Under the pieces are notes generated by a model that worked only from the letters and a program-made list of their open reading frames with translations, searched no databases and had not been told where the DNA came from. 64,000 nt of DNA, from the NCBI RefSeq assembly GCF_023055435.1, contig NW_025963780.1, positions 10,788,001-10,852,000 of the forward strand, in the 5' to 3' direction. Positions 1 to 64,000 of this stretch are shown in pieces. The stretch comes from Haliotis rufescens (Eukaryota). Every line of letters begins with the position of its first letter. Position 1 is the stretch's first letter. The position numbers and the translations under genes were made by a program.

Positions 1-1315
1 AGTAAGAAGTAGTTCCGAAACCTCGTTTAAAAGAATAAAAGACGCTGCTTTCCATACAATAGCGTCATGTATTGATGTTCTTCTAACTTCAAAATGCCTA
101 TCAAAGTCTTCATTTACACAATAAATTAAAAAAGTTAAAACAGGTTTATCCTATAGCGAAGTCTTTTTTAAGTCTTCAGGATAGAATAAAAACTTATTTG
201 AGCTTGAAATTCGATAACATTTGTTTAGCTAAGACTTGAAACGTCCAGGTCTTAGAAATACGTTCACGTCCGGATAATTCTACCTTCAGTTGATCACACA
301 ATCTGTGTGCGCTGCATGACTGAAACTTATCGCTTATTTCACAATGGTCTTATTTTACATGTTGGGGGTGATGTTCCTTCACTCTGGGAGAGTACAAGCT
401 GCTATTGTTTCCGAGAAGCTCTGTCTGAATTCTGCATACAGACTGGTCAACTCTGTCACAACAGACAACTTCTCGGGCATCCAGTCTGTGACAACATCGT
501 CCCGTGCTGAATGTCTTGCTCGGTGTGTCGGCGTCAAGCCCTGCACCGGCGTAGTCTACTGCCCCGACGACGACGTCTGTTACCTGATGGCAACGACATC
601 TGAACAAGGCAGCGTCCCCCGCGTCACGTGTCAACTGTTTGTGGAGGAGGATGCTAGGATGCAGGTGAGATAATTACCCTTTTCATTACCACAGCAACTG
701 ATAACACAGAGTTATGATACTGGCAGGTTTCCGGTCCATTGTTTGTCATTCTTGTCGCAGTATTAAACGTTCTTGGAACACAAACCCGAGGCAACCGAAT
801 AGTTCCCTACACTCTGTTGTCTGAGTGGGGACTCAGTGGATATGGCGTCAGGCTTGGTGACTTGGTTGATCAATCCCTTGATTGTCTCGCCCAGACTCTG
901 TCATTTATTATTCCAACATGGAGGAGGTTTTGAAGAGTCTTTTCTTAATTTGACAACGTTAAGTTGGGATTAGCAGTTAATTTCAACCACAAGTTGCAGT
1001 GATATATGACAGAAAGAGACAAATGTCTTCCTTAGAATGAATGATGTTTTAAGGAGAGAAAAGCGTAACTGACTGAGGAAGACTGACATTTATTATATGT
1101 AAACGTACATAAAGTCCTATCACTATATAATATGAAATCTAAGTAGGCTCACTATGCTGTAAGTTAAACACAACACGGTGTTGAACCATCCTCACGCACT
1201 GGCCTGGGGGCAAGTGTAGAATGTAAACGTTCATAACAATCAGTACAATTTTAAAGAATTGTATAGACGCACATTCCGAATACAACGGTAACAGCTGCAG
1301 TACTCAGAAGGTAAA

Positions 1316-1544
1316 GATCCGGGTTAGAATAGGTTTTCATTAACCCATTCTTGTCGTAAGAGGCGACTAACGGGATCGGGAGGTCAGGCTCGAGGACTGA
1401 GTTGATGCATGTCGTCGTATACCATTTGCATTGATCGATGTTCATGACATCAATAACTGGATTGTCTGGTCCAGACCCGATTATTTACAGACCGCCGTCA
1501 TATAGCTTGAATATTGCTGAGTGCGGCGTTAAACAACAAACAAA
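1316..1544 (+). mobile_element. SINE-like family A retroposon with 11-bp TSD, in intron 1 of copy 1
   Basis: TSD cagaaggtaaa at 1305-1315 and 1545-1555; (aaac)n tail; many homologous copies in the window. Confidence 0.85.
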
Positions 1545-1605
1545 CAGAAGGTAAAAGGGAATATTTTGGACCATCTTTACAAGGAATTATCTCATGCAGG
1601 GAACG

Positions 1606-4600
1606 ACTGATGTTCTGACTTCCCCCGCAACATCTAAAGCTTTGACGAACACAATAGGCGACATAACACCCTCCACAACTGAAACTATGTCATCGTCGGC
1701 AAAGGAATTCATGACACCCTCCACAACAGAAGACATCACATCCTCAACAACAGAAGCCATGACATCCTTAACAACAGAAGTCATGACATCGTCAACAACA
1801 GAAGTCATGACACCCTCCACAACAGAAGACATGGCATCGTCCACAACAGAAGCCATGACACCCTCCACAACAGAAGACATCATATCGTCCACAACAGAAG
1901 CCAAGGCGACGTCCACAACAGAAGCCAAGGCATCGTCCACAACAGAAGCCATGGCATCGTCCACAACAGAAGCCATGACATCGTCCACAACAGAAGCCAT
2001 GACACCCTCCACAACAGAAGCCATGACATCGTCCATAACAGAAGCCATGACACACTCAACAACAGAAGACATCACATCGTCCACAACAGAAGCCATGACA
2101 CACTCCACAACAGAAGACATGACATCGTCCATAACAGAAGCCATGACATCGTCCCCAACAAAAGCCATGACACCCTCCACAACAGAAGACATCACATCGT
2201 CCACAACAGAAGCCATGACACACTCCTCAACAGAAGACATTACATCGTCCATAACAGAAGCCATGACACACTCAACAACAGAAGACATCACATCGTCCAT
2301 TACAGAAGCCATGACACACTCAACAACAGAAGTCATGGCATCGTCCACAACAGAAGCCATGACACCCTCCACAACAGAAGACATCACATCGTCCACAACA
2401 GTAGCCATGACAGCCTCCTTAACAGAAGACATCACATCGTCCATAACAGAAGCCATGACACACTCAACAATAAAAGTCATGGCATCGTCCACAACAGAAG
2501 CCATGACACCCTCCACAACAGAAGACATCATATCGTCCACAACAGGAGCCATGACACCCTCCACAACAGAAGCCATGACACACCCAACAACAGAAGTCAT
2601 GGCATCGTCAACAACAGAAGCCATGACACCCTCCACAACAGAAGACATCACATCGTCCACAACAGAAGCCATGACACACTCAACAACAGAAGTCATGACA
2701 CCCTCCACAACAGAAGACATCACATCGTCCACAACAGTAGCCATGACAGCCTCCTTAACAGAAGACATCACATCGTCCATAACAGAAGCCATGACACACT
2801 CAACAATAAAAGTCATGGCATCGTCCACAACAGAAGCCATGACACCCTCCACAACAGAAGACATCATATCGTCCACAACAGGAGCCATGACACCCTCCAC
2901 AACAGAAGCCATGACACACCCAACAACAGAAGTCATGGCATCGTCAACAACAGAAGCCATGACACCCTCCACAACAGAAGACATCACATCGTCCACAACA
3001 GAAGCCATGACACACTCAACAACAGAAGTCATGACATCGTCAAAGACAGAAGCCATGACACCCTCCTCAACAGAAGACATCACTTCGTCCATAACAGAAG
3101 CCATGACACCGTCCACAACAGAAGCCATGACATCGTCCACAACAGAAGCCATGACACCCTCCACAACAAAAGCCACGCCACCCTCAACAACAGAAGCCAT
3201 CACATCGTCCATAACAAAAGCCATGACATCCTCCACAACAGAAGACATCACATCGTCCACAACAGAAGCCATGACACACTCAACAACAGAAGTCATGACA
3301 TCGTCAAAGACAGAAGCCATGACACCCTCCTCAACAGAAGACATCACTTCGTCCATAACAGAAGCCATGACACCGTCCACAACAGAAGCCATGACATCGT
3401 CCACAACAAAAGCCATGACACCCTCCACAACAGAAGACATCACATCGTCCACAAGAGAAGCCATGACACCCTCCTCAACAGAAGACATCACATCGTCCAT
3501 AACAGAAGCCACGACACACTCAACAACAGAAGTCATGGCATCGTCCACAACAGAAGACATCATATCGTCCACAACAGAAGCTATAACATCCTCAACAACA
3601 GAAGCCATGACATCCTTAACAACAAAAGCCATGACATCCTCAACAACAGAAGCCATTAGATCCTCAACAACAGACGCCATGACATCGTCCACAACAGAGG
3701 CCATGACATCGTTTACAACAGAAACCACGACATCATCCACAACAGTCGCCATGACACCCTCCACAACAGAAGCCATGATACCCTCCACAACAGAAACTAC
3801 GTCATCCTTCACACCAGAAGCCATGACACCCTCCACAACAAAAGCCATGACATCCTCCACAACAAAAGCTATGACATCCTTAACAACAAGAGCTATTACA
3901 TCCCCAACAACAGAAGACATCACATCGTCCATAACAGAAGCCACGTCATCCTTCACAACAGGAGACATCTTATCCTTCACAACAGAAGCCATGACATCCC
4001 CCACAACAAAAGCCATGACATCCGTAACAACAAGAGCTATGACATCCCCAACAACAGAAGACATCACATCGTCCATAACAGAAGCCACGTCATCCTTCAC
4101 AACAGGAGACATCTTATCCTTCACAACAGAAGCCATGACATCCTCCACAACAAAAGCCATGACATCCTTAACAACAAGAGCTATGACATCCCCAACAACA
4201 GAAGACATCACATCGTCCATAACAGAAGCCACGTCATCGTTCACAACAGAAGCCATCACATCATCCAGAACAAAAGCCATGTCATCCTCCACAAGAGAAG
4301 CCATATCATCCTCCACAACGGAAGCCATGACATTCTCCACAACAGAAGACATGACGCCCTCAACAATTGAAGCTGTCCTCCTCAACAACAGAACCCATCA
4401 CATCGTCCACAACAAAACCCATCACATGGTTCACAAAAGAAAAAATGAGACCCTTAGTTATTGAAGCTATGTCATCCTCAACAACAGAAGCTATGACATC
4501 GTTCATAACAGAAGCCACGACAAGAGAAACCACGACACCCTCAAAAAATTAAGCTAGGTCATCCTCCATAACAGAAGCCATCACATCGTCCACAACAGTC

Positions 4601-4790
4601 GCCATGACACCCTCCACAACAGAAGCCATATCATCCTTCACAACGGAAGTCATGACATTCTCAACGACAGAAGTCATGACATCGTCCACAACAGACGTCG
4701 TGACATCCTCCACAACAGAAGACATCACATCGTCCACAACAAAAGCCATGACATCCCCCACAACAGAAGACATCACATCGTCCACATCGT
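1606..4790 (+). repeat. Coding 24-bp tandem repeat (8-aa Thr/Ser/Met mucin unit) with higher-order 336-bp and 144-bp duplications
   Basis: Unit ~acaacagaagccatgacatcgtcc; gtagccatgacagcc recurs at 2401 and 2737; tccccaacaacagaagac recurs at 3901, 4045 and 4189. Confidence 0.95.
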
Positions 4791-5019
4791 TCGAGGGGCG
4801 CTTGCACTTTAACAATAAAGTGTATCGTGGTCATTTTTCTTCTTCTAAAATAAGGCAGAAACAGAAATTACACATGATTTAAGATTTATCAATCACTTAT
4901 TTACTAGACAATTCAGTTGAAGACAGCTAGTTTGTTAGGAATCATAAGGCGTTTCCTGGTTCTAGCAAATAATCTTGAATATATGTTTGTGTGTGTCTTT
5001 TTGGTTTCGTTTTCTTTTT

Positions 5020-5274
5020 GCTTTTTAACAGTATTCCAGTTATATCGCGTCGTGTCAGCTTAATGTGGGAGGAAAGACCGAAGTGATGCAGGTCTCAGAC
5101 GTTTACCACTTCGGCAAAACCCACGAGCACGGGTATGGTGCTGACAAACCTAGAAACATAATCTGGACGAACAGGGATTCGAACCGACAATCATAGGTTT
5201 CTGGCGTGCCCAAGGGACGCAACTCTGCACAGCGAATCGCGGCGCCTCAGACGACTGAGCCACCCGTGCCCCCC
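5020..5274 (-). mobile_element. tRNA(Leu-like)-derived SINE family B
   Basis: Reverse complement of 8651-8960; B-box ggttcgaatccc on the - strand. Confidence 0.8.
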
Positions 5275-5621
5275 AATACAGAAGGAACATGATTCTAAAT
5301 GTTATCATGTTTAATAAATATTGCATAAATCCAAAGTATCCATAACTCCATTAATCCGACGGTGTGGACAGACATCACCACCATATACGTTGATGGACGA
5401 CCTGAGTAGCGAAACCAAGCAGGAACAGCTCTCACGAACGACCACGGTTCCACGAAATAACAACATTCCAAATGTTATGCTTACACATTGCCATATATCC
5501 CCGTGGATATTCCGGGGAAGGGGTGGTCCTCAGCATAGCTGAGATCATATGGTCAAGCTGCTGCCGTCATGACGTGAATCGTTGTTCATGCTCCCAGTCG
5601 CTATTTGCCTGGTCCATTGTA

Positions 5622-7081
5622 CACTGAAAGGCAAAAGAAACGTCATGTGGATGTATCATATAAACATCTTTATTTTCAAATGCTTATATATGTAAGTAAA
5701 GACATCGGAGAAAGTCAGTGTTTGACCCACATGAAATTAACAGTCTGGGGAATATTTTTTGCGAATTGTGAATTTGGGGAGGCACCAGAAGACATCACTG
5801 CTGGGGGGTTCAAAATCAGTACCTGGTGTGGCCACCACGCACGTTGACTACAGCCACACATCTCCTGTACATGGAGTGGACTAGCCTGTTTGATGAAGGC
5901 CATTGGGATAGGGGCCCATATCCTCAGGAACGCTACACGCAGTTCTGCTGCAGTTGTCGGCCTTGGGCGTACGTCGTTGAGTTGGCGTTGGATCTCATCC
6001 CACAAGTGTTCAATGGGATTCAAATCCGGACTCAGGGCAGGCCAAGGCATGATTGGGATGTTGTGCTGCTGGAGGAAGTCCCTGGTGACTCTGGCAGTGT
6101 GGGGACGGGCGTTGTCTTGCTGAAAGGTGTGGTTTTGATGACGGGCAAAAAAAGGCACGATATGGGGTTTGAGGACTTGGTCAATGTAGTGGAGAGCTGT
6201 GATGCCATTACCCCTGCCTGGACCAATATTCTGAAAGACCACAGGCCCCACTCTCTGGTTCAGTCCGATTCCACTCCAAACCATGATGCTCGTTCCATAA
6301 CACAAGCATCAGCATAAGGTTCGCCCCTCCTTCGCCAGACCCTGACTCTGCCATCCACCGTTGAAACACAGTAGCGACTTTCATCAGTGAAGATGATTCT
6401 TCTCCATTGCTGTTGACGCTCATTTTGATGCTGTCTGGCCCATTGCAGTCGGGCCTGTCGGTGACGATCTCTCAGGATGGGTACACGAGCAGGACGGTGG
6501 CACGAGATGATGTTGGCAGTTAGGCGACGTCGGACTGTACGATCACATGGCACGCTGGTGGTTGCCAAAGGTTTGCCGAGCTGTTTCAGTGGCCATTCGG
6601 AGTCGGTTCTGCAGATGTTGGCGTGTCATGAACCGATCTTGTCTGGGAGTAGTGACTCTAGGACGACCACTACGCGGTCGGTCGTCGGTGGTGTTGTGGC
6701 GATGTTGCAAACTATATATCGTTCTGCCGGTGACATTTGCAACGACATGTGCACTCTGGCCTGCTTGCAGTCTTCCGATCGCTTGTTGTCTCTCATTTCC
6801 CGATAATCTTGGCATGGCTGATGAATCGAAATAACGAAAGCCAGCTTAACAGTTTTGGGTGTCTTTTATACCCATACCATCCAAGATATTTTTAACAAGA
6901 CTTTTCCGCAACTGAGTCCCATTGCACTCCATTTTAAACTCAATTGTTAAATGGACTTTAAGGCAACAAAAAGAAGCAGTAGAACGATAAATGAGTTTAT
7001 TGACCACAGAACTTGTAACTGCCAGTGTTTGTTAAGTTTTATCAGTATTTTCAGAAGTGACGTTTCTTTTGCCTTTCAGTG
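5622..7081 (-). mobile_element. Tc1-family (DD34E) DNA transposon, 1460 bp, intact termini
   Basis: Perfect 24-bp TIRs cactgaaaggcaaaagaaacgtca (5622-5645 / 7058-7081) flanked by TA at 5620-5621 and 7082-7083. Confidence 0.95.
5816..6815 (-). pseudogene. Tc1 transposase, disrupted by about three frameshifts
   Basis: HTH with RPRSGRPRVTT, then FTDESR, QQDNARPH and SPDLNPIEHLW (34 residues between D and E); C-terminal GGHTRY* in another frame; split over ORFs 6815-6543, 6568-6260, 6305-5715. Confidence 0.92.
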
Positions 7082-7423
7082 TATATACGTCGCCACCACA
7101 TTCACACACGTAGCTTGAACATTGCTGACTACGGCGCTAAACAACATTCAGTCACACGCTATACGTGTACGTGCTGTGGCACCAACTTTGACTTCTGACT
7201 TCAACTTTTAGTTTCGTTCAAGTCAATTTACAAACTGGGGATCTTTTTAGTAGCCAATGTAAACCTGCAGAAATAATAGAGGATCACAAACGAGACAGCA
7301 CTGCCCTTATATTCGCATGTGAAGTCTTCGTGCCTTCCAGAAACAATGTTGTTACGCTGCATATGAGCACCGAATAGTAGGAATATGGTAACAGTGCTAT
7401 GTACATCTCCGCTTTAACTATCC

Positions 7424-7688
7424 GTGAGTGAGTGAGTTGGGTAACGCCGCTTTTAACAGTATTCCAGTTATATCGCGGCGTGTCAGCATAAAGCTGAAAG
7501 CTTAAAGCCCGAAGTGATGCAGGTCTCAGACGTTTACCACTTCGGTAAAACCAGAGAGCACGAGTATGGTGCTGACAAACCTAGCAACACAATCGGGGCG
7601 AACCGGGATTCGAACCCACAATTAAAGGTTTTTGGCTTGCCCAAGGGACGCAACTCTGCACAGCGAATCGCTTCGCCTTAGACGACTG
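7424..7688 (-). mobile_element. SINE family B copy
   Basis: Near-identical reverse complement of 8695-8960 with (gagt)n tail. Confidence 0.85.
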
Positions 7689-8549
7689 TTACTGGTCGCA
7701 AATAACTTTTAATAATTTACTATCCAACTTTGACTAGTCACTAATAACTTTGACTGCCCGACAATGACTGGTCAATAATACACGTTGAAGTGCAGAAAAC
7801 ACCGGATAGTAAAAGTGGAACAGTACATGGGTACGAAGTCGTGGCTACAGGAAGTATTTTCTTCCCATGAAGGGAAGGGCTCATCTCAACACAAGGCTTC
7901 ACCATCCCTACCCCTCACATCAAATAAACTCATTGATATTGTTGGAATACAAATTACAGCTACGCAAATATGTTCATGATAATAACTGAAGCCTAACAAC
8001 AATAAAAACAACAACACATCTACACTTGTCCATTACAAGTACACTCACGATGAGGTGCACAGAATAGGCCAATGGGATCCATTGTGTAGCGTCGACACCC
8101 TTGTCATGTGAGACTTGGGTAAATGTTAGACTATAGTCGACTGTCAACCAGTTGTTTGTGAAGAGTAGAGCTATTGTCTCATCGGAACTCAATAGTTTCT
8201 TCACTAGTGTTATATCCACCGGAACAGGTAAACAAGTAGAACATTAGGTAACGCTTAGAAAGCCATAAGCCTCGGGCAAATCTAAGTTGTTCAATGAAAT
8301 AACACAGGAAGTTATCTACCTGTGTACCTCCAGTTTTTCATTTCACATGTTTTAAGAATATTATTTAAACTCAGCAAAGGAGAAGTCGATAAAGTTACAG
8401 AAATAAAAATGTTACTTTATTGTGTTCCAGGAAGTGTCAACATATTGACATAGACGCCATCTTCCTCAGGTCACGACTTTCAGAAGAAAGCAGTCAGCAT
8501 TCAAGATAAGCTGCATATACGTATCCGCGTAAATACACAAGTAAATACA

Positions 8550-8650
8550 CTGTTACACAGTTACTTAGGAGATGTTTACCACCAAGTGTAGCCTCACGCA
8601 GTTGGCTAAGCAGATTTGCATACCATTGGCCATTAATGCTCTGACCTTTT

Positions 8651-8685
<35 letters not shown>

Positions 8686-9047
8686 GGGTGGCCCAGTCGT
8701 CTACGGCGCCGCGATTCGCTGTGCAGAGTTGCGTCCCTTAGGCACGCCAGAAACCTATGATTGTGGGTTCGAATCCCGGTTCGCCCCGATTATGTTTCTA
8801 GGTTTGTCAGCACCATACCCGTGCTCGTGGGTTTCACCGAAGTGGTAAACGTCTGAGACCTGCATCACTTCGGGCTTTCCTCCCACATTAAGCTGACACG
8901 CCGTGATATAACTGGAATACTGTTAAAAGCGGCGTTAAACCCAACTCACTCACTCACTCACTCTGACCTTTTGGGAGGCAGTCCACCAGTAGGATTCATT
9001 TGGAATCATCGAAAGCCGAATACATCACCTTGCCAGATGATGGAACA
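8550..9047 (-). pseudogene. Mariner-type transposase fragment interrupted by a SINE
   Basis: Removing the SINE plus one TSD restores LVPSSGKVMYSAFDDSK*ILLVDCLPKGQSINGQWYANLLSQLREA, matching the mariner-type KVMxSVFWDxxGILxxDxLxxGxTINxxxYxxLLxxL segment. Confidence 0.75.
8651..8960 (+). mobile_element. Full-length tRNA(Leu-like)-derived SINE family B with 12-bp TSD and 5' G30 tract
   Basis: A-box-like gtggcccagtcgtc, B-box gggttcgaatccc, (actc)n tail, TSD ctctgacctttt at 8639-8650 and 8961-8972. Confidence 0.9.
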
Positions 9048-9580
9048 AGATCAGCCACCCCTCGTACATGCAGACAAGCGCTACTCGTCTTTTTTGTAAC
9101 ATAGACGTATTTCGATTTTATGAGCTCACGCTATATCTGACACACTTGGGGCAGCGCATGAATTCAGATGCACTTTTTTGAGTCACATTAAACAGCATGA
9201 GAGACAGAATTATATTTTAAAAATGTAGTTCTTTGTTTTTGTTTGTAAATACCGAAAAAGACTGCTCGTAGGAGGTAAACCTTTTCAAATACCCAAAGAA
9301 AACTACAATTGATTACATGTTTGTTTTAGACACATCTTACCCCAGCATATCAAATCGTCGGCCCTTTTCGAGTGGGATTTTATCACTGTCTCAAAAAAAT
9401 GCATAGTTATTAAATTGGTTTTGCTTGAAATAATAAATAACAATACAAACATATAAAATGCTCAAATGTGGTCTGATTTAACAATAATATAACAACTTAT
9501 GAATGACACTCCGGAAAAAGATTAATCAATTAACACCTGAAATTGAGAGCATATGAACATAATGTTTCAGCTGTGGGGAT

Positions 9581-9766
9581 TCTGGGTAAGAATATTAGTT
9601 CAAAGCACCCATGCTTGCCGGGAAACTAAATGGATCTGGTGGCTCCAATTCCATGGCCTCCTTGTGCTATCTATGATCACTTTATTGTCTGGTCCTAATG
9701 TGGTTATTTACAGACTGCCGTCATGTAGCTGAAACATTGCCTAGTGCGGCGTTAAACATAAAACAA
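9581..9766 (+). mobile_element. Degenerate SINE-like family A copy
   Basis: cccatgcttgcc, ttgtctggtcc and gtgcggcgttaaac blocks in order. Confidence 0.6.
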
Positions 9767-12689
9767 ACTGCAGGAATATGGCAATTCATGATTGGTGACA
9801 TTTCAGCTTACAATAATTCTACTAATATGAAATTTAGAAAATTTACAGAAAAAGATTTAACATATGCATGACAAAAACTTTAAGCAATATCATAATCCAA
9901 CAATTGTTTACATTCACAGATATGGAAATGGTAATGTTATTTGCTAAAATAATGCTATTAATAACTTTTGCAAAGACGTTTCACGTATATTTGTTTGAAG
10001 GCATAATCAAATACAGATGATTGTATGCACCCTGCTGATCCATATGTAATATATCAGTGCATAGGGATGATGGCGTCATAGGCAGATTGACCACCTGTGC
10101 TTTTGTTACTGCAATTATTTCTATAGTACTGATTAAATAATGTATCACAACCCCAACGTGCCTTCTTCAACCATAACAGGGATTTATGTAGACCTCTAGA
10201 GGCCGGCAGCAGCAAATATCTCCAATAATTGGTAACGTAGTTACGACCAATGTAATGGCTTCGTCGAGGTCGTAGTTGCCTGGAATGCAGTGTTAGAATA
10301 CCTTGGACAACAAGAACCCACCAGAGGAACTTAGTTTGGAGTCGTCGATGAATCCGAATTAAAATCACAATTAGCTTTTCAAATATAAATTCAATGAACA
10401 AATTTATTAAGTGGAATTTCTTGATCTGTTTTGCAGTGTATACAATATCCCATTATGATTATATAAAAATTGATTATTTTCAAGGTAAAGACAGATCGGG
10501 AAATTGTTCTCATTCTGATGACTGGAATTTATCTTCAATGATATCAGCCAAGAGAGGAAGAGTGCTGCAGTGAGGCCCCAAACAGGTGGCGTTCTTCAAC
10601 CATCATCACCTCCCCTGCCAGAGCGGATGTGCTGGATTGACATAGGCTGACATCAGTTACATGACACATTACACCATGTACAGGTTACATGACTGTGTGT
10701 CTATATTACACTGCATTTTACTGCGTGCTGGATGCTGAGTTATCACAAAATGATATGTAATAACTGTTTCTTAACAATGTATTTCAGCATCAGTGGTCAC
10801 AGGACAGTATTTACAGGCATGTCGGCCCTGGACATGGCTAGGTGACTTCTTGTTCAGCGACAACCATATCACAACCGTCCCAACCATGGATGGGCAACAG
10901 GCGCCACCACCGAACTAACAATAGAGAAGGAAATACTTAGTGAGGGTTAAGGAATCTCAATAAAAGATCAATGAAGCTCAGCTGAAACTGTCTAAAAAAC
11001 TTGAAACATCATTCATTGAATAACCTAAATGACATAGTGCCAACCTGTAAGACTACTGAAATTGGTTTTTGCTCATGTTTTTGTAGGTATGGAGATTTTG
11101 TCCCACCTACTGACTTCAAATATACCGTGGCACAATATTAAATGCCAATGTTGCAAAAGCTGTTAGTACTTGATGAACAGAGACATGTGAAAGCTCAGAT
11201 GATTTATCACACATTGCTACCTAATCGCAGATAAAAGCTAGGATTCGTATCATAATACATGTATGTGGTTAAAGCGTGTATTACTAAATGATTAAAGGCC
11301 AAATGCTATATTTCTAGATCCAACTTTCTGAAGGGCCCGGGTGAGTATATGCTAAGAGAAGACCTCCACTTATTTCAATACCTCACCCTCCAACTTCCCG
11401 AATCAATAACTTGGTGAATTAAAACGTTCCACAAACGTGTATACTGATGTATGTAATGTCCCAACAATAGTTTCTGGTATTGATTTATATCTCAATGAAA
11501 ATACTTCACTCTTAGTAACATCCTGTTTCAAAGACAAACATCAGAAACACCGAAACGTCACTCCCAGTTGTAATAAAGAAGTTGTTCATCCATATATCTT
11601 ATTCTTACTTATGTGGAATAAATACCTGGTTTGATAAACAAAGAGTGTTATGTAGATAAGACTTAAGTGCATACCCTGGAAAAGATAAGTCGGCATGCGG
11701 CATCAATGACTCCAGTCAAATAGTGGGGTATACACATACATGGTATGCGGACATTGCTTGTCTACCTGGGTTGTGAAAGAATTTTAAAATGTGAATACTA
11801 AAGAAGCATCAAGGAGGTCTACACACTGGTTGATATTGGTGTAGTGTCAAACAATTTGTATAGTTGACACTCAATGACTGATAAAATATGTTTCAAAGAA
11901 CGGCTGTATTCTTAAATAACAAAACTTCAAGATTGCTTACAAAATGTACTGTGACCATACAACTGCAACGCTTTACGTTGTGTTTCCTTGTTTTCTATTG
12001 AGACTCCTGGTAAGAATAGGAATACTGTCTCCCCCTGGTGGGTTTCCTATGGGAGTAAGAGCCTATGCTTGGCATAAGAGGTGACTAAGTGGATCAGATG
12101 GTCAGGATCGCTGAAGAAATGTGGAAAGGTGACGCTTTTTAAATATTTTGCTTTAAAAAAAATAACATACAACATATGTGACTCTATCCATAAAATAAAT
12201 ACTAAACATGGAGAACACTGTGAGTTTAGGATAAATACATAACACACTGTGAGAAGCAAGGGAGAAAACATTAATTGATGTTGTATGCTAGTTCAAGGTC
12301 TGTCGAACTTGGAACATAAATCTCTCCCTTCACACTGGTAAACTGGAATGGTTTTTTAAACAACCAATTTGAAAACAGTTTCCATAAAATAATACACAAT
12401 AAGCGCAGTCCACTTCAATACTTCTGTTGCTATGGACAACGTCGTAAACAAAGTAATTTAAAAAACGTGAAACATTTACACACTTAATTAAAAGTAAACA
12501 AGTCTATCCCATAGCGAAGTCTTTTGTATTTCTTGAGTATAGAATCAAAACTTTGGTATTCGATAACATTTGTTTAGCTAACACTTGCAACTTCAAGGTC
12601 TTAGAAATACGCTCAGCCGATCATTCGACCTGCAGTTGATCACAAAATCTGTGTGCGCTGCATGTCTGAAACTTATCGCTTATATCACA

Positions 12690-15600
12690 ATGGTCATATT
12701 TTACATGTTGGGGGTGATGTTCCTTCACTCTGAGAGAGTACAAGCTGCTATTGTTTCCGAGAAGCTCTGTCTGAATTCTGCATACAGACTGGTCAACTCT
12801 GTCACAACAGACAACTTCTCGGGCATCCAGTCTGTGACAACATCGTCCCGTGCTGAATGTCTTGCTCGGTGTGTCGGCGTCAAGCCCTGCACCGGCGTAG
12901 TCTACTGCCCCGACGACGACGTCTGTTACCTGATGGCAACGACAGCTGAACCAGGCAGCGTCCCCCGCGTCACGTGTCAACTGTTTGTGGAGGATGATGC
13001 TAGGATGCAGGTGAGATAATTACCCTTTTCATAACCACAGCTCCTGATAACACAGAGTTTTGATACTGGCAGGTTTCCGGTCCATTGTTTGTCATTCTTG
13101 TCGCCATATTAAACATTCTTGGAACACAAACCCGAAGTAACCGAGTTAGAATAGTTCCTTACACTCTGTTGTCTGAGTGGCGACTCAGTGGATATGGTGT
13201 CAGGCTTGGTGACTTGGTTGATCAATCCCTGGATTGTCTCGCCCAGACCCGGTCATTTATTATTCCAACATGGAGGAGGTTTTAAAGAGTCTTTTCTTAA
13301 TTTGACAGCGGTTAGTTGGAATTGGCAGTTGATTTCATCCACAAGTTGCAGTGATATATGACAGAAAGAGACAAATGTGCTCTTTAGAATGAATGATGTT
13401 TTAAGGAGAGAAAAGCGTAACTGACTGAGGAAGACTGACATTAATTATATGTAAACGTACATAAAGTCCTATCACTATATAATATGAAATCTAAGTAGGC
13501 TCACTATGCTGTAAGTTAAACACAACACGGTGTTGAACCATCCTCACGCACTGGCCTGGGGGCAAGTGTAGAATGTAAACGTTCATAACAATCAGTACAA
13601 TTTTACAGAATTGTATAGACGCACATTCCGAATACAACGGTAACAGCTGCAGTACTCAGAAGGTAAAGATCCGGGTTAGAATAGGTTTTCATTAACCTAT
13701 TCTTGTCGTAAGAGGCGACTAACGGGATCGGGAGGTCAGGCTCGAGGACTGAGTTGATGCATGTCGTCGTATCCCAATTGCGTTTGTGACTGGATCACCA
13801 ATCAGTGACTGGATTGTCTGGTCCAGACCCGATTATTTACAGACCGCCGTCATTTAGCTGGAATATTGCTGAGTGCGGAGTTAAACAACAAACAAACAAA
13901 CAAACAGAAGGTAAAAGGGAATATTTTGGACCATCTTAACTGGGCATCATCTCATGCAGGGAACGACTGATGTTCTGACTTCGGAAGCCATCACATCATC
14001 CACAACGGAAGCCATGACATCCTCTACAACGGAAGTCATGACATCCTCCACAATGGAAGCCATCACATCGTCCACGACAGAAGCCATCACATCCTCCACA
14101 ACGGAAGCCATGACATCCTCCACAACGGAAGTAATGATATCGTCCACAACAGAAGACAGCACATCCTCCTCAACGGAAGCCAGCACATCCTCCACAATGG
14201 AAGCCAGCACATCCTCAACAACGGAAGCCATCACATCATCCACAACGAAAGCCATCACATCGTCCACAACGGAAGCCAGCACATCGTCCACATCGGAAGC
14301 TAGCACATCATCCACAACGGAAGCCATCACATCATCCACAACGGAAGTCATGACATCCTCCACAACGGAAGCCAGCACATCGTCCACTACGGAAGCCAGC
14401 ACATCGTCCACAACGGAAGCCAACACATCCTCGACAACGGAAGCCATGACATCCTCCACAACAGAAGCCATGACATCGGCCACAACGGAAGCTATCACGT
14501 CATCCACAAAAGTCGCCATGACACTCTCCACAACGGAAGCCATCACATCGTCCGCAAGGGAAGCCAGCACATCGTCCACAACGGAAGCCAGCACATCGTC
14601 CACATCGAAAGCTAGCACATCATCCACAACGGAAGCCATCACATCCTCCACAACGGAAGTCATGACATCCTCCACAACGGAAGCCATCACATCGTCCACT
14701 ACGGAAGCCAGCACATCGTCCACAACGGAAACCAACACATCCTCCACAGCGGAAGCCATGACATACTCCACAACAGAAGCCATCCCATCCTCCACAACAG
14801 AAGCCATCACATCCTCCACAACGGAAGCCATCACATCATCCACAACGAAAGCCATCACATCGTCCACAACGGAAGCCAGCACATCGTCCACATCGGAAGC
14901 TAGCACATCATCCACAACGGAAGCCATCACATCATCCACAACGGAAGTCATGACATCCTCCACAACAGAAGCCATGACATCGGCCACAACGGAAGCTATC
15001 ACGTCATCCACAACAGTCGCCATGACACTCTCCACAACAGAAGCCATCACATCGTCCGCAAGGGAAGCCAGCACATCGTCCACAACGGAAGCCATCACAT
15101 CATCCACAACAGTCGCCAGGACACCCTCTACAACGGAAGTCATGAAATCCTTCACAACGGAAGCCATCACATCCTCCACAACGGAAGCTAGAACATCCTC
15201 CACAACGGAAGCCATCACATCCTCCACAACAGAAGCCAGGACACCCTCCACAACGGAAGTCATCACATCCTCCACAATGGAAGTCATCACACCGTCCACA
15301 ACAGAAGCCATCACATCCTCCACAACGGAAGCCAGCACATCCTCCACAACGGAAGCCATGACATCCTTCACAAAAGAAGCCATCACATCCTCCACAACGG
15401 AAGCCAACACATCCTCCACAACGGAAGCCATCACATCATCCACAACGGAAGTCATGATATCGTCCACAACGGAAGCCAGCACATCCTCCACAATGGAAGC
15501 CAGCACATCCTCAACAACGGAATCCATCACATCATCCACAACGGAATCCATCACATCGTCCACAACGGAAGCCAGCACATCGTCCACAACGGAAGCCAGC

Positions 15601-18600
15601 ACATCGTCCACAACGGAAGCCATCACATCATCCACAACAGTCGCCAGGACACCCTCCACAACGGAAGTCATGACATCCTTCACAACAGAAGCCATCACAT
15701 CCTCCACAACGGAAGCTAGAACATCCTCCACAACGGAAGCCATCACATCATCCACAACAGAAGCCAGGACACCCTCCACAACGGAAGTCATCACATCCTC
15801 CACAATGGAAGTCATCACACCGTCCAAAACAGAAGCCATCACATCCTCCACAACGGAAGCCAGCACATCCTCCACAACGGAAGCCATGACATCCTTCACA
15901 AAAGAAGCCATCACATCCTCCACAACGGAAGCCATTACATCCTCCACAACGAAAGCCATGACATCATCCACAACGGAAGTCATGATATCGTCCACAACGG
16001 AAGCCAGCACATCCTCCACAATGGAAGCCAGCACATCCTCAACAACGGAATCCATCACATCATCCACAACGGAATCCATCACATCGTCCACAACGGAAGC
16101 CAGCACATTGTCCACATCGGAAGCTAGCACATCGTCCACAACGGAAGTCATGACATCCTCCACAACGGAAGCCATGACATCCTCCACAACAGAAGCCATG
16201 ACATCGACCACAACGGAAGCTATCACGTCATCCACAACAGTCGCCATGACACTCTCCACAACGGAAGCCATCACATCGTCCGCAAGGGAAGCCATCATAT
16301 CGTCCACAACGGAAGCCATCACATCCTCCAAAACGGGAGCCATCACATCATCCACAACGGAAGCCAGCACATACTCAACAACGGAAGCCAGCACATCGTC
16401 CACAACGGAAGCCATCACATCATCCACAATAGTCGCCATGACACCCTCCACAACGGAAGTCATGACATCGTCCACAATGGAAGCCATCACATCCTCCACA
16501 ACGGAAGCCATCACATCCTCCACAACGGAAGCCATGACATCCTCCACAAAAGAAGCCATCAAATCATCCACAACGGAAGCCATCACATCATCCACAACGG
16601 AAGTCATGATATCGTCCACAACAGAAGACAGCACATCCTACACAACGGAAGCCAGCACATCCTCCACAATGGAAGCCAGCACATCCTCGACAACGGAATC
16701 CATCACATCATCCACAACGGAATCCATCACATCGTCCACAACGGAAGCCAGCACATCGTCAACATCGGAAGCTAGCACATCGTCCACAACGGAAGCCAGC
16801 ACATCCTCCACAACGGAAGTCATGACATCCTCCACAACGGAAGCCATGACATCCTCCACAACAGAAGCCATGACATCGACCACAACGGAAGCTATCACGT
16901 CATCCACAACAGTCGCCATGACACTCTCCACAACGGAAGCCATCACATCGTCCACAACAGTCGCCATGACACCCTCCACAACGGAAGCCATGACATCCTC
17001 CACAAAAGAAGCCATCAAATCATCCACAACGGAAGCCATCACATCATCCACAACAGAAGACATCACATCCTACACAACGGAAGCCAGCACATCCTCCACA
17101 ATGGAAGCCAGCACATCCTCGACAACGGAATCCATCACATCATCCACAACGGAAGCCATCACATCGTCCACAACAGTCGCCATGACACCCTCCACAACGG
17201 AATCCATCACATCATCCACAACGGAAGCCATCACATCCTCCACAACAGTCGCCATGACATCCTCCACAACGCAAGCCATCACATCATCCACAACAGTCGC
17301 CATGACACCCTCCACAACGGAATCCATCACATCATCCACAACGGAAGCCATCACATCCTCCACAACAGTCGCCATGACATCCTCCACAACGCAAGCCATC
17401 ACATCATCCACAACAGTCGCCATGACACCCTCCACAACGGAAGCCATCACATCATCCACAACGGAAGTCATGACATCCTCCACAATTGAAGCCAGCACAT
17501 CCTCAACAACGGAAGCCATCACATCCTCCACAACGGAAGCCATCACATCATCCACAACGGAAGCCATTACATCATCACTTATGCAAACATCGACAACGAC
17601 TAAAGCAGCTATGATAGTTTGTGAAAATGGCGGAACGTCAGACGGCGCAACCTGTAGTTGTGTCTCCTCCACTACCGGAACACGCTGTGAAACTCGGATT
17701 GAAGGTAATGAGTCTTATCAATATACAAGAACACCATGGTTTAAAACGTCGCCCGGGATCGATTCCCAACATGATTCTAAAGTAAACCACATTCTTGCTG
17801 TCCCCACAGTCATATTGCAGGAGTATTGCTAAAATAGTACAAACCCTCACTCACTCCATTTAATGTGTGTATTTCACACAGCCTGACCGTAAATATTCAT
17901 ACTTCTATAAAACAGGCATCCATTTTTTTTAAATTGTATGATTTGCCACCTGTCTCAAAACACAACACTACCCATCCTGCTATGTTGTTATATTGTCACG
18001 TGATTTGGGTTTCAGACTGTCAGGACATTGGTCAGTACATATCAACAACCCCCGGCACGTACTCAGTCTGGCCGGACACCTCCGAGGCGCCGTTTGACAT
18101 AGAGTGCTCGGATTTTGATACCTTTACTACCATGATGATGTTCAGGGACAAAACCATCAGTGGCTGCGAGGCGACACCCGTGACGTACCTCGACGTGCCC
18201 TGGGCCGACTACAAGTCTGGGTTCAACAACTCCGACTGCTACATGTGGCTTGGCCTAGAGAAGATACACGCTCTGACCAGTGTCCGATCTTATGACCTTT
18301 ACGTGTCCTTGAAGAAATTTGATACCACTCCCGGTCAAGTGTCTTACAGCGCCTTCTCTGTCGGTGACGAGGCCTCGGAGTATCAACTGTCGGTCTCAGG
18401 GTTCACTGGGGATGGCGTTTTTGGAGACCGCTTCAACCTCGGGGACCCAGCTAGAACCCTGGATGGGAGTCACTTCTGTGCCAAGGACCACTGCAACAAT
18501 TCAGTCTACCCGTGTGCCGAGTGGCATAGAGGAGCCTGGTGGAGCATGCTGGATGACTGTCAGACGAATCCTCACCACAGATATGAAATTGCCTGGGTTC

Positions 18601-18662
18601 TTGCTGATAACGTTAGCACTGAAGATTGCAAAAGTATCTACATGGTCATAGTGCCCGTCTAA
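12690..18662 (+). CDS. Secreted PAN/Apple - mucin stalk - EGF - fibrinogen-related domain (FReD) protein, ~1570 aa; exons 12690-13010, 13960-17704, 18016-18662
   Basis: Signal-peptide-like [19 protein letters not shown]; PAN-like CLARC..C..CYL; ~1200 aa of TTEAITSS repeats; [27 protein letters not shown]; FReD motifs [42 protein letters not shown] junctions in matching phases (0, then G|AC = Asp). Confidence 0.9.
13668..13904 (+). mobile_element. SINE-like family A, same insertion as 1316-1544 (predates the gene duplication)
   Basis: Same position in intron 1 and same TSD cagaaggtaaa (13657-13667 / 13905-13915). Confidence 0.85.
13981..17577 (+). repeat. Coding 24-bp tandem repeat (~150 units, mucin domain of copy 2)
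   Basis: Unit ~acaacggaagccatcacatcctcc, open reading frame throughout. Confidence 0.95.
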
Positions 18663-18791
18663 CTCACTGTTCTCTTCCAACGACGGCATAGTGTCGATGT
18701 ACATGGTTTCCCTGCTTCATGCTTTCCTAGTCACTGCAACACTCTCTATGTCACGAGTATTACTGTATGTTTGAGCATGCTATGACGCCTA

Positions 18792-18977
18792 TGACCAGTG
18801 TCCGACCTTATATGCTTTACGTGTCCTTGAAGAGATCTGATTCCGTGAAAGGAAAAGTGTCTCTCAGCGCCTTCTCTGTCGGCGACGAGGCCTCGGAGTA
18901 TCAGCTGTCGGTGTCAGGGTTCACTGGGGATGGCGTTGTGGGCGATGGTTTCAAAACTCTGAATGGAAGCAAGTTCC
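18792..18977 (+). pseudogene. Orphan fragment of a paralogous fibrinogen-related domain, downstream of the stop
   Basis: TSVRPYMLYVSLKRSD...[31 protein letters not shown] aligns to 18274-18476 with synonymous changes and an in-frame indel. Confidence 0.85.
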
Positions 18978-20855
18978 AAACTCCCCGTTGATTCTCTTTG
19001 TAAATATGTTTATAAAATTTTAGCATTGGCGATCATTCTGATTCCATTAATGTGAAGTTCATATTTCAGTGGATGTATTTTTCACTGGGAATGTCAAATC
19101 AATCTATTATTATCCAAACTTGCGTGTTAATAAGCTCACACTCAACTGGAAATGTACACCAGAAACCTGCACATGAAAGAGGATGAAATCACTTTGTCAA
19201 GTTGTTATGAAGCAATAATAGACTCAAATATGAACCTTCATCTTAAATTCAGAATTTTCAAGAACCCTTTCACTGTGAAGCGCCAAGGCTGAACTCGTTT
19301 GGGATGAAGATCGAGTTGATAGCTCTGGTAGCTCCGTCAGCGCTTTGCGTGAAAGTCAAAGAGAACAATGTGAAGAAATAACACAAAATATTCAACACTT
19401 TATTGAACAAGACGTGATATTAAGCCTATAACAAACATAGAAAATCATCTACGCAAAGATCAACCCCGAGATCCATCATTGGGTAATAGTACACCCAGTG
19501 GATTCAGAAAGAAAGACAAAACCCTCTTAAAATACGTAAAGGATGAAGAAGACTTATACAATGAGGGGGAAGAGTGAAGTGTTAACAATTAAGTGTATCG
19601 CGGTCATATTTCTTCTAAGGCAGAAACATAAATTACACATAATTTAAGATAGAGCAATACCTTATTTACTAGACAATTCAGTTGAAGACAGCTAGTTTGT
19701 TAGGCGTTTCCTGGTTCTAGCAAATAACCTTGAACATATGTTAGTGTGTGTGTGTTTTCTTCTTTCTTTACCAGTTTATTAAACATCAGAGGTATCAGAG
19801 ACTCTAGAGAGAGACTCTGCGTCTCTCTTTACCTTTCAAGTTAATCGGTTCTTTACTGTTTAGTTTGATGCTACCAAATCATCATATATTGACGTTGTCA
19901 TCTTTAAGTTAGATCAAATCTCCATATTCTTCTGCTTTCAAATATATTTTACTAATTGTCAAGCATTTTGTGTTGGTGAAAGCATGGGTAGATATTAAGA
20001 TAGACAGACCTGTAAGGATTTCATATTTGTGGAACAAACAGGCTGTTTTGGCGATCGGATAGAAAACATTCGCAAAAAACGTCAGAAAGAACTATTTTGA
20101 AAGACCTATGCTTCAATCGAATAATCATGTCAGTCAATATTGTTCGCTTAAATAAAACAGTGAGTTAAATCAGTTGGTGCAGTCACTATACAGTCGCCTG
20201 AAGTATATCGGAAATCTATTTAATGAAGATGTAAGGGAATGCTGAGTATGCTGTGGAACAGTCTTACTTATACACGTGAATATCCCATGGACTTGACGTG
20301 GCCGTGTGCTCGGGTGTACACGTGGCCAGGTGTCTCAGATTGTAACGTTATGCTCTACCAGGTTAACAGCCATGGGAATGTTAATGTCATGGGATATAGG
20401 AATGCACAATCTATTTGTGAGTGTTAAACATGAATGCAAATGTTTGGAAAGTACGAGTGTTACTTCCAGGATGTGTCAGGGCAAACAATGGATGTTAAAT
20501 GAAGACAAACGGCGTTGTCATGTGTTCACAAGCATGCTCCCAATACCGAAGGAACATGATTCTAAAGTTTATCATGTTTAATACATATTGCATAAATCCA
20601 ATGGCAAAATAGAACTATTTGCTAAAGTAATTTCCTTTAATGTAGGTAGTGAATACAATAATTAATACAAAAGGAATTTACAAAGCTGATTTGATAAATA
20701 CAATTATATCATAAAGTATGAAATTAGAAATTCCCGTTTTACATAAATTTATAAAGGCGTTAAAGGCTTCGACGAAGTACCAAAGTTGGTTCCATATGTG
20801 GCCACCTGTTACGGAAAGGGGCGACTGATGACGAATGTGCGACTTTGGTGTTCAG

Positions 20856-23800
20856 CTAGTGCTGGCTGCGGCGCCGACGTCCACACAGCCACCCCGTGCA
20901 CGGCTCTTTCTTCTCCTTCACCGTCAGCTTCACGTTGAGGCACAGCATCTGTTCCCCCGTCGCTGTGTCCACGGCCGTCGCAGTAGCTTCGTAGTTGCCC
21001 TGCAGAGAAGAGGACAAGATGGACGACAAGCAAATTGACAGGACTACAAATTCGATTCAAGTCATTCAAATATACATTGTAAATGCAAGAGAATAAACAG
21101 CCAGTCTAGATTATCCACCGAAACAGATTCCATGTGGCGTAAAGGGCACAATAGCTGTGAAAGTTCTATGAATGGACCGCTGAATATCAGTGATGACACC
21201 AGGTGTTCGCGACAAGGGTAAGCGTGCCCTGCCTACCACTCACACAATTTGCACATACAAGTATTACTAAGTATCTATCGCCTGATGCTGCACAGGAGTA
21301 CTCCTGCCATGCGACGGCCGTCTGTCAAGAAACCAAACAGTCAAGTGATCGATGAAAATCCAGTGACATTTACTGACTTTGTTGTGACTAATAAAAAACA
21401 TTCAAACCCCACTTTTTTGCCGACTAACTCTTGTGTTGCTTGCCAATTTGACTATGTATATGAATCTAGACGTTCAAGGATGCCCTATCTACAAGGTCAG
21501 CTTCACACATGGCCGAGACATTATCTCGGCCGAGTCCCTCCACAAGGAAGAGGTGTGATTCCGCCGAGAGGGAAGGCCAGACTGGTTTGTTCGTTGTTTA
21601 ACACACAGAAGTGTTCCAGTTACATGGCGGTAGTCTGTAAGTAGTCGACGCTAGACCAGACACACCAGTGATGATATACTGAGCAATATGCACGCTGTCG
21701 GGTCACGATGACATGCAGTTAACCAGGTCACCAGGCCTGACCACCTAATCCTCTGAATCGCCTCGTACGACAATAGTGGGTTGCTGGGGATTATCTGCTG
21801 ACCTCGAGGATACCTTGGCAAACTACTGTAACCGTGTTTCATTGAAAAGGGACGTGATTCAGCGAGCCTGATTGATCTGTCCCTAGAAGACAAGTGCCAG
21901 ACACGGCTTTTTACAAGCAGTATGAAGAAGTCGTGAGGACCCTCAGAAATATAATGTCGCCATTTCTAGACAAGAGGTGACCAGCAACAGAACACTGATA
22001 CCTACCAACGTGAGTTCTGCTATGACCATCAAGTTACATCGTCAACTCGATATGTCGCTTCAGACGAAGTTGGTGTTAAAAGGTTTCAATGAAGTTCAAA
22101 TTGGCAATTGACCCCCTAATAAACCAGGGATCTGGGATTTTCACGAGATTACATATGTTTCAGCTACAGCTACAAAACCATTTTTTATTTAAAAACCATG
22201 AGGTAGATTTTTACATTTTGGTGGCAGGCAATTTCATTTTTTTCAACCGTCTGAAGATTTATGGGACAATATATTTGTTTCGATACTATCCCAGCCCCCT
22301 TCCCCTCCACCTCCTAACAGATGTCCTACATTCTTGGGGTCATTGTGGGGGTCTGTGTAAATCACCAACAGGGAAGGGTTTCAAAGATACTACTTGTGTT
22401 TGATGATAGAAAACAATCATCATATAAGGTCCAGAGTGTTCGGGACATCCCGATGGATCAGGGAGGCTTTCAAGATGCAAACACGTTGTGGAAGTCCCAA
22501 CGCGATACACAAGGGGGACGCAGATTCTCAACTCACTTCCGCGAACCAGGACAATATGGAGGGAACGGCCGGCATCTTCAGTACATAGTCCTGGAGGTCG
22601 ATGCTCTGGACTACAGCGGGACAATATGTCGTAATTCCCACAGACGCCAGCATCTGCTGGATCTGGAGCCCGATGTCGCCCATGATGCCGGCCCAATTCT
22701 CCTTCTGCATCGTCGCTAGGAGTGTGCATGTGTCGTCATAGGTGCTAGAAGGAAGAACACAGAAGGGGGATAGTCATGGGATTTCATCTTTCCTTTACAT
22801 TTAAATTTCCATTAAGAACAAAATGTCATTGAATTTTTGATAAATGTGATTTTAATTTCATGTAGAGTGAATATTAAAAAAGTATCAATTTTCACTCTAA
22901 AGCTCACCTGACTGAAAGTTTTTAACATATATTACGTGGCGGTCTTTCAATTCATTGCATGTCCAGGTTAGCTACAGTGTCGTGGCATTATTTTTTTACA
23001 TATTTAGATCTATGATTATGTCAAATGTTATATATTTATGTATAATTATATATTTGACTAACATTTGACATAATAATATATCAAATATCAATCTAAATAT
23101 GTAAAACATAATGCCATATATCTTTAATCGGCATACATGTTAGTCCTGCCCTACAGACTGACATGTTACTCTGTGTATCTTCAGGCTTCCGGTACAACAT
23201 ACGGTAAGTTTGATAGTAATGAAACTGCATAATGCTCAAAGTTTAAGCTTCATTCACTTACACAACCATACATGTACATGTATACATAAGGCTGTGTCAT
23301 GTCACTGGACTTGGTATCTTGGTATATGAACGTTTTATTTCACGATGTTGAGCAATGCATGAGATTATTACATATTATCATCTTTCTCCATTCCATCATA
23401 ATTTTACCCGTCCCATATCTTCGATTGACCATTGATGTTACTATCTTCATCTGATAATTAGTAACTTAACACAGACTTTCTCTCACACGAGTGTTATTTT
23501 ATTGGACAGTGTGTTCAAGAGTCATGCCATTCTAATTCTAATGGCTCAATGGGATTTAATCCAATAGAATGGAGATTTAACGCATTAAATAATCGAGGAT
23601 GATTACCTTACGACAGTTTGTTGTTAAACGCCACACTCAGCAATATTCCAGCTGTATGACGGTGGTCTATAAAAGATCGAATCTGGACCGGACAGTCCAG
23701 TGATTGACATCATGAGCATCGCTCTACGCAATTTGGATTCGATGACATGCAACAACCAAGTCAGTGAGTCTGACCACCCGATCCCGTTAGTCGCCTTTTA

Positions 23801-24894
23801 CGACAAGCAGTCACCTTTTACGGCAAGCATGGGTTTCTGAAGACCAATTCTAAATTCACGGATCACACTCTGACGTATGAACAGGATGCTAGATGTGGGC
23901 CGATGTTCCTCACCATGATCCGACGTGGAAGAGGCAGGGAATGGGGATGTTGAGGAGGAAAGTATCCCTCTTCACGTGCACCGACAACTTCATCTGGTTC
24001 AGCTGCTTCCTCGTCGACGACGCGTTGATGGTGAGGTGCAAGTCGCCGGGGACAACGACAGGCATTGGGGAGATGTCGATTTTGTGGATGGTGAGGCCGG
24101 AATCAGATCCTGGAGTCAAGAGTAGGGCGACACTTATCGTATTCATTGTAAGGAAGAGTGTTTGGAGGAGCATATCGGTGACCTGTACTTGCCCCTTGCT
24201 AATGGCAATGTATCGATACGGGATGACAAGTTAAAATATCAATAGTTAATGCCGCTATCGTTATATTTAGTTTCGGTAGACATGGTAAAGTCCATACATG
24301 GGTAGATTAACTAACTTGACCACTTTATAAATATACTTTGTTCTAAGATATGCCTATATCGAAGCAGAACAGGTTATAACTTTCTATCAATATCACTGTA
24401 TCATCCTCTATCTCTGTTGGAATTTGATAATATGGACCAATGAATACTGTCCTTCAAATATCGGCCAACCGTTGTGTAGAACTTTGACGGATGTCTCGAA
24501 GTAAAAACTTGGTCCCTGCGTATTCCTTCTTTATTCATTATTATTTAACCTCCGATGTGTCGAATCGGATGTGTCGAAATTTAGTTCCCAGTCCCAAACA
24601 TATACTTTCAGCACAAATTTACTCTGAAGATTTCAGAACCATTGTCACTAAATCTACAGATGGTACCTTTGTAGATAGGGCATTAACATCTCAAGATAAC
24701 ATGACCAGATAAGCCACGTTGCTCAAGTTCAACGTTTATTTCGCTGAGATCAAACATCAGCTAATTCCTTAACGCCTAAAATACTGTCATGGTAATTATG
24801 AAATACACATACCACAGTCAGACCATTCCAGCTTTGTGAGATCAGCTGCAGCACAGACCCCGAGCCATAACAACAAACACAGGAGACCCGCCAT
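20856..24894 (-). CDS. GM2A: Ganglioside GM2 activator-like (ML lipid-binding domain) protein, 209 aa; exons 24894-24813, 24109-23914, 22744-22537, 20999-20856
   Basis: Signal peptide MAGLLCLLLWLGVCAAA, then WSDCG, ISPMPVVVPG, IPCLFHVGSCTYDDTC, PSILSWFAEGNY, MLCL. All junctions GT/AG with consistent phases (1,2,0); total 630 nt. Confidence 0.9.
23616..23863 (-). mobile_element. SINE-like family A copy (further copies ~21585-21808 -, 26922-27055 +, 49772-49978 -, 51296-51513 -)
   Basis: Reverse complement of the 1316-1544 sequence. Confidence 0.8.
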
Positions 24895-25587
24895 TGCTGA
24901 TCGTAACATGTGCACTGCTTGTGTGGAACAGTTGTGTCAGACGAACATAATTATCTTATCTTTACAGCTGCTCTGGATACATTATGCTTCACCTCGCCAC
25001 TTAGTCTAGTACATAGGCCCGGAATAAGGATTAGAAGAATATAGCGAAGGTGAGAGATGGGTCATGACGCCCGACCTGTCGGTATAATCGTGACTGAGGA
25101 CATCTTAAGTAAGCCCCTGAGCTCTCGTTCCTTCGTGCAGCCCTCCCTCTAGGTTTCACGACGTCCCGTGCTATATTGTGTTGCAAGCATCCTTTCTGTA
25201 TTAAATATGAAGCGGGGATCATGCAGGGTGTCGTTGTACAAAGCGATCTTAGCGCAAATGTGATCTCCCATACCTTCACACACACTTACTACGACAGTCG
25301 TAGTGCTAAGGTTTTTTGCACAACGGCATATATTGATATATTTCTATCCAGTTTTTCAAGAAAATGTCTTCCCCGGGCAAGGCAGTAGTGTCCTTGTGGG
25401 ATCATGAACCATGTGTGTTACCATACATAAATAACAAATACATAATGTCCACTAACAATTTATTACTTGAATTTAAAATATGCCTTTAGTTTTACAACTT
25501 TCTTGTAAAGCAAATATGCATTCAGCGGCCTATCAATAATCGAGTCTGGACCAGCCCACCCAGTGATCGATATGATGAGCAACGACC

Positions 25588-25723
25588 CACGCAGTCGAGG
25601 TACGATGACACGCAGTCGAGGTACGATGACACGCAGTCGAGGTACGATGACACGCAGTCGAGGTACGATGACACGCAGTCGAGGTACGATGACACGCAGT
25701 CGAGGTACGATGACACGCAGTCG
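25588..25723. repeat. 21-bp minisatellite (cacgcagtcgaggtacgatga) x~6
   Basis: Direct inspection; continues directly from a family A fragment at ~25533-25587. Confidence 0.95.
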
Positions 25724-25997
25724 ACGGAAGGGGTCCGGGCCTGTTTGCACAAAGTATTTTTAGCACCACAGTTATTACATTCCTAAGTTCGCGATCGTAG
25801 GATTTAGCTACAACCGATATGCAAAGATCATTGAACGATACAATCGAAATTTACAATAATTACTTGTTCGGACCAATATTATAGAAGCTATAAAAGCGCA
25901 TCATTGACTTCACATCGGAAATGCGATCCAGGTAACTACCTCACTCTTAGACAGCTGAATTCATTTGAAGAGCGGCGTGAAGTGAAATACAACAATT

Positions 25998-26416
25998 CAT
26001 TGAAATAGTTCTCTAATCATTAATGGAAGTCATTGAAATAGAGTTCTCTCTTCATCAATGGAAGTCATTGAAATAGAGTTCTCTTCTCATTAATGGAAGT
26101 CATTGACATAGAGTTCTCTTCTCATTAATGGAAGTCATTGACATAGAGTTCTCTTCTCATTAATGGAAGTCATTGAAATAGAGTTCTCTTCTCATTAATG
26201 GAAGTAATTGACATAGAGTTCTCTTCTCATTATTGGAAGTAACTGAAATAGAGTTCTCTCTTCATCAATGGAAGTCATTGAAATAGAGTTCTCTCCTCAT
26301 TATTGGAAGTCATTGAAATAGAGTTCTCTCCACATTAATGGAAGTCATTGAAATAGAGTTCTCTTCTCATTAATGGAAGTCATTGAAATAGAGTTCTCTC
26401 CACATTAATGGAAGTT
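25998..26416. repeat. 35-bp minisatellite (tcattgaaatagagttctcttctcattaatggaag) x~12
   Basis: Direct inspection. Confidence 0.95.
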
Positions 26417-28779
26417 CTGTTGAATAATTTTTAAGTTCCTTTAGTTTTTAGATGCTTCTGTATAAAACTATATGAATTTAATAATTTGAATTATACCGAA
26501 AAACTGAACACCTTTTTAGAAATGATGTGTGGTTGTTTCAACAAGTCCTAAAATACATTATATCTTAGAAAAATATCGTCCATTCGTCTTAAAACCTTTC
26601 AAATCAAGTACAGAATTTCCACAAAATGTTCAGATATTTCACTATCTGATATGCATTTATTAATGTTATTAAATTAACAAAAATAGAAACATGATGGTAT
26701 CTATATATCCCAAAAAGATAAAGAAAACTGGTTATTTCACTGGATTAATGCAGTTCAATCTGGCATCAGATGTCAATGGCAGAGTGCGCAACATTGTTGA
26801 TCCCTGGTCGGCAAAACGAGAGTGTTCGTTTTTACAACATAAACACTAAGGTGCATAGCGCATGTCCTATTGAAAACAATTATCTACAAGTTATTAAAAC
26901 ATTTAGTTTTTCACTTAAATCCAACCCATGTAGATCCGGATTAGAATACATCTTCAGCATCCCATGCTTCTCGTAGGAGGCGACAAACTCGCTGACTTGG
27001 TTGATGCATGTCATCGTATCCAAGATTGCGTGGATCGATGTCCACCACTGGACAGTCTTTATATTCCTTTAACATTGGTGATGGAGATGGAGTTATGACG
27101 CTACAACCCCATTGGTAACTGGTGGACTGGGACACCATTAGGGACGACAGAAGGAATGACTCAACACGGTCTTTCATAGTAACAGCGAGGAAGAAGTAAA
27201 TGGTCATTAATTTGAAGAGCGTCGTGAAGTACAACAGTTCATTGAAATTGCTCACGTCTGTCAGCGTGGGTGAAAATTGAACCTCTAATAACTTGGATTT
27301 GTGAAGAAGTGTTGTTTGGCTGTCTCTCTTCCTCAACTGAAATATATCTGTATGATTGGTGGATAAGTGTTATAAGCTCACTCATTGATCGTGAGCAGAA
27401 AGGTTTCCTGCCGAACTCCAAGCGGAAGGCGAAGGGTACTCCCAGCACAATGGAAACAGATTGGTACACATTTGAAATAATATGGGAGGCGTCGGTCCCT
27501 TTTACGTAGTAGGCAAACTACCGTTTCTGGAGCACCCTCCTCAACAAAATATGACCAACGGGAATAGCCACCATGTAGGATGATGTCGTCATTGGGGAAT
27601 TCCCAATTCTGAAAATTGTCTCCATACATAACGCATCAAATTCTGCTAGCCGATTTTGAATATCTTTTATAGCGACGGACCTATTGGATTTTGATTTTGA
27701 TCATTTTTTTCACCGAACTAATACTTTAAAGATCATATCTTGTAAGGTTCTCCACAGAAATTATTGAAAATTTGCATGAAGTTAGTGTGCCATATGCATC
27801 TTATTGTTTGTTCTTGGTTGCATGCTGAAAGTAACACCGCTTGGTGGTAATATTTGATTAATATTTGGGACACCCCTGGAACACGCCAATATAGTAGTGA
27901 CGATTTCCGGTGACTATTTTTTGACGGAGTTGGTACAAGCAAACCCTTTGGGGATTCGAACATGTTCGAGGTCAGAAATGGGGTAAGATCAGATTAGGAC
28001 ACACCGGCACAAGACAATTTCGTAACCGCGATACCCTTCAAGTGGTGTCTACAGTTGACAGATTTGGTACAAGGGATCCCTTTGAGGATTCGAACATGGA
28101 CGTTTGTGCGCAGTCTTACTTGGAGCCCGTCATTGCTGCTTTAATTTTAAATATGTTTAGTAAAGGCTGCATCTAAATAAACAAGATATTGGAATATATT
28201 ATTCCTGATAAAAAAAATAGTTTCAGATACAACTTTTGCCGATCCTTTCATTAAAAATCCTGTAAAGTTATATCATTGGGTGTGTCTTGACCGAATCACC
28301 GGTCGATTCCAAGAAAACGTGTGTATAGCTGATTGCTGTTTCCGGCTTAGTTTACGAGAAAATACACAAGGTAATCTTAATCCCTGGATATAAAACAATG
28401 CCTAGCAGAACAATAAATACTATCTAAACGGTAAATCAACATGTCTGGTGATTTTTTTATCTCAAATTCACCCGTTCGTTTGCCGGACTTCGTTGAAGGG
28501 GTACGGTGTAATTTTTTTCAGCGCTTGGTATTCGAATTATTTTTTCCCCAAAATACTGAACCCGCTAGAGGGGGGTGTGCATTATACATGGGTGCGCACT
28601 ATACTCAAGAAAATACGGTATCTGTATGAGAAGCAAGTTCAGCAGGGGCTTCTACAGGTGTCTAATTGCAATAGATTCTTGAGCGGTTGCATCTGCTGCT
28701 GCGCCTAAGCCTGCGTCGGCTGCTGCGTCTGCATCTGCATCATTTGTACCTTGGGGTCTTCTTCTGAATGTTTTATGCG

Positions 28780-29150
28780 GATATGTCGTGCCAACTTCTA
28801 GCAGATATCGCTTGTTATCAAAGGGTGACAGCCCTGACTTAAGCTGGATGTTGTAGATCTGTTGGTCATAGCTTCTAATTTGAGACATCTTGGTCATGTG
28901 GATTTGTCTATCAAGCACATTGTTTGTGTGTGTGTGTGTGCGTGTGTGCGTGTGTGTGCGTGCGTGCGTGCGTGCTCGATCATGTTCTTCTTGACGCCCT
29001 TAGCCGTTTTCTTCTCTACCACTGTCCCATGCTCTTCGTAGACGAGAGTACATCTTGTACTTCAACCCGATAGATTCTTGTATGGATGTTCAGTGGGATT
29101 GTCAGATGTGTCGTTCATCACACCTTCATAAATGTTCTTGGTCTGAATAG
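28780..29150 (-). pseudogene. Polinton/Maverick-type protein-primed DNA polymerase B C-terminal fragment
   Basis: - strand pieces DTSDNPTEHP, IGLKYKMYS, KKTAKGVKK, QIRSYDQQIY, LSPFDNKRYLL in the expected order; interrupted by a (TG/CG)n microsatellite at 28925-28975. Confidence 0.7.
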
Positions 29151-32100
29151 AGTACCATAGAGGGCCTGTGTCTGTGAATACGAGCTTGGCTTTTGATCCA
29201 TGTTTGTTTGTTGTTTAACACCGCCTTTGCAATATTCAGCAATATGACGGTGGTCGAAATTCTGACCATTATCAACTGATGGCCAGACACCCCTTCCACG
29301 CACTGATACTCTTCAACAAATATCTAATGGCTTATCTGAAACAAACATTTTTTAACAATTTTGTTTCCAAAACTTTCCATGGACCTTAGCAAAGGGACGA
29401 AAAAAATCTGCTGGCGAACGTGTACTTGAAAAAGAGATTCTTGAAAGCATTGTTTATCAGCGCCTTTGATAAACTCACTAGGCAACAGATAAGAAAGTTA
29501 CAGTTTCGTTCTCAGAAATATAAGTAAATTTGTCGTTTGATTTTACATCATTTGGCACATTTCCATAAATTATAATTGTATTGTGTGTTATTGGGGTTGA
29601 TTTCAAATTGCAAATAAATCTCTGGGACAGAGGGATATTCTGAAGGAAGTCCCTGCTCAGAGGTTAAGACAGCTCACACCGGACATGTCCCCAAGCCCCC
29701 ACCGGTTCATAATAAAGACAAAACACAGATGCTGTAATAACACTGCCTTTATTACAGTGCTGTAGTCAAGGTAACCAACAATATACATGTATGTGTGGAA
29801 CTCTCAAGGAACACTTCTGTCCTTGCAGTGTAACTAGTGACGCATCAAGGCTAGGCTAACATCTTGCCTGGATCACAATAATCTACAAACCAGCCTCAAA
29901 CTTTTGACAGCCCTAAACCCAGGCAAAGAAGTCTCATGGTGAAATGTGTAGAAACAGAAACAAAGACTTTCTACCCTTTGTAACAACAAGTTGGGTTAGA
30001 TAGTGGACATTTGTGGTCAAAAAGACAAATCAGTTTTGCAGAAACATTCTGGTTTGTTAAATTGTCATGTTGCTCCAACATGGTGCGACCCTCTTTTTTC
30101 CACAGAATCAGTCCTAGGATTAAACCTATGACATGGTGTGCATCGATGGGCCTAGTTTGTACTTGATGTCCACTGTGCCCACCTACAGATCCCTGTACTG
30201 GAGAACTGTAATGAGCCCCCCAGGGCCTTGTGTTCCCCATCACATAATGCTACATGAACAACTCTATATGGACAGTTGACCTGAAACACTTCCTCAAAGT
30301 GTTCCACCTTGCTTAGCTAAAAACAATATCCTGATACAAACTATAACACATTTCCTTTATACTCATTGTAAAACATCAACACAAACTGTCTGAACAGTGC
30401 TGAAATGTATTCATGCCAAAAAAATATGGAGACCAGTAGACAAGAAAATATTCTCCAGTACAAAGAAGCTGGTTATGCTAGACCCAGCGTCCCTCACTGT
30501 TGAGAACACTTATATATATTCGAAGGAACATCACTAAATACCCATGAATTATCAATCTGGAATTTGTGAATCAGCACCATGTGACTGGGAACAGTATTTT
30601 ACAGCTCATTTCTCTGGCTGGCAATATTGTGATTTGTAGCAATGTGAGACATCTGGCATGACAACATACACCTTCCTGGTGGTCTGTGAAACAGTCCTTG
30701 GTAGCAAAATGGACTTGATTACATAATTGTTTTGTTTGTTTCCAGTTATTCCCACTGAGGATGGACTACGTAAAATGGCAAGAGTTGAGTTTTCAAGACT
30801 CCTTTGGAGGATATTGTGACTCACCACTGGGATATGTTACATCCATTACTGGGTTACAACAAACCAACAAAAGTCCCCAATACCAGCAAGTTAACAGATC
30901 AGGCCTATATCAAGATTAATATCAGGGTAATGAAGAGGGCACAACTATCTTTTGACCTGGTCAGATTTGGCACAAGATACAGGTTTGATATGTATTGATT
31001 TCCTATGATTCCTACATGTAACGTGGGAACATATTAGCCACAGATATTTAACAAGTTACCTGGTGTACACCGTCAACGTACAGGACACCTTTGAAACAAT
31101 GGTGGCGTCATGCATGTAATAGCCACCCATGGTTTACTCACATAGCATGATGCCCTTGTTACACTCCACTGTAGATTCCATCTTTACAATACAACATGGT
31201 GGACGATGTGAGAGCAAGTTTCATGCCTGGACTAAAATTCAAGTGGTGTTTGGTAGATATTACCCAAAGTGTATCATCTCTACAATACCTTAAAAACTGA
31301 ATTACGGTATGTTACAACTGAAACCTTTGATCATTTGTCATTGTCTTCAGTGAGAAGATGGTAGACTGCTCATTTCATAAATTCAATCTCTATTTGTTTC
31401 GACAAGTGGAGAGAAAGGCATTTTAGACACAAAAAAATAAATAATTCTAAAATTAACAATTCTTGGCATTAAATATGGGAGACTACAATAAATTCACTTT
31501 CACTGAAACATCCCTTATATGGTTTAAAAACATCAGAACCAAGGTCAATCTCAAAATTATGAATAAATATATGACAAATATGTCGTTTCCTTAAGTAACA
31601 TTCATCACAAACAATATTTCTAAATGGTTATCTTCAACTGATGGTAAAACAGGTACCATGCATTCACTATTGGAATTACATCTCACTTATGTCCAACACG
31701 GAATATGGAGGAACACAGATTCTACAATGCTCCCCCGATATGACTTCTGCTAGCCTTCAGTGTTTGGCATCATGCACTGAACTAATATTGGCAATGGAAT
31801 CATCAACCCCAGTCTACCGTGATGACCCATTCAAGTATCAGACAAAATAGCCTTCAAACTTATTTTTCATACATTCACCCGCTTTTTAAAAAGACGTACA
31901 AGGTTTAAAAATGTTGGTTTGAATTAGTTCCCCACCAGCCTCTCCTATCAGTTTCAGCAGTCACAGGAAGCCAACAATTATTCTTGGGCTTAACAAATGT
32001 GAAGATTACGGAGACAAGTCAAGTACTGGTATGACATCACCTTACACCGATGCATTAATCTCATAGCTATGCATGAACAAAATAAGTGTGGTCACATAGC

Positions 32101-32825
32101 AGTAAAACAATAACAAATAAACAGTGAAATATCAAAAGGAACAAAATACAGCAACAAACAGTATACAGATGTGAGGGGCTCCAGGCCATGATACACACAC
32201 TTGCGGCAACTAAGGACGTAAGCGGCATAAATCAACTTATGATCACTGGTCTTGAAGGTCATAGAATTCTCCGAATTGTTTTGTAAGGCCAATCACATTT
32301 ATTGGTAACAACACAAATGACCCTGCAATCCCAAACATCCTGTCTCACCAGTCTAGTGATTATGACTTCTTGCCTAGACTGGTAACAGTGCTGAAATCCA
32401 CTTTTACAAGGATGTACATGTGTAATGGCAATACCTATTTGTAAACACCTGGCTGAAAATGAGCTCTTTAACATATAAAATCTTTCCATTGTCCAGTGTC
32501 ATCTCTGATTTGGAATGTGGACAGAAGAGTCCTCTGTGAACAATGTATTGGCCTTCAAGACCACAACCTATATGTCCACTTGCATATGTCAGTAACAACA
32601 TAAAAGAGAATAGCGACAAGAAGCAGGCTACTCCATGGCAACCCTGGGCTGCGTGTTACTTGTATGTCAAAAGATTGTGACTGACATGTATAAGAGTCTA
32701 TTGTCACCTATCACGTGGTACCAGGAACATTGTGCAGCTTACAAAATAATGAAAGTGTTTATCAACGATCCATTTCTATCCCTAACATATTGTGTATGTT
32801 AAAAGTTTTTTATATTGATACAAAT

Positions 32826-33247
32826 TAGGGCTGGGACGGGTAGCTCGGGTACTCGGGTCGGGTAGGTCCTGTGTAGTACCCGGTTACCCACAGGACTACC
32901 CGGACCCGTGGTTAGTCAGGTGATATATTGTTTAATGACAAAAACTCACTATAGCTCAGTGGTTAGTCTACAAGTCGCTAATGTTCGCATTTCTTTCTGA
33001 CGATGCACACATTCCTTTTGACTTGTATATGTTTGAGTAAAGATAAAGCTTTAGTCAACTTCAGTGAACACATGATCTGATTGTTTGATACATGTATCTA
33101 AATAGTTTTATCCTGTTGGTGCGGTAAAACAACTACTAATCAGACATTTTGTTCCCAACTCATAAGACTTGCAGTGGGTATCCGGGTAGGGTTGGGTAAT
33201 AGGGTGTCGGCTACCTGGGTAGTAAATTTGGACTCGTCCCAGCCCTA
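32826..33247. mobile_element. Non-autonomous hAT-type element (MITE), 422 bp
   Basis: 13-bp perfect TIR tagggctgggacg, 8-bp TSD atacaaat (32818-32825 / 33248-33255), subterminal cgggta repeats at both ends. Confidence 0.9.
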
Positions 33248-33896
33248 ATACAAATATTTTTCCAAAATTCCTTTAAGTGTGTCATAAAGAATTCAACTAA
33301 AGTCATACAATGTCACAACATGTCCTAACTGCAGTGGACATGTAGAGTTACATGCCCTTGCCATGTACTAAAATCCGGAACCAAAACCTTATGTACAGTG
33401 TTGTAAATCATACCAATGGAAATAAGAACAACAGACTGGGTTTCATCAACCTGACAGATTCTCAATAAAACTCTGTCTTTCTTGGTCCAAACTTTCGCCC
33501 ACTTCAAGCTTGTCCGTTTATATGGAAGAGCTAATAACGACAAAAATCACAAAATTTGAAAACCGAACTGAATTCAGAGACCAACAAATTCTATATAACC
33601 ATGATAACACTGTGAATTGCACTGATTTCTGTACACATCCTCTGAGCACTGTCCAGTCTTGGTTCTGGTGTAACAACTAGTGCACCGGTGACCTGTGACA
33701 GATCTACACAACAGACAAGTAACAATTCCCTGCCTACATTGGTGGCAGACAACCCTGCCAAGCAGTTTTAGTCTTTAATTTCCCAAACAAGAGATGGCCT
33801 CGAGATCAAGTATTCTTGACTTGAAACATCTCCAAGGCTGACAAATCCTTAGAACAGCTAAAAACCTTGAAAACAAGTTTAAAAAAATAATAAGAA

Positions 33897-34278
33897 TTGG
33901 TTCTCAGGCAATGGCTTTTAAAAATCTAATTATTTTAAGAGACAAATACACGTTATCTTAATCTCTGAAAATAAAACATTGTCTGCCATACAGTACATAT
34001 GCTTTCCTTCACCAAATTTGCAAACGGCAAAACAAGCACACAAACTCTTATTGCCGCCACGACCATAAAACGAGGTGTGCAGTAAGCAGTGCGCATGTAG
34101 AGGGATGTCACTGCACTCTTTATTTGATTGGATTGTTTTAATGTATTGTAGCATTGCACTGCCGGGGTGCAATGTTCCGAGATGCTGTATAATTTAGGAT
34201 TTAATTTTTTGGAAAAAGGAAATAAAAACGAAATGTGTGGCAGACTTAATAATGATGCAGGCGGTGCCTGAGAACCAA
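33897..34278. mobile_element. Probable MITE with 14-bp inverted repeat
   Basis: ttggttctcaggca ... tgcctgagaaccaa; true termini and TSD unclear. Confidence 0.4.
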
Positions 34279-36198
34279 GACTATTATTTTCCTTTTAGCC
34301 CAAAGTAGATCTTTTATGTTTCCAATACCTGCAGACCTAGTGGTATGTTAGAAGTGTACTTGATGTGTACTTGATATGTACAAAAGTGTTTCAGCTTCCA
34401 AGATAATTGTCTGAAATCTCCAGTGTGTAGTTCCTGGTTGTTGAAGGAAAATTTCATAAAACATGTTTGAAGCTTCATCTTAAAGCAAGGAATTCATTGG
34501 CTAATACTAACCAACAACCTGAGGACTTGATTACACCGAGCTCAACTAGTTGTGTCAGTCCTTCCTCAAACAACACCCAAAACAATCACTCTGATCTTCA
34601 AGTAAGTAAAAAGCTCTTCTAAAGATGACTTAATGTCAGTGACAAACATTTTTCTACGTAGCAGACAAGGTTATTTTCTAAGAATCTGTGAAGAGATTCT
34701 ACAAAAGTACCCCAGGTTAAATCTCCCGTCAAGCAGGGAGGTGTTGTGTGGCAGTCACATTACAAGTACACCAAGTGAACACTGAATCCAACCTTATTAA
34801 CCAATGCTTCACCCAAGGTCTGTCACGGAGGCCATACAGAAAGTGTTCAAGCACTACCAGTCCAATTTCATGACAGCATATTTCCTTTTCAGGCAGTCAC
34901 AACATAGGTATCCAACCAGTGGTCAGAAGCAGCACAACATCCTCTGTCAGATGAATTACTGGATATACATTGCTGTGGGTCTCTTACTGTGTAATCAAAC
35001 CTACATCACAGCTCATTTCATTTAAAACATAAATGTACAATCTGAACATCACTCCTAATCTGCAATGTAACATGATATAGATGCCCACATTGTCGGCCAA
35101 TAACATTACCTGGTCATACACAAATGATGAAGAAGTTGCAATGTCTTGTTTGGACAATGTTGTCTAAGTTTAACAATAACACATTTAATTGAGATGAAAA
35201 TTCAAACCTTTTACTTTGCAAAATTGATTGCAGAATCTTAGCAATATATCTAATATAGAGAACTGGACAGAATCTGTCACAATTTCTTGGCAAAATATGC
35301 TTGGAATATGTTACATATGAGGTAATAACCGGCACACACCCAGATGACATTTCACCAAATCATGCAGTAATAAGGTTGAATACAGTTGTAATACTTTCAA
35401 GACAATGCAAGGATACATTCTCTATGCATCTTTCGCAATCAGCAGCTTCCATTTCATGAATTGAAAATATCACTTGATCATTACATCTATGAGTTCATCA
35501 GATACCATACTTCCAGACTTCAATTAGAGGTTAAGCATTTCCATATTGCCAGATGTATGCTGGTACAAAGACATCTATCCATGAATTTTTAAAATAACCT
35601 GATTGTCTGCTGTCAAAGAATGACCATACTCTTGTGATATCATGGTCAAACATATTTCTACTATTACATATTAAGGAAGGAACTTTTTATTTGAGTTTAA
35701 TTCCTCAAAAGAAACATGTTTGAAATAAAAGTTACAAAACACACAAACAAAATTATGCTTATAGAGATCCTATTTCAACCAACCGAAGCATTCAAATTTT
35801 TTCATTAACTTTTGTTAGGGTAGGTTAAAAAACACTACAAGATAATCAGTCTGATGATCTCACTGAGAAAAAAAATAACCCACCCATTTTGTTATGATCT
35901 TAGAATAATGAAAACCAAATTGAAACATTCAAATTATTCAATGCAAATATTCCAGCATGATAACAACTGCCTTATTTCGACAGTTACTCCAAATCTGCAA
36001 AGCTATTGTTTAATAATTGCAGCCTTGACATGATTAAGTTGGTTGGAAAGACAATCACTTCAACCCCTCTGGCTCCAGGCAATGTCGGACTGAGCTGATA
36101 CCCGAACCAACCAGTACCCGGACCGCCTCCTTGCTGTGCGGCCCTGCTGTAACCTCGATATCACAGTTGGCTACTGTCTCCCCTGATGCTTGCCAAGG

Positions 36199-39100
36199 TT
36201 AACTTGCTGCATCGTTGATGGTAAGCTGGGCAAAGCCGATCAGAGCCTTGTCACACGGAGCCTCGTTCTGACCACAACCAGAGTTCTGAAAGGGAGAGTT
36301 GTGATTTCAATCCAAAGTCAAAGATATTACTCATTCTTGTTGTTCACGCTGCAAATAGAAATACTCCAGCTAGGTCATCCAAGCCTGGCTCACCAGTGCT
36401 CACAGCAATCCCCTGTGCAGGCCCTTTAAGTATACGCTACCAGTATTGAGATCACTCAATGTCCCTTTAAGTATAAGCTACCAGTATTGAGATCCCTCAA
36501 TGTCCCTTTTACAAGAAGACCAGCATCACCCCCATGTAGTAGAGAAACCCGGACCACCATCACCTCCCTGTAGTAGAGAACCCGGGACCACCATCATCTC
36601 CCTGTAGTAGGGAAGCTGGGGCCACCATCACCCCCATGTAGTAGGGAAGCTGGGGCCACCATCACCCCCATGTAGTAGAGAAACCCGGACCACCCTTTCC
36701 CCATGTAGTAGAGAAACCTGGACCACCATCACCCCCATGTAGTAGAGAAACCCGGACCACCCTTTCCCCATGTAGTAGAGAAACCCGGACCACCATCACC
36801 CCCATGTAGTAGAGAAGCCAGGACCACCATCACCCCCCTGTAGTAGAGAAACCCGGACCACCATCACCCCCATGTAGTAGAGAAACCCGGACCACCATCA
36901 CCCCCATGTAGTAGAGAAACCGAGACCACCATCACCCCCATGTAGTAGAGAAACCGAGACCACCATCACCCCCCTGTAGTAGAGAAACCAGGACCAGCAG
37001 GACCAGCATCACCCCCATGTAGTAGAGAAGCCAGGACCACCATCACCCCCCTGTAGTAGAGAAACCCGGACCACCATCACCCCCCTGTAGTAGAGAAACC
37101 CGGACCACCATCACCCCCCTGTAGTAGAGAAACCCGGACCACCATCACCCCCATGTAGTAGAGAAACCGAGACCACCATCACCCCCATGTAGTAGAGAAA
37201 CCGAGACCACCATCACCCCCCTGTAGTAGAGAAACCAGGACCAGCATCACCCCCATGTAGTAGAGAAGCCGAGACCAGCATCACCCCCATGTAGTAGAGA
37301 AACCCGGACCACCCTTTCCCCATGTAGTAGAGAAACCCGGACCACCATCACCCCCATGTAGTAGAGAAGCCGGGACCACCATCACCCCCATGTAGTAGAG
37401 AAACCGGGACCACCATCACCCCCATGTAGTAGAGAAACCGGGACCACCATCACCCCCATGTAGTAGAGAAACCGGGACCACCCTTTCCCGATGTAGTAGC
37501 CAAACCCGGACCACCCTTTCCCCATGTAGTAGGGAAGCTTGGGCCACCATCACCCCAAGTGCCGAACTGGGAGAAGCCCGGGGACCAACTGGCACTACTC
37601 ACCAATGCAAACGTCAAGTTCTTCTGATCCTTGTTGTCCAAGATCTTCTGAAGATTTGCTGCCACTGAAACAGTCAGTCAACACTTAGTCCTACTGACTG
37701 GCCTTGCCCAGTACCATGAGTACATGTGAAGGAGTTATGACAGTCATTGCTAAAATCATTTTGTCTTTCTTAGCATATAATAATTCACAGATTTTGTTTC
37801 CCCAAGAAATGTCTGACATAAACACACATCTGACATTGTCCATATTTAGCCATTCTTTTCCAAATGGCTACTCAAAGTGGACTAAACAATGTCATATCTG
37901 GGCAAGGTAATCCAGTAGTGTTGGAGCACGAGACACAGTGTCAGCCTGGTTACACAGTGTCAGCCAGGTTACACAGTGTCAGCCAGGTTACATAATGTCT
38001 GGTTACCCAGTGTCAGCCAAGTTACACAGTGTCAGCCAGGTTACACAGTGTCAGCCAGGTTACATAATGTCTGGTTACCCAGTGTCAGCCAAGTTACACA
38101 GTGTCAGCCAGGTTACACAGTGTCAGCCAGGTTACATAATGTCTGGTTACCCAGTGTCAGCCACGTTACACAGTGTCAGCCAGGTTACACAGTGTCAGCC
38201 AGGTTACACAGTGTCAGCCAGGTTACACAGTGTCAGCCAGGTTACACAGTGTCAGCCTGGTTAAACAGTGTCAGCCAGGTTACACAGTGTCAGCCACGCT
38301 ACACAATGTCAGCCAGGTTACAGAGTGTCAGCCAGGTTACACAAGGTCAGCCACGCTACACAGTGTCAGCCACGCTACACAGTGTCAGCCAGGTTACACA
38401 GTGTCAGCCAGGTTACACAAGGTCAGCCAGGTTACACAGTGTCAGCCTGGTTAAACAGTGTCAGCCAGGTTACACAGTGTCAGCCACGCTACACAATGTC
38501 AGCCAGGTTACAGAGTGTCAGCCAGGTTACACAGTGTCAGCCACGTTACACAGTGTCAGCCTGGTTAAACAGTGTCAGCCACGTTACACAGTGTCAGCCA
38601 GGTTACACAGTGTCAGCCTGGTTACACAGTGTCAGCCTGGTTACACAGTGTCAGCCACGTTACACAGTGTCAGCCTGGTTTAACAGTGTCAGCCACGTTA
38701 CCCAGTGTCAGCCAAGTTACCCAGTGTCAGCCAGGTTACACAGTGTCAGCCTGGTTACACAGTGTCAGCCTGGTTACACAGTGTCAGCCATGTTACACAG
38801 TGTCAGCCAGGTTACACAATGTCAGCCAGGTAACACAGTGTCAGCAACGTTACCCAGTGTCAGCCTGGTTAAACAGTGTCAGCCAGGTTACACAGTGTCA
38901 GCCTGGTTACACAGTGTCAGCCACGTTACCCAGTGTCAGCCTGGTTACACAGTGTCAGCCTGGTTACATAATGTCTGGTTAACGTCTGGCTGGGACCTGT
39001 CTGACCAGTCAGTGATCCTGGCTGGGACCTGTCTGACCAGTCAGTGATCCTGGCTGGGACCTGTCTGACCACTCAGTAATCCTGGCTTGGACCTGTCTGA

Positions 39101-42100
39101 CCACTCAGTGATCCTGGCTGGGACCTGTCTGACCACTCAGTGATCCTGGCTGGGACCTGTCTGACCACTCAGTGATCCTGGCTGGGACCTGTCTAACCCC
39201 TCAGTGATCCTGGCTGGGACCTGTCTGACCACTCACTAACATGCTGTAGACACTCACCCACTATCATGTCCTTGCCATTCACAAGTCCTGCCTCAACCAG
39301 TTCCCTTGAAACACTGTCTGAGGTGTCTGTAAACCAAAAGTTTTACAACTGAGCATGTACATGAAGTTGCAGAAATGGGGCAACTTGTCCTCATCTGTAG
39401 TCAAGATAAGGGAAATACAGGTATCTGCAAAAGAATGTCAAGGAACCTTGACATGGAAACATTCTTTTACCCTCTGCACGCATGTAGAAACTGGGGTTAG
39501 TGCTAAACAATGAGCACATATTTGGTTGAACCTGCTACATGGCATCTGGCATAATTACTATGCAAAATATTCAAATCATAATCCATGAACATAACATGAA
39601 AAGTGTTCTACTATAAATTTGGAAAATACTCTTTTCGGTCAATCAGGGGTTTTAAATCATGATATTGCATATCACTCTTATTGCAAAAGCTGAAGGTAAT
39701 ATTTATATCCACAAACTAACACTAATGTATGGCCTGTGTGAGGCTGTGAACCTACCTTGGCCTGGGGTGAAGTCAAACTTGATGTCATTCAGCTCCTTCT
39801 TGTCATTCCTGGTGGAGAAGGAGGAATCAAACATTGGTCAATCTGGACAACAATACTGTTACAAAGTCTTTGGTCAGTGTGGTCAACAATACTGTTACAA
39901 AGTCTTTGGTCAGTGTGGTCAACAATACTGTTACAAAGTCTTTGGTCAGTCTGGACAACAATACTGTTACAAAGTCTTTGGTCAGTGTGGTCAACAATAC
40001 TGTTACAAAGTCTTTGGTCAGTGTGGTCAACAATACTGTTACAAAGTCTTTGGTCAGTCTGGACAACAATACTGTTACAAAGTCTTTGGTCAGTGTGGTC
40101 AACTATACTGTTACAAAGTCTTTGGTCAGTGTGGTCAACAATACTGTTTCAAAATCTTTGGTCAGTATGGACAACAATACTGTTACAAAGTCTTTGGTCA
40201 GTGTGGTCAACAATACTGTTACAAAATCTTTGGTCAGTGTGGTCAACAATACTGTTACAAAGTGTTTAGTCAGTCTGGACAACAATACTGTTACAAAGTC
40301 TTTGGTATGTGAGACGTGATGGTTAACACCGCTTTGAACAGTATGTCAAACTATGCAGATCCAAGATGTTTAGCCCTTTGTTGGAAGCCACAAGAAACAA
40401 ATCCCATGCCGCCCCAGCCCATGATGATGATCTGGAGAAGCTTCTCACATGCTCAAAGTATCACTAAAGGAAAGTAGTGAGAAGGCTGAGGTGGCAGAGG
40501 ATGTAACATATTTCAGATGGACTTCTTGGAATTTGAAAGATTGTCGTGAATCAAACCCATAAATTGAGAAATAGGCTGAAATATTTTCACCAGATGATGG
40601 AGTAAGTATATACTTCAAAACATGTTCCTCATAATAAAGAAGTTGACATCCATAAATTACTTTCCTAAGGCTGAATCATATTCACATTTCAACAAGACCA
40701 TATTCAGTCAATTATTGAATGTCTTCTGTACTTATTCATGCGAATCTATCTCTCAGATTAGAGCAATTTTCATACAAGTGAACACCAAGTAGCGACTGTC
40801 AGCTGAAGAAAGTGAACACTTCAGCTACTGCTCAAGTCAGATTACGGACAATGCAGGATACAATGTGTGAAGTCCATTCCCTGCCAAAACTAAAAGCGGC
40901 TCCAGACCTTGATGGCACAAAGGATTGGTTGAAGCTTGTAATGAGATGACAAAATGATTCCCTACCTAAGCCGCAGAACAAGGTTGATAGATTGAGACAG
41001 GACAGCTTGCTGGAACAAAAAACACTTGTGTTGATGGATGCAATGCATGACCATGATTACAAAAGGCTTCTGCTTTTCAGATAATCAAGCTGCATTCTTG
41101 TTCAGTGTGAACACATTTGTCTTGGGACCATTTCATATCGTTAACAGCCCAGGGAGCATTACAGAATCCTACAGCAGAACTCTGACGCCAAGCAGTGCCC
41201 ATTATGTGCATGGTGCTGCTACCCACCTTCTGCTCTTGGGCCTCTGCCTGACTGGGCAGCGAGGTGCTGGAGGTCTCCCCGGGGGTGGGGGATGTGGCAG
41301 TCTCCGACGCTGGACCCCCTGGGGCCAGGGAGTTGGGTGTCTGGGCCGGTGCCGTCCCTCCAACATTGTTGGCTGCATCAAGCTGGGAAAGACAATGGTG
41401 AAGGAGTGAATGACTGGGCTGGCTGGGATCACAAACAAACAACACATGTAGCGGGGAAGCTGGTATGGTAAGTATATATGACAACTACTGCAGAAAAGAA
41501 CATTGTTACCCGGGGGTTGATGGGGTCAGAGTCTGCGATCATGGATCATAGATTTACAAGAACACAGCATCCGGTCTCCAGGGCAATTTCAAATTACCAA
41601 CCTTTCATTTTCATAAGGCAATTTTGATTTGCCATGACACTAAGTCTAACGGTCCAATCACAATGCGAGTTACAAACCAGGCTCAATGTTGGGTTGGCGA
41701 TAACAACATGGCAGCCTGTTCAATTGATAACAAGAGTTTGCAAGAATTCAAAGTTGAAAAACTGACTTGACATGCAAAAGAAAACCCTAAAACAATGTTT
41801 TTCATGGATAGGATGTCTTCATGTCCATTACCACTGGCAGTGGCTTTGGTCTCTGGGCAATACAGGTTACCTCCCCTACCCATTTCCGTATCTCGCTGTT
41901 TGATTGGTAGGTAGGTAAAATCTTAATTAATATCAGGTAATTTGATGTTGCAAGAACCACAGGAATGGATCCCAGGATACGTGTAAGTCTGCCAGTGTGA
42001 GGATGAAGTCACAGTAGCCAACTAACCCCGTGTTGGATGTCCCTCACAAGCATACAGGGCACCCGACAAATAAGCCAGTTTAGACAAGGAAAACCAATTC

Positions 42101-45100
42101 TTCACCAGAAAGCTGACAGACATTAACAAGTATGTTGCAATCAGGGACATACTCCTGTAGAATCCCCTTGAGAAGTTTCCAGAAACATTTCGTCAACACA
42201 TCCTAAGAACATTTCCGTCATGGAATTAAAAAAATACTGCCTCACACTAAATGGACGATGATGGTAATGCTTACCTCAACAGGAGCGTTGCGTATCCTGG
42301 GAGACTGAAACAAATCAGAAGGTAACATCAACTTGCAGCAGCTTCTCTGGAGGTGATTTCTTTTTCTCATCAAAGCTGATTTTACAAATTCGACTGTATT
42401 TAAGCATTGTTTCCTATATTTAGAATTTATACTGATGTCAACTATAATGTAACTGCTGAGGAACAACATTGGGTTGGCCAAGGGAGAAGAGTCTATAATC
42501 ACTCCATCTATCATAAGTACCACCCACGCACCCTTTCACATGAGATAGCTGCTTGACCCTCTTCCGACAACTGGTCCATCTCCTCGTCAGACCACTCCCA
42601 CTGACCATCCTGTGTCCGGTGAAGCCGACCACTTGAACCTGGCACCCTCTTCACCTGTTAAAATACACACAAATTACCGGTACTACAAGGTGAGTGAGTG
42701 AATAATGTTTGCTGCCTATCACAACAGTATGACAACAATCTGCCAGCCTGTCTACATATGCATAGGGGTTACTATCAAGGACAGTTTAATAACTGTCATA
42801 GAACTGAGGCAGCTTGACAAGTACCATGAGGTCGTATTAGGCATTGTCTCATGTAATGCACAGGAAACTAGTAGGACTATAAAGAACTTAAGAGCCATCA
42901 TAACACCATTGCAGTGGCATGCCGAACACCTGATCCACGGGAGTTATGAAAGTAACTCACACAGTCCACAAGCCATATCCACTTTCTTAAGAGGTTCTAC
43001 CAACACATTAGACATGGTAGAAGCCTGAACTAAACAGTGGACATTCTATTTCTTTAACAAAATGTCACATGTACAAAAGTGTTGGGTTGGTCAGGTATCT
43101 TGATTCAAATGATGTTTAGGTTACTCCCAGCCAGAACCAGCCCATGACAATTCCAAACTCCAGTCTTTATCATCTGAATTGCATGAATCTATTTATTTCC
43201 TTCTATTAGATGAAGCCGTGTCTCCGCCATGCACCTACCTTCTGTGGCTTTACATTTGTCCCATCAGACAGCAGGACCCTTGTGATGTAACCCTTGTCCT
43301 GAAACACACTCAGTCACTTTAGTCTACGGATGTGTAAAGCTTCTCTAACAGACCTACATGGGTGCCTACCGGGTAGGAATGACTCAATATCCTGGAAGGG
43401 AAGACACTGTCACCACAAAGTTAAAAGTCACATGTGCGACACAACTAATAAGTGTGCTACATTGTCAAAACTATGTCCAAGTTAACCACTCCTATAACCC
43501 AACTGGGTAACTCAAATTACCCAATGTTGAATCTCATTCTGGATAATTGTTTTATTGCGGGGGGTCGAAATTCCTTGTATTATAGTGCAAATTGCATGGA
43601 TAAAGTTGTGGATGCACAGTTAAGAGAAGTTCCTGGTTCCAGTAGGGCAGTATCAGATACTAATAGCATTGTCTTTAAAAAACATTGTTGTGATAATGTA
43701 TATGAAATGAAGCTAGTGTTTATTTGTATGCAGTTTAGCAATATTCAAGCAATATGACTATGGTCTTTAAAAAATCAAGTCTGGATCAGATAATCCAGTA
43801 AATGACATCATAATCATCGATCCACATAACTGGGATGTGATGACATGCATCAACCAAGTCAGCGAGCCTGACCACCCGATCCTGTTAGTTACCTCTTAGG
43901 AAAAGCATACTCGCCTCTTACAACAAGTATGGGTTGCTGAAGACCAATTCTAACTCAGATCTTCATGGGCACAAAGCCAGTGATAAATGTACTTTAGCAA
44001 AAGTAAGCAGTGCACTCATTTAGAATGAATATACAAACATTCATGTTTGATTGATAACATAAAGTTTGGTATTTGGAACTTGGAAGGTTGTTGCTGATGA
44101 GGAAGGAGACAATCTTCCTGGATTCCATCAGTTATGTTGCTCACGTTGACATGACATCCCCCAGTAAAAAGATGAATCAAAGGTTGCTCTTGTTGGCATG
44201 CTCAATTTCCAAATGTGAGGTGAGGTGAAATTGAGTTTAATGTCGGGTTCCAGATTAATGCAATTATATAGCGATGTGCATGCATGTGTGTTTGTGTGTG
44301 GATGCTTGTAGTCTGGACTGATGCCGATTTATAGTGCTAGCTTACTGAGATACCATGCCGCAGTTTAACATGAATAGGTCTCAGGTGGTCTCAAATTCAA
44401 AAGGGACCACTTTCCAAGTGCTCTTTGGTACATTTGAAAACCAATACCTGTCTATCTGTGTATTGTTTACTGATGTATTAACATAGATGAAGAGTAGTCA
44501 CAGGACTTGTATTAATCTAGGGCCCTGGACCGTGGGCTGGTATAATGGAGAATCAGGACTTGTATTACTCTAGGGCCCTGGACTGTGGGCTGGTATAATG
44601 GAGAATCAACATCAAATCACATAGCTTACCTTTGCCTTCTTGAAGAAATCATGTTTCAACAACTGCTTTGCAGTGGGCCTGAAAAGTAAATGTAAACATC
44701 AAAATATTTTGCCGTGACAATTGAAGGACAAAATACTTCTATTCAGACATGCTTTTGCCATATATGGCATTTGTCATATCCAAGATAAATATTCTTCATT
44801 TCAGTGAAAAGTCCTTATCATGCCTCCATGTTAGAATAATGACACCTGATTGGTTCACATGATCTTGATAAAATACTATGTATATCGCCTATTTTTTTCA
44901 TATTTGGATCCTTCTCCTGTTTTACTATCTTAAAGCTCCTACTGCTGTTTTGTTTACTTAGGAGACGTAGCTGTGAGAGGTCTGGTCTACAGAAGTTGTT
45001 GTTCCCACTAGTTGTGTAGCTCCCTTCCTCCCACAGTTACCACGTGACCGGAAGTGGCCAGGTCATGCACCATCACATCACTGCTAGTAACGGACAACTG

Positions 45101-48100
45101 AAAGAACTTCACAGGGAGGAAGCAAAGCGATGACAGTTCACTTTAGATGTAGTAATGCAGGATAAATAAATCTGTGAGCGTGGGATCCGGTGGAATGGAT
45201 GTAGGGGAAGACCAAATTGTTTCCCTCAACATTCCACCCCGTGGAGGAAGTGACCGAGCCACCATCCAATCCAGCAGTTGGTTAAGTCCCAGGTGCAGGT
45301 CTAACTCCAACAAAGGGTCTGCAGTGAGAGGATCTGACCGAGCCACCATCCAATCCAGCAGTTGGTTAAGTCCCAGGTGCAGGTCTAACTCCAACAAAGG
45401 GTCTGCAGTGAGAGGATCTCACCGAGCCACCATCCAATCCAGCAGTTAGTTAAGTCCCAGGTGCAGGTCTAACTCCAACACAGGGTCTGCAGTGAGAGGA
45501 TCTGACCGAGCCACCATCCAATCCAGCAGTTGGTTAAGTCCCAGGTGCAGGTCTAACTCCAACACAGGGTCTGCAGTGAAGTACAACGGCAAGACCTGGG
45601 AGATAGAGCCACGTGTATGAGACCAACGAGGTGTAGTGGCGTCCCCTGAAGGAGCCAAAGGCGGATGAGAGGTAGTCGTAGTCACTGGCAATAAAGGCCT
45701 GTGCATATGCAGTGTAAGGGGATGCTGGAGGTAAACTGATTGCTGATTGAAATACCAGAGGCACTGGAGAAATCAATGGAGTCACGGTACCTGGAGGTGC
45801 CAACATAGGTATTGTGAAAACTGGAGGTGACGGAGGAGTCACCTGGGTCATGTATGATGCGTACATGGATTGCATTCAAATATGGAGTATGGAACGAGCC
45901 CAAACCAGGCGGCATGAGATGCGGTGGCACTGCGAGTGCCACAGACGACAGTGGGGAGGTACTGCTCCAATAGTAATGATTGTGCGTAGTTGGCTCCTCA
46001 GTGTCAATGTGATCAGCTATCTCCGAAGGAAGTCGGGGCAGTGTCCCTGTGATCAGCAATCTGGGGATGCCTGCAGGCATTTTGGGTGTGTCGCTTTCTC
46101 AAAACCCTGATATATAAAGCGAAGTCAATGGAGGAGAGATTTCGGTAAAACAATTGATGCAACGGGGGTATGAATCCTTTGCTGATTTATTGCCACGGCA
46201 TTGTGAGCAATGGGACATATAATTTCTAAGAAATAGTGTCTAAGCAGATTAGACACACATGTCAACAAAGAAAGACGGGCATGTAATTATAACTCAAACT
46301 TTTGGAAACTTGACGAGAGAAATTTCGATATAAAGAGTATAATTATACACTTAAAAAGCCCAGAATAGAAAAGTATTTAGTACATGAAACAAGAGCTAAG
46401 CTAGGCATTTTGAAATATCAAAGCACAAGACACGTAAACATGAAGTAGTAAAACAAGATGGTGACAGGTACAACACATGCATGAAGAAAGAGCAGGAATG
46501 AGCCAATGTCAGGCAAAAATTATGCTAACATATGCCTGAAAAGACCACCCTGGTATGCCACACTATAATCTACATAATTTATAACATATTGGTTATCAAA
46601 GGATCAGTAAAAGGATAGGCAAAGGATGCTATCTGGTTCTTCAAAATGGGGAGCTTTGTTCTCAAAAGTCTGTTCAGTCCGATGACTAACAGTGATGTGA
46701 GTATATGTGACCTGGCCACTTCCGGTCACGTGGTAGCTGTGGGAGGAAGGGAGCTACACAACTAGTGGGTACAACAACTTCTGTAGCCAGGACCTCTCAC
46801 AGCTACGTCTCCAAAGTAAAAAAACAGCAGTAGAAGCATTAAACATTGTTAAGGTAGTAATGCTGGATAACATAAAAAGAATTGCTGTAGCAGATCACTC
46901 GGGGTGCATGTGGTTTAATGCGTCCATTTATGCGAGCCTGTGGCTTGTGGTATAAATCCTATCATGGGACACATAAAACCACTTATCATACCTCCATGTC
47001 AGAATGATGAGATCTGATTCGTCCACGTGATCGTGATAAAATGCTTGGATGGTAATAAATTCTTCAGCAGGGGAATAAATCTCTTATACCCCGCCACGAG
47101 CAGTACAGGCTGCTCATGCATTTCTGAGAGAAAAGAAATCCCTTATACCCCGCTTCAAAGCAAATAGCCACACGCTTTTTCCGAGTCAATGGAAGTTAAC
47201 CTCAGCTCAATCAAATAGTTGTTTTCTAACAATTTTAAATTTCTGTTCATTCTTTTACAATGTCACATATCATGTCAGTAAGTTAAATTCATTGCAGAAG
47301 GGTCACGAGGGGTACATGGGCTTTAGGCGTTACAAATTATAATGTACCTCTCGTGATACTGCTTCAACTCAAGTGACAAGTGATTTCTAAAAGTCAAATA
47401 ACAGGATTTGAATCAGAGCAATGGTAAAGATGGGCATTTAAATGAAAAAAGAACCATATTCTACAAGTATTTTCACTTTTATAATGCTTTCGCAACTGGC
47501 TACCGACCTTTTTTCTGGCTCTCGCTTGAGGCAGTCGCTGATCATCTTCCGGAACACCTTACTGTAGCCCTTGTACTGCTCCTTGTCATCGGCCCCGGTG
47601 TCCAGACTCGGGGGGTCATTCTGCAGGGTCAGCATCAGCACCTGGGTGGAGGGAGGGAGGGAGGGGTGAGGGATGGAGGCAGTAAAAAGATAGCCAGTAA
47701 TAGACAGCTAGCAATACAGTCAATCCGACGATCGGCTTCATCCGACACTAATAATAGGAACCGATTAAATCAGTGCTATTTAGACCCTTTAATCCATCAG
47801 TCTCGCACTTAGACTCCGACACACCTAATTTGCAACAAATTACTGAAATCACTCATTAATCAGTCTCGATAATCCAACACAGTGATCAGCATACTCCATG
47901 GTCATCTGCCTGCGAGTACACAGCCTGTGTCATACAGTCATACAGTCCGTAACAGTTCTTTTGTGTTAAGCTTTAGAAGTTGCATGATTAGAAAACATAT
48001 TCCGCTATCAATGTAACATAACAATATGAATATTTCATTTTTATTTTTTTTATTACGTGTTTGTATTGTTATCTATCGTGTAGTTGTCAGATTTTCTATC

Positions 48101-51100
48101 ACGAACGTTCATACTACTTAATTTCGTTCATCCAACATACTCGTTAATCCGACATAATCATATGCAACCAACCATGTTGGATTAAAAGGAAATGACCATA
48201 TTTCAGCCTGCTCAACACAACCAAGCTCCAATGGAGAAGTCTGCAGTGAATGATGGAATGAATGTTGTTTTACGCATCCTAGATCAGCTGTAAGGTAATC
48301 AGCATATTACATCTCTACTAACTGATATTTCACTCATCGGCTCCTGTAAGTGTCATCTCATTTAAAAACTGGACTGCAGGCAATGCTATGGAGGTGAATT
48401 GCTGGACAGGTCCAAGTTACTAGTAATAACAGAAAGTTGTAGTACACAGGGAAATCGAGCTGTGCTTATAATTCTTGAAAATAGAAAACCCTGTGTCAAT
48501 ATTTACCTTCATCGGTGGGTATTTGTGGTATGGAGCCGTTCCCGTGGCCAGTTCTATTGCTGTGACACCAAAACTCCAGATATCTGCCTTGAAGTCATAG
48601 CCTGTGACCTGTGAAATACATTCCACAGTTAGCACGGCCAGTCCACAGTGAGTGAGTGAGTGAGTGAGTGAGTGAGTGAGTGAGTGAGTGAGTGAGTGAG
48701 TGAGTGAGTGAGTGAATCATGTTCTACTCTGCAGTCAGCACAACTCCACCTGTATCATGTCAGCCTGGAAATACTTGATTCTGTCAAACCAGTCGTTTTG
48801 TCCTAGATAGCCACCAAAAGCCTGGCCCCAATGAGAGAGAAAGCTCACCTGCTCCATAACTTCGGGTGCCATCCAGCAAGGCGTCCCAACAAACGTGTGC
48901 CGCACAGCATCCCTGGTCATGTCCTTGCCTGTAGCCAGCCACGCACTCACGCCAAAATCTGCAGTCACAAAACATAGGTCAATATAAACCACCCAGTGAC
49001 AGGACCAGACATAAGAACAGACAGACAACAGAATGAGACATAAGAACAGACAGACAACAGTACCAGACATATGAACAGACAGATACTGTAAATCTTAATA
49101 TGAACACAAGTGTGAATTAAATGTGAAAAATGCTAGTGGTCTTTGTACACATTAATGAAACTTCGCATTTATCTCTCCAAAATGACTATCAACAATAAGA
49201 CGGCCTCACTGCCCACTTTGGATAGCGGAAATACCAACTTGAATATAAACACATACATGGTTTATTGAGCAGCAGTTGTAACGAGTACATAACAATGTCA
49301 TTCAAAGAATAGGAATTGCACAATAGGCATCCGGTGAGTTTGTCACTGCTGGGGTCAAGAGTTCTACCCATTTGTGTCAAACTAGGCTTCTTTGACCACT
49401 CCAAACAGTGAACAGTTGTTGGTTCAATTATTTTAATGTCTTTCTTAATGCCAGTCAAATCGCACTGATTTTTAGTTGCATTTTTGGCTAGGGGTCAGCA
49501 GCTGTATTAATTTGGAGACCCATCAATTTACAGTAATAGGAACAGAAACAACAAACCTATTGTCAGATTTCAACAGACAGACTCTTCTAATACCCTTCCT
49601 ATAAACCATATCTTATCATTTTACTAAATAGGACTGAACATGAGCTGCCTCCTTTTGATATAAGTGTGTCAAACATGGTATCATATCCATGGTAACATTG
49701 GTTACATGTGTACTAGCCTGATATGACTGGTATTGACGTTGCTGGTCACCAGCCAATATCTCCTTGTGGTTATTTGGTTTGGTTTGGTGTTTTACGCCGC
49801 ACACAGAAATATTCAAGCTATATGACAGCAGTCTGAAAATAATCGAGTCTGGACCACACAATCCAGTGATTGATATCATGAGCATCGATCCACGCAGTTG
49901 GGATCGATGAAATGCCTCAACCAAGTCTCCTACAAGCATAGTCACCTTTTACGCCAAGAATTGGTTGCTAAGGACCTACTCCTTTTGTAAATACTCAGCA
50001 GCAGCCAAATTCAGTCATATCTCACAACCACTGGGCATTGTGAACCAATTTTGTTTCCAACCTAAAACACTGCCAGACTGTACAATGTGACGGAGCACCC
50101 ACCTGCAATGTACACAGCTCCATCACTTCCCAGCAGGATGTTCCCAGCCTTGATGTCTCTGCAAGCACAACCCAAGGTCACACAGAATGGAGAGTGAGTG
50201 AATGGGGGAATGCAGGGATACAAATGTTGGTTTTCACGCATACTGCAGGTCACTCCGCTTTACATTACCTGTGCCACTATGACCTTCACCACTGGCACAT
50301 TAATACAAGGAATTACGCACCACGGAATGAGGAAATGAACAGATATCACAAAATGCTGTATCAGCAATTAACAGCTAATCATACCATGGTAAAATGGAGA
50401 GATATTAGCAAATCTTTTTGATGTTGAAATTGGGGCTTTTTGTTTCAATGTTACAAATTATGCATTAAGTATGACTACAAAGAATTGGAAAAATCCCCCC
50501 AAAATCATGGTAGGGGGCCAATACATGTTACTTCGTATTGCACATGTTACAGTTGGTCAGCACGCCCCTGGAGTTACAGCAGGCCCATGTTAGTGTCTTA
50601 GACATTCCAGGAGCTTGTGTTGACGACAATACCATAACTGGCAGCCACATCTGGTACCTGTGTATCTGCCCATTGTTGTGGAAATACTCCAAGCCCTTCA
50701 GGACCTCTTTTAGAACTGTTGCTATGACCCCCTCGTCAAGGACACCATTCTTGAACTGCCCAGTCCTCATTCGGGCCTTGATCACATCCAGCATAGAGCC
50801 TACAGTGGTACGAAGATAGTCATGAACAGTGAGTGGGTATGGTTTTACTCAGCTTTTAGCAATATTCCAGCAATATCACGGCGGGGGACACCGGAAATGG
50901 GCTCCATACGTTGTACCCATGTCGGGAATTGAACCCTGGTCTTCGGCGTGACGAGTGAACGCTTTAACCACTAGGCTACCCGACCACCCCTACTCATGAA
51001 CAGACTAGTTGAGGTGTTGGTAGTTCTCCCACGTGTTACACATGCACATGATAATTAAACAGTTAAACAATGTACACAGTACACAATAACTAAATACAGC

Positions 51101-54100
51101 AGGAACCAATACTTTAAAATGAAACAATTGGTCTGCAGAGAAAGAAAAATGTTATGAAACTCTCCTCAGGCTAACAGAAAACACACACAAGACCCTGACA
51201 CCAAAAATATTCAATTTTCAAATAAATCAAACAAATTTTTAAAGAGGTTGTGGGCACAAAATGTTTCAAAAGGGTTTACTTTGAATTACAATAAAGTTGG
51301 TTGTTTAACGCCGCACTCAGCAATATTCAAGCTATATGTCGGCGGTCTGTAAATAATCGAGTCTGGACCAGACAATCCAGTGATTAATATCATGAGCATC
51401 AATCCATGCAATTAGGATTGATGACATGCATCAACCAAGTCCGCAAGCCTGACCACCCGATCCCGTTTTCTTATGAAAAGCACAGTCGCCTCTTATGGCA
51501 AGCTTGGGTCCCTGAATTACAATAAAGAACATTTATAATGAACATGCTTATAACAAACGGGGATAAAACGAACTGGTTTTTGTGTCCCGGCCATTTCCTG
51601 TATCTCCTGTTGCATATGTTTATAACGAACTACAGTTATAACGGACTACAATTTCAGTTTCTTATAACCATAGTATACTGTATATAAGAAATTCTCAACA
51701 CTACAAACTGACCTCCACTGCACAGCTTCATGACGACCCACAGCTCCTCCTTGACAACGAACGATGTGTAGTATCCCACCACGTTCTCGTGCTTGCACTG
51801 GCTCATGGCCCGAATCTCCTTCTGCAAACAACCAACAAAGCACATTAAATGCAAAAAAAGAAGAACAAGAAACAACTGATACAAAACCAATTTTTCAAAA
51901 GTTTTGTAGGCAAGCCAGGCTTCGTTCTAAACTCAAAAGCTCTACTAGCCAGGGGAAAGATGAAATGTCCTTGTAATGTTAAACAGCAGCAGAAATTGCC
52001 ACTAGTTCTAACCCTGCAAGCAGTCCATATTTTCTTGGTGTGATCAAATCTTGACACTCAGCATGCAGTGGGATTTTGTTGATGTTTCAGAAAACTTTTA
52101 AATGTTTGAACAGACCGTTGTCGGGATATTACCATCATCATGAGACACAAAACACTAGAATCATGTCAACAAATCTGTACTGAAGTGTGCAAGTTAGTCC
52201 CATTATTACACTGTCTGTCTGTAAAAGTGTTCATTAGACGATGTTTTCTTGGAACCAAATGCTCAAAGACACTTTATTAAACACATTTAATCAATAAGGA
52301 AGCAACAGCATTGGTCATGTGACATTTGCAAGGTGTCATAGGCATGTTGCAGGTGGACACACGTCAAAATACGGTTGCCCAAATGCTGCATGTTTCTCAA
52401 TGTGTCCGATACCAACAAACACATAATGTCGATGACTGATGCCGCTCCGGATGCCAAAGGGCAATAACTCCAGCCCAGGACAGATTAGTCAGAACAAGAT
52501 TGCAAACTACCACTCAGACAAGGGACCGATTGCAATACAGGGCCAAACAGTTCGAAATCATCTGCATAGATGGCATTTGCATGCACGTTGTCCACGCATC
52601 ACCATACAAATTACTGCATGTCATTTGATCCAGAGGCGTCAGTGGTGAATGGAATGTCCGCACTGGGATAATTGATGCTGGGCTTATATACATGATATAT
52701 TTCCTGATAAAGGAAGTTCACTCTCGACTTCAGTGACCAAATGAATTGAGTTTGGAGACATCCTAACGAGTGTTTTATGGACATCTAACGTCTTACAGCA
52801 TGGGTGTGGGTCCATTTTGGTATCACAATGACTGACCGAACTGTACTCGATATTGTCTATGGCAGAGTCACAGGTCAGCGATTTGAAGGATTCGTGCATG
52901 TCTGGCCAACAGAGGTGGTTTTGCCCGATGTTAGTGACAACACAAATGAAATTGATTGAAAAATGGTGGAAAGGTGAAAGTGTTCGCTCTCATGTATCCC
53001 GTGTCCATGACTACAAAATAGGGATGAAAGTTTGTTTGATTGTTGTTTAACGCAGCACTCAGCAATATTCCAGTTATATGACGCGAGCGAGCGATGAATG
53101 GCCATTCTGAGTAATATTTACTTCAGTACACATCACAGTACAGATATATGTATCAGAATACATTGCAAAACAATTTGTTTGACCTTACACATGGTACACA
53201 GCCTTAATGTTTATCACTCAAGAGAAGAGCAAACTTTTACCAGAAGTTCTTCTACTGTTGTGTTGCATTTTTCGAGGTTGATTCTCTTGATGGCCACCTT
53301 CTCCTGTCTGGGTTTACACATGGCAGCCTGCACAACTGCTGTGGCTCCAGCACCTGGAAGAAGAGTCACTCAACCTGTCTAAGATCATCACATCCACATG
53401 GTACAGGTAGTCATTGATCTGTTGAATCTAAGGATGAGGCTAACATCATTGCCCTATTTAAAGCTTTGCAGAGGTTTCTGTCCCTGGTCCTTCTGTGATG
53501 GGGCATTTACCTGGGTCTATCTTTTTCCGAGGCCTGGAGACTCAGCATCAAATTTTAAGGTCAAATTTTTTCTGTCAACAACGGAAATGTGACAAAGGCC
53601 ATTATTTATATCACAAATACCAGGGTATGAAACTTCCCAAAATTTCAGCCAGACCACAGGACTGGCTAGCTGAAATACTTGCCAGCCCTGACCAAAACCT
53701 GCCTGCCCACTATAATCATATGTTTCTCAGGATAAGCTAACGGGATTTCTTTTTGGTTACATTTTATCATTCATCTTTACATGTGAATTAATGATTATCA
53801 TCGGGAAATATTTAGAATATTGTCACATATGAAATATAACCCGACCGTCGGGCAGGGGGATTTGAAAATCTGGCAGCCCGAGTTGAAATCAACCGGTCTC
53901 GGACGGTCGGGCAGGCAGGTATTTCGAACACTGCAAATACATATCTAAGTTACAACGAGCGATAGCTGAGACATTTATTATATATATTCTCTAAGCAGAG
54001 TTCTGGTACACATGGAACCTGCAGTTGGTCAGTAAATTAAGATCTTTAAAAAATACAGGTTATAAACATGATAAAGCTTTCTTTCTTATTTTAAACAAAA

Positions 54101-56310
54101 AGCAATTTTAGAATTTGTTAATACCAGTGTTTGAAAATATACACTCATTTTTCTCACAGTGACAGGAGGAAGCTAACAATAAGTGTGAAAATGTTATGAT
54201 GTTATGAGGGCTTCATTTTCCGAGCAAAAAACATTGAAAAAGTCCTGAGTTATCCCTCTTAGATTATGACGTAAATTAGTGCCAATTTAACCATGTTAAC
54301 TGGATCACTGTCTAGTCACAACGCAAAAGATATCAAGTACCAGTTTATTGTCTTCTCAGTCACGCTTTTGGAAAACGAAATAATTGTATTTAGAGTAATT
54401 GAGCCTCGTGTTGTATTTTGAACAGCGGGGCACCAAACAAAATCGTAGTCTGCGCATCTAAGAAGCTAGACGCACACACCTGTACCTACACCATGTGAAA
54501 CAGGTCTAATAAAGTCTTATGACATCATTCCTTTATCACTTGGCACCAGTGACATCAAATTGCAAGAGACAAAAGCCATGGTGTTTTTATTATGAAAATA
54601 GAACTCTCGGTAAATGTGAAAAATATCAACAGATTTAATAAATAAGTTACTTGTGACATTTGTATTGTTTTGGCACTGAAACTACTAGGTAAATACTTTT
54701 CTGTTGAAAAAGTACAACAAAAATAGGTGCATTTATGTGTGAACTTACCCTTTTAACATTTCAATCAAATATGAACTTAATATGCCCAAGCAGCACAAAA
54801 TAATTGTGTAAAGGCAATATATCTTATGCATATTATGTGATATAAAGCTTCTCACGCCTGTTCTGAACTAATTATAAATGTTATAGATGCTGATTTCTTT
54901 GATTAAAACAAAAGTTAAGTGATTTCAGAGCAGAATTGGAAATGGACAGTGATAACTTATTTGTTCACAGATCTTGTGTGTTTCTTTGATCCTGAGGGTT
55001 TGTTGTTCTTTGCATACTAGAGTGGTTATCATGAGATATCTGACGCTAACACAAATAATTAGCGCTTGTTTACCTAGTGACCGACTGTTTACCTTGATGA
55101 GTGCAAGACATTTTTCGCTGCAAAACGCAATGAAAATTGTACAGATTTTCCTTTAAACGTAGGATTAATTTGTGAAAAAGATGAGATAGCTATCCAACTC
55201 ACAAATATCCCTAAGGATTGTAATGGGGTACCTTACCAAGGATCGTAAAGGGGTGTTTGATTAGAAAGGGTTATCTAATCCTAATGATTTGTAAGGGGAT
55301 CTTACCTGAGGATAGATTTGGGGGTAAACCTACCCTAACCTTAACACAACCAACACTTTTAGGGCATGGCTCAAAAGTACACAAGATCAGTGAAGCGAGA
55401 GACTTATTTAGCAGTCGGAGCCAAATAGTGCTATAAGCTGCACCCAGTAAACTGCAGTTTTTCTTCTTGCAGTACTTAAAAACATGGAGTATTATTAGCT
55501 AAGTTTTTCTGGAACAACATGAACAAAAGAACTTTTGCAAGATTGTTGTATATCCCAAATGATCATTAAGGAATTGTACCACAAGTACTTGAGTATCATA
55601 TAGCATATTTATGAGAGAGAGAGTAGTATATACCCATCCCATATACCATCAATCTATATATTTTAGAATAAAATATTCCATTTGCCCAGTACATAACAAT
55701 TTATCATTTTCAGTTCACTTAAATTATCTGGGTACATGTGTTACATGTTTTGTCAAGGTCACTATAACTATATGTAAATTTGAGGACAAATATCTCAGAC
55801 AAATGCTACAACATTGCCATATGTGCCACTCTGTCGAGCTCTCGTTTACAAGACGTGCGTAACCTTGACTTCATGCCATGGGTTTATCTGGCGAGGTCGG
55901 GGTGAACACGGGGACAGGAAGTGATACAAGAACTACACAATTTGAATCAAAAACATGTGCGAAACATTCGTGCTTACATAAGAAATTAACTTCATAAGTG
56001 ACAGACATGGTATTTACGCATTCCAACATAGTTAAAGACTTGTCCGGAGGAGATGTAAGCAAATTACATGACAAGCATGGAGTTTGAATGACAGGCAATT
56101 AAAAACAACCCGAGTGACATCATAAACATGTCACAGAATCCTGCTGTCAGTATGTGGCATAGAGGTTGTCTTAAACCAAATCTAAGACAATATGAGTGTG
56201 TTTTGATTCCGACATGACAAATGGTTAATCCACACTTTACCTATTACGTCCAAGAGCTCATAATCGTCTTTCAAAATCGACCAAGTCACTGCTGCAGCTC
56301 CTTCGGCCAT
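36199..56310 (-). CDS. OXSR1: STE20-family OSR1/SPAK (OXSR1/STK39, frayed-like) kinase, 522 aa; exons 56310-56241, 53353-53241, 51821-51713, 50799-50658, 50158-50103, 48958-48849, 48608-48507, 47641-47508, 44678-44630, 43298-43239, 42654-42532, 42304-42275, 41382-41227, 41009-40966, 39808-39756, 39326-39258, 37664-37603, 36285-36199
   Basis: [112 protein letters not shown] (S-motif), CCT domain [19 protein letters not shown]...LIGFAQLTI. All 17 introns GT/AG with continuous phase; sum 1569 nt. Confidence 0.95.
36520..37560. repeat. 34-bp minisatellite (cccccatgtagtagagaaacccggaccaccatca) x~30, kinase intron 17
   Basis: Period 34 (tagtag at 36841 and 36875). Confidence 0.95.
37932..38975. repeat. 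19-bp minisatellite (cagtgtcagccaggttaca) x~55, intron 16
   Basis: Period 19; explains the 19-aa periodic ORFs in all three frames. Confidence 0.95.
38987..39236. repeat. 32-bp minisatellite (ctggctgggacctgtctgaccactcagtgatc) x~8, intron 16
   Basis: Direct inspection. Confidence 0.95.
39834..40305. repeat. 36-bp minisatellite (tggtcagtgtggtcaacaatactgttacaaagtctt) x13, intron 14
   Basis: Direct inspection. Confidence 0.95.
43730..43970 (-). mobile_element. SINE-like family A copy with complete 5' end
   Basis: - strand begins cccatgaagatctgagttagaattggtcttcagcaaccc. Confidence 0.8.
44501..44607. repeat. 53-bp tandem duplication x2
   Basis: caggacttgtatt at 44501 and 44554. Confidence 0.9.
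44936..46837. mobile_element. ~1.9-kb element bounded by ~130-bp inverted repeats, kinase intron 8 (possibly a deleted DIRS-like retroelement or foldback element)
   Basis: 44936-45066 is the reverse complement of 46708-46837; interior is relatively GC-rich, decayed and ORF-like. Confidence 0.55.
45251..45578. repeat. 84-bp tandem repeat x~4 inside the inverted-repeat element
   Basis: Unit starts at 45251, 45335, 45419 and 45503. Confidence 0.95.
47714..48200. mobile_element. Degenerate Tigger/pogo-like non-autonomous element
   Basis: Starts tacagtc; repeated (a)atccgaca motifs with inverted tgttggatta near the right end. Confidence 0.35.
48648..48714. repeat. (GAGT)n microsatellite, ~17 units
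   Basis: Direct inspection. Confidence 0.95.
50830..50993 (-). mobile_element. tRNA(Asp-like)-derived SINE family C with 10-bp TSD
   Basis: - strand head tagcctagtggttaaagcgttcactcgtcacgccgaagaccagggttcaattccc (A box, GTC loop, B box); TSD tcatgaacag at 50820-50829 and 50994-51003. Confidence 0.85.
52300..52740 (+). pseudogene. Old Tc1 transposase remnant (N-terminal half), kinase intron 2
   Basis: [52 protein letters not shown] resemble the Tc1 HTH/GRPR region; stops and frameshifts present. Confidence 0.7.
53621..53933. mobile_element. hAT-like MITE
   Basis: Imperfect TIR cagggtatgaaa / tttcgaacactg; caaatac on both flanks. Confidence 0.55.
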
Positions 56311-56859
56311 TTTGGCGCTGTATATCGACCTTCACCTTGATCAAGGCCGAAAGCAAGGTGAGCACATGTTTCTAAGGGAGGTAATCGAAAGCATGGATTT
56401 ATTTGAATCCGATAGGAAATAAGTACATATTTGAGGGGGAGGGGGGTTAATTTCATAAAGCTCATATGACTACGTGTAATCTTAAATCAACCAATGACAG
56501 TCCTCATAAAATTAACTTCATTTCTGTTTTGGGACCATATAATGAAAAACAATTACTGAATGTGAATGTATTTGTTTAATCATATCATGTTTTAGCAGCA
56601 CGACTCTCATTCTTAAAAGGCTCTTGTGTAGCCCTGACTCAATTATTTTCAGATATGCAAGTTCCTTATATACAAGCCATGTCATGTCACACAAGTCTCA
56701 CGTATATGTAATGTATTAATTATGTCATACAACTCCATAATGTGTGAATATATCAGAACCTGCATGTCCATCAATTCCGCGTTAATGATACTGTCATAAT
56801 GTCATATCCTGTCCACCATGCACTATGCTATGCTGAAGTCGTTATGTCATACACTGTCC

Positions 56860-58732
56860 ATGGTGCCGCACTTTGTGATGAGATCGTAATGTCATATGCT
56901 GTCGATGATGCTCCTTGTTGTAGTGACGTCACAATGTCATACCCTGTAGATGATGCTCCTCGTTGTAGTGACGTCACAATGTCATACCTTGCCGATGATG
57001 CTCCTTGTTGTAGTGACGTCACAAAGTCACACCCTGCCGATGATGCTCCTCGTTGTAGTGACGTCACAATGTCATACCTTGCCGATGATGCTCCTCGTTG
57101 TAGTGACGTCACAATGTCATACCCTGTCAATGACGCTCCTTGTTGTAGTGACGTCGCAATGTCATACCCTGTCGGTGATGCTCCTCGTTGTAGTGACGTC
57201 ACAATGTCACACCCTGTCAATGATGCTTCTCGTTGTAGTGACGTCACAATGTCATACCCTGTCAATGATGCTCCTTGTTGTAGTGACGTCACAATGTCAT
57301 ACCCTGTCAATGATGCTCCTCGTTGTAGTGACGTCACAATGTCACACCCTGTCAATGATGCTCCTTGTTGTAGTGACGTCACAATGTCATACCCTGTCAA
57401 TGATGCTCCTTGTTGTAGTGACGTCGCAATGTCATACCCTGTCGATGATGCTCCTTGTTGTAGTGACGTCGCAATGTCATACCTTGCCGATGATGCTCCT
57501 CGTTGTAGTGACGTCACAATGTCATACCCTGTCAATGATGCTCCTTGTTGTAGTGACGTCACAATGTCATACACTGTCGATGATGCTCCTCGTTGTAGTG
57601 ACGTCGCAGTGTCATACCTTGCCGATGATGCTCTTCGTTGTAGTGACGTCACAATGTCATACCCTGTCAATGATGCTCCTTGTTGTAGTGACGTCGCAAT
57701 GTCATACCCTGTCGATGATTCTCCTCGTTGTAGTGACGTCGCTATGTCATTCCTTGTCGATGATGTTCCTTGTTGTAGTGACGTCACAATGTCATACCCT
57801 GTAGATGATGCTCCTCGTTGTAGTGACGTCGCATTGTCATACCCTGCCGATGATGCTCCTCGTTGTAGTGACGTCGCTTTGTCATACACTGTCGATGATG
57901 CTCCTTGTTGTAGTGACGTCGTAATGTCATACCTTGCCGATGATGCTCCTCGTTGCAGTGACGTCGCATTGTCAAACCCTGTCGATGATGCTCCTTGTTG
58001 TAGTGACGTCACAATGTCATACCCTGTAGATGATGCTCCTCGTTGTAGTGACGTCGCTATGTCATTCCTTGTCGATGATGCTCCTTGTTGTAGTGACGTC
58101 GCATTGTCATACCCTGCCGATGATGCTCCTCGTTGTAGTGACGTCGCATTGTCATACAAGGTAGATGATGCTCCTCGTTGTAGTGACGTCGCAATGTCAT
58201 ACCTTGCCGATGATGCTCCTCGTTGCAGTGACGTCGCATTGTCATACCCTGTCGATGATGCTTCTTGTTGTAGTGACGTCGCAATGTCATACCTTGCCGA
58301 TGATACTCCTCGTTGCAGTGACGTCGCATTGTCAAACCCTGTCGATGATGCTCCTTGTTGTAGTGACGTCACAATGTCATACCCTGTCAATGATGCTCCT
58401 TGTTGTAGTGACGTCGCATTGTCACACCCTGTCGGTGATGCTCCTCGTTGTAGTGATGTCACAATGTCATACCCTGTCAATGATGCTCCTTGTTGTAGTG
58501 ACGTCACAATGTCACACCCTGCCGATGATGCTCCTCGTTGTAGTGACGTCGCATTGTCACACCCTGTCGATGATGCTCCTTGTTGTAGTGACGTCACAAT
58601 GTCACACCCTGTAGATGATGCTCCTTGTTGTAGTGACGTCGCATTGTCACACCCTGTCGGTGATGCTCCTTGTTGTAGTGACGTCGCATTGTCATACAAG
58701 GTAGATGATGCTCCTCGTTGTAGTGACGTCGT
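56860..58732. repeat. 45-bp tandem array, 41 well-conserved units plus degenerate 5' units, each with a CRE-type motif
   Basis: Unit gatgatgctcctYgttgtagtgacgtcRcaWtgtcataccctgtc; manual count 18 x TGACGTCA, 22 x TGACGTCG, 1 x TGATGTCA; no indels. Confidence 0.97.
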
Positions 58733-60219
58733 TATAGTGATGTCAAAACTAATAACTGTCAGTCATGTTTCTTCCTAAATGTGTATATTTGTGAATATGT
58801 TGATAATATATTTTCCTTGAAATAATAGCCTTTAATGTTATGTAGTCATGTTCGTCCATTTAAAGTTTACCCAGTGGACATGGTCAAGACAAGCGTTCAT
58901 TCTTTTCAATGTTTTTTTGGTACGGCGATTATTCAAGACATGCGCTTTTTCAAATTCAGACATTTTATCAAGGATTTGTGGTACATTCATATTGAAGGTA
59001 GCCTAGCTACATCTTCTTGTATAAAAAGCGGTAGTGCAAGACGTCATTTGTGTCACCCAAACTCTGAGCCGATTTTTCTGGTAAATCCTTCATTCAATAG
59101 TAAATTTGTATACTTATTTGGCACTGCCCTAAGGCTATTTAAAATATAGCTTTTGGCTCAACGTATTTAACACAATAACGTTATGTTAACTTAACATAAA
59201 CAACATTTGTTTTGTTTCCAAGCGTTATACACGAACTGTATACCGGAGGTTATTTGTATAGTTGGCGGTCGTTTACATTTAGCTGAAAACATCACCAAAT
59301 GAGTTTGTTATGAAATGAATTGTGTTGTAGTACGTTTACAGTTTGTATCTATAAGCAACCAAAAGTATAAATTAAATAATAAGTAGTCTACGGAAAACGG
59401 GTGTGTCTGCTATGTGCGTGTCTTGCGGGACTGATATTGTACTTTTGCGAATATGTTACCTTAGGGAACGTTCATCCCCATGTGTAAATTTCGTTAGGAA
59501 CGGCATCGTCCGAAAAATCCGGTTCAGTGTATTCGTCGTATCAACATTTTGTCAAAGAAAACGTTTTTAATTGTGTGTGTGGTCCTTGGTGTAAATACAC
59601 TTTATTATGTATTTTTCCACACTTTATTATGGCAATTGCCAGTTACATATTATGCTGCCAACTGAGCATGTCAGCAAAGTTTACTAATTCGCTTAACGCT
59701 GATGCGAATTATTTGCACTTCTTTGTTACCGGAGCAGGCATGAGGCTACCATGTATCAGCGGACATGATGTATTTGTTTAGCGGGTAACCCGATGTCATT
59801 TATTTACCTTTGCGGCAATGTGGCAAAAATGACAGGGAGATCGCAACTGTGTTTTCCTCTTGCATTTTTCCCAGAAGCCCCAATTTGGTAAATTATTGTC
59901 ACTTCTTTGTTACACAAAGCATTATTAGTTTTCAAATTTCATGGGAGAAGATAGTAAACCGTAAATATTAAATTACAGGTTTGTAAATCTGAGCAGACAA
60001 TTCAGGGAAGTGCATAAAATACATTTTAGTTGAAGCATTAAATGTTGGACAGTAATTAGAGAGGTCTTCCTGTATAGAACCAGACCAAAACTAATAATGA
60101 TAATAAGAAAACCCCGCTGCTGTGGTTGTAAGAAATGAAAACAAACTGAAAACGCCGATCTAAATTTGGAGAGGATGGGTTTACTGTTAAAGGCATTTAA
60201 ATGCCATCCCAAACATGCC

Positions 60220-60310
60220 TTCACACGACTTGTAGTGGCGGAAGTAGAAGGTGGTCACATGTCAAAAGTAACCAATCAAAATGTTGGAGAAGTTCTGTCA
60301 TGGCGGCAAA
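60220..60310 (+). promoter_or_regulatory. Putative core promoter of the ankyrin gene
   Basis: ETS-type GCGGAAGT at ~60238 and YY1-type ATGGCGGC at 60300, just upstream of the candidate first coding exon; motif-only evidence. Confidence 0.35.
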
Positions 60311-60394
60311 GTGGTGTACTGCTTCCTGTAAAATGCAACTCCTGTAGAGGTTCTTCATGTATTGTAGGGATTAATTGACACTTTTTGAACTGTC

Positions 60395-63121
60395 ATGAAA
60401 CTGGGCAGTCTAGTTGTCCAGCAACTGGAGGAAGAGGTTTGTTTGCAACACACTGTGTGCTAGGATTGAAACTTTTGAGGCCATGATGCAGTTCGATACG
60501 CATATCGCCGTGACTAAGCTGTCTGCTTCAACTTGCAGGTCGACTTTATTGCTCTAACCTTATGCCACATGCCGGAACGGTGACTCGTGGCACTTCCGAT
60601 GTAAATGTTATTTGTGTAGATAGTTATTTCCCATATTTATAAACATATGAAATGATTGAAACCATGTTTATTACAACTGTCATTTGACTCTTTCGACTCT
60701 TTTGACAGTTTCGTAGCATTGTGTATCTTACACTGAATGTAGAACATATTTGGCCTTGTGTTCATCCAAATCGTATGGGTCGTTATTTTACCATCAAGTG
60801 CTTATTTTTATGATGTATGTGAAAGCTTTCGTTTTGTTGTTATAACCAAAATGCATGTCAATATTTTTGCTCTATGTGATAGATAATAACAGCCCCACCC
60901 ATCAACTAAAGACTTAGTCAACTTTATGTTCAATTGCCATGATTGCTGTTCAGAAAAAGAAGGTTGACTCATAAGTTAATGAATGTGATAAGGATTTAAT
61001 ACCAGGCTAAGGAGAGTCCTACATGCTCTATAATTCATCATGTTTCTTAGCTTTGTCTGCACCATACCCGTGCTTGCGTAAGTGGTAAATGTCGAAGACC
61101 TACTTAAGGCTGTCCAATTACATTAAGCTGACACACCATGATATAACTGCAATACTGTTAACTATTATTTATCTTATTTGATCAGGTGTTCAAGTTTGGT
61201 TTCTTTGTTGGTTGTGAGTCATTTTACCCAAACAGTTGGCATGTTGCTCCTAATACCAACCAGTGGTTTGTCTGGTCCAGACTTAAGTACTGACAGGTAC
61301 CGTATAGCTGGGATATTATTGATAGCAGTGTAAAGCAACATCTAAAGCAACTAAGCTGAAAGTAATGTGTATGTAATTTAGAGAAGATTAAGCAATTTAG
61401 ATGGGTAATTTAATTCCATCAGGTAAAACTAGATAAGTAGCTACAGAGAAGTGGAAGTGCAGAAAATGTTCCAAGTTGTCCATGGTTAAATAAGTAATTG
61501 TTAGTAATTATTGATAACCTGTGAGAAGTTAATGTATTTTGAAGATTAAACTTTTGACAATAACTATGATACTTGTCAAATCTGTTGTCAAAAGTACTTT
61601 GTCTGGTGACTGGTAACATAAAGTTTGATTAGGGTATTCTGCCAAGACATCGAAACCTGGGGACAATGTCAACCTTATTCTATGCAAGTGATTGAACCCG
61701 TGAAGATCTGGGTTAGAATATGTCTTCAGCAACCCATGTTTGTCGTAAGAGGGGACTCTTGTCGTAAGAGGCACCTAACAGGATTGGTTGGTGGTTAGAC
61801 TCGCTGACTTGGTTTGATGCATGTCATCGTATCCCAGTTGCGTGGATTGATGATTTACAAACACACATTTGCCAGACATTAGGGGTCTACAGAATAAAAT
61901 AATGAATATATGACAGTTATGGTGATATTTATAAAATGAATAATGCCTGTGATTGCCATCTTATAAGGAAAGGTTTCTGAATCTTTGTCATTTATTTAAG
62001 CAAGATGTGAATATAAATAGCTACATGTAATAGACGTGATATTAGATCACCTGTTTTCCAAGAAAACTAATTCATGTGATTTTTGTATGTTTAATTGTTT
62101 TCATTTTCCAACAAAAAATATAGATGAATCATTGAACCTTTGCCTCACACAGTGTGGATACATGTAGCTTATACATCTACAGAACCAATAACAACTTCCT
62201 CATTGAACATATTGAAATGTTTTCCTGTATCCAGTGAACCACTGTTGTTAGGCACTGTTGTGTTTGTTCCTCACAGTATGGGTGGTGGTAGGGATCATTA
62301 CAGGTGGGGACATAAATACCAAGCACAGTTTTGTGCATTATGTCTGGTAGTGATAACGCAGGGTTAGAAACTAACAGTTTTTGTCCACTAGTCCTTATAA
62401 TGATAACATTTAGCAAAACCCTTAAAATGGGCCAGTTTCTACTAGTCCTTAGGATACCTTTACTATTGGGCAGTTAGGTAAGGACTACAGGACTAGTGCC
62501 AATTTCTAACGCTGTAATGCAGATTAGATTTTCAACTACGTGACAATGGTGGGCAAATATGGGTAAACAAGTTTTGGTCAAATGTTTTGAATGCAATGTT
62601 CTTATGTTCTTAAATTCAGAGATGTTCTAACATCTAATTCAATGCAATATGATCATGATGATATCAAACTGGTCACATGTGCAAATGTATCATAACCTAT
62701 ACATGTTGGACTTCAAATTGGGAATGATAGCAAACATTTGCTGCAGATCTTCAGCTAGAAAACTGAGATAACCAAGACATGTCCCTGTGCAAATGTATCT
62801 GTTCTAGACTACTAGGAATGTGAACTGAATTGTATTGCTTTGTTTTAAGTCATACATACATATGGGATTGATGCAAAATGATGGTGACCTAGTTTCTCTG
62901 AATATCAACTTACAGTTTGAGGTCTTCCAGGACACATGACCCGGTGTTGCTTCATGGTTACACTTAAACATCACTGATGAACATGTGATATGTTGATGTC
63001 GTCAGTGGAGTAGATAATCCTGGTCCTCTTGTTGCAGTCTCCTCTGGTGCAGGCTATTTTCCATGGGGACCCAGATGAAGTTCGAGCCCTGTTATACAAA
63101 AAGGAAGATGTCAACTATCAG
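60395..63121 (+). CDS. ANKRD28: PP6 regulatory ankyrin repeat subunit (ANKRD28/44/52 family), 5' part; confident exon 63038-63121, candidate first exon 60395-60436; continues beyond the window
   Basis: ttgcag|SPLVQAIFHGDPDEVRALLYKKEDVNYQ|gtacat matches the family N-terminus (PSLVQAIFNGDPDEVRALIFKKEDVN). Candidate exon 1 MKLGSLVVQQLEEE|gtttgt is phase-compatible but less certain. Confidence 0.8.
61696..61852 (+). mobile_element. SINE-like family A, 5' portion
   Basis: cccgtgaagatctgggttagaatatgtcttcagcaacccatg... Confidence 0.75.
62359..62514. mobile_element. Small hAT-like MITE
   Basis: TIR cagggttagaaa / tttctaacgctg, internal actagtcc/ggactagt motifs; TSD weak. Confidence 0.5.
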
Positions 63122-63309
63122 GTACATAGATGCAAACTTTAGTTGTAGATGAAGGACGATGGGATATGGATACCCAGCATTCTGTTCTGTCTATCCTCAA
63201 TGGATCATTAACAATCAATTTGAGAAAAAAAAATATATAACCCTTGCTCCACCTGCTTGTGTTTCATCAAGTGGTTAATGACGATATCCCTTTTGACTTT
63301 TGTGCCTTC

Positions 63310-63572
63310 AAGGTGGCCCATTCGTCCGTGGCAAGGCAATACAGTGTGCCGAGTTGTGCCCTTGAGGCACACCAGAAACAGATGATCATGCGTTTCCTAT
63401 CCCAGTTTGACCCCATTATGTTTTTAGATTTGTCAGGACCATACTCATGCTTGTAGGTTTCACCAAAGTGTTAAAAGTCTGAGTAGTGGATTACTTCAGG
63501 CTTTCCTCCCATATCAACACATCAAACTGACACGCCGTGATATAACTAGAATACTGTTAAAGGCGGCGTATA
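63310..63572 (+). mobile_element. Degenerate SINE family B copy (another remnant ~61045-61160)
   Basis: Collinear similarity to 8690-8940. Confidence 0.7.
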
Positions 63573-64000
63573 ACGATTATTGTTATTTTTAGTTAATAGG
63601 ATGCAATGAAATGACAAATATTTAAACTTATCCTTTTTTCACATTATGCATGTGTTCTTTCTTCTTCAATAATAATAATTATAATATTATATATTGCGCA
63701 TATATATATATATTGCGCATATTTCCACACCACTCAGGGGCATGCTCAAAGCGCTATTATTACCCTGGTCACTGGATCAATGTGCATTCAGGAATCATTC
63801 TCAGCTCCCATCAATGCCATCTCATCCTATCGGGTACCCATTCACTGTTGGGTAAACAGAGGCACATTTCAAACAAAGTCACTTGCCCAAGGAGACATCA
63901 CATTTTACATGTGCTTCAGTGTGGGGTAGGCCTGAAGCCCAAGAAACTCTCAGGAGCCAAGCTGCCGAAATGCGGCCACACATCGAAGGACACTCCGCGA

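What the first reader, a model, noticed from the sequence alone, without database searches (positions are those of the whole stretch)
56860..58732. 41-copy CRE array between the divergent OSR1/SPAK and PP6-ankyrin promoters
Seen: a 45-bp unit with GTGACGTC in 40 of 41 copies (18 full TGACGTCA palindromes, mostly kinase-proximal; 22 TGACGTCG, mostly distal). The core CpG is retained while other positions vary. The array starts ~550 bp upstream of the kinase ATG and ends ~1.7 kb before the candidate ankyrin ATG. Established: TGACGTCA is the CREB/ATF site, its binding is CpG-methylation sensitive, and WNK-OSR1/SPAK controls cation-chloride cotransport in osmotic stress. Inference: a natural multimerised cAMP/stress-responsive enhancer or CREB sink whose copy number could tune osmoregulatory gene expression.
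Basis: partly seen in the sequence, partly recalled or inferred. Interest (0 to 1): 0.75.

Follow-up and report, generated by a model that had tools for sequence, protein, structure and literature searches.

The report
Abalone promoter minisatellite carrying CRE motifs
A 41-copy, 45-base tandem repeat carrying a CREB-binding motif sits between two back-to-back abalone genes; it is likely an ordinary non-coding minisatellite that multiplied one chance motif, and any effect on those genes is untested.

Summary
The counts are exact: 41 in-register 45-bp units (56889-58733), with 18 TGACGTCA, 22 TGACGTCG and 1 TGATGTCA. The animal is an abalone: the kinase exons match all 522 residues of Haliotis rufescens OSR1. 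RNA contigs confirm the candidate ankyrin exon 1 splice.

For a regulatory role: the interval is CpG-undepleted (o/e 0.9-1.0 against 0.38 in both gene bodies), a second organism has the array at the same place, and TGACGTC is modestly conserved (p about 0.03, post hoc).

Against it: 41 copies are one motif multiplied, in a window with six other long arrays. The full 8-mer is not conserved (p 0.47). All four CpGs of the unit carry one transition allele each. The two degenerate edge units lack the CRE. Neither gene's own promoter has a TATAWAW box. Forty sites cannot titrate the roughly 10,000 or more expected genome-wide.

Both strands are open reading frames but show no coding signal. Verdict: a real, probably accessible, promoter-side minisatellite. 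The enhancer reading is possible but unshown (about 0.25); the sink reading is rejected.

The parts
56889..58733 (.). Homogenised minisatellite: 41 units of 45 bp, mean 3.2 differences from consensus, no indels; TGACGTC in 40 of 41; all 18 full CREs lie in the 10-bp palindrome GTGACGTCAC
56799..56888 (.). Two degenerate edge units in the same register (30 and 33 of 45 matches to consensus) that lack the CRE (TGAAGTCG, TGAGATCG)
56239..56310 (-). First coding exon of the OSR1/SPAK-like kinase; the gene runs down to about 36202
56311..56798 (-). Inferred kinase promoter / 5' leader: CCAAT, G-rich box and YY1-like motif (motifs recalled), no TATAWAW; TSS not mapped
58734..60240 (.). Single-copy, CpG-undepleted spacer; the 800 bp next to the array is its least conserved part against organism B; holds TATAAAA (59020) and a lone GACGTCA (59040)
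60240..60436 (+). Ankyrin-gene promoter (ETS-, CCAAT-, YY1-like motifs, recalled) and exon 1 (ATG 60395, 14 codons), spliced GT-AG to exon 2
63038..63121 (+). Ankyrin-gene exon 2, in frame with exon 1; weak Pfam Ank hit (E=0.038). The PP6-subunit (ANKRD28/44/52) label is recalled, not tested
56748..58778 (+). Incidental open frame across the array (676 aa stop to stop; a second, 644 aa, on the minus strand at 56828-58762); no coding signal

Best explanation
This is a non-coding 45-bp minisatellite in the CpG-undepleted interval between two divergent abalone genes; it likely arose in place at this one locus, is likely turned over by unequal exchange and gene conversion, and likely multiplied a single chance CRE without selection for enhancer function. 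Shown: array anatomy, gene boundaries, CpG content, free reshuffling of variants, and presence at the same place in a second organism. Inferred: low germ-line methylation, in-place origin (from the CRE-less edge units), single-locus status (right flank only), and neutrality. CREB/ATF probably can bind some units, but binding at TATA-less promoters 0.6-1.6 kb away would be expected to give little cAMP induction (by analogy with mouse neurons).
For: (1) The window holds six other long tandem arrays, with equally long conserved runs: 7-12 columns in the four non-coding ones against 9 here, p=0.22. (2) 22 of 28 tested pairs of common variant columns show all four combinations, the pattern expected from intra-array exchange. 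(3) The full 8-mer is not conserved (20 mismatches, p=0.47-0.49), and the non-CRE block GTTGTAG is nearly as conserved as the half-site (p 0.08-0.09 against 0.08-0.10). (4) Some 7-column window is this conserved in 65% of column permutations. (5) The edge units lack the CRE and carry G at the column that makes TGACGTCA, so the palindrome is probably derived by a CG-to-CA change. (6) Rough extrapolation from this one window predicts about 600 TGACGTC-bearing arrays per genome, about 10 of them within 1 kb of a TSS. (7) The flank next to the array is the fastest-diverging part: 22 substitutions in 795 bp against 13 in 1501 bp, p=0.0006, from 35 of 38 differences listed. (8) Base rate: 163 of 10,264 gene-proximal human VNTRs were expression-associated (PMC8024321).
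Against: The longest near-invariant run in the unit is exactly AGTGACGTC: 1 mismatch, p=0.006-0.010 with post hoc boundaries, and p=0.025-0.035 for TGACGTC. The array lies in CpG-undepleted DNA where CREs could be bound. It is present in organism B with the last unit's CRE and no listed difference. Edge units about 30% diverged suggest the locus is old. A TATAAAA lies 289 bp downstream of the last CRE. The genome-wide estimate rests on one repeat-rich window.
Confidence: 0.62

Rival explanations
1. A co-opted, multimerised CRE enhancer (a promoter VNTR): CREB/ATF dimers would occupy the units and raise or tune transcription of OSR1 and/or the ankyrin gene, with copy number and the share of full palindromes as the dial.
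For: TGACGTC in 40 of 41 units; core conserved at p about 0.03; full palindromes enriched on the kinase side; CpG o/e 0.89 in the unique flank, P=3e-7 against the gene-body rate; shared with organism B. TGACG half-sites and distant CREs can function (PMC1796609 passages).
Against: Ascertainment: the array was noticed because the motif is intact. The full CRE is not conserved and the edge units lack it. No TATAWAW in either gene's promoter; in mouse neurons CRE/TATA-less or distal sites are bound but not induced (PMC5740062 passages). There are no expression, binding or copy-number data. The osmotic link is borrowed from vertebrates: none of the 15 listed of 22 papers is on abalone OSR1.
Confidence: 0.25
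2. A CREB sink: the array would titrate CREB/ATF away from other targets.
For: High local density of sites.
Against: 18 full and 40 half sites against about 10,000-25,000 full and about 2.4 million half sites expected in 1.8 Gb (genome size of a congener from PMC5439488). Summed contig depth over the last two units in organism B is about 18 times single-copy, against 1e4-1e6 for dispersed repeats in the ankyrin intron. The tool warns that this depth is no copy number, so it is an order-of-magnitude contrast only.
Confidence: 0.03
3. The array is a coding or transcribed exon (repeat protein or lncRNA), like the mucin-type arrays elsewhere in the window.
For: Open frames on both strands; an ATG at the first degenerate unit on the plus strand.
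Against: 7 of 28 variant alleles are synonymous in each frame, against 7.2 and 9.0 expected; P(no stop) is 0.53 and 0.17; 4939 of 5000 shuffled units have at least one open frame. The plus frame has no homologues at 30-1154 aa. The 180-aa minus-frame query gave 169 hits, best 44% identity; the 6 read are unrelated periodic repeats. RefSeq OSR1 of four Haliotis species starts at the window's ATG. The two RNA-type contig sets and one small-RNA run show zero depth at 58644-59555, while ankyrin intron pieces appear at depth 3-9 (the tool warns that a hole proves nothing).
Confidence: 0.04
4. The array is the internal repeat of a mobile element or one member of a dispersed satellite family.
For: Molluscan short arrays often ride in Helitron-like elements (recalled, not checked).
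Against: The right flank is one continuous contig at flat depth in organism B. No terminal inverted repeats or hairpin were seen among the repeats listed for either flank. No other copy of the unit occurs in the window. In-register degenerate units point to local origin. The left flank's copy number was not tested.
Confidence: 0.06

Closest known systems
Promoter-proximal VNTRs / eVNTRs (Bakhtiari et al. 2021, PMC8024321; abstract and passages read)
   Same: Tandem unit of 6-100 bp upstream of a gene, proposed to act through multiplied transcription-factor sites.
   Different: eVNTRs are defined by length polymorphism associated with expression; neither is shown here. This array (1.85 kb) is far longer than their median allele (48 bp) and mostly lies outside their 500-bp promoter window.
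HCMV major immediate-early enhancer 19-bp CREB/ATF repeats (PMC6116278, passages read)
   Same: Naturally repeated CRE-bearing units upstream of a promoter.
   Different: The viral repeats are interspersed with NF-kB and Sp1 repeats in an enhancer with shown cAMP/PKA response. Here there are 41 head-to-tail cellular units with no shown activity.
Canonical CRE/TATA CREB target promoters (PMC5740062, PMC1796609; passages read)
   Same: TGACGTCA and TGACG sites in CpG-undepleted upstream DNA.
   Different: The sites lie 0.6-2.4 kb from the kinase ATG and at least 1.6 kb from the ankyrin start, and neither gene's promoter has a TATAWAW. TSS-proximal bias of CREs was not seen in the three invertebrates surveyed in PMC1796609, so distance counts for less here.
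Hypervariable minisatellites with variant-repeat (MVR) mosaics (recalled)
   Same: Interspersed variant units, all allele combinations present, polarity along the array, degenerate edge units.
   Different: Population length variation is not measured here.

Membership tests
Minisatellite (MVR type) | Head-to-tail units of 10-100 bp with reshuffled variant repeats | tested here: met
   41 units of 45 bp; 22 of 28 column pairs show all four combinations
eVNTR | Copy-number polymorphism in the population | not testable with these tools
   Only contigs of other samples are available; word shares show array words in at least 3 other samples but give no length
eVNTR | Allele length associated with expression of the neighbouring gene | not testable with these tools
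   No paired genotype and expression data
eVNTR | Within 500 bp upstream of the TSS | tested here: inconclusive
   First CRE is 614 bp from the kinase ATG; kinase TSS unmapped; at least 1.6 kb from the ankyrin start
cAMP-inducible CRE enhancer | Full or half CRE sites | tested here: met
   18 full sites; 40 of 41 units with TGACG
cAMP-inducible CRE enhancer | Unmethylated core CpG | tested here: inconclusive
   Proxy only: flank CpG o/e 0.89 against 0.38 in gene bodies; no CpG hypermutability in the unit, 4 of 8 against 13 of 37 columns, p=0.34; no bisulfite data
cAMP-inducible CRE enhancer | TATA box at the target promoter within 300 bp of a CRE | tested here: not met
   No TATAWAW at the kinase or ankyrin promoter; the TATAAAA at 59020 has no shown transcript
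cAMP-inducible CRE enhancer | Motif under purifying selection | tested here: inconclusive
   p=0.03 for the 7-mer, 0.47 for the 8-mer, 0.65 for any 7-column window
cAMP-inducible CRE enhancer | CREB occupancy and reporter activity | not testable with these tools
   No ChIP, ATAC or reporter data
ETS-CRE composite element (PMC3464117, listing and start of abstract only) | GGAAGTGACG overlap | tested here: not met
   0 matches in the window
Coding repeat exon | Synonymous excess, homologous protein | tested here: not met
Dispersed satellite / TE-internal array | Multi-copy flanks or terminal structures | tested here: not met
   Right flank single-copy in organism B; no terminal repeats listed; left flank copy number and the whole genome untested

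The most novel reading that the evidence does not exclude
A cellular minisatellite has been co-opted as a 41-fold CRE enhancer, a natural version of a multimerised CRE reporter. It drives cAMP- or stress-inducible transcription of abalone OSR1, or of an inducible transcript from the TATA box at 59020, and the kinase-side enrichment of perfect palindromes together with copy number acts as a heritable dial on stress tolerance.
Probability: 0.15. Interest if true: 0.62.

Novelty: new member of a known kind. Interest (0 to 1): 0.27.

Why it matters
If neutral, it is a useful caution: a minisatellite turns one chance motif into dozens, so motif count is not evidence of function. If functional, it would be an unusually pure natural CRE multimer in an invertebrate, beside the kinase that controls cation-chloride transport, in a farmed animal. 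It would then be an easily PCR-typed candidate marker for stress tolerance and a direct test of how site number and palindrome quality set CREB output.

Tried and rejected
Genome and collections: no whole genome is held, so the genome-wide copy number of the unit was not measured. A metagenome pattern scan gave 0 matches. Rfam gave 0 matches in 54-64 kb.

Sequencing runs: no RNA holder was listed, which is no evidence on expression. The small-RNA run gave 1 read, in the intron.

Coding reading: rejected. Pfam hits of the two array frames were repeat-summed artefacts with 0 passing stretches.

Hairpin-driven expansion: four units fold no better than shuffles (z=-0.93), although neighbouring palindromes can pair.

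Methylation decay of the unit's CpGs: not supported (p=0.34).

Cryptic TATA/Inr promoter at 59020-59049: spacing of 26 bp is off-canonical, and 2 such pairs occur in the window against 1.2 expected. Kept only as a lead.

My first guess of amphioxus was wrong, so one search was uninformative.

Literature: no paper on this locus or on a cellular CRE minisatellite appeared in the listings (0 papers). The library is limited to open-licence papers, and no supplements were read.

Earlier scan notes: nothing for this place or sequence.

Full report
OBSERVATION. The array is as described. It has 41 units at exact 45-bp spacing from 56889 to 58733 without indels: 18 carry TGACGTCA, 22 TGACGTCG and one TGATGTCA (one out-of-register match at 58737 was dropped afterwards). 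A unit pattern matches 41 times against 0 in 100 shuffles and nowhere else in the window. Fourteen of the 18 palindromes lie in the 20 kinase-side units (p=0.002). Two further in-register units at 56799 and 56844 match the consensus at 30 and 33 of 45 positions and lack the CRE.

CONTEXT. A kinase exon finds Haliotis rufescens OSR1-like as best hit. The window's exons, 56310 down to 36202 on the minus strand, account for all 522 residues of that protein in a loose tblastn tally, and differ at 2 residues from H. cracherodii and at 31-34 from H. rubra and H. asinina. The animal is therefore red abalone or a very close relative. All five RefSeq proteins begin at the window's ATG. On the plus strand, two RNA-type contig sets (X17, organism A; X18, organism C) show a GT-AG joint from 60436 to 63038. 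The PP6-subunit label is recalled and was not tested. The first CRE is 614 bp from the kinase ATG and the last is 1664 bp from the ankyrin ATG. The window holds six other long arrays, two of them coding mucin-type.

NOT CODING. Of 28 distinct variant alleles, 7 are synonymous in each frame, against 7.2 and 9.0 expected. The absence of stops has probability 0.53 and 0.17, and 4939 of 5000 shuffled units have an open frame. The plus frame has no homologue at 30-1154 aa. A 180-aa part of the minus frame gave 169 hits, best 44% identity; the six read are unrelated periodic repeats. Three RNA-type runs show no depth at 58644-59555; the tool cautions that holes prove nothing.

CHROMATIN PROXY. CpG o/e is 0.38 in the two gene bodies, 0.89 in the unique right flank (P=3e-7 at the gene-body rate), 0.71 in the kinase promoter and 1.0 in the array. 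Against over-reading it, a WGBS study of a congener calls abalone methylation widespread rather than mosaic, and finds most differentially methylated regions in repeats (PMC8277243, passages). Within the unit each of the four CpGs has exactly one transition allele, found in 10, 20, 1 and 19 copies; CpG columns are not hypermutable (4 of 8 against 13 of 37, p=0.34). The core CpG differs only in how far its allele spread, and 10 of the 28 alleles are singletons.

IS THE CRE SELECTED? The evidence is mixed. With allele frequencies reassigned at random to columns, TGACGTC gives p=0.025-0.035, AGTGACGTC 0.006-0.010, TGACG 0.08-0.10, the full 8-mer 0.47-0.49 and the neighbouring non-CRE GTTGTAG 0.08-0.09. 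Some 7-column window is as conserved in 65% of permutations; the 16-column block 27-42 gives p=0.03, one of four sizes tried. The longest near-invariant run (9 columns, covering the CRE core) has p=0.22, and the four other non-coding arrays have runs of 7-12 (which recovered 40 of the 41 units). Motif boundaries were chosen after seeing the data, and the array was picked because the motif is intact. The edge units have G at the column that completes the palindrome, so TGACGTCA is probably the derived state (inference). Variants recombine freely (22 of 28 column pairs), as expected from unequal exchange or conversion (established for minisatellites; recalled).

OTHER GENOMES. Organism B (run X14, read at about 87%; kind not on record, and it behaves as DNA) gives one contig over 58706-61001 with 38 substitutions and 22 gap letters. 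It runs into the last unit, with contigs piling on the last two units. The array is therefore at the same place in a relative about 1.7% diverged. The flank is flat at single-copy depth. Unit depth is about 18 times that, against 1e4-1e6 for dispersed repeats in the ankyrin intron; this is a coarse contrast only. The 795 bp next to the array carry 22 of the 35 listed substitutions (p=0.0006; 3 of 38 were not listed). Word shares imply that at least 27-46% of array 31-mers are present in three other organism A samples (X1, X5, X6); the bound is only 4% for X7. Copy number could not be measured.

CHANCE. At window composition a 45-bp unit contains TGACGTC with p=0.004. Extrapolating 7 arrays per 64 kb to 1.8 Gb and 29,449 genes (congener figures, PMC5439488 passages) gives about 600 such arrays, about 10 within 1 kb of a TSS, and 1-2 with the full 8-mer. 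This is rough, since it rests on one window, but it shows that a few such cases are expected per genome. The same arithmetic rejects a sink: 18 sites against 10,000-25,000.

MECHANISM. Most likely (0.62) a local 45-bp tandem duplication persisted long enough for its edge units to diverge by about 30%, one unit type carrying TGACGTC was amplified and homogenised, and a CG-to-CA change made about half the copies palindromic. CREB/ATF binding is plausible, since half-sites can function and methylation blocks binding (PMC1796609, passages). But in mouse neurons CRE/TATA-less and distal sites are bound without being induced (PMC5740062, passages), and neither promoter here has TATAWAW. The same survey found no TSS-proximal CRE bias in three invertebrates, which weakens the distance argument. 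The rival, a co-opted enhancer, stands at 0.25. One lead for it is a TATAAAA 289 bp past the last CRE, with a lone GACGTCA and an Inr-like TCATTT 26 bp on; this is off-canonical, is 1 of 2 such pairs against 1.2 expected, and has no transcript shown.

COMPARISON AND VERDICT. It is a member of the variant-repeat minisatellites. It resembles promoter eVNTRs (163 of 10,264 human gene-proximal VNTRs, PMC8024321) and the CREB-binding 19-bp repeats of the HCMV enhancer (PMC6116278), but the features that define those (polymorphism linked to expression, shown induction) are untested here. No paper on this locus appeared in the listings. An earlier scan note on a CRE-like minisatellite in a diatom shows that such motif-bearing arrays recur; I did not test it. 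New member of a known kind; interest 0.27.

Noticed in passing
window 59020-59049: TATAAAA, a lone GACGTCA (the only one in 52.5 kb outside arrays) and an Inr-like TCATTT within 30 bp, 289 bp downstream of the last CRE; a possible cryptic or inducible plus-strand promoter, with no RNA contig in the runs laid.
   Followed up: partly
window 1555-4464 and 13915-18662 (+): Two long 24/48-bp Ser/Thr-rich mucin-type coding arrays; a PAN-domain exon at about 12582-13019 and a fibrinogen C-terminal domain at 17838-18662 flank the second, suggesting PAN-mucin-fibrinogen proteins.
   Followed up: partly
window 5718-6308 (-): DDE_3 transposase fragment (Pfam E=7e-12).
   Followed up: no
window 61120-61161, 61696-61852, 62365-62514: Very high-copy dispersed repeat pieces in ankyrin intron 1 (contig depth 1e4-1e6), probably SINE- or MITE-like.
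   Followed up: no
window 36518-40306 and 45244-45579: Five minisatellites (34, 19, 32, 36 and 84 bp) packed into introns at the 3' end of the kinase gene.
   Followed up: partly
window 21000-25000 (-): Small exons that look like a GM2-activator/ML-domain gene (recalled resemblance; no Pfam hit for the two frames scanned).
   Followed up: partly
window 56310-60395: Head-to-head OSR1/SPAK and ankyrin-repeat gene; human OXSR1 with ANKRD28 and STK39 with ANKRD44 share chromosomes (recalled), hinting at an old linkage.
   Followed up: no
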